IMG/VR virus record: IMGVR_UViG_3300046787_000099
Location: 1 to 64,000 of that record
Length of the DNA: 64,000 nt
Origin: a virus
Reading direction: 5' to 3' (one strand)
Shown: piece after piece, positions 1-64,000 of the stretch
Layout: the number at the start of each line of letters is the position of its first letter
How positions within the stretch are numbered: position 1 is the stretch's first letter
Made by a program: the position numbers and the translations under genes
Notes under the pieces: model-generated
What the model was told of the DNA's origin: nothing
The model's database searches: none
The model's input: only the letters and a program-made list of their open reading frames with translations

Positions 1-330
1 TGATGCTGATATATCTATATCTCCTGATATACCACACTGATCCATATCAAAAAATGTCAGACTAGTAAGTGATGAAAGATCAGGGATACCAGCTGAGAAA
101 TTACTATCATCAAGACGTAATTGCTCAAGAGCTGTACATCCTGTTAAATTAATAGATGTTAAACTATTACCACCCTCACCGTCTACTGCATCATTATCAC
201 TTACGTCTACATTTGTTAATTGTGTAAGTCCAGATAGATCTACTGTAGTTAATGAATTAAAATCTGCATTAAAGTTTTGCAGATTGGTTAGGTTTTGTAA
301 ACCTGTTATCGATGTTATTACTGTTGACAT
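1..330 (-). CDS. Leucine-rich-repeat protein, truncated by the window edge
   Basis: Manual translation from ATG at 330: MSTVITSITGLQNLTNLQNFNADFNSLTTVDLSGLTQLTNVDVSDND..., LxxLxxLxxxxNxLxxxDL periodicity; not in the ORF track. Confidence 0.7.
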   Translation of the reverse strand, partial: MSTVITSITGLQNLTNLQNFNADFNSLTTVDLSGLTQLTNVDVSDNDAVDGEGGNSLTSINLTGCTALEQLRLDDSNFSAGIPDLSSLTSLTFFDMDQCGISGDIDISAS

Positions 331-341
331 GTTAGTTAAGA

Positions 342-713
342 TTAGTCGTTACCCCAGAAAGATAAGTATGTTACTCTAGTTGCATCACTAAAACATAGTT
401 GAACAGTGTGTGCAGTATTTTCAGCAGTATACGTATGTTCTATATCTACAGAATTACCAGTAGTAATAGCACCTGTAGTTGTGTTACCATCACCCCATGT
501 AGCAGTGTATGTTATATCTGCTGATGATTCAACAGTCATTCCAAAGTTAAGTCCTCCTGATGTAGTATCAGCTACAAAGCTAATGCAGTTTGGATCCTCT
601 GCAGGTTGACCAATATTATATACAACTCTGGTCAAATACTCTAACTGCTTAGAGATTTGCCACAACAGATTTTCTTCTGTTCCCCAACCTATTTGTCTAG
701 ATGGTATAGCCAT
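342..713 (-). CDS. Small protein with PKD-like Ig domain
   Basis: 123 aa; TWGDG...HTY PKD-like signature. Confidence 0.6.
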   Translation of the reverse strand: MAIPSRQIGWGTEENLLWQISKQLEYLTRVVYNIGQPAEDPNCISFVADTTSGGLNFGMTVESSADITYTATWGDGNTTTGAITTGNSVDIEHTYTAENTAHTVQLCFSDATRVTYLSFWGND

Positions 714-735
714 GATAAATTTTTATTAAATATTA

Positions 736-743
736 CAAATATA
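736..743 (-). promoter_or_regulatory. Bacteroidota-type -7 promoter element (TATATTTG)
   Basis: Matches TAnnTTTG in the intergenic gap upstream of the ORF starting at 713. Confidence 0.55.
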
Positions 744-822
744 TATTAGTTAAAACAATATACAACGGTATATTGAAAATTTAGAATAACGAAAAGTATT
801 ACACCATCTCTAATTAAATTGA

Positions 823-2058
823 TTAGAGATTGATCTTTGTACCTATCATACCCATGTATGTCTGTGGAACTATAGGATTTGTGTTCAATGATGTCTTTAA
901 AGCAAAGTTGAACTTGAATCTTTTGGTCAGAGCTATATCAAATGAAGCTCCTGTCATGATTCCTACATCATTAGATGTAACAAACTTCTGTTGTGCTGTG
1001 AGATAACCTGTAGCACTACCTGATAGATATACATCAGGAGAGATGGTTAGTCTCTTACTTATAGGTACAGGGACAGTATAGAATAGTAGAATGTTGTTTG
1101 ATAGATTCATTCCCTCATCTGCACCAGCTACACTAAATGTATAGTTGACACCTGAAGTTCCCCACTTACCAAACGGGAATATACTAGCAGCTGTAACAAA
1201 CCCTAAGGTTGTACCAGCTAGATACACTCCTGTAATACCAAAGTTAGATATGTTATCTAGTTTACCATCATTGAAGTTCATGATAGTGTATCTACCAGAC
1301 AGAGCAAACTGATTAAGTGTACTCCATATCATTGAGCTTATTCCCCAAGATGTGTTCCCCATAAGAGAACTTTGGGACATTCCTAGCGAAGCAATAACAC
1401 TGAGGTCACTATCAGCTGCAGGAGCGACAGTAAAATCAGAACTATAAATAATAGGGTTAACTCTTGCTTGAGACTTACCAGAACCCTTAGATTCTTTCTT
1501 AGACTCACTCTTCTTCTCAGACTTTGATTCAGACTTGCTCTCTTCTTTACTCTCGCTTTTAGTTTCACTAGTGGACTCACTTTTGGTTTCTGTTTTGGTT
1601 TCTGATGATGATGAACTACTACTAGAAGCAGGTGTAGAACTAGCTGCTGGTGCAGGTGTACTAACAGGAGGAGGACTACTAACAGCTGCAGAGGTAGCAG
1701 CACTTGCTGCAGCAGCTGTGGCTGAACTAGTAGCTTGTGCTGTAGCTTGACTTGTTGCAGTGGCTACAGCCTGTTGTACAGCAGCAGCAACTGTTTGTGT
1801 TACAGCTAATGTAGCTTGTGGACAAGGGAAGTTGATTGTTAAATCATTAATCCATGCCTGCAAAGCACCTGTAGTTATATCATTTGCTGTTACAACTCTG
1901 TATTGTCCTCTATAGACAACTGTAGTTTTACCATTAGCTATTGGGACAGTGACAACAGTAACCTTCCCAGAACACGGATCAATAAATGTCTGTGTTAATA
2001 CCTGACCTTTAACACCAAGAAACGTCAGTAATAGTATTAATAGCCATATCCATTTCAC
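823..2058 (-). CDS. Secreted protein with Ala/Thr/Ser- and Lys/Glu/Ser-rich stalk and putative C-terminal outer-membrane beta-barrel
   Basis: Signal peptide MKWIWLLILLLTFLGVKG; low-complexity linker; C-terminal ~210 aa of amphipathic beta-strands ending ...MGMIGTKINL. Confidence 0.55.
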   Translation of the reverse strand: MKWIWLLILLLTFLGVKGQVLTQTFIDPCSGKVTVVTVPIANGKTTVVYRGQYRVVTANDITTGALQAWINDLTINFPCPQATLAVTQTVAAAVQQAVATATSQATAQATSSATAAAASAATSAAVSSPPPVSTPAPAASSTPASSSSSSSSETKTETKSESTSETKSESKEESKSESKSEKKSESKKESKGSGKSQARVNPIIYSSDFTVAPAADSDLSVIASLGMSQSSLMGNTSWGISSMIWSTLNQFALSGRYTIMNFNDGKLDNISNFGITGVYLAGTTLGFVTAASIFPFGKWGTSGVNYTFSVAGADEGMNLSNNILLFYTVPVPISKRLTISPDVYLSGSATGYLTAQQKFVTSNDVGIMTGASFDIALTKRFKFNFALKTSLNTNPIVPQTYMGMIGTKINL

Positions 2059-2780
2059 TACTTGAATAGATTCTTCTTAACCATTCTCACAATAATCTTT
2101 GCACTAGCAGTCTCAAGTGCCTTCTTAGTCGTTGTGCCAATCGTGGATTGATTAAACTTAATATCAGCAAAGTTACCATCGTTCATTAAGGTTGCTTCTC
2201 TAGTTGTCTTTGCTTCACCAAGTCCTGATCCTACGAACAGAGTACCAGTTTCAGCATCCACAAACTTAACTTGCAAGCCTAGTCTTGTAACCACGGTTTG
2301 CTTAATGCCATCCTTCATAGAGATGGACTCATCTTCTGATACAGAGAAGTCATAAACCTCAATGTAAACAAAGTAGCGAGCTAATCTAATTTTGCCCCTA
2401 CCATCTAGCTTATCTTCTGTGATGCCTTTCTGACTAGCTTGAAACTGTTTTACCATTCGGTTCTTAATCTCAGCTTTATCTTCTGTAAATAGGAATCTGT
2501 TTGTCTCTTCTAGGTATTCAATCACTATGTTAGTAACACCAAGACCAACACGCTTATCCTTTAACTCTGGATAAGCAGCATAGAGATCTTCGTTAATACC
2601 AAGAGATAACAATTGAATAGGAATCTTTGGACCATCATAGTCCATCAATGAATCAATGTTAATCTTCTTTTCAAAGGATGCCTGATAGGCTTCTGTCTTT
2701 ACTGTAGCACTTTGAGCACTAACGTTGGACGTTAGTAATGCACTCAATAATAAACATAAAAATAAGCTTAACTTCTTCAT
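2058..2780 (-). CDS. CsgG/HfaB-like (curli transport family) secreted protein
   Basis: Signal peptide; GLGVTNIVIEYLEETNRF and LGLQVKFVDAETG resemble CsgG-family motifs. Confidence 0.6.
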   Translation of the reverse strand: MKKLSLFLCLLLSALLTSNVSAQSATVKTEAYQASFEKKINIDSLMDYDGPKIPIQLLSLGINEDLYAAYPELKDKRVGLGVTNIVIEYLEETNRFLFTEDKAEIKNRMVKQFQASQKGITEDKLDGRGKIRLARYFVYIEVYDFSVSEDESISMKDGIKQTVVTRLGLQVKFVDAETGTLFVGSGLGEAKTTREATLMNDGNFADIKFNQSTIGTTTKKALETASAKIIVRMVKKNLFK

Positions 2781-2808
2781 ATAGTTTTCTCATTAAGAGG
2801 GGGTTTCG

Positions 2809-3117
2809 TTACCACTTAGGCTCTTCTTCCAAAGCCTCCTTTTCTGTTTTTGCTTTAGGTTTAGCAGGAGCAGCCTCCTTTTCTTTAATGATAACAGTCT
2901 TACCACCAGCACTAGCAGCTTGTTTCTGTTGCTGAGTGTTATTAGTTGTGATGTTAATCACTGGAGCAGGAGCTGAGACAGCAGCTGGTTGTGCAGCAGC
3001 TTCTTCTTCACCTGTTAATTGTTTTGTTACATAACCACCAACACCTAGTGCGATAGTACTTGCTAGTCCGATAAAGATGCTCTTTAATGAGCCTCCTCCT
3101 TCTTGTTCTTCTGCCAT
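2809..3117 (-). CDS. Small single-TM protein with Ala/Pro/Lys-rich tail
   Basis: Hydrophobic segment SIFIGLASTIALGVGGYV; tightly packed in the operon. Confidence 0.6.
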   Translation of the reverse strand: MAEEQEGGGSLKSIFIGLASTIALGVGGYVTKQLTGEEEAAAQPAAVSAPAPVINITTNNTQQQKQAASAGGKTVIIKEKEAAPAKPKAKTEKEALEEEPKW

Positions 3118-3118
3118 T

Positions 3119-3475
3119 TTAATTAAGGATTAAAGGTTTCTTGATAATTGTTCCTGCAATGTCTGTAAGAGTTAAATCGTACATACCTGCAGGTAAGTCG
3201 TTCAGATTGATAGTTTTAATTGTAGCCTCTGAACTAGCTGTAAAGCCTACTGTCTTAACAGGATCACTCTTACCAAATGCGTACACTTGTAGAGAGTATT
3301 TAGCTCCTGCTGTTGTATTAGCTACTATTGTGGTAGACTTATTAGCAACAACAATAGATGTAATGTCTGTACCCTTTGCTGTTGCACCAAGATTGATAGG
3401 TTGTTCTACCACTTGAATATCCTCACAGGATGCTAAGAATAATATGAATACTATGTATATAAATGCGTGTCTCAT
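3119..3475 (-). CDS. Lipoprotein with T9SS-CTD-like Ig domain
   Basis: Lipobox LFLASC; C-terminus DLPAGMYDLTLT...KKPLIL resembles the LxxGxY...K-phi-phi T9SS sorting domain. Confidence 0.55.
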   Translation of the reverse strand: MRHAFIYIVFILFLASCEDIQVVEQPINLGATAKGTDITSIVVANKSTTIVANTTAGAKYSLQVYAFGKSDPVKTVGFTASSEATIKTINLNDLPAGMYDLTLTDIAGTIIKKPLILN

Positions 3476-3476
3476 G

Positions 3477-5243
3477 TTAGAAGTTGTTATAGCCTGTTAA
3501 CTTGATTGTATCTGTTGATAAGTTGATTCCTAACTGATAACCAGTCTTAGATGCTGCATCCATCACAGGACTCACTCTAATAGTAGAGTTGATGTCTAAA
3601 GGATTGATCACTGTAGAGAATCTTAACTTGAATGGTGTAAGCTCTCCTGTTACAGCGTTCTTTGCTTCTTTGTCAATTGAACCAAACTTTACTCTACCCT
3701 CCTTATTATCTACAAATGTGTACCATGTGTTAGGTAGCTCATTGAAGATTTGCTCAAACTTGATCTTAGTAGGATCGTATGTAAACTCAAACTGTAGAGC
3801 TGATACATTCAATCCATTTGTTTTAATCTGTACAGGGATATCAACTGTACTAGATGTAAGAACTAGGTTCTTCAAGTTCACATCAATAGCAGGGATAGCC
3901 TGTGTAGTGTTGATAAGTAAGTTAGCAGTGTGTGTCTTAGCTAAGTTCTTTTGTAAACTAGGAACAGCATTAGTAGCTACAGCATTGTTGATAATCACCT
4001 GTGAACTGTGTGATCTATTGATATCACCAGGGATCACGTAACGTAGTTTCAATGGAAGATTCTCTCCTATAGTACCAGTCTTGAAGCGTACATAGTTTGT
4101 AGGAATAGTTTTCCAAGAACTAGATGTAGCTGCATTAAATGTTGTCACATCAAATGTAGGCACACTCATGTACATATCTGTACTAGCAACATAACCACTA
4201 GGTAAGGTAACTAAGTTTTCTACTCCAGTCACCTGAGAGAATAGCCTGACTAGGTCACCACCATCAAACGTCTTATTGAAGTTAACATCAGCAGCATAGT
4301 AACCCATACCTGTGATGATATTCTGGTTCTTGAATGTACCATCTAAGTTCTGTGTAACAAACTCAGCTTGTGCTGTAGTGTAATCAGATACAGTAACAGC
4401 AGCAGAAGATAAGTCTCTCACTGAGTCCATGTTGAATAGAACACGAACATGATACACTGTATTAGGTTGGAATCTAGTCTGATCAACAGGAATAGTTCCA
4501 TCTGATAAAGCATCTACTAAGTATGTCTGATTAGTTACAGAGTCTGTAAATGCTACCCTGTGTAATGAGAACTGATCTACATTAGCATTGAAGTCTATTG
4601 TAGGATTCACATATCTACTAGCTGTAGGATCTAGCATGATCACACTAGTTAAAGGTGTAGTCATGATTGTAGAACCATTGCTACCATTCTGATTGAAGGC
4701 AGCAGCAAAGTTCATCTTGATAGGATCCCATGCAAATCCAGGAGCATCAGTCTTTAGTTTGTATTTTAGATTAAGTAGTTTACCCACTCCTAGTCCACCA
4801 GAAGCAATAGACCAGTTAAGATATACACGAAGGATTGATTTAGCTCCTCCTGGTGTGTAGTTGTACGAACCATTAAAGTATCTAACAGTACCATCAGTAA
4901 CACTGTTAGCTTGTGTAGATACCCAGTTATATCCAGGATAATTCTGATGACTTAGACTAACCTGAGCATTTGCAGGAAGAACACTACCTGCTGGAGTGTT
5001 GGTTACACCTAACAGCTGTAGAGCTGTGTTAGTGTATTCAAAATCAAAATATAGAGAACGAACTGATAAGTTACTATTACCATCAGCATGTATCTCTACA
5101 TCTAATGTATCTCCCTTGTTAATAACAGCACCACGAGTGTTTACATTGTTTGTATCATTAGGGAAGTAAAGTTTAACTGTTTGACCATACAAATGTCCAG
5201 TTAATAAACAAATAAACTGGACAATTAAAAGGAGTTTTTTCAT
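3477..5243 (-). CDS. Secreted cohesin-domain protein with dockerin/EF-hand-like motif
   Basis: Signal peptide; cohesin-like VDIPVQI..VSALQFEFTYDPTKIKF (C-term) and SLYFDFEYTNTALQL (N-term); ADVNFNKTFDGGDL and PGDINRS dockerin-like loops. Confidence 0.6.
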   Translation of the reverse strand: MKKLLLIVQFICLLTGHLYGQTVKLYFPNDTNNVNTRGAVINKGDTLDVEIHADGNSNLSVRSLYFDFEYTNTALQLLGVTNTPAGSVLPANAQVSLSHQNYPGYNWVSTQANSVTDGTVRYFNGSYNYTPGGAKSILRVYLNWSIASGGLGVGKLLNLKYKLKTDAPGFAWDPIKMNFAAAFNQNGSNGSTIMTTPLTSVIMLDPTASRYVNPTIDFNANVDQFSLHRVAFTDSVTNQTYLVDALSDGTIPVDQTRFQPNTVYHVRVLFNMDSVRDLSSAAVTVSDYTTAQAEFVTQNLDGTFKNQNIITGMGYYAADVNFNKTFDGGDLVRLFSQVTGVENLVTLPSGYVASTDMYMSVPTFDVTTFNAATSSSWKTIPTNYVRFKTGTIGENLPLKLRYVIPGDINRSHSSQVIINNAVATNAVPSLQKNLAKTHTANLLINTTQAIPAIDVNLKNLVLTSSTVDIPVQIKTNGLNVSALQFEFTYDPTKIKFEQIFNELPNTWYTFVDNKEGRVKFGSIDKEAKNAVTGELTPFKLRFSTVINPLDINSTIRVSPVMDAASKTGYQLGINLSTDTIKLTGYNNF

Positions 5244-5788
5244 TATAAGAGTTTGTTAACCAATGTATTACAGGACTTTTTCAAAGCGGTACTTAGGTTG
5301 GTTTGGTTAAATTTTCCTCCTTCATCAATAAGTAATGTGGACATGGACACCTCTTCTGCAGACTCCTCTACAACAACTGTCTTAATTACCTTACCCTTGT
5401 CAAGTAGTTTACCTCTCATTCTAATCACAACAGCATCTGTGTTCTTGTGAAAGACTGATAGGTTTGATTGAGTTTTTAATACATCTAAGTATAAGATCTC
5501 CACCTCTATAGTTCTATTAGCATAAGGATTAAGAACTAAATCTTTCTCCTCTACAATAAATTCATCTAAGATGTTTTGTACACCAAACTCTAAGTTCCTG
5601 TTACCAGCAAGTGATCCCATGACCACCTTGTTCTTAACAGATGAAACAAAGATGCCATCATCAGTTTTGCCTAGAGAAATCTCTCTAGCCTTCTCAGGGT
5701 TAGTAAATACAACAGTCATCCAAGCTGCTTGGATAGTTAGTGCGGACATCACAATTAGATATCCTAGGAATATAGCTATGCGTACCAT
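5243..5788 (-). CDS. Membrane-anchored protein, second CsgG-like paralogue
   Basis: N-terminal TM; LEFGVQNIL and KFNQTNLSTALKKS align by eye with VGLGVTNIV and KFNQSTIGTTTKKA of 2058-2780. Confidence 0.5.
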   Translation of the reverse strand: MVRIAIFLGYLIVMSALTIQAAWMTVVFTNPEKAREISLGKTDDGIFVSSVKNKVVMGSLAGNRNLEFGVQNILDEFIVEEKDLVLNPYANRTIEVEILYLDVLKTQSNLSVFHKNTDAVVIRMRGKLLDKGKVIKTVVVEESAEEVSMSTLLIDEGGKFNQTNLSTALKKSCNTLVNKLL

Positions 5789-5815
5789 GTTGGTTTGTTA
5801 AAAAAGGGCAGGATA

Positions 5816-5947
5816 TTATCTACCTTGCCCTCTGTATTTTCTTTTAGTTGCATTTGCTTTTGGTCCAGATGTTTTAGCATGCTTGCCTTTGCGTCTTGTT
5901 CCAAATACAATCTTCTTAGATTCTGCAGATCCTTTTGCCTTTGCCAT
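5816..5947 (-). CDS. Small basic protein (43 aa) ending YRGQGR
   Basis: Manual translation MAKAKGSAESKKIVFGTRRKGKHAKTSGPKANATKRKYRGQGR; start overlaps the endolysin stop (TAATG). Confidence 0.65.
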   Translation of the reverse strand: MAKAKGSAESKKIVFGTRRKGKHAKTSGPKANATKRKYRGQGR

Positions 5948-6831
5948 TATACAAGTAGTTTATAATATTCATTAAAATGTTTAATACGATCTGGTAAACC
6001 AATGGTTCCACCATTTACTCTCTTTGTTACAGCAGTCACTGTAGCTACGTCAGCCCCTTTATCACAAATAGCCCAAAGCTTGTTTGAGTTAAAGAAGAAT
6101 GCTGCTGATGCTAATGGATACTTAGTTGCTACTAAATCTGGGTTAGCCATAATATCTTCTGGTACAGTTTTGTCAAATAAACTATAGTTGCTTTTACCTG
6201 TCAGCTGGATATATCCTCTTCCCCGATGTGCAAATCCGTCTCCTGAAGATTCAGGTCCATTACCCATTCTGTTTGCGTAAACAAGGTTAGCAATCTTATC
6301 AGGCTTCTTTTCATATTGTAAAGCAATCTTAGCATTAGGAAAATACTTCTTGAATATCTTCATCAATCCTGGAGCTTTGTAGTTTAAGTTCTCACGAACT
6401 GCAATAAAGCCTCCACTCTCATGACCACACTGTGCCAGAAAGTGGGCAAGACGTAATGGTGTAGTAATACCAAAACGTGCTGCTGTGTCAGGGATCTGTG
6501 CTATTACAGCATCAGGAATGTGTCCTTTAAGATTGTGTAGTTTGAATCCTGAGTTATCAAAAATAGGTACAGCTGGTGCAGAAGGAACAAATACCGTTGA
6601 TGAAGTGACATGTGGAAGTGTTGCTACAGGAGCTTGGGGAAGAGCCTCAATACCAAGTTTAGACAATGTGAAAGGACCAGCTATACCATCAGCTTGTAAG
6701 CCGTTAGCTTTCTGCCATGCAATAAGAGCTGCTTCAGTCTTAGGACCGAACTTACCAATAGCATCTACACCAAGCTTCTCTTGAAGCTTAGTTACTAATG
6801 GACCTTCATCACCTCTTCTTAATGTTGACAT
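5947..6831 (-). CDS. Endolysin: N-terminal peptidoglycan-binding domain plus GH19 lysozyme/chitinase-like domain
   Basis: GKFGPKTEAAL..WQKANGLQADGIAGP (PG_binding_1); AHFLAQCGHESGG, RGRGYIQLTGKSNY, TKRVNGG (GH19). Confidence 0.92.
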   Translation of the reverse strand: MSTLRRGDEGPLVTKLQEKLGVDAIGKFGPKTEAALIAWQKANGLQADGIAGPFTLSKLGIEALPQAPVATLPHVTSSTVFVPSAPAVPIFDNSGFKLHNLKGHIPDAVIAQIPDTAARFGITTPLRLAHFLAQCGHESGGFIAVRENLNYKAPGLMKIFKKYFPNAKIALQYEKKPDKIANLVYANRMGNGPESSGDGFAHRGRGYIQLTGKSNYSLFDKTVPEDIMANPDLVATKYPLASAAFFFNSNKLWAICDKGADVATVTAVTKRVNGGTIGLPDRIKHFNEYYKLLV

Positions 6832-6980
6832 TATTTCTTCTTCTTGTAAACTCTTTTCTTCTTAGGCTTAACCACAGGAGCTTCTTCTACTGGATCAAGA
6901 TCTATAATAGCACGTCTGATTTCCTGCTCAACCTTTGGAGCAGCAAACAGTAATGATTTAAGGAAGTTTAAAAATTTCAT
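6831..6980 (-). CDS. Small protein (49 aa), amphipathic N-terminus and Lys-rich C-terminus
   Basis: Manual translation MKFLNFLKSLLFAAPKVEQEIRRAIIDLDPVEEAPVVKPKKKRVYKKKK; stop overlaps the endolysin ATG. Confidence 0.6.
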   Translation of the reverse strand: MKFLNFLKSLLFAAPKVEQEIRRAIIDLDPVEEAPVVKPKKKRVYKKKK

Positions 6981-6986
6981 GGTTGG

Positions 6987-7592
6987 TTATTTGATTTTAT
7001 AAAAGTATGATGCACCGTACATCACCTGTCCATCTAGATCAACTGATGTAGTGATCTGGTATAGTTTATCTTTCTTAGTCTTGTATATCACACCAGCCTC
7101 AGCACCACGGATACCTAGAGAGTTATTAGCCAACACACCTGCTCCAACATAAAGATTGCGTGTTGGGGGTGCATACTTAGTGATCGTCTTAGTTTCCTTA
7201 ACAATAGGGATCTGATAATTCTCACGTGTTTTTCTGTTGGTTAATTTGTTCTCTCTTACAGAGTCTTGTACAAGGATGTATCCAAATGTAGATATTCTCA
7301 ACGTGTCTGAGTAGAACTTCTGGTTCAGATACAACTGTAACAATGCTTCGTACTGACGTTTCAATGCTGCATAGTTTGTATCTGGTAACATCTCTGGTTT
7401 AGATTCAATAGGAACTTCAACTTCATAAGGTACAGGAACCTTTCTAACTACAATAGAATCATGGATCTGCCATGATGTATCATGTACAGTGATGGTATCA
7501 TTTGGACGTGCTTCTCCTGCTGCCACATGCTTAGTGTAAGCATAGAAGATGGCAATCATGCAACATACAAATAGAATGATATTAACCTTCAT
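6987..7592 (-). CDS. Lysis-module membrane protein, possible spanin-like
   Basis: N-terminal TM, D-T/S-I beta repeats and C-terminal amphipathic strands (YGASYFYKIK); lies between holin-like genes and the endolysin. Confidence 0.45.
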   Translation of the reverse strand: MKVNIILFVCCMIAIFYAYTKHVAAGEARPNDTITVHDTSWQIHDSIVVRKVPVPYEVEVPIESKPEMLPDTNYAALKRQYEALLQLYLNQKFYSDTLRISTFGYILVQDSVRENKLTNRKTRENYQIPIVKETKTITKYAPPTRNLYVGAGVLANNSLGIRGAEAGVIYKTKKDKLYQITTSVDLDGQVMYGASYFYKIK

Positions 7593-7872
7593 CTTCTGGT
7601 AGTGGATGTGTATCAGCTCCTAATAGAGCTTTGTCGCGATCAGCTTCTGTTTTACGGTTCTGTACCTTCTCATAAGAAGAGATACCAAAGCATCCTGCTG
7701 TCAATGCAGCAAATACTTCAAGGATAATTGGTTCGATTACAAACTGCTTGCCTTCAAGTCCAGTGATTACATCAATGATACCGTAAGCTGCTAGAATACC
7801 AAATGATAAAAAGCCTAATACAGACTTCTCATTGATATCATTATCGTCTTTAAAAATGTCTAATAATTTCAT
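7582..7872 (-). CDS. Putative holin (2 TM)
   Basis: 96 aa with two hydrophobic helices and a charged C-terminus; upstream of the endolysin. Confidence 0.55.
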   Translation of the reverse strand: MKLLDIFKDDNDINEKSVLGFLSFGILAAYGIIDVITGLEGKQFVIEPIILEVFAALTAGCFGISSYEKVQNRKTEADRDKALLGADTHPLPEDEG

Positions 7873-7873
7873 A

Positions 7874-8164
7874 TTATATTTTGGTTAGGTATTTCCTTAC
7901 TTTATTGTCTTGCTCAGGTCTTATTCCTACCACATCTAACATCCTTACCTGTTTAGGTAGTTTGAATGGAGGCATTGTAGGAGCATATCCTGTCTTATAA
8001 ACTTCTCTTTCTAAGCCATCAATCCTCACTCTACTCTCTGCTGTTACTTGTATCAGCACATCCATCTTCTCATTCATTGTGTGAATGTCGTTCCATATCA
8101 TACCAAACATACCCACTACTAGAACGGATAAAGCTTTGTCTTTGATGTCTTGAAATGAAGCCAT
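7874..8164 (-). CDS. Single-TM coiled-coil protein (holin/antiholin-like)
   Basis: ALSVLVVGMFGMIW TM followed by a heptad-like segment; first gene of the lysis module. Confidence 0.45.
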   Translation of the reverse strand: MASFQDIKDKALSVLVVGMFGMIWNDIHTMNEKMDVLIQVTAESRVRIDGLEREVYKTGYAPTMPPFKLPKQVRMLDVVGIRPEQDNKVRKYLTKI

Positions 8165-8171
8165 AGATATA

Positions 8172-8214
8172 GAAAAAAAATAGCATACCCATCCCGTTAG
8201 GGCAGATATGCTAT
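8172..8214 (-). terminator. Intrinsic terminator-like hairpin directly upstream of the lysis module
   Basis: ATAGCATA (8180-8187) / TATGCTAT (8207-8214) stem followed by a T-tract on the minus strand. Confidence 0.6.
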
Positions 8215-8288
8215 GTAGTTAAAACAAAAAAGGAAGATTAAAACTAAGCGGAAAGTGCTTTCGAAACTAGCTGGTTACAGCTTAAGAG

Positions 8289-8296
8289 CAAATATA
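8289..8296 (-). promoter_or_regulatory. Bacteroidota-type -7 promoter element (TATATTTG)
   Basis: TAnnTTTG match with a TTG upstream, in an intergenic gap. Confidence 0.55.
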
Positions 8297-8331
8297 TGTA
8301 ATACAAATTATATATGCAAGTAAAATTTCAA

Positions 8332-8700
8332 TTAATACTCTTGGTAAGATTTCTCTTCGATGATATCAGAACCATACTTAATGTTGATAGCTTTCTTAAC
8401 AGCAGCTCTCTTGTCATTAGTAATATAAACTTCACGAGCAAGCTGGATGAATTCATTATCAAAGTCACCTAGTCTTTCGTACTCTCTGATCTTATCCTCA
8501 ATGCTCCACAATGTTAGATTGATTGAGCACAACTCTGTGTATAACTTGTCGATTAATATCTCAGCAGGGAAAGCTTCTATCAATAATGATAGTTCTTTCT
8601 GGACATTCTTTAGCTTCTCAGGATCAGTGATCCTTTCGTTCTTTATTACGAGAATACTGATCTTATCAGCTATTTCTCCTATACTAACATCTATTAACAT
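8332..8700 (-). CDS. DUF6165-like protein, divergent from the glycosyltransferase cluster
   Basis: VSIGEIADKISIL.IK.ERI.D.EKL.NV.KEL...LW.IED.IR..E...DFD.EFI.LAR.VY.TND.RA..KK.IN...GS.IIEEKSY recognised pattern. Confidence 0.7.
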   Translation of the reverse strand: MLIDVSIGEIADKISILVIKNERITDPEKLKNVQKELSLLIEAFPAEILIDKLYTELCSINLTLWSIEDKIREYERLGDFDNEFIQLAREVYITNDKRAAVKKAINIKYGSDIIEEKSYQEY

Positions 8701-8728
8701 GTCTGTTGTTTTTTTGTGTAAATATATC

Positions 8729-8736
8729 TAACTTTG
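8729..8736 (+). promoter_or_regulatory. Bacteroidota-type -7 element (TAACTTTG) for the glycosyltransferase operon
   Basis: TAnnTTTG match about 20 nt upstream of the ATG at 8757, in a 56-bp divergent gap. Confidence 0.55.
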
Positions 8737-8756
8737 AACAGACCAACAAAAATATC

Positions 8757-9704
8757 ATGAAAGAAGTTTGCTTAAATCTAAGCGAATGTCCAGCTCTTGG
8801 AGACCTTATCTGTGCTACACCTACAATAAGAAAACTCTCTGAAGCTTATGAACAGCCCATCACTGTGGTAAGTCCTATACCAGAACTGTTCAAGAATCTT
8901 CCATACGTCAAAGCTAGTTACAAAGCATCATCAATTGATTGGGATTATTTCAATCAACACTTCATCATGCACAACTCATTTACCAATGTAGGTAAGAAGA
9001 ATGAGAGAGGTGTAGAGATGAAGCATAACACCATGGACATACGTCAGTATCATGCTGTACAACTTGGTTTTATGTTGAACAGTCAGGAATTACATTGTGA
9101 CTACATTCCTACAGAGTATTTTAAGATTAGTATACCCCAAAAGTATATACTCATACATCCTGTACAGACATGGGCTAACAGAACGTGGGCTGCTGAGAAA
9201 TGGATGGCTCTAGTTAAGAAGCTCAATGATGATGGAGTGTATGTGGTTAGCATAGGTAAAGACAGCAGTGAGAAGGGGTTCTTCAATGTGGACAAGCCTG
9301 TATTCAACTTTGATATTCCTTATGGTATGAATCTAATGAATCAAACCAGTATATCAGACTGCTATCATCTTATAAAGAATGCAGAATGTTTTATCACTAT
9401 GGACAGTGGGTTACTACATCTTGCTGGAACTACAACCACTCCCATCATACATTTAGGTTCATCACTCAATCCTGATTTCAGAGCACCTTATAGATATGCT
9501 AGGCAATATGTTGATTACTCATATGTTAGAGGAACCTGTGATTTACAATGTTGTTCTAATATGAAGTATGGTGTAAAGGAATGGGGATCTATACAAGGTG
9601 TACAACCTTTGATAGGTTGCCTTGAGAATAAAGAAACGTTTGAATGTCATCCAGAAGTAGAAGAAGTTTATGAAGAAGTTATTAATCGTATCACCTCACT
9701 TTAG
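8757..9704 (+). CDS. GT9-like (heptosyltransferase-fold) glycosyltransferase with Cys-rich C-terminus
   Basis: ALGDLICATPTIRKL, NRTWAAEKW, FITMDSGLLHLAG are GT9 motifs; likely start is ATG 8757 (the track starts at TTG 8706). Confidence 0.8.
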   Translation: MKEVCLNLSECPALGDLICATPTIRKLSEAYEQPITVVSPIPELFKNLPYVKASYKASSIDWDYFNQHFIMHNSFTNVGKKNERGVEMKHNTMDIRQYHAVQLGFMLNSQELHCDYIPTEYFKISIPQKYILIHPVQTWANRTWAAEKWMALVKKLNDDGVYVVSIGKDSSEKGFFNVDKPVFNFDIPYGMNLMNQTSISDCYHLIKNAECFITMDSGLLHLAGTTTTPIIHLGSSLNPDFRAPYRYARQYVDYSYVRGTCDLQCCSNMKYGVKEWGSIQGVQPLIGCLENKETFECHPEVEEVYEEVINRITSL

Positions 9705-12282
9705 TACAGGAGGAGCACCACAGGTAACACTTAACAAGGTGGAACTACTCAAGGATCACTTTGATATCATGGTGGTTGAGTATTCATTCCTTGCATGGAA
9801 CTTTGTGGTTCAACGTAACAAGGTGATTGATATACTAGGTAAGAACTTTATCTCTCTAGGTGAAGATAAACTATCTGGTATCAAAGATGTGGTGGAAGGA
9901 TTCCAACCTGATGTCATATCTATGGAAGAGTTTCCTGAGATGTTCATGGGTGGCGAAGTGGCGAAGTGGCTATACTCCAAAGATAGAACATACAAGATTG
10001 TAGAGACTACACATGACAGCTCATTCAATCCTAAGGATAAAGTGTGGATGCCTGACAAGTTTGTGTTTGTTAGTGCATACAATATGTTTAAGTATGCTCA
10101 TCTAGATGTACCTATGGAGGTGATTGAATACCCTATAGATACAGAAGTGAGGATCCGTAAGTCCACTGATACAAAACATGTAGTGATTGTAGGACTCTGG
10201 ACACAACGTAAGAACCAAGGCTATGTTATTGAACTAGCTAAGAAGCTAATCAACTACGATATCAAGTTTCACTTCCTAGGTAATCAAGCAGGTAACTTTG
10301 AGAACTACTGGAAGCCATTGATGGAAGACCTACCTGAGAACTGTATAGTACATGGTGAGGTGGATAATGTTACTGAGTGGATCAAAGACTCTGATCTATT
10401 CTTGTTCCCATCTAAGGGTGATAGAGGTAACAAGGAACTTAATCCTATTGCAATTAAGGAAGCATTGAAATATCCTAGCCTACCTAAGCTAATATTTAAC
10501 TTAGATGTGTATTGCAACAAGTACAACAACTATGAAGATGTAAGCTACTTAACTGGTGATGCAACCACTGACAGTATTAACATGGTGGTTTCACTAAACC
10601 TAAAGCCCATCACCAAAGAGATTATTGTCATAGGTACATATCCTAACACTGATGTTAGATCACAGCTAACTGTTGATTGTATCACTGCTGCTAGGAAACT
10701 AGAAAGACCAATCATGCTGCTTAGTCACTATCCTGTACGTGATGATGTACAAGCAATGGTAGATTACTATGTATATGATGCACAAAATCCTCTAACACAC
10801 CACAGCTATTACAATCGTTTCACTCGTAGAACAGATGACATAACTGTAGAGATGAGAATAGAGGGTAATAGCAATCAGTCTCTTACAGTGCTAACTAATT
10901 TAGTTAATGGTGCTAAGGCTGCTAAGAGCTTTGGATTTAATAAGATGTGTTACATCACCTTTGATATCATCATTGATCCTCTTGATCATCATGAGATAGA
11001 GAAAGGATTTGCTAAGATAGATCACGAATGGAAAGCACGTCTAGCAACTCTTAACACTCCATTTGGTAAAGGTGTAAGCACCAACTGCATGTTCTTTGAT
11101 ACAAGCTTTGTTACTAAGCTGATAGATGATGTACGTGATCCAGAAGAATACAATGCCCTGTGTAAATCTATAGGGGCTCAGAACTTCTTGGAAGACTACA
11201 TGATCAAGAAGGTGGAAAGAACGTCAGGAGTATGGGTAGAGTATCCTGAAGAAGGAACATTCTTAAAGCATACAGGAGATGGTGTATCATCTAACAGTGA
11301 GTATGCTGGTATTCTTAACTATGAGAGATGGGATATTAACTACTTCTATTTCTATACATACAATGAGAATCTTTCAATGTATCACATGTATGCATACGAT
11401 AAGGACGGATATTCATTGCCTAACTATTCATTCAAGGAAAGAGAACTATATCTACAATTAGGTCATGATACACACAAAGTAGAATTAGTAGCAGATGATA
11501 ATAGTTCTACGAGAGTGTTCTTTGTAGACCAACCATCAGGTAGTATTGTAGTTAGAGAAGGAGAGCAACCAACTTACAGACCAAAGATTAAATTAGTACA
11601 TATACAAACAACACTAAACGATGATAGAGAAAGATTATCTAGAACGTCGCTGGAACAAGTACGAGATTACGGATGGGAGTACATCATCCACACGAATATC
11701 CCTTATACCAGCCTCCCACCCAAGCATAACTGTAACAGGCCACAAGCAGTCTCAATGGAGTTATTCGATGAGGATGAAGTCCAAAGAAGAGGCACAGCTC
11801 TTACACCAGCACACTACGGTTGCTATGAAGCCTTCAGGAATGCAATCCTAGCAGAGTTTGATGATTGTGACTATCTGATTGTATGTGAAGGAGATTGTTT
11901 GATAGAAGGAGATGTTGGAAAATTCATACAAAAAGTGGAGAAATGTGCTTTACTGTTGGATGATTGCAACATTAAGATTATGTCATTTGGTGATAAAGAT
12001 ACACTAGAGTTTGGATGGCCTCAGAGTCCTGTAGTTGAAGAAGTGAATGATGATATGTACATCACAAACCATTTGATAGGATTGCAATGCATTATGTTCC
12101 CAGCTAGTGTAAGTAGATCACTCAAGCATGTTCTATGTACACACAAATGGGATGCTGCTGATTTGTATTTCAATATAATATTCAGTGGTGAAAACATGGG
12201 TATTGTACATGAACGTTTGACAACACAAGCAGATGGTTACTCACTGATTGATAAACAAGAGAAGACATTCAGGAAGAAATGA
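9670..12282 (+). CDS. Multidomain glycosyltransferase: GT4-like N-terminus, unassigned middle domain, GT25-like GT-A C-terminus
   Basis: STGGAPQV..RKNQ..SDLFLFPS..ELNPIAIKEAL (GT4); HYGCYEAFRNAI..DYLIVCEGDC..ADLYF (GT25-like). Confidence 0.75.
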   Translation: MKKLLIVSPHFSTGGAPQVTLNKVELLKDHFDIMVVEYSFLAWNFVVQRNKVIDILGKNFISLGEDKLSGIKDVVEGFQPDVISMEEFPEMFMGGEVAKWLYSKDRTYKIVETTHDSSFNPKDKVWMPDKFVFVSAYNMFKYAHLDVPMEVIEYPIDTEVRIRKSTDTKHVVIVGLWTQRKNQGYVIELAKKLINYDIKFHFLGNQAGNFENYWKPLMEDLPENCIVHGEVDNVTEWIKDSDLFLFPSKGDRGNKELNPIAIKEALKYPSLPKLIFNLDVYCNKYNNYEDVSYLTGDATTDSINMVVSLNLKPITKEIIVIGTYPNTDVRSQLTVDCITAARKLERPIMLLSHYPVRDDVQAMVDYYVYDAQNPLTHHSYYNRFTRRTDDITVEMRIEGNSNQSLTVLTNLVNGAKAAKSFGFNKMCYITFDIIIDPLDHHEIEKGFAKIDHEWKARLATLNTPFGKGVSTNCMFFDTSFVTKLIDDVRDPEEYNALCKSIGAQNFLEDYMIKKVERTSGVWVEYPEEGTFLKHTGDGVSSNSEYAGILNYERWDINYFYFYTYNENLSMYHMYAYDKDGYSLPNYSFKERELYLQLGHDTHKVELVADDNSSTRVFFVDQPSGSIVVREGEQPTYRPKIKLVHIQTTLNDDRERLSRTSLEQVRDYGWEYIIHTNIPYTSLPPKHNCNRPQAVSMELFDEDEVQRRGTALTPAHYGCYEAFRNAILAEFDDCDYLIVCEGDCLIEGDVGKFIQKVEKCALLLDDCNIKIMSFGDKDTLEFGWPQSPVVEEVNDDMYITNHLIGLQCIMFPASVSRSLKHVLCTHKWDAADLYFNIIFSGENMGIVHERLTTQADGYSLIDKQEKTFRKK

Positions 12283-12947
12283 AAGCAGACGTAATCATAC
12301 TGACAGACAATACAGACATAGAGAGAACCAAACAAACTATTGACTCTCTAAAGAATGCTGAGGATATATTCAGAATCATTCTGGTATCTACTGGTGATCA
12401 TGTAGAATATGCAGGAGTTTCTGTATATTGCCCTATACATGAACCGTTTAATTACAATAGATATCTAAACAAAGCATTCAAGTATACAATGCATGACTGG
12501 GTTGTTATCTCTAATGATGATGTAAGCTATCATCCAAGATGGTTTACTGAGATGATGAAGGTGTATAGAAAGAACTCAGACATAGAATGCTTCTCTCCTA
12601 CAGATGATGTGTTGCAGAAGCTGTGGTTTCCTGACTTATTTAGTGATGAGCAAGAGTATGTTGATGGGTATGAGGTGACAAAGATGCTACAAGGATGGTC
12701 AATCACTATCAAGAGATCAGCACTTAACTCTATACTACCACTAGATGAACAGTTTGATATGTATTATCAAGACAATGATTTTGCTGAGCTGTTAAAGAAA
12801 GAACGTATAGGTCATGCTATTGTAAGAAAAGCAAAGGCCAATCACCAACAGACACACTCAATAGGAATGCCTATGAGTGAAGACAAGCTAACAAAGTTAG
12901 CAGAAGACGAAAAGAAATTTAGAACCAAGTGGAACATATGGACATAG
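12279..12947 (+). CDS. GT2-like (GT-A) glycosyltransferase
   Basis: FNYNRYLN, WVVISNDDV (DxD-like), LDEQFDMYYQDND motifs. Confidence 0.8.
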   Translation: MKADVIILTDNTDIERTKQTIDSLKNAEDIFRIILVSTGDHVEYAGVSVYCPIHEPFNYNRYLNKAFKYTMHDWVVISNDDVSYHPRWFTEMMKVYRKNSDIECFSPTDDVLQKLWFPDLFSDEQEYVDGYEVTKMLQGWSITIKRSALNSILPLDEQFDMYYQDNDFAELLKKERIGHAIVRKAKANHQQTHSIGMPMSEDKLTKLAEDEKKFRTKWNIWT

Positions 12948-13951
12948 TACAAGTTGCAACAGGACTAATCACAATACCACCAAACGGTTGGGGTGCTGTA
13001 GAACGAATCATCTGGGAGTACAAGACTAATCTTGAGAACTTAGGGATGAATGTAAGTATCAAGTATCCTAACGAGGTAGAGAAGAAAGATAATCAGATTG
13101 TACATTGTCACATGGCTAATACAGCTATTGAGATGAGAGACAGAGATATCCCCTACATCTATTCTCTACATGATCACCATGCTGAATACTATGGTAAAGG
13201 GAGTGGTGTGTACAACATCAACCTAGAAGCTATCAAAGGATCTGTTATATCTATCTGTCACAGTGAACACATTGTTGATTACTTTACTGAGACAGACAAA
13301 CTGTTCTATCTACCACATGGTGTGAACACAGATTTCTTTAAGCCATCAGATAAGGTGGTACATGATCACAGCTTGTTGATGATTGCTAACAACGGTATAG
13401 CTGGTGATAGTACAATTGATCGTAAAGGATTTAGATACGGGATAGAAGCAGCTAAGAGATTGAACTTACCTATCACTATAGCAGGACCAGAGAACAACAA
13501 AGCATTCTTTGAGGGACATAAGGATCTATTGGAGTATGAAAAGTTAACTCTTAAGTTAACAAATCCTACAGATAATGAAACTCTTAAGTTATATCAAGAC
13601 CACACCATCTTCCTAGCACCATCATTCTTAGAATACGGACATCCTAACTTATCCATACTAGAAGCAATGAGTTGTGGATTACCTATTGTTGGTACATCCA
13701 ATGTTACACTACCAGGAATGTATAACCTAGTAGAGAACACAACACAAGCTGTGGTTACAGGCATACAGTTCACTTGTGGTAAGTATGGAACTGTAAGACA
13801 AGAACAACTAGATCAACGTATTAACCATGACTGGTTAGTTATCTGTAGAGAAAGACTTAGCAAGATGTACAATGCAATATCAGTAATTGGTCAGAAGTGG
13901 ACATCAGAAGATACAACACAAGCTTACATAAACACTTATGCTAAAATATAA
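12938..13951 (+). CDS. GT4-like (GT-B) glycosyltransferase
   Basis: IPPNGWGAVERII, HGVNTDFF, RKG, EYGHPNLSILEAMSCGLPIV; likely start ATG 12938. Confidence 0.85.
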   Translation: MDIVQVATGLITIPPNGWGAVERIIWEYKTNLENLGMNVSIKYPNEVEKKDNQIVHCHMANTAIEMRDRDIPYIYSLHDHHAEYYGKGSGVYNINLEAIKGSVISICHSEHIVDYFTETDKLFYLPHGVNTDFFKPSDKVVHDHSLLMIANNGIAGDSTIDRKGFRYGIEAAKRLNLPITIAGPENNKAFFEGHKDLLEYEKLTLKLTNPTDNETLKLYQDHTIFLAPSFLEYGHPNLSILEAMSCGLPIVGTSNVTLPGMYNLVENTTQAVVTGIQFTCGKYGTVRQEQLDQRINHDWLVICRERLSKMYNAISVIGQKWTSEDTTQAYINTYAKI

Positions 13952-15002
13952 TTTCTATTTGATTGATGGGTTGTTCTTTGAACTAGTGAGTGTATGGGAC
14001 AATAATGAGTACACAGTTGCCTTTGTAGAGGAGATAAATGGACAACGTATAGAATTGTATTCCACTACACTAAAGCAGGGCATGTGGATGAAATATGATA
14101 GGAGATACTTAGGTAACTACTATGTAGAGATTAGAACACAAGCAGGTGTACTGAAAGATCGAATCAGTCTATTACAAGAACTAAAAGGTAAGAAGGTGTT
14201 CATTAGCTATGAGTCTAGCTCACTAGGAGATACCATAGCTTGGATCCCTTATTGCTTAGATTTCAAGAAGAAATACATGTGTGATGTGGTTGTGTCCTCA
14301 TTCAAGAACTTCCTGTTTGAATCAGTGTATCCTGAACTAGAGTTTGTAGGTAGAGGAGAAAAAGTGGAGAACATCGTAGCAATGATAGAACTAGGATGGT
14401 TCTGGGAGAGCAACAAAGAACCTGTCAATCCTGTAACTGTACCATTACAGCAGACAGCATGTAACATATTACATCTACCATACAAAGAGATAAGACCAAG
14501 GATTGTTGATCTACCAGGAGTGCTACTAGAAAATGATAGGTATGTTTGTATATCTACAAAGAGTACAGCTGAGTGTAAGCACTGGGACAAATGGCCTGAG
14601 TTAATCCAAAGACTAAAAGATCAAGGATACAGAGTGATAGAACTATCTAAGGAAGCAGATGATTTTGGTGCAGAGAAACTAGAGAACACTTCTCTAGACA
14701 GTGTTATGAATCACCTTCGTGGATGTGAGTTCTATATAGGACTGTCTAGTGGGATAAGCTGGTTAGCTTGGGCTGTCAATACACAGGTGGTAATGATTGC
14801 TAACTTCACAGAAGCTAACCACGAGTTCGAATGCATTCGTGTAGAGAATAGATCTGTGTGTAATGGATGTTGGAACAACCCTATGTTTAGATTCAACAAG
14901 GGAGATTGGAACTGGTGTCCAGAACATGAAGATACTCCTAGACAGTTTGAATGCCATAGGAGTATCTCTGTTGATGATGTAATTAAGAAATTACCAATCT
15001 AG
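13938..15002 (+). CDS. Aah/TibC-like autotransporter O-heptosyltransferase homologue (protein O-glycosyltransferase)
   Basis: SLGDTIAWIPY, FYIGLSSGISWLAWAV and the Cys cluster VCNGCWN..RF..GDWNWCPEH..RQFECHRSI resemble Aah/TibC signatures. Confidence 0.8.
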   Translation: MLKYNFYLIDGLFFELVSVWDNNEYTVAFVEEINGQRIELYSTTLKQGMWMKYDRRYLGNYYVEIRTQAGVLKDRISLLQELKGKKVFISYESSSLGDTIAWIPYCLDFKKKYMCDVVVSSFKNFLFESVYPELEFVGRGEKVENIVAMIELGWFWESNKEPVNPVTVPLQQTACNILHLPYKEIRPRIVDLPGVLLENDRYVCISTKSTAECKHWDKWPELIQRLKDQGYRVIELSKEADDFGAEKLENTSLDSVMNHLRGCEFYIGLSSGISWLAWAVNTQVVMIANFTEANHEFECIRVENRSVCNGCWNNPMFRFNKGDWNWCPEHEDTPRQFECHRSISVDDVIKKLPI

Positions 15003-15189
15003 CACTTGGTGTATTAGTACCTATGCTAACATTACCACTAGAGGTAATACGCATACGTTCTACACCAATGCTTGTGTCTGCATTACTAGTCTTTGCAGGT
15101 AGTACTAACTTCTCTGACTTAAGGTCAGAAAGAATCATGCCACTACCAGCAAGCACACCTAATGTTTTGATAAAGTCAATCCGCTTCAT
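14983..15189 (-). CDS. 68-aa protein: Tat-like leader plus one tail-fibre repeat unit
   Basis: MKRIDFIKTLGVLAG; ERMRITSSGNVSIGTNTPSARL; convergent overlap with the GT gene end. Confidence 0.5.
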   Translation of the reverse strand: MKRIDFIKTLGVLAGSGMILSDLKSEKLVLPAKTSNADTSIGVERMRITSSGNVSIGTNTPSARLVIS

Positions 15190-15191
15190 AG

Positions 15192-15656
15192 CTATACTTC
15201 CTCTGTAGGAGTGACCTCAGCTACTTCTTCAGCTTCTATTAACTTAAGAAATACATCATAGCGTCCTTCAGACTTAACATCCTTGATGTCTTCTAATGTA
15301 ACAACAGGATGTTCAATCTCTTTCTGTTCAGCTAGTAATGTATTGTACTCTTGAACAAACTGTCCGAACTTAGGATTGGATACAGTCTTAGCTTCATCTA
15401 AGAACGGTGCAATAAAGATGGCTCCATCTTTCTCTTCACCATATTTCTTGATAAGCTCATCACGTAATCCATCTACTACCTTCTTATCTGTAGAAATTGA
15501 ATCTACTAGTTTAGATAAACGATACTTGATAACTAGGTTGATGTTTTCTGACAACAATCCTTTAAGAGCAACTTCTCCAGTTTGCTGATTAGTTAAACCA
15601 CTGATCTCTGATTCCAGAGTAATGATTTCTGCAAGGGTTAATTTAGTCTTCTTCAT
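15192..15656 (-). CDS. Helical hypothetical protein, possible tail-fibre accessory (DUF1617-like)
   Basis: YRLSKL..RDELIKKYGE..F..EY..LL pattern; likely start MKKTKL at 15656. Confidence 0.45.
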   Translation of the reverse strand: MKKTKLTLAEIITLESEISGLTNQQTGEVALKGLLSENINLVIKYRLSKLVDSISTDKKVVDGLRDELIKKYGEEKDGAIFIAPFLDEAKTVSNPKFGQFVQEYNTLLAEQKEIEHPVVTLEDIKDVKSEGRYDVFLKLIEAEEVAEVTPTEEV

Positions 15657-15674
15657 TTTATGTTGATTTATTAG

Positions 15675-15682
15675 CAAATATA
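15675..15682 (-). promoter_or_regulatory. Bacteroidota-type -7 element (TATATTTG)
   Basis: TAnnTTTG match upstream of the ATG at 15656. Confidence 0.45.
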
Positions 15683-15691
15683 ACTATAAAA

Positions 15692-16048
15692 CTATTCAGG
15701 TGCAACAGTTGTCGTAGTAGTGGTTGTACTAGGCTCTTCTGTTGTTGTGCTAGTTGTAGTTGTAGGTACTGGTGGAACATACTCTCCTGTAATAGTTAAG
15801 TTAAGTTGTTCTGCAATCCAATCCCATGCATAAGCATCTTGTGACCACTCAGCATAAGCTTCACCTGTCATAGATAAGTTACCTTGAGCAACTTGCATTC
15901 CTACATTACCATCTTCTGTTTCAGCAAACAAACCATACCAGAATGTAGCAGATGTATTCAATGTTACATTCACTGCATATGAGTTAAGGATAACTGCTTG
16001 TTGTACTACTCCGTTGTCCCATACTGGAACTGCTTCAATTGTTTTCAT
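15692..16048 (-). CDS. Tail-fibre-associated small protein with poly-Thr C-terminal tail
   Basis: Downstream of the fibre; ends PPVPTTTTSTTTEEPSTTTTTTTVAPE. Confidence 0.6.
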   Translation of the reverse strand: MKTIEAVPVWDNGVVQQAVILNSYAVNVTLNTSATFWYGLFAETEDGNVGMQVAQGNLSMTGEAYAEWSQDAYAWDWIAEQLNLTITGEYVPPVPTTTTSTTTEEPSTTTTTTTVAPE

Positions 16049-16075
16049 ATTTTTTTATTTTAAAGTTACTAATAA

Positions 16076-16510
16076 TTATGGACAATATGTTTGTCCTGAC
16101 ACGATTTGTATTGATCCGTTATATCCTGCAGGTAATGTAGTTTGGTTAATTCCATTATAATAATAGAACACAGGGCTACCACTAGGTAATACATAACGTT
16201 GACCTGTACCTAATACAGGGTTTATCTTTGTCCAAGCAGCAGCACCACCAGAACAGTTATTAAGCTGATAGTATGTAGCTGCTACAGCAACTAGATTACT
16301 CTTAACAACCAATTGATTATCTGTCTTTCCTGATAAAGGAGATGTCTGAATATCTACTGTTGTTAATGCACCAAGCTTTGTCACCTCTCTATTGCTAGGT
16401 ATTCCAGGAGGTGGTATCAATCCAATCTGTATGAAGATGTTGTTGTTAACAGCATCCTGAAGATTAGCCCAGCTTACACACTGATTATTTGCTATTGTTG
16501 ACCAAGGCAT
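16076..16510 (-). CDS. Putative virion fibre-associated protein
   Basis: 144 aa, starts 1 nt after the fibre stop; Cys-containing beta-rich C-terminal domain. Confidence 0.55.
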   Translation of the reverse strand: MPWSTIANNQCVSWANLQDAVNNNIFIQIGLIPPPGIPSNREVTKLGALTTVDIQTSPLSGKTDNQLVVKSNLVAVAATYYQLNNCSGGAAAWTKINPVLGTGQRYVLPSGSPVFYYYNGINQTTLPAGYNGSIQIVSGQTYCP

Positions 16511-16511
16511 A

Positions 16512-19500
16512 TTATTTCAATTTAGCTTCTAACTCTTTTACTTTTTGTTCTAATAGTTGCACCTTAGCAACTAACACTTCACGATATGATAGACTTAACA
16601 AGCCATTATCATTGCTTGTTACAGCACTAGGTAATAACTCTTCTACATCCTGAGCATAATATCCAACCTCTTGCTTACCGTTCTTTACATACAACTTAGC
16701 TGTAACAGAATCAATATTCTTTACAATATAGTCATCTTGTATTAATGTCTTTATTGTCTTATCTGAACTTTCAAAGAATGATGTTGCCGTGACTGAATAA
16801 TTAAATGTTGCTGCTCCACTATTTGCAAAATTGAATACCTGTGTTCCTGTGCTAGGCACGTTTTCAGATGTTGCGTTTACCCATAAAACGAATTGACCTG
16901 ACCCACTATAATCATAACCTAAACCTGCATATTTTGTTGAATTTGAATTAAATACAAATACAGGGAATGTAGCAGTAATCATTGCCGTTCTATTCCATCC
17001 ACCTGTCATTGCGGTTCCACCAATTGCATGAATTGGTGCCTGTGGTGATGATGTACCAATACCAACAAAACCTGTTTGTGTAACATACAATTTGGTTGTA
17101 TTACCTGTTGTAATTCCAACCGCTTGATTTGCTCCATCAATAAAAACTGAACTATATTGAGAATATGAACTATTCCCCATTTGAATCCTTATTTTTCTTT
17201 TTGCGTCTGTGCTTGCTGTACCCTCTGCATAAAGACCACCTCCATCATTGAAAAATTGTAGATAATCAGATGTAACACCTAAATTAACAGGGCCACTTGC
17301 TAAAATTCTCATTCTTTCTATTGCAGTTCCGCTTGTACCTGTAAAGAATCTCGTATTATATCCAACAGGTGAAGATTTAATATCAAATTCGCCACCCTCC
17401 ATTGTAATAGTCGAACTTTCTGCAATTGAACTTCTTTCAATTACAATATCACCTTTAACGTGCAATTTTCCACTTGTTGATGTTGTTCCAATTCCAAAAT
17501 TACCTGCATCAGACATAAACATTCTTGTTGCATTATCTGCTGCATTGTTAAATCTTAATCCACTTGTTCCTGAATTTATCCACGTTGTATTTCCGCCAAC
17601 TGATCCAAAAATTTGATTTGATGGGCCATAAATATATCCATATGTGTTTGATCTACCAATATATATATTTCCGCCAAATTCAGCTTGACCGACTCCGCCA
17701 TCTAATACTATTTTTTCCGCTCCTGATGAATTATAAAAATACAACTGAACATTGTTTCCACCTGTTGTGTAAAATCCTGCTCCACGATTTCCTGCTGTAT
17801 TTGCAATATCTAGTCCAAATGATGATAAAGCATTACTTGTAAATCTACCCTTGCCAACAACATCTAATTTATATCCGGCATCTGTTGTGGTATTAATAAG
17901 CACATTTCCTGTACCCATTACATAAAACTTATTTGCAACAGTTAAATCAGCACTTGAACCATCTCCTCCTGTAATGTATAATCCAAATCTTGTTCCACCT
18001 GCATTACCATAACCAAAGTACATTTTATGTCCATTAGTCGCAGTATTATCCCAAGTGCTTAACCAATCAGAACCTGATTGATTTGAAGAAATAATAGATT
18101 GAGTTGCTGTAATACTGTTGTAAAATGTAGATGCTCCTGTAAATGAAAATGATGTTGCTATAAATGCCATCGAACGATATGCCGTTGCTGCATTATTAAT
18201 AGACTGAAAACCTACACCTGAACCATTATCATAAACATCTAAATTATTATTTGTACCTGTTCTAACTGTAAATATATTAGTTGCATAAGCTCCATTAACT
18301 CCTAATTTATTGTAAAATACTGCTGAACCTGAATTTAAGATATTAAAAAGCCTTGATGTATCTTCATAATTATTTATACCAAGTACTCCACCATTTGCTG
18401 TTGAACCACCTGTAAACAAAATATTACCATAAGCACCTGAATATAAAAATCTACTATAAGAACTACCATCAGGTTTTGTATAAATTACATCGCCAACTTT
18501 GCCAACATTTAACGCATTACCAACAGTAACTGATGATTGCGTTACAATTGTAGCATTATTTAAAATTTGCATTGCAACTGAACCTGTTCCATTTACATTG
18601 TCATTTGTTGCATTTACCCAAAATGTCATACAATTAGAATAATCATATCCAATTGCACCCCACTTTGTAGCGTTTGAATTAAAAATTAATGTAGGAAATT
18701 CAGCTTGTAATGTGACTGTCTTATTCCAACCACCTGTCATTATAGCACCACCATTAACGTGTAAAATTGTAGCAGGAGATGCTGTATTTATACCAACATT
18801 TGTTCCACTATCATAGATAATACTATTTCCAATCGTTGTGCTATTAGTAAACTTAGCTATGTAGTTTGTTGTACCAGAAATAGTTCCTGCACCACTTGTA
18901 CCACTGCTACCTGCTGCTCCATTTGCACCACTCGTGCCACTTGATCCATTAGCACCATTTGCTCCTGATGTTCCAGAGGAACCATTAGCACCGTTAGCAC
19001 CACTAGTTCCGCTAGATCCACTAGAAGCTGATGTACCACTTGAAGCACTTGTACCTGAACTTCCACTAGCACCTGCTGTTCCTGAGGAAGCAGAAGTTCC
19101 ACTACTGCCACTAGTTCCACTAGTACCAGAGCTTGCACTTGTTCCAGAGCTACCATCAGCTCCTGCTGTTCCACTACTTGCAGATGTGCCTGAAGAACCA
19201 TCAGCTCCACTTGTTCCTGAAGATCCATCTGTTCCAGTAGTACCAGATGTTCCAGTAGTTCCACTTGTTGCAGATGTACCACTGCTTCCTGACTCACCAC
19301 TAGAACCAGATGAACCATCTGATCCTGATGTAGCACTTGTACCAGACGTACCTGTAGTTCCAGAAGTTCCTGTTGTTCCTGATGTCCCCGATGTAGATGT
19401 TTCTCCTGAAGAGCCACTAGATCCTGAAGTTCCAGAACTTCCTGACGTACCAGATGTTCCAGCACTACCAGACGTAGCTGATGTACCAGAGGTTCCTGTA

Positions 19501-22304
19501 GATCCACTTGTACCACTAGTGCCTGAAGAAGCTGACGTACCACTTGTACCATCTGCACCTGATGTAGCAGACGTACCGCTAGATCCATCAGATCCAGAAG
19601 TTCCTGCTGTGCCAGAGGTTGCTGAACTTCCTGAGCTTCCACTTGTGCCAGATGATCCATCTGTACCTGATGTACCTGATTCTCCTGATGATCCGCTAGT
19701 ACCAGCTGTACCCGAAGAACCATCTGTTCCTGAGCTTCCTGATGTAGCTGATGTGCCAGAGCTACCAGAGGTACCTGAAGAACCATCACCACCCACAGCA
19801 CCAGAGATGTTTACATAGAAGAAAGAAGCTGTACCACCACCAACAACATCTGTAGGAGCATCAAATAACAATTCTCCCGTAGAAGCATTGTACGATACCA
19901 CCTCAGAGGTTTGATAGTTGTTACTATCTATTGCAATGATAATGTTTTGTCCAGGAGTGTAGGCTAAGTTTGTACCCACCATAAGACCACCTGATGTACC
20001 TAGTGTAAAGGTGGTGTTAGATGTAGTGGAGTATATATCTCCTGAAAACCCTGAAGATCCAGATGTTCCAGAACTCCCACTAGAACCACTTGTGCCAGCA
20101 GTTCCACTCGTTCCTGCCGAACCACTAGTTCCTGTTGTACCAGATGTACCTGAAGGTGCTTGGAATGTTGTTGTAGAGTATGAGTAATATGAATTACCTT
20201 CTGTATAGAATGTAAATGTTTGTGTATTGTTATATGTGTTCTCTATATAGAACTTAGCATATAAACGATCTGTAGGATCAACATCACCACCAGCCCAGAA
20301 AGCATCCACATATGCTTGCTGAGGATATCCTGTATCAGAAATAGGAGCAACACTAGTAGTGAATAATAATGTATCAACACCAAGAGCCGTGTGTTTGTAA
20401 ACCTCAATCCAGATAAGAGCTGTACCTTGAGGTCTATCACTTGTTCCATGTAAGAAGAAACTCCATAAACCTGCAGGAATACTCTCTACACCAGGCACTC
20501 CACCATCTGTAGCAAATACACCAAGCACTTGAGTTACACCAGAAGCAACAGTAAATGATGCTTCTTGTTGTACAGCAGTTGTAGGAATAGGACTCCACTC
20601 TTTGTATGTAGGAGTTCCAAATGCTGGATTAGTGTCATTAGATAGGTTGAAATAATACACCTGTCCACCAGAGATACCTGATGCACCACTTGAACCACTA
20701 GTTCCTGCTGTTGCAGAGCTTCCTGAAGTTCCTGAAGATCCATCAGTACCAGTTGTTCCCGATGAGCCACTTGTCCCACTTGATCCTGAACTACCTGCTG
20801 TACCAGATGATCCACTAGATCCTGATGTGCCACTAGAGCCATCAGTTCCTGACGAACCATTTGTACCACTAGAACCATCAGTACCCGATGATCCTGATGT
20901 ACCTGAACTAGCAGAAGTACCTGAGCTTCCAGACGTACCGCTACTTGCTGATGTACCACTTGAGCCTGAGCTCGCTGATGTACCAGAAGATGCAGAAGAA
21001 CCTGAAGAGCCTGACGTGCCTGAAGAACCATCTGTTCCAGATGATCCGTTAGTTCCTGATGAACCTGAAGAAGCACTTGTACCTGAGGAACCTGATGTTC
21101 CTGAAGAGGCAGACGTACCACTAGAACCACTAGATGCACTTGTACCTGAGCTTCCAGAAGAAGCAGATGTACCTGAACTAGCTGATGTTCCGCTAGAGCC
21201 ACTAGTGCCAGCAGTTCCTGATGTACCATTAGAACCATCTGTTCCATTTGTACCTGCTGTAGCAGAAGTTCCAGAAGATCCATTTGTTCCAGATGTACCA
21301 GAGCTTCCGTTAGTTCCTGAAGTTCCTGTTGTACCTGAAGTACCTGATGAACCATCTCCTCCTGATGCACCATCTAAGTTAACTGTCCATGATGAGTATG
21401 TACCAGATCCAACTGTTCTATTAGGAGCAGCAAATTGTAACTCTCCTGTTAATGAGTTATACGATATAACCTCACACTCTTGGAAGTTAGATGTATTATA
21501 AACAACAATAATTGATTGTGCAGGGCTGTATGCCAATGCTGTACCAATTGTTATTGTACCAGCATTACCTAATGTAAATGATGTTGTAGAAGTTGTTCTA
21601 TATCTATCTCCTGATAAACCGCTACTAGCAGAAGAACCAGATGATCCACTAGTACCTGAGGTACCTGTTGTACCTGTTGATCCATTAGTACCAGAACTCC
21701 CTGATGTGCCAGAAGTACCACGAGAACCTGAAGATCCCGATGTACCACTTGTTCCTGTAGAGCCTGATGTACCGTTTGATCCATTGTGACCAGATGTACC
21801 ATTGCTACCATTAGCACCATTGGTACCACTAGAGCCGCTTCTTCCTGATGTACCTGACGTACCCTTAGATCCAGAGATACCAGATGTACCTGTCGAACCA
21901 CTAGTACCTGAGGTACCAGCAGTGCCATAGAAATAACCTAATGTACCATCTCCTTTAACATATTGATTAGACGTTCCTCCTGTTGTACGGAATGCTAATG
22001 CTTCAATAGGTCCTTCAAGAGTTAACTTGTAGTTACCTGCAATCGTTGTATCCTTAATGAATGATCCACCTAACTCAACAGGCTGTCCTGTGCCTGATTG
22101 AACAATACCATTTTGGAATACATATCCTACATTGATCTCTTCAAACTTCTCATTGATTGATTGTAGAGCTTCTTGTAATGTATCGTTTGTATTGACACCA
22201 ATATATACCAAATTGCTTCCTTCATAGAAGACACAGTTTGCTGACAACACCACAGGACATGGAGCAGCAGAACAAATGGTAGGTGAAGTGGAAGTAACAT
22301 TCAT
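16512..22304 (-). CDS. Tail fibre with Gly-Ser/Thr collagen-like blocks and C-terminal peptidase S74-like chaperone
   Basis: 1930 aa; (G-T/S-S)n runs; NVGINT/NFGIGT/FVGIGTSSP fibre repeats; FFESSDKTIK..VGYYAQDVEELLPSAV..LSLSY..coiled coil. Confidence 0.85.
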   Translation of the reverse strand: MNVTSTSPTICSAAPCPVVLSANCVFYEGSNLVYIGVNTNDTLQEALQSINEKFEEINVGYVFQNGIVQSGTGQPVELGGSFIKDTTIAGNYKLTLEGPIEALAFRTTGGTSNQYVKGDGTLGYFYGTAGTSGTSGSTGTSGISGSKGTSGTSGRSGSSGTNGANGSNGTSGHNGSNGTSGSTGTSGTSGSSGSRGTSGTSGSSGTNGSTGTTGTSGTSGSSGSSASSGLSGDRYRTTSTTSFTLGNAGTITIGTALAYSPAQSIIVVYNTSNFQECEVISYNSLTGELQFAAPNRTVGSGTYSSWTVNLDGASGGDGSSGTSGTTGTSGTNGSSGTSGTNGSSGTSATAGTNGTDGSNGTSGTAGTSGSSGTSASSGTSASSGSSGTSASSGSSGTSASSGTSGSSGTSASSGSSGTNGSSGTDGSSGTSGSSGSSASSGTSASSGSSGTSASSGTSGSSGTSASSGTSGSSGTDGSSGTNGSSGTDGSSGTSGSSGSSGTAGSSGSSGTSGSSGTTGTDGSSGTSGSSATAGTSGSSGASGISGGQVYYFNLSNDTNPAFGTPTYKEWSPIPTTAVQQEASFTVASGVTQVLGVFATDGGVPGVESIPAGLWSFFLHGTSDRPQGTALIWIEVYKHTALGVDTLLFTTSVAPISDTGYPQQAYVDAFWAGGDVDPTDRLYAKFYIENTYNNTQTFTFYTEGNSYYSYSTTTFQAPSGTSGTTGTSGSAGTSGTAGTSGSSGSSGTSGSSGFSGDIYSTTSNTTFTLGTSGGLMVGTNLAYTPGQNIIIAIDSNNYQTSEVVSYNASTGELLFDAPTDVVGGGTASFFYVNISGAVGGDGSSGTSGSSGTSATSGSSGTDGSSGTAGTSGSSGESGTSGTDGSSGTSGSSGSSATSGTAGTSGSDGSSGTSATSGADGTSGTSASSGTSGTSGSTGTSGTSATSGSAGTSGTSGSSGTSGSSGSSGETSTSGTSGTTGTSGTTGTSGTSATSGSDGSSGSSGESGSSGTSATSGTTGTSGTTGTDGSSGTSGADGSSGTSASSGTAGADGSSGTSASSGTSGTSGSSGTSASSGTAGASGSSGTSASSGTSASSGSSGTSGANGANGSSGTSGANGANGSSGTSGANGAAGSSGTSGAGTISGTTNYIAKFTNSTTIGNSIIYDSGTNVGINTASPATILHVNGGAIMTGGWNKTVTLQAEFPTLIFNSNATKWGAIGYDYSNCMTFWVNATNDNVNGTGSVAMQILNNATIVTQSSVTVGNALNVGKVGDVIYTKPDGSSYSRFLYSGAYGNILFTGGSTANGGVLGINNYEDTSRLFNILNSGSAVFYNKLGVNGAYATNIFTVRTGTNNNLDVYDNGSGVGFQSINNAATAYRSMAFIATSFSFTGASTFYNSITATQSIISSNQSGSDWLSTWDNTATNGHKMYFGYGNAGGTRFGLYITGGDGSSADLTVANKFYVMGTGNVLINTTTDAGYKLDVVGKGRFTSNALSSFGLDIANTAGNRGAGFYTTGGNNVQLYFYNSSGAEKIVLDGGVGQAEFGGNIYIGRSNTYGYIYGPSNQIFGSVGGNTTWINSGTSGLRFNNAADNATRMFMSDAGNFGIGTTSTSGKLHVKGDIVIERSSIAESSTITMEGGEFDIKSSPVGYNTRFFTGTSGTAIERMRILASGPVNLGVTSDYLQFFNDGGGLYAEGTASTDAKRKIRIQMGNSSYSQYSSVFIDGANQAVGITTGNTTKLYVTQTGFVGIGTSSPQAPIHAIGGTAMTGGWNRTAMITATFPVFVFNSNSTKYAGLGYDYSGSGQFVLWVNATSENVPSTGTQVFNFANSGAATFNYSVTATSFFESSDKTIKTLIQDDYIVKNIDSVTAKLYVKNGKQEVGYYAQDVEELLPSAVTSNDNGLLSLSYREVLVAKVQLLEQKVKELEAKLK
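18885..21925 (-). repeat. Degenerate 9-bp-period coding repeats (Gly-X-Y) in four blocks
   Basis: Approximate blocks 21615-21925, 20670-21360, 20040-20155 and 18885-19790, separated by globular domains. Confidence 0.85.
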
Positions 22305-22345
22305 TATAGACAGGAATTAAAAGTCATGGAGATTTTAAATAGTAA

Positions 22346-22353
22346 CAAAAATA
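22346..22353 (-). promoter_or_regulatory. Bacteroidota-type -7 element (TATTTTTG)
   Basis: TAnnTTTG match in the gap upstream of the fibre gene. Confidence 0.4.
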
Positions 22354-22409
22354 GAAAATTATTCTATTGATTTTGTCCTATAAACAAACTATGCTACATA
22401 ATATAGCAA

Positions 22410-25400
22410 TTAGCGATTGCTTTCTTTATTGATTGTTACATCAAATTCTTTAGCAAATTCGCTGTTCAAAATAGATAGATATGTTACAACAGATTTGGTA
22501 ACAGGAAGCATCTTCATAGCATACTTGATAGGCTGAGCTTTCTTACGAACATCATCATAACTTGTCTTAGGATCTGTATCCATTCCTGTTATTTGCATCA
22601 TGGAGTGCTTAGTAAATTTACTAATGTCTCCAGCAATACCCATAGCTGGAAACATACCACCATTCAACAGGTTCTGGAACTCAGCAGGATTGTAGAAGAA
22701 CATAAGCTCACCTACAAACTTATCCATAACTCTCAATGTATAACGATGGAAGTTCTTACTAGCTTTATCATCGTCATCATCTGGAGCAGTGAAGCCTAAT
22801 GCAAACATCATACCCATCAATGATCCTAATATGGCAAGTTCTTTCAACTGATTACGTAGATTGATTCTAATCATATCTATGAAATCTTCTCTAGACATGT
22901 TCAAAGGTTCACCAGTTTCTTCCTCATACTTAGCAGCAAAGTCTTGGTAGTATCTATCCAAAGCCTCGATACCAGCATCATTCATCTTCATGATGTTTAG
23001 AATATCATTTGACTTGTTCTCAATAGAAGATGCAAGTACATATCCTAGTAAACGAACTCTACCAATATCATATTTCTCACCAGAGATGGTGCTGATTAAA
23101 TCTCCTGTATCAGGATCAATCTCCTCATTGATGATTGTAGAGAAGTCATCACTCACCTTTCTGAACTCAGAGAAACGTGTATCAGCTAGTTTAGGAATCC
23201 AGTTCTTAAACACCATCATAGACTTAGTCCAGATAGACATAGACATTCTGTTCACATCACTGTCTGACATACCACCAGTAGCATTTCTTGAGATACGTCT
23301 AGATAAGTTTGTCAATCGTTGAAGCTCAGCTCTGTTGCTTAAATCTAATCCAGGGATTACAAGCTGACCATCCTCTAGCTTTCTTGTAACAGAGACAGCA
23401 CGTGTAGCCTTTAACTCCTCAATCTCTTTTTCAATAGCTTCCTTAGAGTTTCTATACTCAGCTGCTGAGTTGTATCTGTTCTTATACTTAGCTTTTACAA
23501 ACTCATTGATGTTAACTAGTCTACCATCCTCTACCATTGTGTTTTGTAACAATGTTAAGAACACAGACTTCTCGATAACCTGCTCAGGATATCTCATGAA
23601 CACCATAAGGATATCACCAAGGTTGTTACGAGTAAGCTTAGACATACCAGCTTTATTGAATTCTTCATAAGCAGGATCATCCTTTAGAGGCATAAATGTA
23701 TTCACCAATTGGATGAATATTTCTTTATCCTCATTGTTCTGGAAGTCTTGCTTAATTATCTTAGCTTCGTTCTTAGCAAACTCTCTGGTTTTGAAGTAGT
23801 TACCAGACTGTGCAGCCATCTGTACGTTACCGCCAAAAGCATTGACAGCACCTGAGATGAACTCAAATCCTAATGTCTTTAGTTGGAATCCTCTGTTAGC
23901 AGCATCAATTGTTTTCATCAATGATGTAGCAGTTGGATTCTCATTCTCTTTCCACACCTCTTTACCAGCTAGTGCATTAACTCCTTTCTTAACAAAGTTA
24001 ACTACCTTACCAACATTCAGAGGAGTGTCACTATCAGACAATACATACTTTTGATCGTAAAGAAGAACACGTAAGAAGTCATCATACATCTTTGTATTCT
24101 CTTCATTACCTGGAAGTTCTTCTAACTTGTTATCACCCTTCTTAACAACGTTACCTATTCTTGTAGTGTTTAAGTGTCCCTTGAACTCTTCAATAGTCTT
24201 GACAAGTTTCAATTGTCCTTCTACATCAGATAGGTACTTATACTTATTCACTTGCTGTAAATAAAGAATCATGTTCTTGAACAAGTCTTCACTTACCTGT
24301 GAGTAGTCGTTTGGATTCTCAGAGTCTTTAACAAAGTCTCTAGTGTAATACTTAGGGATGCTATTCTCTAGCTCTCCTGTCACCTCATTAATCTCACCAT
24401 AGCCAACATCATCAGGATTGATCTGTAAGCTATCATAGAAGTTAGACATGACAGATAACTTGTTATCCCATACCAACTGCTCAGCCATAGTCTTTCTAAT
24501 GAATGGCAAGAAGGTAGATGCTACTTGATTTTGAATGTATCCAGCATCCTTAGCTTTAGTATTAATCTTAGTGATGAAATTGTATAGAGCTAGTAAGTCT
24601 TCATCCTTCTCAATAGCTTTGTATTGATCAGAGAACCATTTGTCTTGAGGATGTCTCTTAAGAATGTAGTTATTGAAACCATCAAACTTAGGATTGTCAA
24701 TATCAAGTTCTTGCTTAGCTTTCTCAACTAATGCTTTCTTAGTTTGCTCAACCTCCTCATCTGTACCAGCATAGTTGTTGTTATTGATACGTGCAATACG
24801 TTTCTCAAGAAGAGCATTAGCTTCTTTCTTGTAGGCTTCAATATCAACATTGTTTTGCAACCAGTCCATATCCCCACCCTTAGCAGCTTTCTCTGACAAC
24901 TCATCATAGAACTTCTTAGAGTACTTATAGATAAGTTGGTTAGAAAGTTTACCCTCGGTGTCTTTCTGATATAACTGTTGCACTAGCTTTCTAAGATCTC
25001 CACCACGTTCAGCAAGCTTAGTTCTAATAGCCATTAACTCTTGCACCTCAGCAAATGAATCTTCTGATGCTCTACCTTGTGCAGCTCTAGTTAACTTATA
25101 CAATACTTGTAACGCACGTAATGGTAAATCAGATACACCTCTGAACAATGATCCAAGTCCTTTTACTACAGCCTCAGCCTTTGTAAGACCAGCAACTAAG
25201 TTCTTCTCACCAATATGTTTGTCAGCAAACTTCTCAGCTGCTTTGATAATAGTATTCTTAGACTTAAAGATGCTATCAGACTCAGCACGTAAGTCATCTA
25301 ATATCTTCTTTCTCTCAGCAATCTCTGCTTTCTCCTCATCACTAGTAGCCTCCTCTTCCATCTCTGGAGTGTAGATAAGATCATCAATCTCTCTAGAGAT

Positions 25401-26846
25401 GTTCTCAAACACTTGAGCTAACTTGATGTAGCTGTTCATATCATCTGCAAAGTCAGACAACTGAGAGTTCTCAAAGTCTGTAGATGTTACAGGAACATTA
25501 GCATAAGTAGTATCGTACTCATTGATGATTCTCTCACCTTCTTTTCTAGTAACCTGGATTACATCAATCAGGTAACGAATGTTCTGTGTAGATTGTACAA
25601 GACGAATAGCTTGTCTCACCTTATTCAAACGTTCGTTCTTTAACTTACGTTCTTCTTCATCAGCTACCTTCTCTTTCTCTAGCTGACGAGTTAATCCATT
25701 CAGCTTAGCAATTACAGCATCAAGTCTAGCTTCTCCTGTAGATTCAGTTTGTTCCGAGATAGGAACTAAACGTAGATCAACAATCTGAGAAGCATCAGCA
25801 GAACCAGTAGCAATACCTTCAAGTACAGGTAACTTATCTTTAGAGAAAGCAAACTCCATCAAGAATGGAATAGCTCTCATTTTACCAAAGCTCTTTACAT
25901 CATAGTTCTCCTGTAGCATTTGTTTGTATCTACCGATCTGAACATCGTATGCTCCTTGTTTGTACCAAGGCACATCTGTTTCTTTCTCAGATACATACAT
26001 AAACTTCCAGTCAAGGATAGTTGTCTTACCCTCAGGATCAACAGCCAAGAAGTCAATAGTACCAGCCTCTTCTAGTTTAGGATCGTAGATCATCACCTCA
26101 GAGAATACTAATGTACCCTTAGGTAAACTGTTCACTGTATCAACATAGTATTTCTCTAATTGAGAATACATAGCTTGAGATGTTACATTGAACTTAGCTG
26201 GTCTAGGATCAGGTGTCTGTTTCTTAGTACCATCCTTGTTATAGAAACGATCATGGATTTCTTCTAAGTCCTTGTGTCCTTCAACACCAAACTTTCTCTT
26301 GATCTCATTGAACTTTGTATCAAACTCAGAGAACTTCTTAGTACCAAACTTGTTTCTGTACCAAGCTTTCACACGGTCAGTAACACGTTTAGTAACTCTT
26401 TTGTAAGTACCATCAGGTTGTTTCACCTCATAGTAGTTACTAGCTTCTTCAGAGTCAGCAAGCAATGGATCAACAGGTTCACTGCTCTCTACCTTTCTGA
26501 TAGTACTCTTAGTCTGTTGGATTCTATCCTGTACAGCTTTCTGTTTCTCAGTAACTTCGAACTCAACTTCTATTGGAACAATCTCCTCAGAGATACCACG
26601 ATTAGATATATAATCATTTAACGTAGCTAATGTAGGCTCACCATTAGTATCTAGTTCTACTTCAGTAGCACCTTTCTGCCATTCTGTAAACGTAGGTGTA
26701 TATACCTGAGCCCAAGCTTTTAAGGCATCTTCCTTATTAGGCTCTTGCTTCAATATATCATTGTAGAGTAAAGACTCCTTACCATTAGAAGCATTCACTC
26801 TTACAACCTCACCAGTTTTTTTATTTCTAATTATACTACAAGCCAT
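22410..26846 (-). CDS. Large virion cargo/ejection protein with PD-(D/E)xK nuclease-like domain
   Basis: G..GH..LE, SEVMI, AGTIDFLAVDPEGKTTILDWKF, QIGRY motifs; hydrophobic segment near the C-terminus; follows the RNAP gene. Confidence 0.7.
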   Translation of the reverse strand: MACSIIRNKKTGEVVRVNASNGKESLLYNDILKQEPNKEDALKAWAQVYTPTFTEWQKGATEVELDTNGEPTLATLNDYISNRGISEEIVPIEVEFEVTEKQKAVQDRIQQTKSTIRKVESSEPVDPLLADSEEASNYYEVKQPDGTYKRVTKRVTDRVKAWYRNKFGTKKFSEFDTKFNEIKRKFGVEGHKDLEEIHDRFYNKDGTKKQTPDPRPAKFNVTSQAMYSQLEKYYVDTVNSLPKGTLVFSEVMIYDPKLEEAGTIDFLAVDPEGKTTILDWKFMYVSEKETDVPWYKQGAYDVQIGRYKQMLQENYDVKSFGKMRAIPFLMEFAFSKDKLPVLEGIATGSADASQIVDLRLVPISEQTESTGEARLDAVIAKLNGLTRQLEKEKVADEEERKLKNERLNKVRQAIRLVQSTQNIRYLIDVIQVTRKEGERIINEYDTTYANVPVTSTDFENSQLSDFADDMNSYIKLAQVFENISREIDDLIYTPEMEEEATSDEEKAEIAERKKILDDLRAESDSIFKSKNTIIKAAEKFADKHIGEKNLVAGLTKAEAVVKGLGSLFRGVSDLPLRALQVLYKLTRAAQGRASEDSFAEVQELMAIRTKLAERGGDLRKLVQQLYQKDTEGKLSNQLIYKYSKKFYDELSEKAAKGGDMDWLQNNVDIEAYKKEANALLEKRIARINNNNYAGTDEEVEQTKKALVEKAKQELDIDNPKFDGFNNYILKRHPQDKWFSDQYKAIEKDEDLLALYNFITKINTKAKDAGYIQNQVASTFLPFIRKTMAEQLVWDNKLSVMSNFYDSLQINPDDVGYGEINEVTGELENSIPKYYTRDFVKDSENPNDYSQVSEDLFKNMILYLQQVNKYKYLSDVEGQLKLVKTIEEFKGHLNTTRIGNVVKKGDNKLEELPGNEENTKMYDDFLRVLLYDQKYVLSDSDTPLNVGKVVNFVKKGVNALAGKEVWKENENPTATSLMKTIDAANRGFQLKTLGFEFISGAVNAFGGNVQMAAQSGNYFKTREFAKNEAKIIKQDFQNNEDKEIFIQLVNTFMPLKDDPAYEEFNKAGMSKLTRNNLGDILMVFMRYPEQVIEKSVFLTLLQNTMVEDGRLVNINEFVKAKYKNRYNSAAEYRNSKEAIEKEIEELKATRAVSVTRKLEDGQLVIPGLDLSNRAELQRLTNLSRRISRNATGGMSDSDVNRMSMSIWTKSMMVFKNWIPKLADTRFSEFRKVSDDFSTIINEEIDPDTGDLISTISGEKYDIGRVRLLGYVLASSIENKSNDILNIMKMNDAGIEALDRYYQDFAAKYEEETGEPLNMSREDFIDMIRINLRNQLKELAILGSLMGMMFALGFTAPDDDDDKASKNFHRYTLRVMDKFVGELMFFYNPAEFQNLLNGGMFPAMGIAGDISKFTKHSMMQITGMDTDPKTSYDDVRKKAQPIKYAMKMLPVTKSVVTYLSILNSEFAKEFDVTINKESNR

Positions 26847-26848
26847 AA

Positions 26849-29800
26849 CTATTTAGCATTACAACGTTCTGATTCTTTTTCTTTTTTGTTAATAACTGCA
26901 CTCACTTCAGCATCATTAAACAAAGATAACTGATTTGGTGGAGTTACCACTTTCTTAGGAGCAACTTCTATAACAGGATTAGTTACTGCATCTTTTGCAA
27001 CTACTTCTTCCTCAGGAGCTACTTCCTCAGTCTTTGGTGATACAAAGTATGGAACGATTGCAGCATCAGAAACTTCATTAGATGTATAGGTAAGACCGTT
27101 TTGAGTTTCTTCTACAGAGTATTGTACAGGTAAGAAACCATTCTCTGTGAAGGCAGATGGTCTAGCTACTGTGTAGAACTCATTAGCCTTGAAGCTATCT
27201 CCCCAAGCATTGATCATCTTGTATACATACTGTGTATTACCATAGAAATCCTTGATAGTTAATGCTTCTGTCTTAGCTTCATCAGTGTATACCTTTTGGA
27301 ATAATCCTTTGTTGATGTAGCTGTAGTCACCTCTAGCTTTCTTCTCATCTCTTAGCTTCTGCTCAGCAGGAGTTAAGTTTTGATCTTGCCATTGGTAAAC
27401 AATAACATCCTTATTAGCTTCTCTAGCACGAGAATCTAGCTTTAACATCTTAGGTAATTTACCTTGGATGACAGCAAGATTAACCTTAGGAGCAAACTTC
27501 ATATTGTTATTGTAGTTACCGCTCTCTGTACGTTTAGCTTTTCTGTAAGGAGTAACATCATCATCTGCCCAGTTGTTTCTCTGGAATACAGCTAATGTAT
27601 GATAGTCTGATAGATTCTCTTTCTCCTCAATAGTAGCCATTGTTCTACCATACACCTCTTTGAAATCCTCATAAGGAAGTAAAGATGTGAATGAGATAGG
27701 AGAGTTAGATAATCCTGACTGTACAACAGCAAGTCTTACCAACGCACCGTATAGATTATTGTCTGAACCATTAAGATATTCTTTAATCTCTCTAAATCCA
27801 TAGATCATTTGATTCTGATCGTATGCTTTGTTATCCTTGTTCTTGATAGAGATGTTATCTATACCACCTTCTACATCAGATAACTTAGCATCAATTAGAT
27901 TGATTACATGGTTTCTGTATAGTGGGTGTTCAGGATTACTCATCACATCTTCTTTGAACTCAAGAATTCTTCTAGCAGTAGATACACTATCTTCTTTGTT
28001 AACAAGGATGTTAGCTAGATTAGTATTGATTCTTCTGTCTGTTTGTACAGCCCAGTCAAATAAATCATTTACAGCTTTCTGTGCTAACTTAACAAACTCT
28101 CTGTCTGGAAGATTAGTGTACGGTGTAAGAGTCTTCTCAATAACTGTTCTTACATTCTGCTTATCAGAAGTTAACACGGTAGCTAAAGCATTACGTGTCT
28201 CATTGATTATCTCATTAAGCTTACCAATGAACGAGTTCTCTAATAGATCATCTACAGATGTTACAATGCTTTGTTGAGCTTTCTTTAACTGCTCTTGCTT
28301 CTTGAATACCAAGTAAGGATTGTTGAATGTAGATGTATCAAAGTTAGATCCTTGAGTCACATTGAATAACTGCTCAGCCATCTTAGCATATTTCAAGAAC
28401 TCATCTAACATAAACTGCTGTGCAGCATTCTCAGATGTAGTTAAGTTCTTCTTGCCAACCATGTTAAGTAACTCAGTCTCACCAGGAACAACATTCATCT
28501 TAGAGATTAAGTCTTTACTTGTTCTGTAGTTAGCCTTAGTAGACTCAACAATATCATCAATGAATAACCATGAGTAACCAGCATTCTCTACAGAACGTAA
28601 GTACTCACGAATAATTGGTTGGTTCATAAAGAAGGCAACAGTGTTAATAGGTACACCAAGCTTAGTTAAGAACAACCAAGTAGATGCAACATTTGGTGTA
28701 GCACCAAGCTCCATGATCCAAGGACCTTTAGAGATATCCACATAACCATCAATGAACTGTCCTAAGATGTCAGAGATATTCTGAGGCTTAGTAGCAGCAT
28801 TATTAATCATTGACAATGTAGGATATGTCTTACCATCAATAGCAATTCTATTGTATTTCTGGAACTTAACAATACCATCACCTAACCATTGACGTTCTTG
28901 CAAAGGCATATTGACCATACGTAATCTATCAACAATGATAGGTTGACGCTGATTCAATGAGTGGTTAGTTTGACTAACTGCTGCAATACCAATAGCATAC
29001 TTACCAGATACAAAAGCCTGACGTAATCTAGACATGAATGATCTGTTCAACAAGTTACCTACAGCAGTGTAATCAAATGATTCAGAACGAAGTCTAGTTG
29101 ATACAATGTTAGATAGCTTCTTCAATTGATCAGCAGAGTTAGGTTTAACTAACTGATCAAAGTTTCTATCATTAGTAACTAAGTTCTCAGAAGACTGAAT
29201 GTATTCATTCTCAAGAGACTTTCTGTACATGTTGTCTACAAATGCATCTCTTCTACTAGCTTGACTCTCTTGTTTCAACATCAATCTTTCCTCAGCATCT
29301 CTTGTTGCTGATTCATAGTCTGTGTCATAATCTACATCATCTGCTAGTGCAAGTCTTTCTAATTCTTTCTTGATGTAGTAATCTTCCTTCTCAGATAGTT
29401 TATCATACACCTTACCATAGAAGTCTTTAGTAGCTTCTTCAGATCCTTTGTATTCAACTAATGTAGGCTTACCATCAACTCCTGGGTATACATTCTTGAA
29501 ATATATACTCAACTTATCTATATCAAAGTCAGATCCGACTTTCTTAACTAGAGCTGAAGGAATAACAACTGAGTCACCAAACTCTTTAGGTAAGAACTGC
29601 TTGATAACAAATGCATCAATAGAGTTCTTGTTCTGAGTAGGGATACGGAATGCTAATCCAGATAAAATCTTTTGTCCTTCTGGTGTAGTGTTTAGATACT
29701 CAAGTAAATCAGCATCAGTCATGTCAGTATCAAACCAACGACCAACCATTATCTCAGCTACATGCTTACCATCCTTCTCATAGAATCCTAATACATCAGA

Positions 29801-32800
29801 TGTATATGCTCCACCTTCTTTCTTCGCACGTACACTCTCTAATAATGTAGAAGGGATCTGTACCTTCATACCACCAGAGATCTTAGGTGAGATTACATTC
29901 TTGTCAGCAATAGAGTAAAGGATTGTATTGATTTGTTGATATACATCTACAAGAGATTCAGCTTTATCAAAGTCTGCTAATGCACTAGTAATGTTATCAT
30001 TCACCTCTCTCTTAAGAATCTCCTGACGAAGAATCTCAGTCATCTTAGCAAAGTCATCCACCTCATACTTACCATCTACAATCTTGATTCCAAGTTTGTC
30101 AAGTAATGTATTGAATCCGTTCTCTGTAATTAACTCAAGGAACTTCTGGTTATTCTTAACCTCTTTGTATAATGGAGATGCTTTCTCTTTAGCTTCTTCT
30201 GTTTTTAAATCATTCCAAGCTTTGTATCTCTCAGCAAATGAGCTACCCTCTTTGAAATCAACAGGTACACCAGCTTCCATGTAATCCATGGTGATTAACT
30301 TAGTCACCTGAGAACCACGTGTAACCAATGCTGTGTCCTTAGAAGGAACCTCAGACTGAATACTCATGATAGCAAATGGAACCTTTACAGTGTTCTCTTT
30401 AGTGAACTCATTAGTATTGAATGAACCATCTGCATTGTATAAGTCATGTGACTTGTTAGCTCCTACCTTTCTACCACTATTGTATACAGCATAGTCAACA
30501 CCTTCAGTCTGCATCTTGTCATACATCTTGACAGCATTAGACTCAGGATTAAGTTCGTATGCAATACGATATGATAAAGGATAAAGAGCAAACTTATCCA
30601 ACATTACATCATTGTATTTCTCACCATCAGCTTTGTTACCAGATACGATAGGCTTCAATGGAGTGTAAGCACTCTTTACTTGAGGATTACCTGCTTCGTA
30701 TATAGCAGCTTCTTCAGAAGATAGAGCAATGTCTTTCTTGTTCTTCTCAAATGCAACATCATATTTGTATTGCAACTCCTCATTCTCATTCCACTCTCCA
30801 GCACGAATACGGAAGTTACGATAAGCTTTCAGAGTGATGAATCCACCACCATCAGTTTCCTCGAATGTACCATAGCCTTCAAGAGAACTAGTTCCCATTA
30901 CATCACTAAGTGTAACAGTTTTGAAGAAGTCCTTATTGAAATCAGTATTACCAATATCACCTTTCTTATATCCCTTGTTCCAAACTCTGTTCATCGCTTT
31001 GTTCAACTCAACAGAGCTGTTGATGATAGCTTGACGTGGAGAGTTAAAGTTCTTGATACGCTTAAGCTCATCAGAATACTGATATGGATCAGAGTAGATA
31101 AGCTTGTGCATCTCAATGTTATTGATGATGTAACTAGCATTCAATGCATTCATCTCCAAGAATAACTCATCAGGAGATAGGTTATTTTTCTTGCTTACTG
31201 CAACACCTTCAATGTTATAGTTATTTTCCTCATTCTGTGTTAAGACACCATAGTTCATAAGAACTGATCTGAACTTAGATGATTCAGTGCTAATAAATTT
31301 CAATACAGCAGCATCAATATCTTCTTTGTTTGCTTCATAGATTTCCTCAGGAGATCCTTCCTTCTTAATCAACTTGTCATGTAGAGTGTCACCTAATACA
31401 GCTTTCATGAAACGCATATCAGAAGACACACGTCCTTTAGCTACAGGGCGATTAGCTCTAGCTAGATTCATCTCATCAATGAAGTATCCTTGAAAGATGT
31501 CATACACTTTATCGTATCCATCTAATAGGTTATCCTTAGTAATAGGATTACCCATGTAAAGCATCCACTCCATAGATGAATCACCTGGTACTAAGTTTAA
31601 GTAGTAACCAGCTAAGTTCATGTTAAGCTCTTGTGTAAGACGCTCCTTGTATGTAAGCTTTGAAGATTGTTTACGTTTACCTGTAGATAAGTTAACAAGA
31701 CCATCAGCATAAGATGGCTTCATTAATTGCAATGCAGATTTGTTTACAGCTCCTGTAGTAGGATTAAACATCTTTTTCAAGATGACAGAGTTAGCAGAGA
31801 ACACATCATCTAGTAAGTATTCATACTGAGTGTTTCTCAATTCAGACTTGTTGCTGATCTGAGATAACATATCATATAAATCACTAGCTGCATTTGTACC
31901 AATGAACGTTTGTGTACGTTCACCTTTAACATTGTAATACGTACTGCTGAATTCAGGATTGTCAATCTTAGCTTTGATTTCAGATAACTGACGTAAGCGT
32001 CCTGTGATATCTAAACTGTTTTTACCACTATCAATCTTGAACATCTTCTGTCCCTTACCAATACTATCTCTTAAATAGATAGTAGCTTCTTTGAACATGT
32101 CTCTTTCACCAGAAGTAATCTTATCACTAAGAATATCTTTAGGATTGAAGACAATACCAAACTGACGTAAGAATGCAGTCATCATAGCAATCTGCTGAGA
32201 ATCATTAGCTGCATCAAATGAGATAGACTTAGTAGATCCTTTCTTACCTTCATACACTCTGTCTTTAGCATTGTATGTGAAGTAAGGATTGTTCTTTCCT
32301 TGTAACACCTTTCTGATGTTATTCATAAACTCCTCACTAGCTTGTCTAGCAGCAGTAGTGAAGTTAGAATCACCTACAACAACCTCACCATTCTCTAATA
32401 CAAATACGTTCTTAACATTAGGACTTTGCTTCTTGAATGATCTCCAGAATGCAGCAAGTAACTGAATGTCATGAATGTTATTTAACTTAGATAAGTCAGC
32501 AGGCTGTGATAAGTCACTGTTCTTAGTAAGACGTGTATATATAGTTTGATAGTTGATATCGTCATTAGCTAATGCACGAATACCTTCCATCATCTCTTCC
32601 AAGTTACGAGACTTATTAACACGGTTCATAATAGCCATGTAAGCCTGAGTAGATGGAATTAACTGTACACCATTGATAGATGAGTAGATTAACTCTAGCT
32701 TACCATTGGTATCATTCTTCTTAACGTAAGGAAGAGTAGATAATAAAAGCTTGACAGCAGGATTGATCTTTCTGAACAAGTCAATCTTTGTTGCATCATC

Positions 32801-35800
32801 ATTAATCTCCTTAGTCTTATCTTCTTCATTACGAACAAGTTCATCGTTCTCATCGAACTCAATGTTATAAGACTTAAGTCTCTCTTGATGTTTAGCAGCA
32901 ATCTGATTCCAGTTCTCCTCATTGTCAATAGCTTTCCACATTGCATTTGACTTAGCAATGATTGGAGCAGCTTCTTCTTTAGTCATTGTACCATTAGCAA
33001 TGTTAGCTAATGCAGCCTTCTTAGACTTAAGAACTGTCTTCTGTAAATCCTCTTTAAGCTTAGCATACAACTCACTCTTCTTCTTGTAAAGGTCATTCAC
33101 CTTAAACAAGCTCTTGTTGTTTACAACTAAGTCTTTTAGAGTTAAGTAAGTCATTTGCTGAATCAAGTCATGTTGCTCAGCACCTGTAAAGTTTGCAATG
33201 CTATACTCAGCTTCATCAGAAGCGTATACATCTTCAATGTTAATAAATCCTTTCTTAGCAAAAGAAAGAGATGAGTGCATTGGAGAATATTGTTTGTAAT
33301 ATCCTGTACCAATCTTCTTGAATAACTTATCTGTGTTGCTAACAGCAGTAGGACCAGTGAAGAACTCTTTGATGAACTTAACTAAGTCATGGAACAACTG
33401 TCCGATAAATGACTTAGGACCTTCCACCTTAGGGTTAAGAGTATATTCTCTAAACTCTTCTGCTAGTTGCTCCTTAGCTTCAAGATCTGTAGCCTCAGAG
33501 AACTTAACATCACGACCTGTTGGTCTGTCAACAAATGATCCTTTTCTAGACTTGAACTCATTTAGAATATCTTGTCTCTCTTGAGGACTGGTGAACATCT
33601 TCCACACTGCCTCAAATACTTCGTGGTAAGCTGTACCAGCTTCAGCATTTTGATATAGATAGATAGCTCCATCCTTCAACATACCCCAAGCCTGCATACC
33701 ATTAGTAGCAGTGATTACATTCTTAACACGATATACAGGAACGTTAGGGAAGTTAGCTTTTAACCAACCTTCTAACTGTGTCCAGTTCTCACCTTCAAAT
33801 TGTTTAGCTTGCTCAGATACAATAGCACGTAACACCTCATCATCAGCCTCATCATTCATTTGGCTATTCATTCTTTCATCCTCAGATGCAGTGTATGTTT
33901 CGTCAAACGCATCAGGAATAGTAAACTCTAACTCATCTTCTTCTTCAGCAACGTATGCAGCAATGTCAGACTTGTATTTGTTTAATATACTTCCTGCAAT
34001 GATTCCTTTAGCAGCATTAGCATCAATACCTTTAGCAGCCATCAATGCTTCGATAGCAGCAGTATTGTTTGCACTATCAGATACAAATCCAAAACCAGCA
34101 GTAGGATCAGCTTGGTTAGCAGCAGCATCTAATGTGAACTCAATTGTTCCTACAGTAGGAATAGTTACACTGTTTGCTTTCTTACCAGTTAAATCAATAA
34201 CAGTTGGTTGTGCAGGAGCTTTAGGTTTTAATGCTGCTAGTTCTGCATCATACTTAGCATTGATTTGTTGTGCTTTAGTAGTATTTGTAAAATAGAAATA
34301 ACTTTGGAAATTAGTAAAATCTTTATCTCCTTTAAACTTTACTCCATATTTAGAAACTGCCTCTACTTCAACTTCTCTATCTGTTTCATTATCTTGTCGT
34401 GCTCCTTTGAATTGTGTCCAGAAGATACCCTTATCTCCTTTTCTAGCAGTTCTTAAACCATTAGCTTCTGCCTTTAACTCTTCTTTTCTTCTTCTCTCTA
34501 TATCAGCTACAGGATCTGCAGCAGGAGCTTGTGTCTTCTTAGGAGCTCCAGGAAGAATAGGTTTAACAGCAACAGGTTTTGGTGCAGGTACAGGAGCAGC
34601 AAACTTATCTGCTTCTTGCTTATCAATAAAGTAGATGCCTTTTCTATTGACACCTGGTCTCATGTTTACAGAAAGAGGAATCTCAGATCCTTCTCTGTCT
34701 TTACCAGATAATAAGAATGATTGATAGTTAGGCCATCTCTTAGTCTGAATCTCTCCAGCATCAGTGATGTTTGTAATCTCAGCATACTCATCATCTGATT
34801 TAATCATAGACAAGTTAGCATTGTTAAAGATGCCTGTTAATGCAGCAACAATTTCATCCTTGCTATTCTCTAATGCTTGAGGAGCAAATGGGAATGTCTG
34901 TACAGGGTTAGAGATTAATAACATTCCGTTATCAAACCACACACTGTTATTACCTGCAGGTTTAGATTCACCTTGAGGAGTTGTTGGTGTACCCCAATAA
35001 ACTACTGATCTTAGATACTTGATTAATCGTTGAGATTCTAGAGACTGGATATTTCCATCTCGTTGTGCATTCTCAGCAATCTTATGAATCACTTTGAAAA
35101 GAAGATTAGCTTCCTTCTCTGAGATACGTCTGTTATCAAGCTTTACATATTCATTACCCACCTTAAGAAATGCCTTAGCAATAGGGTTCTTGAATGATGA
35201 TGTTCCACCAGTTAATGTATCATTAGTTGTAGGGATAGTGATTACAGGTCCATTAGCTAATTCGTCCTCAGTAATTAATCCTGCTTCAATAGCACCAGCT
35301 CTACCATCTTGTATTTCTTTACCATTATCATCTGTTAACTTCATTGGAATACCAAATGAAGAATTGACAGGGAAAGTAGAAATCTCAGTAGATGCTATTG
35401 TGGACTTTCTCCAAGCATCGTATTGGTTTCTTAATAACTCTTTTGTTTCCTCAGGAGTAGTCTTTCTGAACATGTCAGTGCTACCACCCTTAGTGTATGC
35501 TTTACTCCACTTCAATCCTGGACCAGGCTTAACTTGAAATACAGCATTCTCTAATGCATTAGCTCCTTCAGGAATCACCTCACCATTCTTGTCAACTAAC
35601 TGAAGAGATCCATCTTCATTTTGTTGAACTAACACCATAGCAATAGTTTCCTTAGGATCTACATCCTTAGCATACTCACCGCCTTGATCTTTTAAGTATT
35701 GAGTTAGACCAGGGATAAGTTTATCCTCATTGTTGTATGTAACATATACACCACGGATCTTATCTCTGTTAGGAAAGTTATCTAAGTTAAAACCAAACTG

Positions 35801-38686
35801 ATTAGCTCTATCATTACCAACAATGTTATCAGAGTTGATAGTACCGTTCATCACGTTAGCATCACTCTTCTTACTATCTGGTTCTCTATCACCACCCTCA
35901 AGCAATTCTCCTTGTGTATCTAAAGATGCAACAAGTTCTGCATTAAGTGCTTCATTCTTCTTTAACTCTTCCTCTTCTTGTCTAGCTTTTTCTAGTTTCT
36001 CAAATGCAGCTTTAGCCTTCTTAGCAAAAGACTTCTCAATAGCATTCATCAACTCTGGATTATCAAACGAATTGACAACCTCTAACTTATCTACACCTTC
36101 AGCATTAGCTGCTATCTTTTGTAACTCAGTAAGTCCTTCTGCTTTCTCCACCTCAGCATCAATAACATCATTAAGAATGTCATTGATTTCTTTAGATGAG
36201 TTATCTGCTTCACTTAGTTTGTAAGCCTTGAAATCATCTGGCTTCAGGTAAGTAACAGAACCATCAGGCATCTTCACTTCAAACTCTCCACCTAATGTTG
36301 TAGCAAGAACAGTCATCTTAGGAGCAAGATATAACTGGTTGCCAATACGCATAGCAGGTTGTGATAAAGAATACTCCTTACCAATCTCTAACTCTTTACC
36401 AATAGTTTTTGTCTTACCATCCTCTTCGATGTCCTGCTTAACAATAGCAGCAGGTTGTTCAGTTACACCAATAGGTAACTCCTCTACATCTTGGTAATCT
36501 TCAGGATTGTTTTTGATCTTGTCATACTCATCGATGTATAACTTTCTACGAAGAGACATCTCCATTACATCAGATAAATTCTCTTTCAATCTATCTTTTG
36601 TCTCACTCACTACATCAAGATCATTGATCTGTGCCAATGCTTCTTTAGTAGCAGCAACATTCACCTTCTTATCTTTGATAAGAGATTGTAACACATCTGT
36701 TGTGTTAATACCACTTGCTAATAATGAGTTATTAACTTGAGGAATACGTTGGTCATAGTTGTTGATCTTTGCCATAGCATAGACCATCTTATCCATAACT
36801 GATGGATTGTAAACTGGTTTACCATTCTCATCACGTACATCTGCATATCTATCTTCAACTACAGTGTATAACTCAGCTACACTCTTTGTAAGAGCCTCTA
36901 AGTTATTAAGTCTTTCATTGAACTGAGGTCTTGTCTCATTAGGATTAACAATACCACTATTAACAAGCTCATTGAATCCTTCTTGTGTAGCAGCTTGAGT
37001 CTTGTAATATCCTAACTCTTGTGCAACAAAGTCTTCTTTACCATACTTGATGCGAGGCATTAAGTAAGATAGAGTGTAGTCATGCTCAGCATCTTTCTCT
37101 TCTAACACATCATTTGCTAAGATAGCATTCTGTCTAGCTTTCTGAGAACCAATACCAATACCTACATACTTAACTTGATCACGAAGAACATCTTGAATCT
37201 TACTGTTATTCAAAGCAGCAATAGCAATCTCTGTATTAACAGCTCTTTGTCCACCTGTTCCTAAGAACCCTCTTTCTTTAACCTCACCTCTAGCTTGTTG
37301 AATACCTCCAGAGATACCACCAATAAGCATACTCTCTAAACCTTCCTTAGTACTTAAAGCTTGATCAACACCTTCTCCAAAGATGTTTCCCATTGCTCCA
37401 TACATACCAGTAAGTAGGCTAGAAGTATCCTCTCTATTCTTGTAAGCTTTGTCAAAGAAGTTATACACACCTGTTTGAATAGCATACTGTGCTCCTTCTT
37501 CAAATGCTTCTGAAGGAGAGAATACTAAACCACCAAGATTTCTTGTAGTAACAGCAGCCTTGCCAAGAATAGTTTTAGGAGTGAATGCAGTAACTACACC
37601 ACTTACTTCTTTTTGCTCAAGCTCATTAATTAATGCTTTATCAAATCTTCTAGATGATCCTAAGATTTTAGGAAGCTGAAGATAGTTAGTTGCTGATAAC
37701 AACAAGAAGTTTGCACCTAATGTATTGTTACCCACTTGACTAGCGTAGTCATTGATGTTATCTAATTCTTCACCTTGTGGGTTTCTACCATATACTCTCT
37801 TGAACTCTTCAATAGCATTAGCTCTGAAGTTGTTCATGTTCTGAAGACTCTCAATAGAACCTTCTCCCAAAGCACCCATTGTTGAAATGGTAACACGCTC
37901 ACCATTCTTTAGAATGTTTTGTGCAAATGGATTCTTTAAATACTTCTGTGCTACAGATGTTAATGCTCCATCAAATGCTGTATATTTCTCAGCTTGAGGA
38001 ACAAGAGACATAGCTTCTTCAACTGCTGTAGCAGTTTCCATACCACGACCAGCTTGAACCAATCGGTTAGTGATACCAATAGCTCCTAAAGCTTTTGCCC
38101 ACAAAGCACCACCACCTAATGCACCTAGAGAATATCCTAGGTTCTTCATCACTTTATCAGACCAGAAGTTACCTGTCAATAAGTTATCAGGAGACCACCA
38201 CTCAGCATCTCTTTCTTGAGTGCTATAGAAGTTAGGAAGAGCATCCTCGAAATACTTGTTTACCTCATCTGCTTTATTGTTAACCTCATTGTCATAAAGA
38301 GATGAAAGTTTACCTGTTTCAAATACTTGGTTAACTCCATAAAGAAGACCAGCAGTACCAGCTAAGAAAGATGAAGCAGCAGTTCCTGTCATCTTAATAG
38401 CACCATTAAGAAACTTCTCACCAATACCCTGTTGTTGGGCATACATCTCCTCTAGATCCTGACCAGGTCTACTAGATGCATATCTGTTTCCAGTATATAC
38501 AGAAGATAGAGGAATAGAAGAAACTCCTGGTTTAATATTACTTACTGTTTGATTAAAGTAATCATTAAACGATAACTGACTTCCTGGTGTCTGTGTGCTA
38601 ACGGGAACAGGTCTAGGAACACTTCTATCAGGTACTGTTGGAGCTTCAAGATAACCTCTTTGGTTGATTATTTTTTCTTCTGGCAT
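26849..38686 (-). CDS. Virion-packaged DNA-dependent RNA polymerase polyprotein (crAss-like, phi14:2 gp66-type)
   Basis: 3945 aa; FRIPTQ...GSDFDIDKL catalytic motif (DFDID at 29516-29530), ETDGGGFI, VDISKGP; zincin-like domain; ejection-protein-like N-terminus. Confidence 0.9.
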   Translation of the reverse strand: MPEEKIINQRGYLEAPTVPDRSVPRPVPVSTQTPGSQLSFNDYFNQTVSNIKPGVSSIPLSSVYTGNRYASSRPGQDLEEMYAQQQGIGEKFLNGAIKMTGTAASSFLAGTAGLLYGVNQVFETGKLSSLYDNEVNNKADEVNKYFEDALPNFYSTQERDAEWWSPDNLLTGNFWSDKVMKNLGYSLGALGGGALWAKALGAIGITNRLVQAGRGMETATAVEEAMSLVPQAEKYTAFDGALTSVAQKYLKNPFAQNILKNGERVTISTMGALGEGSIESLQNMNNFRANAIEEFKRVYGRNPQGEELDNINDYASQVGNNTLGANFLLLSATNYLQLPKILGSSRRFDKALINELEQKEVSGVVTAFTPKTILGKAAVTTRNLGGLVFSPSEAFEEGAQYAIQTGVYNFFDKAYKNREDTSSLLTGMYGAMGNIFGEGVDQALSTKEGLESMLIGGISGGIQQARGEVKERGFLGTGGQRAVNTEIAIAALNNSKIQDVLRDQVKYVGIGIGSQKARQNAILANDVLEEKDAEHDYTLSYLMPRIKYGKEDFVAQELGYYKTQAATQEGFNELVNSGIVNPNETRPQFNERLNNLEALTKSVAELYTVVEDRYADVRDENGKPVYNPSVMDKMVYAMAKINNYDQRIPQVNNSLLASGINTTDVLQSLIKDKKVNVAATKEALAQINDLDVVSETKDRLKENLSDVMEMSLRRKLYIDEYDKIKNNPEDYQDVEELPIGVTEQPAAIVKQDIEEDGKTKTIGKELEIGKEYSLSQPAMRIGNQLYLAPKMTVLATTLGGEFEVKMPDGSVTYLKPDDFKAYKLSEADNSSKEINDILNDVIDAEVEKAEGLTELQKIAANAEGVDKLEVVNSFDNPELMNAIEKSFAKKAKAAFEKLEKARQEEEELKKNEALNAELVASLDTQGELLEGGDREPDSKKSDANVMNGTINSDNIVGNDRANQFGFNLDNFPNRDKIRGVYVTYNNEDKLIPGLTQYLKDQGGEYAKDVDPKETIAMVLVQQNEDGSLQLVDKNGEVIPEGANALENAVFQVKPGPGLKWSKAYTKGGSTDMFRKTTPEETKELLRNQYDAWRKSTIASTEISTFPVNSSFGIPMKLTDDNGKEIQDGRAGAIEAGLITEDELANGPVITIPTTNDTLTGGTSSFKNPIAKAFLKVGNEYVKLDNRRISEKEANLLFKVIHKIAENAQRDGNIQSLESQRLIKYLRSVVYWGTPTTPQGESKPAGNNSVWFDNGMLLISNPVQTFPFAPQALENSKDEIVAALTGIFNNANLSMIKSDDEYAEITNITDAGEIQTKRWPNYQSFLLSGKDREGSEIPLSVNMRPGVNRKGIYFIDKQEADKFAAPVPAPKPVAVKPILPGAPKKTQAPAADPVADIERRRKEELKAEANGLRTARKGDKGIFWTQFKGARQDNETDREVEVEAVSKYGVKFKGDKDFTNFQSYFYFTNTTKAQQINAKYDAELAALKPKAPAQPTVIDLTGKKANSVTIPTVGTIEFTLDAAANQADPTAGFGFVSDSANNTAAIEALMAAKGIDANAAKGIIAGSILNKYKSDIAAYVAEEEDELEFTIPDAFDETYTASEDERMNSQMNDEADDEVLRAIVSEQAKQFEGENWTQLEGWLKANFPNVPVYRVKNVITATNGMQAWGMLKDGAIYLYQNAEAGTAYHEVFEAVWKMFTSPQERQDILNEFKSRKGSFVDRPTGRDVKFSEATDLEAKEQLAEEFREYTLNPKVEGPKSFIGQLFHDLVKFIKEFFTGPTAVSNTDKLFKKIGTGYYKQYSPMHSSLSFAKKGFINIEDVYASDEAEYSIANFTGAEQHDLIQQMTYLTLKDLVVNNKSLFKVNDLYKKKSELYAKLKEDLQKTVLKSKKAALANIANGTMTKEEAAPIIAKSNAMWKAIDNEENWNQIAAKHQERLKSYNIEFDENDELVRNEEDKTKEINDDATKIDLFRKINPAVKLLLSTLPYVKKNDTNGKLELIYSSINGVQLIPSTQAYMAIMNRVNKSRNLEEMMEGIRALANDDINYQTIYTRLTKNSDLSQPADLSKLNNIHDIQLLAAFWRSFKKQSPNVKNVFVLENGEVVVGDSNFTTAARQASEEFMNNIRKVLQGKNNPYFTYNAKDRVYEGKKGSTKSISFDAANDSQQIAMMTAFLRQFGIVFNPKDILSDKITSGERDMFKEATIYLRDSIGKGQKMFKIDSGKNSLDITGRLRQLSEIKAKIDNPEFSSTYYNVKGERTQTFIGTNAASDLYDMLSQISNKSELRNTQYEYLLDDVFSANSVILKKMFNPTTGAVNKSALQLMKPSYADGLVNLSTGKRKQSSKLTYKERLTQELNMNLAGYYLNLVPGDSSMEWMLYMGNPITKDNLLDGYDKVYDIFQGYFIDEMNLARANRPVAKGRVSSDMRFMKAVLGDTLHDKLIKKEGSPEEIYEANKEDIDAAVLKFISTESSKFRSVLMNYGVLTQNEENNYNIEGVAVSKKNNLSPDELFLEMNALNASYIINNIEMHKLIYSDPYQYSDELKRIKNFNSPRQAIINSSVELNKAMNRVWNKGYKKGDIGNTDFNKDFFKTVTLSDVMGTSSLEGYGTFEETDGGGFITLKAYRNFRIRAGEWNENEELQYKYDVAFEKNKKDIALSSEEAAIYEAGNPQVKSAYTPLKPIVSGNKADGEKYNDVMLDKFALYPLSYRIAYELNPESNAVKMYDKMQTEGVDYAVYNSGRKVGANKSHDLYNADGSFNTNEFTKENTVKVPFAIMSIQSEVPSKDTALVTRGSQVTKLITMDYMEAGVPVDFKEGSSFAERYKAWNDLKTEEAKEKASPLYKEVKNNQKFLELITENGFNTLLDKLGIKIVDGKYEVDDFAKMTEILRQEILKREVNDNITSALADFDKAESLVDVYQQINTILYSIADKNVISPKISGGMKVQIPSTLLESVRAKKEGGAYTSDVLGFYEKDGKHVAEIMVGRWFDTDMTDADLLEYLNTTPEGQKILSGLAFRIPTQNKNSIDAFVIKQFLPKEFGDSVVIPSALVKKVGSDFDIDKLSIYFKNVYPGVDGKPTLVEYKGSEEATKDFYGKVYDKLSEKEDYYIKKELERLALADDVDYDTDYESATRDAEERLMLKQESQASRRDAFVDNMYRKSLENEYIQSSENLVTNDRNFDQLVKPNSADQLKKLSNIVSTRLRSESFDYTAVGNLLNRSFMSRLRQAFVSGKYAIGIAAVSQTNHSLNQRQPIIVDRLRMVNMPLQERQWLGDGIVKFQKYNRIAIDGKTYPTLSMINNAATKPQNISDILGQFIDGYVDISKGPWIMELGATPNVASTWLFLTKLGVPINTVAFFMNQPIIREYLRSVENAGYSWLFIDDIVESTKANYRTSKDLISKMNVVPGETELLNMVGKKNLTTSENAAQQFMLDEFLKYAKMAEQLFNVTQGSNFDTSTFNNPYLVFKKQEQLKKAQQSIVTSVDDLLENSFIGKLNEIINETRNALATVLTSDKQNVRTVIEKTLTPYTNLPDREFVKLAQKAVNDLFDWAVQTDRRINTNLANILVNKEDSVSTARRILEFKEDVMSNPEHPLYRNHVINLIDAKLSDVEGGIDNISIKNKDNKAYDQNQMIYGFREIKEYLNGSDNNLYGALVRLAVVQSGLSNSPISFTSLLPYEDFKEVYGRTMATIEEKENLSDYHTLAVFQRNNWADDDVTPYRKAKRTESGNYNNNMKFAPKVNLAVIQGKLPKMLKLDSRAREANKDVIVYQWQDQNLTPAEQKLRDEKKARGDYSYINKGLFQKVYTDEAKTEALTIKDFYGNTQYVYKMINAWGDSFKANEFYTVARPSAFTENGFLPVQYSVEETQNGLTYTSNEVSDAAIVPYFVSPKTEEVAPEEEVVAKDAVTNPVIEVAPKKVVTPPNQLSLFNDAEVSAVINKKEKESERCNAK

Positions 38687-38687
38687 T

Positions 38688-41546
38688 TTATTGTCTATTG
38701 AAATCTGAAACTGTTAAACTCTTCATACCCATGATTACTTTTTGTAAGTCTTCATTGCCTGGAGTTTTTCTTACAATAACATTGTTATTAGGATCTTTAT
38801 AGTAGAATACTCCATAGTATTTACCATTCTCATATTTAACATTTGCTTCTAAGTCTACATTAGGTACTGATGAAAAGTTAGGGAAGTCACCTTTCTTAAA
38901 CTCAGTATCACCATTGTAATATGCTTGCTTAGTATTTGGATTACCTTGAGATGTCTTACCACCTTGTTGGCTAATCTTAGTTTTGATAATTGATGTTTGC
39001 TTAGGTTGATATAAAGAACCTGCATTAATACCAAGTCTTAACATTGCTTCATCTGGTGCAACTACCATTCCTCCTTTTCTTCCTTCATTTGGAGTAGCAG
39101 CAACAATCTCAACCATAGGTGCATTATTTTTACCTATAACAATTTGTGCTTCAACAGTACCACCTTTCTCAAAGAAATCTTTATCTGCTAATGCAGTACC
39201 AAATCCTTCAAAGTCAGGACTTAAGTTCTTACCACTAGTTGCGTAGTTACCTGCAAATCTTCTAATGTTAGAAATAGAGTTCTTATCAGTTTCTGAATCT
39301 CCTGTTAATAAAGGAAGCTTAAGATTAGGATCAATCTGATAATGATCTTTAATCACTTTAGCTTGTGTCTCATACACCTTACTTAATACTTTGCTATCTA
39401 ACTTAGGAACAATGTTTTTCAAGAATCCTAAATCTACATCAGCATATTTAGATTCTCCACCAAGTAGTTGACGACCATAATCAATAGCTGAACCAGCAAA
39501 TGATTTACCACTGCGAAGAGTTGAAGTAATAAATTGTCCAGACTGTATTAATTCTGGTCTATTAGAAGCATACTCAAGAGTATGATCTAATAAGAAGTCT
39601 AATCCTTTGTTTGCTAATCTTCTACCAGCTTCATCACCTGCTTTTCTTACACCTTCATCAATTAAGAATCCAGCAACAGATTGATTACCCTTTAAGTATA
39701 AAGCAAGATCATATTGATCTGTAGGAGTCAATGTAAATTTAGTTCCTTGATATGTTCCAGAAACAGGCTTAACGTTTGTGATAGTAGCCTCTTTCATTGC
39801 ATTCTGTCCAACAATGTTAGCTGTTGTACTTAACACATTGTTTCTCACTGTAGAAACATCTTGGAACTCTTTAGAACTATTTCTGTATATGTTAAGAGCA
39901 TCTACTAAATCAGGATTCTTTTGAAGAGTAGCAGCAGGTAGTTTCTGTATATTCTGAATACCTCTGTAAGTCCACCAAGACTTAAACTCATCCATAGTCT
40001 TTCCTGGAGGTTTAGCATTCTCAATAAGAGTTTTGATTGCTTGTGCTTTTGGAATACCATTAGCAATCAATCTATCTAACTTAGCTAACTCTGTAGTAGA
40101 ATTAGCAAACATTCCATTCCAAATAAGATTATCTTGTGCACTAGAGAATTTCTCAGCAGCACTAGTATAGTCAGTGTCTAGTTTATTGATTACACCAAAG
40201 TCAGAAGGTTGTTCACCTTGCTCAGGAACTAATCCCATACCACCAGCAGCAGGCACTAATGTATCTGGAACACCATCACCATCAGTATCAACCATTTGAC
40301 CACCTTTGCCTCCACGCATTCCTGCGATCTTCAACTGAGTTTCTTGACTACCTTTAGCAATTCTTTCAGCACTAGCTCTACCTAATGCAGCAATAGATTC
40401 TCTACTAGACATCTCTTGCTGTCTTAGTTTTATCTCATTTGCATCTTTAGTAAGCTTGTACTCAGCTTCCCAAGCTGGATTATCTACTATAGTTGTGCTA
40501 GTACGAACTGAACCATACATAGATGTCATATTCTTTATAACATCATCTGAGTATAACTTAGCTTTAGCAGCATTAGGATCAGCTGAAGCAATCTTCATAT
40601 ACTCATCGTAATGATTCTTAGTATTATCAATATCTAATTGTAACTTATCAATATCATCTTGAACATCTTCACCAGCACCTTTACGTAATGCTAGTTCCAT
40701 CATTTGATCATACTGAGTATCAAGGATCTGACCTTTTTGAGAACCTAATGATTTTGTCAATTGCTCACCATCCATACCTCTGTATGTGTAGCGACCTTCA
40801 ATACCTAGTTGTTTCTTAACTCTAGGATCAGACATAATCATACCAATGGTACCCATAACTTCTTTAGGAAGTCTTCCCTCAGCCTCAAGACGTTTCATTG
40901 CTGGAGAGTAAATAGGTCTCTTTCCAATAACACGACCTTTGTCATCAACAATAGTCTTGTATTGAACATTACCTTTAGCATCTGTTTGGAACACTTGATC
41001 AAAGGAATACTTACCAGGCTTAACAGCATCAAACTGTTCCTTAGTAAATTTCTGCCAATCAAATGCTTTAGAATACTCACCATTGAATGATGTATCTAAC
41101 TTACCATCAGATAGCCAACTATTAACCTCATCGTTGAATACAGTCTCATTTGCAGGATTATATGTTCCTGCTTTCTTATCTGCCTCCATCTCAGTCATGA
41201 AGTTTCTGATTCTTTGAGTAGAACCAACTGCACGTTGAATAGTAGGATCCTTAACAACTTGTGTAGCCATTCCTCCAACAGAGTTAACTAACTGTTGATT
41301 AGAGAAATCACCAGCAGCTACAGTGCGTAGCTTGCCACCAAGATCGTTAAGTTTAGATTGGAGATATTGCTTATGTTCAGGTTTAATAACATCTAATCCA
41401 GCTATATTATCGATATAGGCTTGAATCTTTTGTACCCCTTGATCATACTGTTGTTGCTTTTGCATACCAACAGCAACCATTGCTTCAACAGGAAGCTGTT
41501 GAATGTAAGGGTTAAAACTGGAAATAGCGTCTGTGAATGAAGCCAT
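38688..41546 (-). CDS. Virion cargo/ejection protein
   Basis: 952 aa; FNPYIQQLPVE..KQQQYDQG N-terminus, helical; directly upstream of the RNAP as in crAss-like phages. Confidence 0.6.
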   Translation of the reverse strand: MASFTDAISSFNPYIQQLPVEAMVAVGMQKQQQYDQGVQKIQAYIDNIAGLDVIKPEHKQYLQSKLNDLGGKLRTVAAGDFSNQQLVNSVGGMATQVVKDPTIQRAVGSTQRIRNFMTEMEADKKAGTYNPANETVFNDEVNSWLSDGKLDTSFNGEYSKAFDWQKFTKEQFDAVKPGKYSFDQVFQTDAKGNVQYKTIVDDKGRVIGKRPIYSPAMKRLEAEGRLPKEVMGTIGMIMSDPRVKKQLGIEGRYTYRGMDGEQLTKSLGSQKGQILDTQYDQMMELALRKGAGEDVQDDIDKLQLDIDNTKNHYDEYMKIASADPNAAKAKLYSDDVIKNMTSMYGSVRTSTTIVDNPAWEAEYKLTKDANEIKLRQQEMSSRESIAALGRASAERIAKGSQETQLKIAGMRGGKGGQMVDTDGDGVPDTLVPAAGGMGLVPEQGEQPSDFGVINKLDTDYTSAAEKFSSAQDNLIWNGMFANSTTELAKLDRLIANGIPKAQAIKTLIENAKPPGKTMDEFKSWWTYRGIQNIQKLPAATLQKNPDLVDALNIYRNSSKEFQDVSTVRNNVLSTTANIVGQNAMKEATITNVKPVSGTYQGTKFTLTPTDQYDLALYLKGNQSVAGFLIDEGVRKAGDEAGRRLANKGLDFLLDHTLEYASNRPELIQSGQFITSTLRSGKSFAGSAIDYGRQLLGGESKYADVDLGFLKNIVPKLDSKVLSKVYETQAKVIKDHYQIDPNLKLPLLTGDSETDKNSISNIRRFAGNYATSGKNLSPDFEGFGTALADKDFFEKGGTVEAQIVIGKNNAPMVEIVAATPNEGRKGGMVVAPDEAMLRLGINAGSLYQPKQTSIIKTKISQQGGKTSQGNPNTKQAYYNGDTEFKKGDFPNFSSVPNVDLEANVKYENGKYYGVFYYKDPNNNVIVRKTPGNEDLQKVIMGMKSLTVSDFNRQ

Positions 41547-41562
41547 GAGTGAGTATAATTAA

Positions 41563-41593
41563 CAAATATAATTTAAAATATTACATATACAAA
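41563..41593 (-). promoter_or_regulatory. Complete Bacteroidota sigma70-type promoter
   Basis: Minus strand TTTG-N19-TATATTTG, matching -33 TTTG / -7 TAnnTTTG, upstream of the ATG at 41546. Confidence 0.7.
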
Positions 41594-41634
41594 GACTACT
41601 AACAAAAGTTAGTAATCTTGTATAACCAGTTTGA

Positions 41635-44613
41635 TTAGAGACCTTTGATGGCTTTAACAATAGAACCATTTCTTGCATTCTTCTTTGACTTAGCATTTGC
41701 TTCTTTAATCTTTTGAGCATCTGCTAGAGCTTGTAATCTTTCTGCTTCAGTAAGAGCAATGTCACTTGTAGACTTAGCACCTGATCCTACAGTTGGGATA
41801 TTGAAAGAGTATGGAGCATTCAAGTTGTATGCTTGTCCTCCTGGTGCATATCTGTAGTTGTACATATTTTCATATATACCAAGTGTTTTATTAGCAAGCT
41901 CATGTTGTGCCATCTTAGAAGCAATTGATTGTAAAGCTGTTTGTGCTTCTTGCTTAGTCTTAGATTTACCTATCGACTGTCTATTAAACTGTTGATCTAG
42001 AATTCCTAAGTTAACACGTTGAGCTTCATTCAATGTTTGACGATTAGCTTCGTACACACGAGCTCTCTCAGCTTGATTAGCTCTAGTTTGATTACCTAAT
42101 ACAGATTGATTAGCAGCATACTTCTGAGCAGCTAATCCAGTTAAGAGTTCTGGATTATTACCTAATGTTCTTTGCATAGCATTGAAGTCTGCTTGATTAG
42201 CATTCAATTGATCTTGTAAACTAATATCATAAGGAGTGTTAAGTTGTGGAGTGTACAATTGTGCTTGCACTGGCTCTAATTGATTACTAGCTAATGCAAA
42301 GTTTTCTGCTGCTATCTGAGCAGGATCAAGAGGTTCTTGATTAGTAGGACGTACAAAAGGTGCAACTGATTGAGCAAACAATGCAGCATCTTTCCAATTG
42401 AAACCTTTACCCTTAGCTTTCTCCTGTGCTGCTTTAGCAGTCTCTTCGTTAAATACTGGAGGCACATCCTTTGGTGCAACAATAGTTGCCTCATAAGGTG
42501 TATAAGCTAAGTTTTTAATTTCATTCTCCATACCACCAATAGGAGAATATGCATCAGGAGCAAACATAGTTCTTACATCAATTGGTGCTTGTGGATAATT
42601 CATGTTTCCAGGAATAATATTGGAAGGCATAAACTTAAGAGCAGAACCTGTTTGAGCTGTTTCCATCTTAGCACCAAACTTAGCTTTCTTCATAGCTTCT
42701 TTATCTTTAACAATTTTACCTTTAGCTAAATCAGCAGCAACTAATCCTTGCTCACTAGCTGTATCAAGGATAGCATTCTGTAATGTTGCAGCTTCTGTTT
42801 TCTGTTTAGCAATATCTTTTAACTTCATGTTAGCACCTAATATATTAGCATTAGCTGCTTGCAATGATAGTTTATCAAATTCAGTATTAACATCTAAGTC
42901 ATTAACAAGTTTGGTTGATTTATCAACAATCTTGTTTTGTTTAGCTTCTGTCTTAGATAAGTCAGCAGCATAGTGCTTGAACTTTTTCTTTTGACCAGGC
43001 ATAAACATATCACCAAATACAACTAAGTTACCATCTGGTGATCCACCATCTTGTAGCTTAACTGCTGGTTCTCCACCCTCAACCTCTACACCATTCTCAC
43101 CAAATGTAACAGGCATACCACCATTGTCATGCGAAGGACCTCTGAACATAATTGTTTCTCCACCATCTGGCAAATAAGGATTGTAAGACATAGTCTCTGC
43201 TTTACCACGATGGACTTGTAAGTCACCACCCATAGCCATCTGTGTACCATATTCAGCACGAGGGAAACGATCAGTATCAAACATCATATTGGTAGAATGC
43301 ATAACACCACCATCATCCATTCTTCCTGTATACATAGCTCTTGCACTAGGAGCAGTGTATTCTTTTAAATGTCCACCAGCACGTAACATATCAGCATCAT
43401 GAGGAGGCTTCAATAAATCTTTAACATCGTATTCACCAAACTTAGCAATTACTTGTGGCATCCAATCATTACTTACCCATCCACCATCTTCCATAGATCC
43501 TGAATTCATACCTCTTAAAGCATTACCAAATCCAGCAGCAGCAGCTCTCATAGTATTTTGTTTACCTTGTTCTGCAAGCATATTAGTTTCATGTTGTCTT
43601 CCTCCACCAAATAAACCTCCAATGAATCCACCAGCTGCTTCTCCAATAGGTCCAAACACTCCACCAATTTGAGAACCAAGTTGTCCTTCAGGAGTTGCTT
43701 CGAATCCACCTCCAGTAATCCAGCTACCTGCAGCATTTGCTATACCACCAAACTGAAACTGCTTAACATTACTATCATTTAATGGCTCATAGCCGAGATC
43801 TGTATAGATACTGTTAGGAGCAAATGTATTTTGAATCTCAGCACCATTTCTTGCTTGTAGATAGTTTGTACCTGTTCCATAAGAACTGCCCATCTGTCCT
43901 GGTTGGAAAGCCATATCCTCAGGACGAACATATCTCTTTTGTCTCTTAGCATCTACATCTTGTGATTCAGCAGCTTGTGCTGTTACATTACTAATCTGAG
44001 CAAATTGCTTTTGCTGATCTTGCTGATGTTGTGCTTCACCAATAGCTTCAATAGTTCCCCAAATAGAACCTGCTTGACTTAACAATGAATTACCAGCAGT
44101 CTTTGCTTTACTACCAAATGATTCAGTAGTAGACATTGTAGGAGAAGTTAATGTAGGTAACGCTTTTGCAGAATCACTTAATCCTTTAATTGGTAAACTT
44201 TTAAGAGTTGCACCAATTTGAGCTATTGGTAAATGTCCACCACCTTTAAACATACCAGCAACATTACCAATAATATCACCATTATCTCCACCAAGAGTAG
44301 ACATCAGTTGATCAATAGGTCCGCTTTTCTTCTCCATTGCTTTAGCAATTTGAGCTTGAGAAGCAAGAGCTTCTTGTCTTTGTCTTTCTTGAGTACTAAT
44401 ACCAGTAGCGTCAGCTTGAGCCTGATCATAAAAAGTATTATAACTAATTGGCTTCATAGGAGCAGGTTTAGCTACATTATCAATAGATGTACCCACCTGA
44501 GCTTTCTTTAACTCTTTACCGTGCTTCTTCATAAAAGCTGCTTCACTAGGAAACTTCTTGTAGAACTCCTTCTCAGTCTTAACTCCAGCAATCTTTAAAA
44601 TTTGAGCTTTCAT
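41635..44613 (-). CDS. Virion cargo protein with repeated xxxG(G) motifs (cargo-protein-1-like)
   Basis: GPSHDNGG..EVEGGE motif; Gln/Ala/Asn-rich helical C-terminus; lies after the muzzle gene. Confidence 0.6.
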   Translation of the reverse strand: MKAQILKIAGVKTEKEFYKKFPSEAAFMKKHGKELKKAQVGTSIDNVAKPAPMKPISYNTFYDQAQADATGISTQERQRQEALASQAQIAKAMEKKSGPIDQLMSTLGGDNGDIIGNVAGMFKGGGHLPIAQIGATLKSLPIKGLSDSAKALPTLTSPTMSTTESFGSKAKTAGNSLLSQAGSIWGTIEAIGEAQHQQDQQKQFAQISNVTAQAAESQDVDAKRQKRYVRPEDMAFQPGQMGSSYGTGTNYLQARNGAEIQNTFAPNSIYTDLGYEPLNDSNVKQFQFGGIANAAGSWITGGGFEATPEGQLGSQIGGVFGPIGEAAGGFIGGLFGGGRQHETNMLAEQGKQNTMRAAAAGFGNALRGMNSGSMEDGGWVSNDWMPQVIAKFGEYDVKDLLKPPHDADMLRAGGHLKEYTAPSARAMYTGRMDDGGVMHSTNMMFDTDRFPRAEYGTQMAMGGDLQVHRGKAETMSYNPYLPDGGETIMFRGPSHDNGGMPVTFGENGVEVEGGEPAVKLQDGGSPDGNLVVFGDMFMPGQKKKFKHYAADLSKTEAKQNKIVDKSTKLVNDLDVNTEFDKLSLQAANANILGANMKLKDIAKQKTEAATLQNAILDTASEQGLVAADLAKGKIVKDKEAMKKAKFGAKMETAQTGSALKFMPSNIIPGNMNYPQAPIDVRTMFAPDAYSPIGGMENEIKNLAYTPYEATIVAPKDVPPVFNEETAKAAQEKAKGKGFNWKDAALFAQSVAPFVRPTNQEPLDPAQIAAENFALASNQLEPVQAQLYTPQLNTPYDISLQDQLNANQADFNAMQRTLGNNPELLTGLAAQKYAANQSVLGNQTRANQAERARVYEANRQTLNEAQRVNLGILDQQFNRQSIGKSKTKQEAQTALQSIASKMAQHELANKTLGIYENMYNYRYAPGGQAYNLNAPYSFNIPTVGSGAKSTSDIALTEAERLQALADAQKIKEANAKSKKNARNGSIVKAIKGL

Positions 44614-44614
44614 A

Positions 44615-45475
44615 TTATTGGTATTTGTCTAACCAGCCTCCTGGTTGTTTTGTATTGTAATTAGTAAAGTTAGTTAATTGGTCAAGCTTTGTCAACTGAC
44701 CTCCCTGTGCCATCATAGGATACTCTGTAACAGACGATCCATGATAATTGTAGTCTTGGTTAGGATACATCATTTGCATGTCTCCTGTGTCAGATATACC
44801 TAGTACAGGATAAGGTACACCTTGCATTGTTATTTGGTTAGAACCTATCTGTGTCACCTTGCCAGGATGAGCCCATTGTCCTCTGTCATCTTTAATAATC
44901 TTAGAACCATTTTTAGAAATAGATTTAGGTTTCCAATCTAATCCATTCTGATAGTATTTCATCTCCATACCATTCTGTGCAGAAGCAGGTGTCTTCTTTC
45001 CATAAGGACCTTTACTAGGAGCAGGAGGACCAATTGTACGTGCGTATGTAAATCCTACAGCACCAGGCATAGATCCACCCATAGCAAAATCCTCACTAGT
45101 TGTTAATCTTGTAGGAGCATTCTCATCTTTTCCTCTTCCTTCTATCCAATCTATTACAGATTGAGGAGTAGGTTGCGATTTCTTTGCTACAGTCTGTACT
45201 GGTTTCTTATATAAGTATTGATTTCCTGCAGGAGCATAATAACCTATTCTTGAATCTTTAGGATTAGATAAATATATAGGAGGATGCTTTTTATTATACT
45301 CTTTAGGTGAAAGATATCCACCACTTTGAAACTGTCCTCCCCATGCAGGAGAATAGTTACGTCCTCTATTAGTATATCCTTCTCCTACAAAATCATTAGA
45401 TGCACTAACTGAGTAGTCATTATAGTTAGGTTGTACAGGACCACCATCATTATATTTATCTAACCATTTTTTCAT
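44615..45475 (-). CDS. Putative virion protein with xxGG motifs
   Basis: 286 aa; ITMQGVPYPVLG..MMYP..DY...VTEYP domain; WLDKY at both termini. Confidence 0.55.
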   Translation of the reverse strand: MKKWLDKYNDGGPVQPNYNDYSVSASNDFVGEGYTNRGRNYSPAWGGQFQSGGYLSPKEYNKKHPPIYLSNPKDSRIGYYAPAGNQYLYKKPVQTVAKKSQPTPQSVIDWIEGRGKDENAPTRLTTSEDFAMGGSMPGAVGFTYARTIGPPAPSKGPYGKKTPASAQNGMEMKYYQNGLDWKPKSISKNGSKIIKDDRGQWAHPGKVTQIGSNQITMQGVPYPVLGISDTGDMQMMYPNQDYNYHGSSVTEYPMMAQGGQLTKLDQLTNFTNYNTKQPGGWLDKYQ

Positions 45476-46341
45476 TACTTGTAAGAGATTTGAGCAGGAG
45501 CTACAATGAATTGAGAGATGATGTGAGCATCAGACTTGTTATCTAGAATGTGTCTAATTAACAAACCTTTAGCTCTGATTGTATCTTTCTTGAATGAACG
45601 AACACCATAATCCATGTTCGCTTGGTTAAGAACCTTATCGATTGATAAAGACTCACAGCCAGTTACAAACAAAGGTAATGATTTATCTTTAACTACAGAC
45701 CAGAAATTATTATATTGATAGAAATTATCTGATTTAGTATAAGTAATTGTCTTAGAGTATTGATTGTACATTGGGTACTGCATGTATGCCTTTAGGTTAT
45801 TCATTGGTTTAGGAACCAACTCTAACACACCAGAACACTGCTGACCATTGTAAATGATAGCCTTATTGAAATACTGATCATCAGTTTGAATCTTAGCATT
45901 ATCATTATACACACCATCTGGGATAGGTAAGTACTTGTAAACTGTACTAAAGTCTTTTACATTCTGTAATATCTCATCATGGAACTGATAAGCAAATGGA
46001 TACTCAATTATGTATGGTTCAATATTTCCATAGTAACTATTGTAAAGAGTTGTATCAGTTAAGTGTCTCCACAAACTTGCAGTATTCTGTGGAGTGAATT
46101 GAATCTCTGCTATTTGTCTAAACGACAATGATGTAATAGACAAGAACTTAGTAGTCTTACACTTACCAATAGACTCAAGAATAATAACAGTGACAGCATC
46201 ATCAATAGTGTATGACACACCATCAATGAGCTGTTGCTTAGTAATGCTTGTACCTAACACATTTCCGTAGTTATCAGAAATGTTAAAAGGTCCAACTCTA
46301 TTACCTGCTTTCTCTAATTTTATTGTTACTATCTTAGACAT
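45475..46341 (-). CDS. Probable C-terminal part of the muzzle/stabilisation protein with an added N-terminal Ig-like domain
   Basis: SLWRH..YNSYYG..PYIIE, FNKAIIYNGQQCSG.L.L and ..IRAK follow on from the gp10-like domain of the upstream gene. Confidence 0.55.
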   Translation of the reverse strand: MSKIVTIKLEKAGNRVGPFNISDNYGNVLGTSITKQQLIDGVSYTIDDAVTVIILESIGKCKTTKFLSITSLSFRQIAEIQFTPQNTASLWRHLTDTTLYNSYYGNIEPYIIEYPFAYQFHDEILQNVKDFSTVYKYLPIPDGVYNDNAKIQTDDQYFNKAIIYNGQQCSGVLELVPKPMNNLKAYMQYPMYNQYSKTITYTKSDNFYQYNNFWSVVKDKSLPLFVTGCESLSIDKVLNQANMDYGVRSFKKDTIRAKGLLIRHILDNKSDAHIISQFIVAPAQISYK

Positions 46342-46354
46342 TTTATTTCATTAA

Positions 46355-49300
46355 TTAGATGCAAGAATCTGTTGTATCTGTTACAGTGATATATGTATCA
46401 CCTGGAACTGGTGTAGTACCGATCTTAACACAGTACTGAGGAGCAGTTAATTCTGGTATACTTACAACTTGTACAACATTATCACAATCAGTGTAAGTAA
46501 CTGTATTAGAAAAATCTGGTGAATTATTAGTAAATGTCCACAAAGTACAACCTACAACTGCTGTAGTAGTAGTGGTAGTAGTTGGACTTGCAGTGGTTGT
46601 TGTAGTGGTTGTTGGAATACAATCTTCGCAACTTGCATACGATGTTGCAGAATAAAGTGTTGAGTTAGCAGGTGTTGTACTAGCAGTGCTTGTAATAAAT
46701 CCACATAATATTTCACCACTGCCAGGTGTACCTACTTGAAATTGTACAATGTTTGGAGCAACGAATGTATATATTTTTTCAGCATAGTATAAATCTCCTG
46801 TAACACATTCATCAATTGAATAAGTATAAGTTACAGGTGGTGTTAAATCACAATATTCTACATCCCCACATTCATATACATTTGGAGAATAAAGTGTTGC
46901 ACTAGGAGAACCTGGTGCAGAAGTATCTGATATAATAGTTCCACAGAATACTGTCCCACTACCAGGTGAACCAACTTGGAATTGTACAACATCACCTATA
47001 CTAAATGCATAAGTTTGCTCAGTGGTATAAAAATCAGAAGTAACACATTGTTCAATTACATAATTATAAGTTGGTGCTACCGTTGTAGTAGTAGTTGTAG
47101 TAGGTGTTGCTGTGGTAGTGGTTGTAGTAGTCGGTGCTACAGTGGTAGTGGTTGTTGTTGTAGGCTCTAACGTAGTTGTAGTTGTGGTAGTTGGAGCAAC
47201 AGTGGTAGTAGTGGTGGTTGTAGGTGCAACTGTTGTAGTGGTGCTTGTTGTTGTCGAAGTTGATGTACTACTAGTTGTAGTGGTAGTAGTATAAACCTCA
47301 GAAGCAACACCAGCAATCTGACATCCAGGGAATACAGAAGATGCAAAACCTTGTAACTCACAATCAGGACCTTCTGTAGCAGCAATAGCCAACAAGTCAC
47401 ATCCCTCATTCAATCCTGAATAGAAGAAGTTGTTCTCTGCTATGTAGAAGTTAGGAATGTAGCTATGGAATGAAATCCAAGTCTTTGTATTCATGTTGAA
47501 TGACAAAGTCCAAGACTTGTTACAGAAGTATCTATTGTCAGTTAACAACACAACCTCTCTGTAAGTAGCATCTCCTACAGTGTGGTTTACGTAGTATTCC
47601 TTAGTAGTATCATCGTAGAATATCTTACCTACTTGATCCACTTGAGGAATGTAATCTAACTTAGAGATGATAACACGATCAAACTTACTATCAAACACAC
47701 CATGTAGTCCACAACCATTGAAGTGATTGTCTGTATCTGCTGTAGGGAAGTAACGTAAGATTTCAAATGCTAAGTGGTCTGTAAAGAACTTATTCACACC
47801 TGAACCAAATGCAGCTAAGTCTGTAGCACCATTGCCAGCAATCAAGAATATCTGACCACGCTTAGCATCAGCTGTTATCTGTCCTTGAGGAATCTTTAAC
47901 AACATCTTATTTTGAGATCCTACATATCCAAGATCAGTCTCAGCAAAGTCAATTGGAGGAGCAGATCTAAACAATGAAGGATTACCCAAATAAGCAGCTT
48001 GTGGATTGCTTGTATTGATTGTAAGCATTGTGTTATATAACAATGACTTATTCTCAAAGCGAGCAAGGATAGCCTTGTTCTGAATACCATCAAGAGAAAC
48101 TAAGTTACCAAAGTTCTGAGGGAAATCAAAGAATGCTAATGGTGTATAACTTAACCAGCTATTTACTTTGTTGCTAGGATTAGTATCTTGTGCCTCTGAG
48201 TAAACAGCTCTGAATGGATAATATGTATTGCAGTTGTTCTCACTCCAATCAGCAGGAAGATGAGAGAAGAAGTTCTCTGTATTCTGCTTAGAGTAAGACA
48301 CATTGTAATAGTAAGTATTGTCTTGAGCAATAGGTACAAATGTTTGTTGTAACCATTGATCAGGAATACCAGAGCTTACACGAGGATAGAAGTCTCCTTC
48401 TCTATTGTTAAATGATTGACGTAAGTCTAAGTTAATAGAACTCTCACAATAGAAATACGGAATACCATACGCAAACATGTAGAACTTACCTGTGTACGAT
48501 GCAGTGTTTGTACCCAAGCTGCTACCTCCCAACACTGTTGTTGTGGTAGTAGTTGTACCATTAAGAGGAGACTCTGAAGGGCAATCAAAGTTATGAGCCT
48601 TGATTGATATAATGTTTCTTAATGTAGATATAGGTGCACCAGAATCAGGCTTATTGAAATCATACAACACTGATCTTGAAGAATGCCAGTATTGAGGATA
48701 AGCAATGTTACCTAATTGATCATACTCAATATCACTATCATCTGGAGCATTTACTCTATTATCAATAAAGAACGGAAGCTTAGTCTTGAATGCAAAACGA
48801 GAGATGAATGTATCACCACCAAATACAGTTTGGATTCCTGGTGTAGAATCAACATCTACTTGGAATCCTGTATCAATTGTAGTGTACGTATATATCTGTC
48901 CCCATTGATTAGGTAGTATATTCTTTAATGAACCATAGTAAGATACTACATTAATAGTTTCTAAGAACTCAGGAACACCACAGTTACCACTTTGTGATAA
49001 AGTGAATCTTGAGTTATCTTCAATCTGTCCATTAAGAGAAGGTGTGTCTTGAGCATAAGGAAGAGCAGTCTTTGATGCTGCTGTCTTTAAGTATACAGAT
49101 GTTTCTCTTTGGAAGTTGTTTATATCATGATCATCACTAACAGACTGAACACCTGGAAGTAAGTATTGATAAAGATCAAGCTCACGTTGTTTGATACCTG
49201 CACCATTAGCAACATCAGCAGAGTAATCATACTGTGCTACAGAGTTGAATGAATATGCAAAGTTCTTTCTACTAATACCATTAATATAGATAGTTAGATA

Positions 49301-51790
49301 AGCTTGATACATAGTAAACATACCAGCCTGATTAAACGGACTAGTAATATTAGCAACCTTATAACTATCTAATAATGCTTGATATTGAATCTCTTTAGTT
49401 AATAGTCTATATCTAGCATTGTTCTTCACTTCTACAAAGTGTGCACTACCTGCACCAAACATTGCATTCTCTAACTTAAGAACAGATCCTAGTGAAGGTT
49501 GTCCAAAAGAAGTTTCAGGTGAGTTGAATATATATCTATACTTAGAAGCATCTGTAGAGAAACCATCTAAGTTTGCAGGTTGACAATAAGGATTTACATT
49601 ACTAAATGCTACTGTATATCTAGTATCTCCACCAGTGAACTGAGGAGTAGTTGCAGAACAAATTATAACAGGCTCATCTGCAAGAACTGTAAGAGGAGTG
49701 TTAGTAGGATAAGTTAAAGCATCCTGATAGACAAATGTAGTAGATGACTGAGATGTTATTCTGTAGAACTTAGCATTGTATTGAGCTACAGGATTAGTAA
49801 TTGTTGTAGTTCCAGTTAATATAACTGGTTGTGTTACAGAGCAAATATACTGCACACCTGCAGATAAATCTAAACTTACTAATTCTCCTGTAGAAGAACT
49901 GTTGTATTGAATACTAGCAAATGCTGGTGTATCTAACTTCCAATAAATAGACTCACTGTTGTAAGCATTGTTTTCTTCAAGAAGGAATGGATCTCTGCTA
50001 ACATCATTATAAGGATAGTTAGCATAGTAGTATGATGTATTCTCACGAGTGTATTTACCTACGTTACGTAGAATACCTTTTGCTACAATAGATTTATTTG
50101 TAGATCTATTACCACGAACAATCTTGAATCCAGCAATCTCAGCCTTTTGATCTGCTGTCAAATCAGAAGCAGCAATCAAATCTAATACTTGTTGTGTATC
50201 AATTCTTACACCAAGAGGGAATACAGACTCAGGGTTCTGCATAACTGGTGAAATAGGTGTTGATACACTATATGAAGGAGACTCATAAATAGGACTAACT
50301 AGAACATCAGGAAACTTGTGATGTCTAATTGGTTGACCAGCAAGATCTCCCCACACATTAGGATCACAAGGATATGTCTCTAATGATTCCCAATATGCAA
50401 ACTCTCCATACTTATATGGTGTAGCACCATTGATACTAGCACCTGAACCATTCCCTGTTACAGATGCAGTGTTATAAATCTTCCATGTAGGAGCAGATGT
50501 TCCTGTACCAATATAGTCAGGATTGCTATTAGGAATAGCTACTAAGTCTGAAGCAACCGATGCTCTACCAGGAATGTGGAAACCATCTGTCTGCTTACCA
50601 TTCCTCAATAAGAATACAATCTCAAATGCATACACCTCATCACGTAAATATCCACGTAAGTCTGTAGCATTTAACTCATTTGCATAGTCTTGATTAGCAG
50701 GCATTTTGTACGTCTGCCACATCAAAGAAATATCGTTAGCAATCTTCTGATAACTTAATCGATCATCAGATGTTAAACCATCCCAAATAAGAATATCTTG
50801 TACAGATGTAATATCTTGAGCAACACTATAATAAGGTTGTTTCTCAAAGATGTCAGCAATAGTTAATCTGATTTGCTCTTGATTCTGTCCTGTATAAGTT
50901 ATTTGTCTAGTTCTACCATCAATGAAGTAAGTACCAATTAGTTCTACAGATACTATAGCGTTGATGTTCTTGATTACAGCAACATTGTAATACTCAAAGT
51001 ATCCTGTTAAATCTAAGTTAGCAATATCTACAACAATAGACTTATTAACTGGGTAGTTAAAGTTTAATGTCTCAACGTTAGTGTTAGCAATAGGAAGAGG
51101 ATTGGTAATAGAATAGTATGATGTATAACCAACACCATTAGCATTAGAATACTGAATAGCAAATTGGTATGTACCAGATATAAGCTCACCACCATTAACT
51201 ACCTCAGCTATATCTAATACAGGAATATCAAAGTTAGGTTGGATCTTTAACTTGTTACAATCAATCTCTCTTGTTGAAATAGTTTCACAAAGATTATCTC
51301 CAATAACTGTAACATAAGGAATGTTATCAATATCTAGATATCTACGAGGGTTTAATCCATCAGTCCAATAGATTTCAGTTGTACAGTTTGATATCTTATG
51401 TACAGCCTTGTGAATAGGATTGTCAATGTTAAAGTTTAGACATGGAGAATTGATGTATGTATTATACACACAATCATTGTTATCCATATATCCAATCTCA
51501 GAATCTCCAGTGTTAGGATTTACTAAGAAGAATATATGTTTGTTCTTCTCTTGAATAAAGTGTTCTCCAATAAGAACATAATCTTCAGGAAACTGTAAAC
51601 ACAGCACATTACCTGCCTCATTCTGATAGTTTACAGAATCGGAGTCAAAGTTTTCTATAGCCGCATTCAATGCATATGTAAGCTTGCCTTTAGGTACTTG
51701 AGCAAGAGTTTGGTCCATGTTAAGACCACTCTGTGCAGCATTAAAGTTTTGCTTTACATTCCCTTGATTAGTTGTTTCTTCTCCAGCCAT
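46355..51790 (-). CDS. Muzzle / tail stabilisation protein (P22 gp10-like) with Thr-rich and Cys-repeat C-terminal extension
   Basis: GLNMD, YWTDGLNPRRY, YLRDEVYAFEIV, GGDTFISRF, DAKRGQIF, SWTLSF..WISFHSYIP are typical of crAss-like stabilisation proteins. Confidence 0.75.
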   Translation of the reverse strand: MAGEETTNQGNVKQNFNAAQSGLNMDQTLAQVPKGKLTYALNAAIENFDSDSVNYQNEAGNVLCLQFPEDYVLIGEHFIQEKNKHIFFLVNPNTGDSEIGYMDNNDCVYNTYINSPCLNFNIDNPIHKAVHKISNCTTEIYWTDGLNPRRYLDIDNIPYVTVIGDNLCETISTREIDCNKLKIQPNFDIPVLDIAEVVNGGELISGTYQFAIQYSNANGVGYTSYYSITNPLPIANTNVETLNFNYPVNKSIVVDIANLDLTGYFEYYNVAVIKNINAIVSVELIGTYFIDGRTRQITYTGQNQEQIRLTIADIFEKQPYYSVAQDITSVQDILIWDGLTSDDRLSYQKIANDISLMWQTYKMPANQDYANELNATDLRGYLRDEVYAFEIVFLLRNGKQTDGFHIPGRASVASDLVAIPNSNPDYIGTGTSAPTWKIYNTASVTGNGSGASINGATPYKYGEFAYWESLETYPCDPNVWGDLAGQPIRHHKFPDVLVSPIYESPSYSVSTPISPVMQNPESVFPLGVRIDTQQVLDLIAASDLTADQKAEIAGFKIVRGNRSTNKSIVAKGILRNVGKYTRENTSYYYANYPYNDVSRDPFLLEENNAYNSESIYWKLDTPAFASIQYNSSSTGELVSLDLSAGVQYICSVTQPVILTGTTTITNPVAQYNAKFYRITSQSSTTFVYQDALTYPTNTPLTVLADEPVIICSATTPQFTGGDTRYTVAFSNVNPYCQPANLDGFSTDASKYRYIFNSPETSFGQPSLGSVLKLENAMFGAGSAHFVEVKNNARYRLLTKEIQYQALLDSYKVANITSPFNQAGMFTMYQAYLTIYINGISRKNFAYSFNSVAQYDYSADVANGAGIKQRELDLYQYLLPGVQSVSDDHDINNFQRETSVYLKTAASKTALPYAQDTPSLNGQIEDNSRFTLSQSGNCGVPEFLETINVVSYYGSLKNILPNQWGQIYTYTTIDTGFQVDVDSTPGIQTVFGGDTFISRFAFKTKLPFFIDNRVNAPDDSDIEYDQLGNIAYPQYWHSSRSVLYDFNKPDSGAPISTLRNIISIKAHNFDCPSESPLNGTTTTTTTVLGGSSLGTNTASYTGKFYMFAYGIPYFYCESSINLDLRQSFNNREGDFYPRVSSGIPDQWLQQTFVPIAQDNTYYYNVSYSKQNTENFFSHLPADWSENNCNTYYPFRAVYSEAQDTNPSNKVNSWLSYTPLAFFDFPQNFGNLVSLDGIQNKAILARFENKSLLYNTMLTINTSNPQAAYLGNPSLFRSAPPIDFAETDLGYVGSQNKMLLKIPQGQITADAKRGQIFLIAGNGATDLAAFGSGVNKFFTDHLAFEILRYFPTADTDNHFNGCGLHGVFDSKFDRVIISKLDYIPQVDQVGKIFYDDTTKEYYVNHTVGDATYREVVLLTDNRYFCNKSWTLSFNMNTKTWISFHSYIPNFYIAENNFFYSGLNEGCDLLAIAATEGPDCELQGFASSVFPGCQIAGVASEVYTTTTTTSSTSTSTTTSTTTTVAPTTTTTTTVAPTTTTTTTLEPTTTTTTTVAPTTTTTTTATPTTTTTTTVAPTYNYVIEQCVTSDFYTTEQTYAFSIGDVVQFQVGSPGSGTVFCGTIISDTSAPGSPSATLYSPNVYECGDVEYCDLTPPVTYTYSIDECVTGDLYYAEKIYTFVAPNIVQFQVGTPGSGEILCGFITSTASTTPANSTLYSATSYASCEDCIPTTTTTTTASPTTTTTTTAVVGCTLWTFTNNSPDFSNTVTYTDCDNVVQVVSIPELTAPQYCVKIGTTPVPGDTYITVTDTTDSCI

Positions 51791-52736
51791 ATCTATTTGT
51801 TCTGTTTGGCAGTTCGTACATGTTGAACCTGTTTAGGTCATTCTTGATTCTGCGTTGTTTCTCCCAAGGAGTTTGCTTCTTTATTTCAATGTCTGCCATA
51901 ATGAATGCTTCCTCAGAAAGTTGCTTATAATAGCCAAGTTTCTTCTGTAGCTGTTCGAACGTCTCATCTGTTAATTGGTTAGATAGGGTTTCAAATATCT
52001 TGTACTTAATAAATGCTTCTACATACTCTCTAATACGATAGTTATCAGGAATCAATTGATTACCAATACCATCATACTCAACAGTATAGAATATCAAGTG
52101 AACAATACCATTTCTGAAGTTAGTGACAAACTTGTTGTCTCTGATATCAAAACTATCATAACCAGCAGCCCCAGGAGTGAACTCGCGAATCGTAGGTACT
52201 GAAGGAGCAAAATCCCATGACTCAGTATACTTTACATCACAGTTAGCCTGTGCAGATAAATTGCCTGGCTTAAGTAAATATTCTTTCTTGTATGATCTAG
52301 TAGTTTGTGTATTAGTCTTGTATACAGCTTGAATTAAATCAGGCATACAAGAAGGACATCCTGTTGTACATGTAGGGTTAGAACAAGGAACACCACCAAC
52401 TGTAACAGGAGAAACTTGAATAGTTGTAGCTGAAGCAGCTTGAGAATAGAATGAGTTAGCAGATTGGTATGGCAACTGAGGAATCTCTGTAGCCATCCAT
52501 GCTTCTCTTACAGCAAAGAAGTTATCTGGAAGTCTTGCTTGAAAGTCTTGGATGTGAAGAATTTGTTCACTAATAACATAAGTAGCTCTACCTAACTTAC
52601 GAAGACACTTATCCAAGTAAGTAGGGAACAATAAGTCATCTACAGCTCCTGTATCAAAGTAGCTTTTTAACTCCTCTTTAACTGTAGAGTAAACAGGCTC
52701 AGGAGAGACAAAGTTATATTTATAGTAGTACGACAT
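51768..52736 (-). CDS. Tail ring / tubular adaptor protein (P22 gp4-like)
   Basis: ARLPDNF, FVTNFRNG.V.L..Y..DG..LIPDN..EAFIKYK; upstream of the muzzle. Confidence 0.65.
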   Translation of the reverse strand: MSYYYKYNFVSPEPVYSTVKEELKSYFDTGAVDDLLFPTYLDKCLRKLGRATYVISEQILHIQDFQARLPDNFFAVREAWMATEIPQLPYQSANSFYSQAASATTIQVSPVTVGGVPCSNPTCTTGCPSCMPDLIQAVYKTNTQTTRSYKKEYLLKPGNLSAQANCDVKYTESWDFAPSVPTIREFTPGAAGYDSFDIRDNKFVTNFRNGIVHLIFYTVEYDGIGNQLIPDNYRIREYVEAFIKYKIFETLSNQLTDETFEQLQKKLGYYKQLSEEAFIMADIEIKKQTPWEKQRRIKNDLNRFNMYELPNRTNRYGWRRNN

Positions 52737-52739
52737 AAG

Positions 52740-53219
52740 TTATTTTTTCCACTCACGATAGATATGTTGATATTTCTCGTCAGTCTTTATATAGTGAGAT
52801 AATAGTCTTGATGTTGTTCTGGTAGGTTTAAAGTACCAAAGGTTTGTATGCTTTAATCTAGCTGTCTCTCTAAACCACATCCATCCAAAGAAGTATCCCT
52901 CCGTGTGGTAATTGAAATTGTAGATTCTCTTTCCCTTCTCTTTACTCTTTTGCCAATCAATAGGCAAGTTAATTACATCTACACCATCCACCTTCTTAAA
53001 CTTCTTTCTCTTCTTCTTGTTAATAGAGAACTCACCAAAGCCAAGTGGTAACTTAGCTTTCTCTCCAGTTTCAAGAATGTAGTTTTTGAATGCCTCGTTG
53101 AACGAGTAGATGATGTTCCTCCACTCATCAAATGTGAGCTTTATTAGAGGATGCTTCTTACAGAAGCTTTTGTAGTTGTCTTTGCTGGATGATCTCCAGT
53201 CTATTTTAACTCTTGGCAT
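52740..53219 (-). CDS. IHF/HU-like DNA-binding protein (crAss-like)
   Basis: Basic; GEKAKLPLGFGEFSINKK, IDWQKS, N.HTEGY. Confidence 0.65.
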   Translation of the reverse strand: MPRVKIDWRSSSKDNYKSFCKKHPLIKLTFDEWRNIIYSFNEAFKNYILETGEKAKLPLGFGEFSINKKKRKKFKKVDGVDVINLPIDWQKSKEKGKRIYNFNYHTEGYFFGWMWFRETARLKHTNLWYFKPTRTTSRLLSHYIKTDEKYQHIYREWKK

Positions 53220-53932
53220 TATTGCTTGCTTACTTGATCATCTTTATTGTCAGATGTTTTATCATCATTGATCTTAAAGTATGTCGAGATTAGTTTCTGT
53301 GAGGTTAATTCTAACACTTGCTTCTCTAAGTATCCTGGACATCCATACTCTTTGTCTAATGGATTCTTGCAATACTCATTAAGATCTACACCATTTGCAC
53401 AACAACATTCAGAGAACATGATCTCATTTGGAACATCTTCCTCAAAGAATGCTGCAATACGTACAGCTTGTAACAATGGATTACTAACATATAGATATCC
53501 ATTAACAATCCAGTAGTATGGCTGATTCTTGATTAAAGGAAGAGATAATAGATTTAGATATCTATTGATTGTTACTTCCTTAAATCTAGTTCCTTGACCT
53601 CCCATAGCATTGATAGACCACACACCTTGAATAAGGTATTGATAGTTACCTTCTGCAATACGAGGAAGCTTGAATCTAGTTCTAGATACATTACATGGAT
53701 CAACATAATCACAACACTCAGAGATAGGTACTTGAATCATCTCTAAGCAAGGGATGGTTGTGAAGATGGTATCTGTAGCCCAAAGTCTACGAAGATTAGT
53801 CTCACGTTTAAGTAATAGCTGCGTGTTGTTTTTAATCTCAGACGCAACAACCCTATCAGTGATAAGGTTGTCCGTTGATAGCAATTTGTGCATTGAACGC
53901 ACGTCTGAAACTAATTTTCTTAATGTTGCCAT
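53219..53932 (-). CDS. Tail ring protein (synteny-based)
   Basis: 237 aa; CLEMIQV..ECC, NGYLYV, FEED..; position in the crAss-like structural block. Confidence 0.5.
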   Translation of the reverse strand: MATLRKLVSDVRSMHKLLSTDNLITDRVVASEIKNNTQLLLKRETNLRRLWATDTIFTTIPCLEMIQVPISECCDYVDPCNVSRTRFKLPRIAEGNYQYLIQGVWSINAMGGQGTRFKEVTINRYLNLLSLPLIKNQPYYWIVNGYLYVSNPLLQAVRIAAFFEEDVPNEIMFSECCCANGVDLNEYCKNPLDKEYGCPGYLEKQVLELTSQKLISTYFKINDDKTSDNKDDQVSKQ

Positions 53933-53934
53933 TG

Positions 53935-55161
53935 TTATATTCTTTCTTCAAATTCAGCAATCTTGCCAGTGTCCTTGTTATAGACTAGAGCAAGTGCTGC
54001 TCTAACACTATGAACATAGTTGTTATCTAAGTGCCATCTATCTGTACCAGACAAGCTAGGCATTTGTTGTATTCTTACACCTTTGACTTCCTTAGCCATG
54101 TAGTGGTGTTTATCTCCTGTGTGAACCTCTCTGTACTTAGCATATCCAAACATTTGACTATACTCAGGATGAGTTGCAAACAATAATGGAAGATCTTCAA
54201 TCTTACAGTTACCATGATGATAACCAATGAATGTATCACCTACCATTACACCTTTCACTGTACTGTGTTCTCTTATGAAAGATACACTAGGATCATTCTT
54301 GAAGAATACATCTAGTGCATGTGCTAGGTAATAAGACTTAGTTCTGTCATGATTACCTTGTACTAATACTACCTTCACATTCTCACACACTCTACTGATT
54401 GCCTTGATAGTATCTACAAGCAAGTTAAAGCCTGCTTCATATTCATCAGCATAGTCCATAATAGTGTCTTGTGGAGTACCATTTGTTGTCTGATGCTGAT
54501 AGTTATCAGTGTGAAAGAAATCGTTTGATATAGGGAACACAATCGTGTCTATATCATACAATGATGTCACATTACCAATAAGAGATGTAGCAGTTGTGTA
54601 ATATCTTGCACACCTTGTCCATACAGAGTTATCACCATCTATGTGTCTCTTAGCTAAGTGATAGTCAGATAATGATAATTCAACATCTACCATCTTTTGC
54701 TCAATGTGATTAGATGTATGTTTTGGTTCAGGAATGTAGTTAGATTTGTAATTTTCTAGGAACTTTGCAAAGTCCTCAGGAGTGTAGTCTTTAGCTTCTT
54801 TTCTCTTAGAGAATACTGAAGAAGTAAATTTACCATTAGGTAATAACTTAGACCAGTAGTTTGTAATAACGTATTTATCAAGGTTAATCTTGTGCAGAGC
54901 AGCAAGCTCTATATCATCCTTGGGTTCAAAATCGAGAATCAATATGCTCTCAATAGTTCCTTTCTCATTGTTAATCTTTCGTACAGATTCACACAATAAA
55001 GGTGCTTTCAATGGATCGTTTTGTTCTCCCTCTCTTAGCTCTTTTAACAATTCATCTACTTCATTTTCAGTAATACCAAGCCTTGAGGCATAGTATGTTT
55101 TACTTTTCTTATGCTTCATTAATGCTTGAAGCATCGAAAGTTGATCCTGGTTTCCAGTCAT
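53935..55161 (-). CDS. Calcineurin-like metallophosphoesterase with N-terminal HTH-like segment
   Basis: SDYHL, NDFFH.D, GNHD, HHG, HTGDKHH motifs. Confidence 0.85.
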   Translation of the reverse strand: MTGNQDQLSMLQALMKHKKSKTYYASRLGITENEVDELLKELREGEQNDPLKAPLLCESVRKINNEKGTIESILILDFEPKDDIELAALHKINLDKYVITNYWSKLLPNGKFTSSVFSKRKEAKDYTPEDFAKFLENYKSNYIPEPKHTSNHIEQKMVDVELSLSDYHLAKRHIDGDNSVWTRCARYYTTATSLIGNVTSLYDIDTIVFPISNDFFHTDNYQHQTTNGTPQDTIMDYADEYEAGFNLLVDTIKAISRVCENVKVVLVQGNHDRTKSYYLAHALDVFFKNDPSVSFIREHSTVKGVMVGDTFIGYHHGNCKIEDLPLLFATHPEYSQMFGYAKYREVHTGDKHHYMAKEVKGVRIQQMPSLSGTDRWHLDNNYVHSVRAALALVYNKDTGKIAEFEERI

Positions 55162-55270
55162 CCTACTTGTAGTTTAGTTAAATTGTCCTAAATATAAAAA
55201 TTAATTTCCGTATTTACCAAACTATTGTAACAGAATTAATTATATAGGTTAATCAAGTTAGTTATAAAAA

Positions 55271-55300
55271 AGAAAACTCCCAGGGGTTTATTCCTGGGAG
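55271..55300 (-). terminator. Intrinsic terminator
   Basis: CTCCCAGG/CCTGGGAG stem followed by TTTTCTTTTTT on the minus strand. Confidence 0.75.
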
Positions 55301-55336
55301 AAACCCTGTAAACCAACAAACAGGATTTTTTGTATC

Positions 55337-55993
55337 TTAAACTATCGTAATCTTTACAGTTTGATAGAATCCTGGAGCAACACCAGCACTACTCATAACC
55401 ATTTGGAAGCTAGAGAATGTGAAGTTTGGTGTACCAGGAGTGATAGTTTGAAGGACAGTTGTACCATCATAAGCAATTCTCTCAATCTTCTGAATAGTTT
55501 TACCAGCACCAGAAACAATTGTAGATCCTCCTAATTGATACGATAATGTATTAACTAAATCTAGATTGTATGATGTTGTGAAACTTCCATATCCACCTTG
55601 AGAATTCAACACTACTGTCGCATCACCTGAAGGAGTTACTTGGAATGCATAGTTATAATGAATTTCTGCAACTGTAGTTGTGGTTGTAGTTGTAGGAGTT
55701 GCTGTTGTAGTAGTACTAGTTGTTGTACTTGTACTTGTACTAGTTGTAGATGTTGTAGTTGTAGTTGATGTAATTACATTCAAATCTACATATGTCTGAC
55801 ATGTTCCAGGAGAGGATACACGAATAGTTGTTGTTCCATCAGGAACTACTGTACTAATATATCCTGCAACTAAAGAGGCTTTAGATACTCCCGTAGCAAA
55901 TGCAGTAGTGTAACCATCTGTATTTGAATACAAGTTAAATGTAGGACCAGTGTCCGCTCCTGCTAAAGTTAATGTTATTGATACTGTTATCAT
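55337..55993 (-). CDS. Putative virion decoration protein with poly-Thr linker
   Basis: Ig-like N-domain, ~35-aa Thr/Ser tract, beta-rich C-domain. Confidence 0.6.
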   Translation of the reverse strand: MITVSITLTLAGADTGPTFNLYSNTDGYTTAFATGVSKASLVAGYISTVVPDGTTTIRVSSPGTCQTYVDLNVITSTTTTTSTTSTSTSTTTSTTTTATPTTTTTTTVAEIHYNYAFQVTPSGDATVVLNSQGGYGSFTTSYNLDLVNTLSYQLGGSTIVSGAGKTIQKIERIAYDGTTVLQTITPGTPNFTFSSFQMVMSSAGVAPGFYQTVKITIV

Positions 55994-56004
55994 TTGGTTT
56001 AATA

Positions 56005-56355
56005 TTAACTAGTTGTGGTAGTAGTAGTTGTTGTTGGTGTTACAGTAGTTGTTGTTGTTGTCGTTGAACAACCATTTACTAATGCACAGAATCTAGCTTT
56101 CAATACAGGATCATTAGAAATAGCAGTTAGTATCTGATCAGCTTGATTATCTGGATCAAGGGTATTGTCAATCTTTTGAATAACAACATTTAGTATATCA
56201 GCATAGTTTACTCCTGTGTAAGGTAAGTTAGGTCCATTATAGTAGATTAAATCTGTTTTAATTGGATATCCTAAGAACCTGTCACTCAAGCAACCTGCTG
56301 GATACAATGTATATACATTAGGACCATTACATGGCATTCCTGGTAAACAAGACAT
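56005..56355 (-). CDS. Small Cys-containing virion protein with poly-Thr tail
   Basis: Likely start MSCLPG at 56355; YYNGPNLPYTGV..D.L motif; ends CSTTTTTTTVTPTTTTTTTTS. Confidence 0.6.
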   Translation of the reverse strand: MSCLPGMPCNGPNVYTLYPAGCLSDRFLGYPIKTDLIYYNGPNLPYTGVNYADILNVVIQKIDNTLDPDNQADQILTAISNDPVLKARFCALVNGCSTTTTTTTVTPTTTTTTTTS

Positions 56356-56366
56356 ATTGTTAAAAT

Positions 56367-57032
56367 TTAAACTGATGTGATAACTTGCCAAGCAGATCCT
56401 GTATACACATTAAGCTTAGAAGTTGTTGTATTAAAGATGATTAGACCAGTAGCAGGAGAAACCATTGCGTCTCTTTGACCTGTAGTCATGTTCTTAGCAG
56501 CAAGTCCTGGTAAGGATGCTTGATAAGAAGCAATAAGAGTGTTTAGATCTGCAAGCTTTACATAGTTAGTATCTACATCTAATGCTAATGCTTCAAGATC
56601 TGTTTCTGTTGCACAAACTTTGTTAATGATAGCTTGAACAACAAGGTGAGTATCAGAAGAATTCGTAACACCAGATAAACAATCTACATTATAATCAGCA
56701 TTCAATGTAGTGATGGCAGCAGCTACAGCAGTCACCTGAGTTTGTAAACTACATGCAGCTTTAACTAATGCAGTGAATAACTCAACAGCATTAGGAACTC
56801 TTCCCACAGGTAGATAACCTGTAACAAGAGCACAGTAGTCTCCTGAAGAAATTGTAATGTCAATACCTGTTCCGTTTAGGAATGATACAACATTTGAGAT
56901 GAGTGCTTCTTCTACAAGTAATAGATTATCACCATTAGAAATTCCTAATGGTACGCTATCTAACCCTGTATATCTAACACATTTGTCAGGTGTAATCTCA
57001 ACACACCCATTATAGCAATTTGTACAAGACAT
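56367..57032 (-). CDS. Cys-rich putative fibre/virion protein
   Basis: MSCTNCYNGC..CVRYTG; coiled coil; C-terminal MTT.QRDA..SPATGLIIFNTTTSKLNVY fibre-type motif. Confidence 0.6.
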   Translation of the reverse strand: MSCTNCYNGCVEITPDKCVRYTGLDSVPLGISNGDNLLLVEEALISNVVSFLNGTGIDITISSGDYCALVTGYLPVGRVPNAVELFTALVKAACSLQTQVTAVAAAITTLNADYNVDCLSGVTNSSDTHLVVQAIINKVCATETDLEALALDVDTNYVKLADLNTLIASYQASLPGLAAKNMTTGQRDAMVSPATGLIIFNTTTSKLNVYTGSAWQVITSV

Positions 57033-57039
57033 TTCTTTC

Positions 57040-57306
57040 TTATTTATGAATTAAAATTTTTACTCTACTAGCAATCATTGCAACTGTGAATGGTTTACAA
57101 TATTCAGGGTTACAAGCCTTGTAAGTCAAGACTTGTTTGTAATGTAATAAATCAGCAATCACCTGTCCTGGTATATAGTAATTTAAAGCAAATACAATAT
57201 TGTTAAATTGATGGTTAGCTAAGTCTGTTAGCTTGCAATCAATATCAGCTAGTAATACAGTTATACTAGAACAATCAATACAATTGGTCAGTCTCGGTGT
57301 TAACAT
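57040..57306 (-). CDS. Small virion protein (tail-hub-B-like by synteny)
   Basis: 88 aa, Cys-containing; position in the structural block. Confidence 0.45.
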   Translation of the reverse strand: MLTPRLTNCIDCSSITVLLADIDCKLTDLANHQFNNIVFALNYYIPGQVIADLLHYKQVLTYKACNPEYCKPFTVAMIASRVKILIHK

Positions 57307-57312
57307 TTCTTA

Positions 57313-57426
57313 TTATTTATTTACAATTGCTTCTTGTTGAACAGCATAGTTGCATGCTGAACAATAGCCATTTACTAATTGACATCCGCAACCAACCTTT
57401 ACTTGACATCTTTTACAATTTGCCAT
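57313..57426 (-). CDS. 37-aa Cys-rich peptide (possible zinc finger)
   Basis: Manual translation MANCKRCQVKVGCGCQLVNGYCSACNYAVQQEAIVNK; fills the gap between neighbours almost exactly. Confidence 0.6.
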   Translation of the reverse strand: MANCKRCQVKVGCGCQLVNGYCSACNYAVQQEAIVNK

Positions 57427-57430
57427 AATC

Positions 57431-57997
57431 TTATCTGAAGTTATTAATGTAATTATTTCCAGAACATCCGCAGTTATTGCTGATGAAATTGTTCAACATG
57501 TTATTAGCTTGAACATAAAGTTTATTAGCTGTATCTACAGCACAGTTATTAGCAGCTGCAATAGATCCTTGAATCATATACCAGATACTATTCAAATCCA
57601 CCTTAGCTTGTGTCTTAATAGCCATATCACATTCCATCATGTCAAGCTTCATGAAAGCATTGTCAAACTTTTCTTGAATCTGCTCAATACGCATGATAGT
57701 CTTCTCTACATAGTTCTCGTATGCAGGAGCAACTGAATATCTCAAATAGTATACACCATCAGGTAGAGGTAAATATGGATCACCCACTTCACTCAACCCT
57801 AATGTTGCTGAGTTAAATACATTGAAATCTTGTACTGTGAACGGTATAGCAACAGGATCGAAACCAGGCATTGTGATTTCAATAGTTGGAGAAGTAACTA
57901 CAGGAGGTTCTGTTGGATAGGTTGATATATCAGCAATACCTAATGTAAAGGTATTGTATGTGTTAATCACTAATATATCTAATTTTAAAGTTGGCAT
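57431..57997 (-). CDS. Virion protein (tail-hub-A-like by synteny)
   Basis: Likely start MPTLKLD at 57997; LPDGVY.LRYSV, C-terminal CGC. Confidence 0.55.
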   Translation of the reverse strand: MPTLKLDILVINTYNTFTLGIADISTYPTEPPVVTSPTIEITMPGFDPVAIPFTVQDFNVFNSATLGLSEVGDPYLPLPDGVYYLRYSVAPAYENYVEKTIMRIEQIQEKFDNAFMKLDMMECDMAIKTQAKVDLNSIWYMIQGSIAAANNCAVDTANKLYVQANNMLNNFISNNCGCSGNNYINNFR

Positions 57998-58014
57998 ATC
58001 GTTATAAAATAATA

Positions 58015-58055
58015 ATGCCAGAGGATTTGAGAATAATCCTCTCACCCTCTGGCAT
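58015..58055 (-). terminator. Hairpin/terminator after the 381-aa structural gene
   Basis: ATGCCAGAGG / CCTCTGGCAT 10-bp stem followed by an AT-rich tract on the minus strand. Confidence 0.6.
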
Positions 58056-58080
58056 AGGTTATATGATTCTTACCTTCTGA

Positions 58081-59226
58081 TTAAGGGATCAACGTTGTTG
58101 TTGTTGAAGTAGAAGGCCAAGTAGTAGTTGTAGTACTTGTTGTAGAAGTAATTGGACCACTTTCATCAGATACTGTTCCTAAAGCTGCTTCTAAGATATC
58201 TTGGATATCTAATGCTAAGTTTTGAGGAGTAGCGATGATTACAGTTGAATCTTCTTTGATATAGTCACCCCACTGATAAGCAGATTTGTCATAATCATTG
58301 AACTTGATGTAATACGTATCATAAGTAGTACCATCAGTTACCCAAGATTCAAAGTTCTCATTGTACCCAACCATACGGTATAAGTGCTTTAAGTAACCAG
58401 CTTGGTAGCTATAGAAGTTTTTCTCTAATTGCTTGATCTCATCAGATGTACCAGAAACATAAGAAGAACGTTGAGTTACCTCAGCAGTAGCAACCATGTT
58501 ACAAGAATCTGCAACGATGAAGTCAGCAGTTGTAGCAGGACCAGCATACACGAAAGTACGGAACCACATACGGTCATACTCCCAAGGGAATGCAGCAACA
58601 TCACAAGGTTGACCATACTTAGTTAATGGCTTACCAGTGATACGTAAGATTGCGTTTTGATTGTTACCAATACGTTGGAATTGGTAGAAATCAGAGAAAG
58701 TGATGTTGTCAGGGTTGTTACCTGGAGCTTGCTCATTAAACTTAATGATAAATTGATCAATCAAGTTTGGAACATCAACATCAGCACAAGGATCTCCACC
58801 ACAAGCTAAACACTCACCTTTAACAGTCACTGAACGAGTGAAACCGTTGAAGTATAATGTGTTTAAGTAAGAAGAGAACGCACGTAATGTAATAGTTACA
58901 TCAGTACCAGGAGTCACTGTAAAGTCAGTAACATCAGTTACTTGGTTAGCAGCTACTGGATTTCCAGTTACTTTGTACCACTCAGTTACGTTAGAACCGT
59001 TAGAAGCAATCTTGTCAGAACGCTTAGATCCTTGTAAGTAAGTGTTTGTACGACCTTGAGCAACATAGAAGTAAGGACGAGCAGTAATGTTACTATCTGT
59101 TGCTACAGTGTAATCACTACGGAAGATACCAAACTTGCCTGCTGTCAAATTTTGTGTAGAACCAGTGCTAGGTAATGTGTTGCCTACTGGAACTACAAAC
59201 AGGGTGGTTAATGAGAAATCAGCCAT
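58081..59226 (-). CDS. Auxiliary capsid protein-like structural protein with Thr/Ser tail
   Basis: 381 aa; third gene after the MCP, followed by a terminator as expected for an abundant protein; ends TSTTSTTTTTWPSTSTTTTLIP. Confidence 0.55.
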   Translation of the reverse strand: MADFSLTTLFVVPVGNTLPSTGSTQNLTAGKFGIFRSDYTVATDSNITARPYFYVAQGRTNTYLQGSKRSDKIASNGSNVTEWYKVTGNPVAANQVTDVTDFTVTPGTDVTITLRAFSSYLNTLYFNGFTRSVTVKGECLACGGDPCADVDVPNLIDQFIIKFNEQAPGNNPDNITFSDFYQFQRIGNNQNAILRITGKPLTKYGQPCDVAAFPWEYDRMWFRTFVYAGPATTADFIVADSCNMVATAEVTQRSSYVSGTSDEIKQLEKNFYSYQAGYLKHLYRMVGYNENFESWVTDGTTYDTYYIKFNDYDKSAYQWGDYIKEDSTVIIATPQNLALDIQDILEAALGTVSDESGPITSTTSTTTTTWPSTSTTTTLIP

Positions 59227-59251
59227 TTGTTATATTAATTAAATTGTTTAC

Positions 59252-59983
59252 TTATTCATTTGTCTTGATTCTGTATATCGAGCTCTCAACCGCTGATTGA
59301 TTCTCTGTATACATTGCAAGATTTTGTACGGTCAAGTCTAGGATCTCATCTTCTAGATAAGTTTCAAGTTCACAGTCTTGATCATACGATGGTTCTCCAT
59401 CTAACATAATGTACCCAGTTTTATTAATATACTGCGGATATCTCATGTATGAGATGTAGATTTTACTTGGTGTGAAGGTTCCATCAGTGAAGATGGAGAT
59501 CTCGTCTGAGGAGATGAAATTGAAGGTTTCCTGATACTCGAATGATGGTCTGTAGTGAGTGTTGTTTAAACAAAACTGCAAATCACCATGTTTAGCAAGA
59601 TCACGATTAATCCAAATCTTTCTGTCCTTACACAATCCCTTACTGGCAATTACGTAACTATCTACGTAAAACATGTACTTAGGTTCAAGTTGATGAACAT
59701 AGGCACTCCATTGATTTAACTCAGCATTCTTCAAAGCTAGTGGTAACTCACCATCATTGTAATTTACCACTAGGCTTTGCAGGTCTTCATATCGTTTCTT
59801 AAAGGCATCTAAGCCAAGACCTGATATTGTATTCTGACCATCTATTTTCTGCTTTATTAACTTTATCTGAGCTTCATTGAGAGCTAAGATTTTGTCTTCT
59901 AACTGAATCTGTTGATGCTCGTTTGCTGATAGCTTATTTAGTCTTTGGTCAATCTTATATAATAAACTATCTACGGGGATCAT
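59252..59983 (-). CDS. Tail ring protein (crAss-like conserved gene after the MCP)
   Basis: LNEAQ..KR.EDLQ.LV..Y.RYP..DCEL...EILD motif pattern. Confidence 0.65.
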   Translation of the reverse strand: MIPVDSLLYKIDQRLNKLSANEHQQIQLEDKILALNEAQIKLIKQKIDGQNTISGLGLDAFKKRYEDLQSLVVNYNDGELPLALKNAELNQWSAYVHQLEPKYMFYVDSYVIASKGLCKDRKIWINRDLAKHGDLQFCLNNTHYRPSFEYQETFNFISSDEISIFTDGTFTPSKIYISYMRYPQYINKTGYIMLDGEPSYDQDCELETYLEDEILDLTVQNLAMYTENQSAVESSIYRIKTNE

Positions 59984-60948
59984 ACAGCGGCTAGTTTTTT
60001 CGTTTTAAGTTTCTGCTCTAAGATCAGTAAATCATCTTGGTGATCTTCATCAATCAAGAACTTAACTAATTCTTCCTCATCTACTGCAACTTCGAATTCA
60101 CCTTGATAAACTTTACCATTAGGTTTGATTCTATAAATAGAATGAGTAATTGCTTGTTTTACTAAATCTTTTACATGAAGTAGGTTCTCTTGCATATCTG
60201 CAAATCGACCAAACACTTCGATTGTTGAAAGACCTTGATACTTACCATCCTTGAACTCAGTCTGCTTTAAGATGTTGTCCACTAGGTTATATACTACTTG
60301 GTCTTTAGTTTCTTCTGATACAGGTAAGCCTAGTAAACGAGCAACTTTACGTTTCTTCTCAGGAGTCATTGAATCAAACTTGCCAATAGCTTTGTTGATC
60401 AATTGTTTCTTCTTGAAGATAATTGCACTTTCAATCTCATCATCTACTACATAGAACTGTGTATCTGCTGGATATTCACCACGCTCCCAAGCTTGATAGC
60501 TAGAAGCAATTGTTGGATGAACTCGTAACCAAGCAAAAGCTAACTCTTGCATTGGATTAGTAAAGTCAAAGTAGTTATCACCATCTAGCAACTTAACTGC
60601 TTGTACGTGTAACATATCATCATTTCCTTGAGACAAACCATAATTCCAGAACTTAGAACGAGGACCTAAATCCACATCACCTAACGCAGATTCTAATCTA
60701 GCACGTAAATTAGTTACACGTTCGATCTCAAGTTCTCTTTCTGTTTGATCACCAATACGCTGAATGTATGCAGCATTTGGATTTAATCCTGTACGATACT
60801 GACCATCAAGCTCCTTGTAAGGATACTTAAACACTCCTGTACCAGGAATACGTGTCAAACCTTTTTGTGCAAGACCACCTTGCATTGTTTGCATTTGAGA
60901 GTTACTATACTCTTTCTTAATAGTAGAGATTTTTCCTATCTTACCCAT
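59980..60948 (-). CDS. Conserved crAss-like protein immediately downstream of the MCP
   Basis: 322 aa; S.FW, D..NP..L...L..HP.IA pattern; synteny. Confidence 0.6.
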   Translation of the reverse strand: MGKIGKISTIKKEYSNSQMQTMQGGLAQKGLTRIPGTGVFKYPYKELDGQYRTGLNPNAAYIQRIGDQTERELEIERVTNLRARLESALGDVDLGPRSKFWNYGLSQGNDDMLHVQAVKLLDGDNYFDFTNPMQELAFAWLRVHPTIASSYQAWERGEYPADTQFYVVDDEIESAIIFKKKQLINKAIGKFDSMTPEKKRKVARLLGLPVSEETKDQVVYNLVDNILKQTEFKDGKYQGLSTIEVFGRFADMQENLLHVKDLVKQAITHSIYRIKPNGKVYQGEFEVAVDEEELVKFLIDEDHQDDLLILEQKLKTKKLAAV

Positions 60949-60973
60949 ATGTAGTTTAAATTTAATTTGGTTT

Positions 60974-61032
60974 GCAGAGTGCTATCCATCGAAGGAATAG
61001 CGACCAGGGACACCCCAATCCAAGCACTCTGT
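60974..61032 (-). ncRNA. Candidate structured RNA element (three-way junction) in a 5' leader
   Basis: P1 CAGAGU/ACUCUG; P2 GAUUGGGG/CCCUGGUC; P3 GCUA-UCC/GGA-UAGC; GC-rich in an AT-rich genome. Confidence 0.4.
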
Positions 61033-61039
61033 ATTCAAG

Positions 61040-61075
61040 AAATAGCTCCCCCTGAGGAGGGAGGGTGGGGGAGCT
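61040..61075 (-). terminator. Terminator-like hairpin after the MCP
   Basis: AGCTCCCCC / GGGGGAGCT 9-bp stem followed by ATTTCTT. Confidence 0.7.
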
Positions 61076-61127
61076 TCTCTCTTGTAGCCTGCTGATTAGC
61101 AAGCATTTAGGCATGGAGCCTAGTATA

Positions 61128-62681
61128 TTAGAATTGAGGGATTTCTTCGATCAAGACTGTACGAGACAAGTCTTCAATGAACACATCACAACGATCCTTC
61201 ATCCAGATTTCGTATCCTGGGAATTTGTTCGCAGAACTCATACCTTGAGACTTAGCAAAGCCTAAGTGGTGACGAGTACCATCGATATAACCCCAAGTCA
61301 TTGAAGGAGCACCCTTCATACGTACCTCACGGATGTTATTAATCATAGAACCATCAGACATTGGAGAAACGTCAAACACCATGAATACTGGAGTTGATTT
61401 CTTGTTCTGTCCGAATTCTAAGTTAGTTTGAGGAAGGTCTAATTCTTTTAAGTGAATTAACTCAACACGACCAGTCTCACGAGTAACCATTGCATCGAAT
61501 GCAAAGTTGTAAGTGATGTGTTGTCCTTCTCCTTGCATGTAACGATTACCTGAATCAGCCATGAAAGTCAAACCTGAATTCAATGCATCGTTTTTCAAAG
61601 CTTGTTGGAACACGTCAAAACCAGCTTCGTTAGTGTACATTTTAACACGACGATCCTTAACATCCACACGACGATAGAATAAGTCACCAAATACTGAACG
61701 AATCAAGTTAGCAGTGAATTCTCCACGGTTGTATTGTACTAAGTTACCATTGTTACGCATACGGTGGTAAACACCAGCAGATGTACGCTTTAATTCTTGC
61801 TTAGAACCATTAGTCTTCACAGTACCAGGCTTAGCCCAGATCATACGCTTAACTTTCAATTCTAACATAGACTTACGCATCCAGAACTCAACAAATGGCT
61901 CCCACTTAACATCATTACGAGTTAAAGGTAACTGGTTGCGACGTTGTGGAGCATATACTAAGATATCTAATGGTGAGCCATCAGCATTAACCATCATCTT
62001 ATCATCAGCCCATTCAGTGATCTTGTGCTCATAACCATATGCAGAACCTAATGATTCAAACATTGTGATTTGCTCACCTAAACGAGGAAGACCTAATAAG
62101 TCTTGATCGAATTCACCAATAGCAGCATCAACTAATTCTAACTCAATACCAGTCTGTAAGAATACAGGTGATACGAAGTCTACAATTGGGTTATCACTGA
62201 TTAAAGTAACAGTGTATAAGTAACCTGCATTCCAAGGTTGTGGATCTTTAACCACATAGAAGCGAGGACCATACTGACGAGTACCTACAGAGATGATAGC
62301 ATTCTTAGAGAATTCGTTAGTATCTACAATGATTTGAAATTCTTGACCATCGATACCTGGTTTCTCTAATGCAAGAGTAGTATCAGGGATGTCAATAATT
62401 TTAGGGAATTTGTAAGGAACCTGTACTTGCCACTTCCATGCATCACTATTGTTGTCAATGTAGTAAGGTGTTGACTTGTTGATCATGTCCAAGAAGTCAT
62501 TGCTGTACAATGAGCTCTGAGTGTACAGAGAGATAATCTTCTTATCGTAGTCTGCTGGCTCAGTTGAGTGAAAGCTTTCCAAGTGGTTTGAATCAGTTAA
62601 CTTACCAACTGCACGCTTGTCCATAGACGCAACGCGAGCATAAGTAAAACCAGTTAAACCTGGGATTGTTTGAATTGCCAT
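61128..62681 (-). CDS. Major capsid protein (crAss-like)
   Basis: 517 aa; LTDSNHL, WKWQV, TNEAG..F, YIDG, GYEI.....C.VFIED.SR pattern; strongly biased codon usage; lies between the scaffold-like gene and a terminator. Confidence 0.88.
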   Translation of the reverse strand: MAIQTIPGLTGFTYARVASMDKRAVGKLTDSNHLESFHSTEPADYDKKIISLYTQSSLYSNDFLDMINKSTPYYIDNNSDAWKWQVQVPYKFPKIIDIPDTTLALEKPGIDGQEFQIIVDTNEFSKNAIISVGTRQYGPRFYVVKDPQPWNAGYLYTVTLISDNPIVDFVSPVFLQTGIELELVDAAIGEFDQDLLGLPRLGEQITMFESLGSAYGYEHKITEWADDKMMVNADGSPLDILVYAPQRRNQLPLTRNDVKWEPFVEFWMRKSMLELKVKRMIWAKPGTVKTNGSKQELKRTSAGVYHRMRNNGNLVQYNRGEFTANLIRSVFGDLFYRRVDVKDRRVKMYTNEAGFDVFQQALKNDALNSGLTFMADSGNRYMQGEGQHITYNFAFDAMVTRETGRVELIHLKELDLPQTNLEFGQNKKSTPVFMVFDVSPMSDGSMINNIREVRMKGAPSMTWGYIDGTRHHLGFAKSQGMSSANKFPGYEIWMKDRCDVFIEDLSRTVLIEEIPQF

Positions 62682-62717
62682 TTTTGTTTATGTTTAATTT
62701 ACTAATTTATTATTGTT

Positions 62718-63965
62718 TTATGCAAACCAAGATGAAGGACTAGTACCACCTTTAGATTTTACTGAGCTCTTGGATGCTTGTCTAGCAACTTCACCAAATA
62801 ACTCATTTGACTTCTTAGAGATTCCTGACTTCTGAATGGTTGATAATGTAGGATCTTTTTCAAGGATCTTCAATAGAAGACCAACCTTCACCTTTAACGC
62901 ATGGTTCTCAGGACGCTTTAAGTCAAGAATGGTACGATCAAAATCTGTTAATGTTTCTCCAGATGGTGTCTTCCACTTCTCAGCCAAAAGAAAATCTTGT
63001 AGTTCTGTAGCTAGTTTAGGGTTAAGAGGGATGCCATCAAACTCCTTGCTTTTAATCTTCTCTTGCAATACAGAATTAACATTTTGTTGATACTGTTGCT
63101 TGATTGCAGCTTGTTGTTGTAATTGAGCAGCTCTATCCTGTTCTAATTTCTGAAGCTTTGTAGCTTCTTTCTTTATTAACACTTTATGATGTTTAGTAGC
63201 AACGTTTTCTAAATCACCATAGTTCTTCAGTCTTTCAACCTCAGAGGTTATATCTTCAGGATCAAATCCTTGATCTTCTAAAGCTTGTTTAATCACTGCT
63301 ATCTGGTTTGATTCTTGAGATAAGTCCATCTCAGAGAAGTTCTCAATAGCATTATATGTGCTGAAATAGTCTTTAGGATTAACCCCATTAACAAAGATAG
63401 ATTGGAAAGCATTTTGGTAATCTTCACCAAACTGTCCAATGAAGTTGTTTACAACATCAATAGCACCTTTCTTCTTCTCTGCTTCGAAACGTTCTAAGAA
63501 CTCTTCTGGTGTAGAGATGGCAATATCTTCTTCATCTTCATCCTTAGTGAATACACCAAGTTTGAACAAGTCATTAGATAAAGCAGCAAATTGAGTTGCA
63601 GCAGGAGCTTCTTCCTCATCATCATCTGTTGCATCAGCTTTCGCAGCAGCAGCAACTGGAGCATCGTCCTCATCCTCCTCTGTATCATCGTCATATAAGA
63701 AGTCAGTGATAGATTTCTTATCATCTTCTTTCTTATCATCTGCAGGAGCATCATTCTCAGTTGAAGCAGCTTGTGCTTTCTTCTTAGATGGTGCTGGAGC
63801 AGCAGGCTCAGGATCTGGAGTATTGATATCTTGAATATCATCAGGGTTCACTGTAGATGTGTCAGGGCCTAATAAGTCACTTAGTAACTCTTGACTGCCC
63901 ATTCCTTCCATAGTACTCTGAATACTGAAGTTCCCAAAATCTGGGGTTTCTAAATTATCAGCCAT
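62718..63965 (-). CDS. Acidic scaffold-like protein upstream of the MCP
   Basis: Asp/Glu-rich disordered N-terminus followed by a coiled coil; synteny. Confidence 0.65.
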   Translation of the reverse strand: MADNLETPDFGNFSIQSTMEGMGSQELLSDLLGPDTSTVNPDDIQDINTPDPEPAAPAPSKKKAQAASTENDAPADDKKEDDKKSITDFLYDDDTEEDEDDAPVAAAAKADATDDDEEEAPAATQFAALSNDLFKLGVFTKDEDEEDIAISTPEEFLERFEAEKKKGAIDVVNNFIGQFGEDYQNAFQSIFVNGVNPKDYFSTYNAIENFSEMDLSQESNQIAVIKQALEDQGFDPEDITSEVERLKNYGDLENVATKHHKVLIKKEATKLQKLEQDRAAQLQQQAAIKQQYQQNVNSVLQEKIKSKEFDGIPLNPKLATELQDFLLAEKWKTPSGETLTDFDRTILDLKRPENHALKVKVGLLLKILEKDPTLSTIQKSGISKKSNELFGEVARQASKSSVKSKGGTSPSSWFA

Positions 63966-64000
63966 ATGTAGTTAAACTTTTTGAATTGGTTTTCGATATA

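Follow-up and report, generated by a model that had tools for sequence, protein, structure and literature searches.

A TibC/Aah-family glycosyltransferase cluster in a phage genome and its probable acceptor, a proline-free collagen-like tail fibre

We analysed the first 64,000 nucleotides (the window) of IMG/VR record IMGVR_UViG_3300046787_000099, which represents an abundant, uncultured phage with a complete genome. Between the lysis genes and the tail fibre lies an island of glycosyltransferase (GT) genes with the following features.

8332–8700, minus strand: DUF6165 gene (Pfam PF19662, E 1e-9), divergent from the GT block
8729–8736, plus strand: TAACTTTG, matching the Bacteroidota-type -7 motif TAnnTTTG, 20 nt 5′ of ATG 8757
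8757–9704, plus strand (ORF open from TTG 8706): GT9-family glycosyltransferase (Pfam Glyco_transf_9, E 5e-17)
9670–10563, plus strand: GT4-like (GT-B) N-terminal domain of an 870-aa protein (Pfam Glycos_transf_1/Glyco_trans_1_4)
10567–11367, plus strand: middle domain of the 870-aa protein, GT-A/nucleotide-diphospho-sugar-transferase-like fold (AlphaFold2 pLDDT 75.5)
11575–12279, plus strand: C-terminal GT-A domain of the 870-aa protein (AlphaFold2 pLDDT 82.7)
12279–12947, plus strand: GT2 (GT-A) glycosyltransferase (Pfam PF00535, E 2e-7; phrog_22332)
12929–13951, plus strand: GT4 (GT-B) glycosyltransferase (Pfam Glyco_trans_1_4, E 7.5e-10; phrog_2170)
13938–15002, plus strand: TibC/Aah-family protein O-glycosyltransferase (P0003; TIGR04414, PDB 4RAP)
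15192–16510, minus strand: three small genes (161 aa; 118 aa with a poly-Thr C terminus; 144 aa) between the GT block and the fibre
16512–22304, minus strand: 1930-aa tail fibre, the proposed acceptor (Pfam Collagen, E 2e-71; PHROG tail-fibre families)

The GT block (8706–15002) consists of five overlapping plus-strand ORFs (8706–9704, 9670–12282, 12279–12947, 12929–13951 and 13938–15002) that converge on the minus-strand fibre gene. The original prediction described it as the only plus-strand block, with at least six GT domains, and both statements hold: the remaining plus-strand ORFs of the window are all nested inside long minus-strand genes, leaving these five as the sole credible ones, the sign of the GC skew reverses across 8–16 kb, and Pfam matches together with predicted folds give up to seven GT-fold domains. 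The divergent gene is DUF6165-like as proposed; its family forms mostly viral atlas clusters, and its linkage to TibC persists through rearrangements (directly 3′ of TibC in loci L023–L031, 5′ in L048). ATG 8757 is a more probable start of the GT9 gene than TTG 8706. The suggestion that the block has its own TAnnTTTG promoter fared less well, because the motif is not significant alone: it occurs 68 times in the window against 65.5 expected, and intergenic copies exceed expectation only modestly (7 versus 2.8), so TAACTTTG serves as a positional hint only. The host is possibly a member of the Bacteroidota, and the label ‘crAss-like’ is tentative: its basis is a capsid protein 22% identical to that of the Flavobacterium FpV group, placed by Yutin et al. 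beside the crAss assemblage (PMC7886860).

Judged by its sequence, the product of the last gene is a genuine member of the TibC/Aah family, in agreement with its earlier description as Aah/TibC-like. It scores 232.3 bits against the NCBI TibC/Aah equivalog TIGR04414 (cut-off, 200) and matches PDB 4RAP over amino acids 50–350 (phmmer E 2e-43); in Pfam it falls into GT9 (E 9e-9). Mapping of the TibC residues (PMC4358343) identifies the catalytic Asp98, Thr210, Lys214 and Trp275, and the iron-finger residues Cys308, Cys311, Cys327 and Cys339. The catalytic Asp, the equivalents of TibC Thr226, Lys230 and Trp305, and all four iron-binding cysteines are invariant in 121 homologues, implying that the enzyme is under selection. 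The equivalent of the sugar-binding Arg286 of TibC is Val in the source phage, and Val, Thr, Ala or Ile across all 121 close homologues. The phage genome contains no heptose-pathway, epimerase or nucleotidyltransferase genes, and 60 related records likewise yielded no heptose adenylyltransferase; given the missing heptose genes and the replaced arginine, heptose is unproven as the sugar.

The GT9 protein matches heptsyl_trn_II best among the NCBIfam models (45 bits; cut-off, 135) and falls under every LPS heptosyltransferase equivalog cut-off; it also has a weak match to TIGR04414 (E 2e-9) and one to PDB 1psw (E 8e-7). The 870-aa protein had been read as a GT4+GT25-like fusion. Its Pfam GT1/GT4 domain (amino acids 163–267) confirms the first half of that reading, and this GT4-like domain is the sole partner that invariably adjoins, or is fused to, the TibC domain: minimal clusters keep only amino acids 1–300 of the protein, and GT4+TibC fusions occur in Microcystis phage Mel-JY01 and as open frames of 680–1177 aa. 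The middle domain has no match in Pfam; its Foldseek matches (3cgx, 5e-7; KdsB, RmlA and PBCV-1 A64R; TM-scores 0.41–0.46) fit a transferase and a sugar nucleotidyltransferase alike. The C-terminal domain, in which a C-E-G-D motif is invariant in the alignment, matches vaccinia H3 (1e-7), mimivirus R655 and GnT-I; because it too is silent in Pfam and its top TM-score is 0.59, to the GT25 enzyme COLGALT1, the term ‘GT25-like’ is valid at the fold level only. The GT2 gene is missing in about half of the syntenic clusters.

In the fibre, a conserved N-terminal anchor is followed by eight Pro-free G-T/S-S collagen-like blocks (window 18885–21926) and then by a beta-rich distal half that ends in a weak endosialidase-chaperone match (Peptidase_S74, E 0.003). 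The hundreds of Ser and Thr residues originally attributed to its repeats are indeed present (373 Ser and 277 Thr in the protein). T or S occupies X in 86% of the 173 Gly-X-Y triplets, and S occupies Y in 66%; 80% of the X and Y positions overall are Ser or Thr, and none is Pro. The three small genes beside the fibre, which have no matches in Pfam or PHROG, accompany the fibre/TibC module when it appears in another phage family. Record G009 and locus L090 encode the 118-aa and 144-aa proteins at 80–88% identity, and L032–L042 the 161-aa protein at 73–77%.

Within the phage family, defined by capsid proteins at least 94% identical, Ser/Thr-collagen ORFs are present in all nine TibC-positive records. 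G060 (91% complete) and G061 have an intact fibre–lysis slot, yet lack both the GT cluster and the collagen repeats; their fibres (2483 and 2208 aa) share 58% identity with the N-terminal 122 amino acids of the collagen-like fibre. Among 48 IMG/VR loci that have a TibC homologue, nearly all of those with sufficient flank carry a collagen-like ORF a few kilobases away (75–95% Ser/Thr, about 0% Pro). A control sample of 54 records chosen by endolysin homology contained 9 with both features, 2 with TibC only, 6 with collagen only and 37 with neither (Fisher p = 4e-5, ignoring phylogeny and with many records fragmentary). Both TibC-only records are fragments, and the collagen-only records comprise four fragments (3–27% complete), one non-Ser/Thr collagen and one spurious match. 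Two TibC-positive phage records count against the fibre as acceptor: LR756504 has no Ser/Thr-rich collagen within 20 kb, and the collagen of G004 (locus L048) is only about 30% Ser/Thr.

Unrelated phages and bacterial chromosomes show the pairing too. In Mel-JY01, 1.7 kb separate the GT4+TibC fusion from an unannotated Ser/Thr-collagen ORF of 1016 aa, and in the 735-kb phage LR756501 a GT4-like domain, a GT4 and TibC adjoin such an ORF. Two Methylobacter chromosomes have a 281–287-aa G-T-S collagen gene directly 5′ of a TibC homologue, with housekeeping flanks in M. luteus (mfd upstream, csiV downstream), and the same pairing occurs in several gammaproteobacterial MAGs. In Trinickia, AIDA autotransporters, not collagen genes, follow the TibC homologues. 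We found no published description of a TibC-like enzyme paired with a Ser/Thr-collagen in the literature.

Because the TibC-family enzyme tracks Pro-free Gly-Ser/Thr collagen ORFs in the family, in unrelated phages and in bacteria, glycosylation of the fibre is, on this comparative evidence, the best reading: 8757–15002 is probably a phage protein O-glycosylation operon, the acceptor of which would be the phage’s own Pro-free Gly-Thr/Ser-Ser collagen-like fibre (16512–22304). The fibre polypeptide would be synthesised in the host cytoplasm, and the TibC-like enzyme would put the first sugar on Ser, perhaps Thr, hydroxyls of the G-X-S-G repeats, on the model of TibC acting on Ser-Gly loops of autotransporter passengers. 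The GT4-like domain, as the constant companion of TibC, may add the second sugar; we infer that GT9, the two GT-A-like domains, GT2 and GT4 extend or branch the glycan. These remaining domains would draw on host nucleotide sugars, as the phage encodes no donor synthesis. Counting against this model, the characterised TibC and Aah enzymes act on beta-helical passengers rather than collagen-like repeats and need ADP-heptose. If the model is correct, the fibre shaft is likely to be densely glycosylated, with a glycan that may lend stability to a collagen helix without proline or hydroxyproline, shield the fibre from proteases or tune adsorption.

During infection the cluster might instead alter the host envelope, whether LPS core, capsule or a surface protein. 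Such a change could prevent superinfection, for instance, or keep progeny from adsorbing to lysed cells, and the adjacency to the fibre would be due only to a variable ‘host-interaction’ island. Envelope modification is the role usually assumed for phage GTs in aquatic-phage papers, and the GT9, GT2, GT4 and GT25-like folds are typical of LPS and polysaccharide enzymes. The island is also hypervariable (TibC is 45–77% identical where the capsid protein is 94–98%), and in G060 the slot is filled by a sulfotransferase, GT25 and APS kinase cassette, which would fit host-surface modification as well as fibre modification. We nevertheless consider an envelope target unlikely. The TibC family glycosylates proteins, not lipids (PMC4358343), a simple hydropathy scan predicts no transmembrane segment in the five GT-block proteins, pointing to soluble enzymes, and the block encodes neither a flippase nor a polymerase nor a lipid-carrier priming transferase. 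Envelope modification would also leave unexplained the tracking of the Ser/Thr-collagen repeat by TibC within the family and the pairing at the non-phage Methylobacter loci.

Virion glycosylation by the phage’s own GTs had been predicted, with Gly-Ser/Thr fibres and poly-Thr tails both named as features to compare with the cluster, and co-occurrence across related phages, including the enzyme–repeat co-variation described above, favours the fibre and not the tails. At least six window proteins bear genuine mucin-like poly-Thr tracts (TTTTTTTVAP units), one of these proteins being encoded beside the cluster (15692–16048), and the main targets could be these tracts on an 1811-aa structural protein and on the 218-aa, 128-aa, 381-aa and 118-aa proteins, in place of the collagen blocks. 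Such targets would resemble the C termini of capsid and tail-tube subunits that carry mycobacteriophage glycans (Freeman et al. 2023, as cited in PMC12619734). However, 12–15 poly-Ser/Thr tracts remain in G060 and G061, which have neither TibC nor any other gene of the GT cluster, G009 combines TibC with collagen yet has no poly-Thr tract, and TibC glycosylates Ser, not Thr (PMC4358343). A different conserved gene, encoding 338 aa (genome 109487–110503), co-occurs with the tracts in a small sample, and we give the tracts a slim chance of being the main targets.

The TibC-like and Ser/Thr-collagen genes could also co-travel in a mobile fibre module with no functional link, the enzyme acting elsewhere or on nothing. 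Horizontal transfer of the whole module does occur: G009, otherwise dissimilar to the source phage, encodes the 118-aa and 144-aa proteins at 84–88% identity. The association statistics also take no account of phylogeny. Against mere co-travel, the pairing persists through many rearrangements and across architectures (stand-alone genes, and fusions of 680, ~715, ~1150 and 1226 aa), a minimal two-gene pair stands between housekeeping genes in Methylobacter, and the catalytic residues are invariant, all of which makes it quite improbable. Reviews also list protection of phage DNA from restriction, through glycosylated hypermodified bases, among the common roles of phage GTs. That role is extremely improbable here, as the complete genome has no thymidylate-synthase or hydroxymethylase-family gene, the key enzyme belongs to a protein O-glycosyltransferase family and the cluster sits in the structural/lysis region and co-varies with a fibre feature.

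The proposed fibre glycosylation has its counterpart in the TibC–TibA and Aah–AIDA-I systems of E. coli (BAHT, autotransporter heptosyltransferase; TIGR04414; PDB 4RAP/4RB4), to which the phage enzyme is related at the level of the NCBI equivalog cut-off, and in which the enzyme genes usually adjoin the substrate gene (PMC4358343). The catalytic Asp, the beta-phosphate-binding Thr and Lys, the Trp and the four-Cys iron finger are shared, as is the position beside a repetitive, Ser-rich, secreted or surface-exposed fibrous protein in which many acceptor Ser precede Gly. The phage neighbour, however, is a Pro-free collagen-like fibre rather than a beta-helical autotransporter passenger, Arg286 and the heptose genes are missing, and a GT4-like domain accompanies the enzyme (in other phages, the two are fused); the four further GT genes imply an oligosaccharide, not single heptoses. 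In a quick maximum-likelihood tree, the phage and collagen-linked homologues branch apart from the AIDA-linked Burkholderiaceae ones (SH-aLRT 100).

Collagen-like acceptors are known from bacterial spores. C. difficile SgtA, encoded beside bclA3, O-glycosylates Thr and Ser in the collagen-like repeats of BclA3 (PMC7157674). Both there and for B. anthracis BclA (Daubenspeck 2004, cited in PMC11923368), a transferase gene adjoins that of a collagen-like protein, and O-glycans occupy Thr/Ser X/Y positions in the G-X-Y repeats of an external fibre, as proposed here for the phage; those repeats are Pro-containing (GPT) and lie on a bacterial spore rather than a virion. SgtA itself is a GT-A O-GlcNAc transferase of another family. 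Mycobacteriophages modify their own virions with GTs encoded beside structural genes (Freeman et al. 2023; PMC10527164, as cited in PMC12619734), as we propose here; their glycans decorate the C-terminal tails of capsid and tail-tube subunits, and their GTs are not of the TibC type, whereas in the source phage the collagen-like fibre, not poly-Thr tails, co-varies with the cluster. By fold alone (TM-scores 0.4–0.6, 10–14% identity), the two domains of the 870-aa protein that Pfam misses resemble PBCV-1 A64R, mimivirus R655 and R699, animal COLGALT1/GT25 and LH3. In animal collagen the sugars are attached to hydroxylysine, not Ser or Thr; chloroviruses and giant viruses glycosylate their own surface fibres or capsids with virus-encoded enzymes, as the source phage may do with its fibre.

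The five overlapping glycosyltransferase (GT) genes predicted on the plus strand are borne out, and no other plus-strand gene in the window is credible. They and the neighbouring genes considered here are as follows:

8332-8700, minus strand: DUF6165 gene
8706-15002, plus strand: cluster of five overlapping GT genes
9670-12282, plus strand: 870-aa protein of the cluster
13938-15002, plus strand: TibC/Aah-like enzyme of the cluster (P0003)
16512-22304, minus strand: 1930-aa collagen-like fibre, the proposed acceptor

Pfam assigns the five cluster genes to GT9, GT1/GT4, GT2, GT4 and GT9. With the predicted folds added, the count rises to as many as seven GT-fold domains, in agreement with the original prediction of at least six. 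In the 870-aa protein, two stretches are without a Pfam match; we folded these from 16-sequence alignments. Its C-terminal domain is predicted to have a GT-A fold (pLDDT 82.7) that matches vaccinia H3, mimivirus R655 and GnT-I, with the best TM-score (0.59) to the GT25 enzyme COLGALT1, but Pfam Glyco_transf_25 does not match this domain even at E 1; the proposed 'GT25-like' fusion therefore stands as GT-A fold similarity that includes COLGALT1, and not as membership of the GT25 family. For the middle domain (pLDDT 75.5), the predicted fold is GT-A or NDP-sugar-transferase-like, and is not separable from those of sugar nucleotidyltransferases (for example KdsB and RmlA). A simple hydropathy scan predicted no transmembrane segments in the five cluster proteins, as expected of soluble enzymes, and PHROGs returned nothing for the TibC-like, GT9, 870-aa and DUF6165 proteins. 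Despite several rearrangements the DUF6165 gene is still found beside the TibC gene, and most Atlas clusters of its family are viral. ATG 8757 is the probable start of the GT9 gene; TAACTTTG, a match to TAnnTTTG, is 20 nt upstream of this codon. The motif has 68 occurrences in the window (65.5 expected), so the match before the GT9 gene serves as a positional hint at most, and on these counts we did not accept TAnnTTTG as a sign that the cluster has its own promoter.

P0003 scores 232.3 bits against TIGR04414, the NCBI TibC/Aah equivalog model (equivalog cut-off of 200), across aa 38-351 of 354, and matches TibC (PDB 4RAP) with an E value of 2e-43 over aa 50-350, which confirms its assignment as an Aah/TibC-like enzyme. 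At the N terminus the TibC alignment begins only at aa 38-50; the Pfam TibC_1st domain was not detected in P0003 and is weak in a GT4+TibC fusion from Microcystis phage Mel-JY01. Residues were mapped from the TibC structure paper, according to which Ser (as in N-S-G-G) rather than Thr is the residue that TibC modifies (PMC4358343).

Functional residues of TibC and their counterparts in P0003, with conservation over 121 homologues (57-97% identity)
Catalytic base: TibC Asp110, P0003 Asp98; invariant in the 121 homologues
Beta-phosphate ligands: TibC Thr226 and Lys230, P0003 Thr210 and Lys214; invariant in the 121 homologues
Trp: TibC Trp305, P0003 Trp275; invariant in the 121 homologues
Iron-finger Cys: TibC Cys339/342/358/370, P0003 Cys308/311/327/339; aligned and invariant; putative iron ligands
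Sugar-binding Arg: TibC Arg286, P0003 Val256; Val, Thr, Ala or Ile in all 121 homologues
Stereoselectivity position: Pro300 in TibC, Ser294 in AAH; invariant Ser in P0003 and its homologues

Family membership and the invariant catalytic residues make it very likely that P0003 is enzymatically active. The complete genome contains no heptose-pathway, epimerase or cytidylyltransferase-like gene (PF01467, PF13580 and PF01370 are absent), and a heptose adenylyltransferase (rfaE_dom_II, TIGR02199) was found in none of 60 related records, apart from two sub-threshold TIGR02199 matches, both in TibC-negative records. That the transferred sugar is heptose seems at best somewhat doubtful.

The fibre beside the cluster is as Ser/Thr-rich and collagen-like as predicted. 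Its product contains 373 Ser, 277 Thr and 162 Ser-Gly dipeptides, and 173 G-X-Y triplets are arranged in eight blocks (window 18885-21926), with Thr or Ser at 86% of X positions, Ser at 66% of Y positions and no Pro. Pfam Collagen (PF01391) matches nine stretches (E 2e-71), and the C terminus has a weak match to an endosialidase chaperone.

We identified a TibC homologue in 48 IMG/VR loci. The cluster is fully syntenic within the clade of the window; of its other parts, the N-terminal GT4-like domain of the 870-aa protein alone still adjoins TibC in more distant loci. A collagen-like ORF (75-95% Ser/Thr, no Pro) occurs a few kb away in nearly every sufficiently flanked TibC locus. Among records of the phage family, defined by a near-identical capsid protein (at least 94%), TibC is present in eight of the nine that are at least 90% complete, and all nine TibC-positive family records have Ser/Thr-rich collagen ORFs (Ser/Thr fraction, 0.72-0.89). 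Two members of the family, G060 (91% complete) and G061 (79% complete), have the same capsid gene at 96% identity and the same order of 1478-aa protein, fibre N terminus and lysis genes. Every cluster gene is missing from both, their fibres (2483 and 2208 aa) are devoid of collagen repeats, and their sole collagen-like ORF is small, of the GPQ type and 4-7% Ser/Thr. In place of the cluster, the fibre-lysis slot of G060 (IMGVR_UViG_3300032213_000610, 78496-81256; L283:12496-15256) contains matches to a sulfotransferase (E 7e-20), GT25 (E 3e-15) and APS kinase (E 2e-12), and looks, from these matches, like a second, different modification cassette.

More than 575 contigs, of every size from 4 to 254 kb, carry the endolysin (5947-6831; PG_binding_1 and GH19) at 63-86% identity, which makes it a poor marker of relatedness, and it was therefore used as an unbiased sampling handle. 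Among 54 records picked by endolysin homology alone, 9 had both TibC and collagen, 2 had TibC only, 6 had collagen only and 37 had neither (Fisher p = 4e-5, uncorrected for shared ancestry). Both records with TibC only are fragments; the six with collagen only comprise four fragments (3-27% complete), one non-Ser/Thr collagen and one spurious match. The records G007 and G009, considered as a tight within-family contrast, share ~22% of their sequence by tblastx and were dropped for this purpose. The pairing recurs in phages that are not related to this one. In Mel-JY01 (PP395634.1, locus L060), the 1226-aa GT4+TibC fusion (4750-8430) lies 1.7 kb from a 1016-aa Ser/Thr-collagen open frame (2-3049, plus strand; Pfam Collagen E 1.4e-66). 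The GenBank record labels the fusion 'methyltransferase FkbM' and leaves the collagen frame, which reaches the start of the record, unannotated, with small ORFs drawn over it. In the 735-kb phage LR756501 a GT4-like domain, a GT4 and TibC adjoin a Ser/Thr-collagen ORF, and fusions of 680 to ~1177 aa occur in other lineages.

The pairing extends to bacteria. TibC homologues were obtained from bacterial genomes by an alignment-based scan, a single-sequence scan having found nothing. In two Methylobacter chromosomes the gene immediately upstream of a TibC homologue encodes a G-T-S collagen of 281-287 aa; in Methylobacter luteus (NZ_KE386569.1; L308:8923-11125), a 287-aa G-T-S collagen-like protein is followed by a 432-aa TibC homologue between mfd and csiV, with no phage context. 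Several gammaproteobacterial metagenome-assembled genomes have the same pairing. AIDA-type autotransporters follow the Trinickia homologues examined, and a Ser/Thr-collagen ORF was found in none of the Burkholderiaceae loci. A quick maximum-likelihood tree, midpoint-rooted and with TibC and Aah themselves outside it, separates 15 Burkholderiaceae/Selenomonadaceae rows from 37 phage/bacterial rows (SH-aLRT 100). Ser/Thr-collagen is present in the locus for 0 of the 15 and for 25 of the 37; short loci account for most of the remaining 12.

Phage transferases outside mycobacteriophages and giant viruses are usually presumed to target DNA or the host surface. The cluster may instead modify the host surface, which would leave unexplained both the co-variation with the collagen repeat and the Methylobacter pair. 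Glycosylation of phage DNA is unlikely because the genome has no thymidylate-synthase-family gene. We favour the fibre, which is fairly probably the acceptor of the glycosylation carried out by the cluster.

The original prediction extended to a generally glycan-coated particle and to poly-Thr tails. At least six of the proteins encoded in the window bear poly-Thr tracts (TTTTTTTVAP units).

Mucin-like poly-Thr tracts on unrelated virion proteins
15692-16048, window
46355-51790, window
55337-55993, window
56005-56391, window
58081-59226, window
108981-109481, genome

The cluster is absent from G060 and G061, which keep 12-15 poly-Ser/Thr tracts, and G009 has TibC and collagen and no poly-Thr tract. 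A general glycan coat made by the cluster is thus unsupported, and the tracts, which persist in TibC-less family members, are a separate story. Across related phage genomes, the cluster therefore co-occurs with Ser/Thr-collagen fibres but not with poly-Thr tails, and the interpretation as a whole is partly supported. A 338-aa ORF adjoining a poly-Thr protein (genome 109487-110503, minus strand; L343:3487-4503) has no Pfam match; G060 and G061 encode it at 73% identity, and it is missing in G007 and G009, both of which are without poly-Thr tracts.

The window covers the opening 64 kb of an IMG/VR record of 111,973 bp that is complete and has direct terminal repeats. The capsid protein (61128-62681) is a match to phrog_11589; among named phages it is closest to Leptolyngbya phage Lbo-JY46 (26% identity), followed by the Flavobacterium FpV group (22%). 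Because the FpV group is a neighbour of the crAss assemblage in the scheme of Yutin et al. (PMC7886860), the label 'crAss-like' holds as a distant affiliation and as nothing closer. At least 598 IMG/VR contigs carry the capsid gene with 94-98% identity, so the phage family is very commonly assembled. On contigs whose capsid protein is 94-98% identical, the TibC gene is only 45-77% identical. The fibre/GT region (8332-22304) is a hypervariable island within a genome that is highly conserved elsewhere, and megablast of the region against GenBank phages gave no match. Window 823-7872 (envelope cassette, endolysin and small lysis-region genes) is a widely exchanged lysis/envelope module. Phages of 64-66 kb with little other sequence in common encode a 588-aa cohesin-domain protein and adjacent proteins at 70-80% identity. 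In the virion block, 26849-38686 (minus strand) is a single 3945-aa ORF with G060 and G061 homologues that are 31-54% identical over parts. The bacterial-bin contigs closest to the phage TibC gene are short and low in GC and come from Sediminibacterium, Chitinophaga and Lutibacter bins; one, with 50% identity to the gene, was binned as a gammaproteobacterium. TAnnTTTG motifs precede several genes of the window and, with the bin contigs, give a weak hint of a Bacteroidota host.

We hypothesize that priming takes place in the cytoplasm, where the TibC-like enzyme would act on Ser of the G-X-S-G repeats, that the ever-present GT4-like domain adds a second sugar and that the remaining domains extend the glycan, drawing on host nucleotide sugars; the DUF6165 protein may be an accessory factor. 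The glycan may stabilize or protect a putative hydroxyproline-free helix. Galactosyl-Thr is a helix stabilizer in vent-worm cuticle collagen, in which Mann reportedly described glycosylated Thr in 1996. Proline-free Gly-Ser/Thr 'collagens' are common in aquatic phage fibres, and their stability would be explained if the proposal is true. A whole branch of the TibC family would then glycosylate collagen-like fibres, and host recognition in one of the most often assembled phage families of IMG/VR would gain a glycan layer. The minimal form, a GT4-like domain plus a TibC-like enzyme, would be a compact glycosylation system for repetitive proteins, testable in E. coli. We offer a wider reading tentatively, and consider it rather unlikely to hold in full: a distinct, widespread TibC branch would be dedicated to Pro-free Gly-Ser/Thr collagen-like proteins of phages and bacteria, dense O-glycosylation would stand in for hydroxyproline as the triple-helix stabilizer, and the aquatic phage family would swap fibre type and modification cassette together, pairing collagen with TibC and up to six GT domains, and a beta-roll fibre with sulfotransferase, GT25 and APS kinase. 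Glycan diversity would in that case belong to the arms race over host range and defence evasion.

To our knowledge, the TibC enzyme family has so far been known only from pathogen adhesins. Literature searches returned no paper tying TibC or bacterial autotransporter heptosyltransferase (BAHT) enzymes to phages or to collagen-like proteins, none on glycosylated collagen-like tail fibres, and only the mycobacteriophage case of virion glycosylation in tailed phages. The window adds the most elaborate version of the cluster (five genes), a clean within-family loss of both partners, enzyme cluster and collagen repeat, and the separation of poly-Thr tracts from the cluster.

In the mycobacteriophage system, glycans are reportedly attached to C-terminal Ser/Thr tails of capsid and tail-tube subunits and depend on phage GTs; here, poly-Thr tails exist but, by co-occurrence, do not track the cluster. 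The cluster enzyme is a phage-encoded member of the BAHT family whose neighbouring repeat protein is of a new class: whereas the partner of TibC and Aah is the adjacent autotransporter passenger, the phage cluster has no autotransporter and adjoins a collagen-like fibre. The closest experimentally shown analogue is SgtA of C. difficile, which is encoded beside bclA3 and O-glycosylates Thr/Ser in the collagen-like repeats of BclA3 (PMC7157674).
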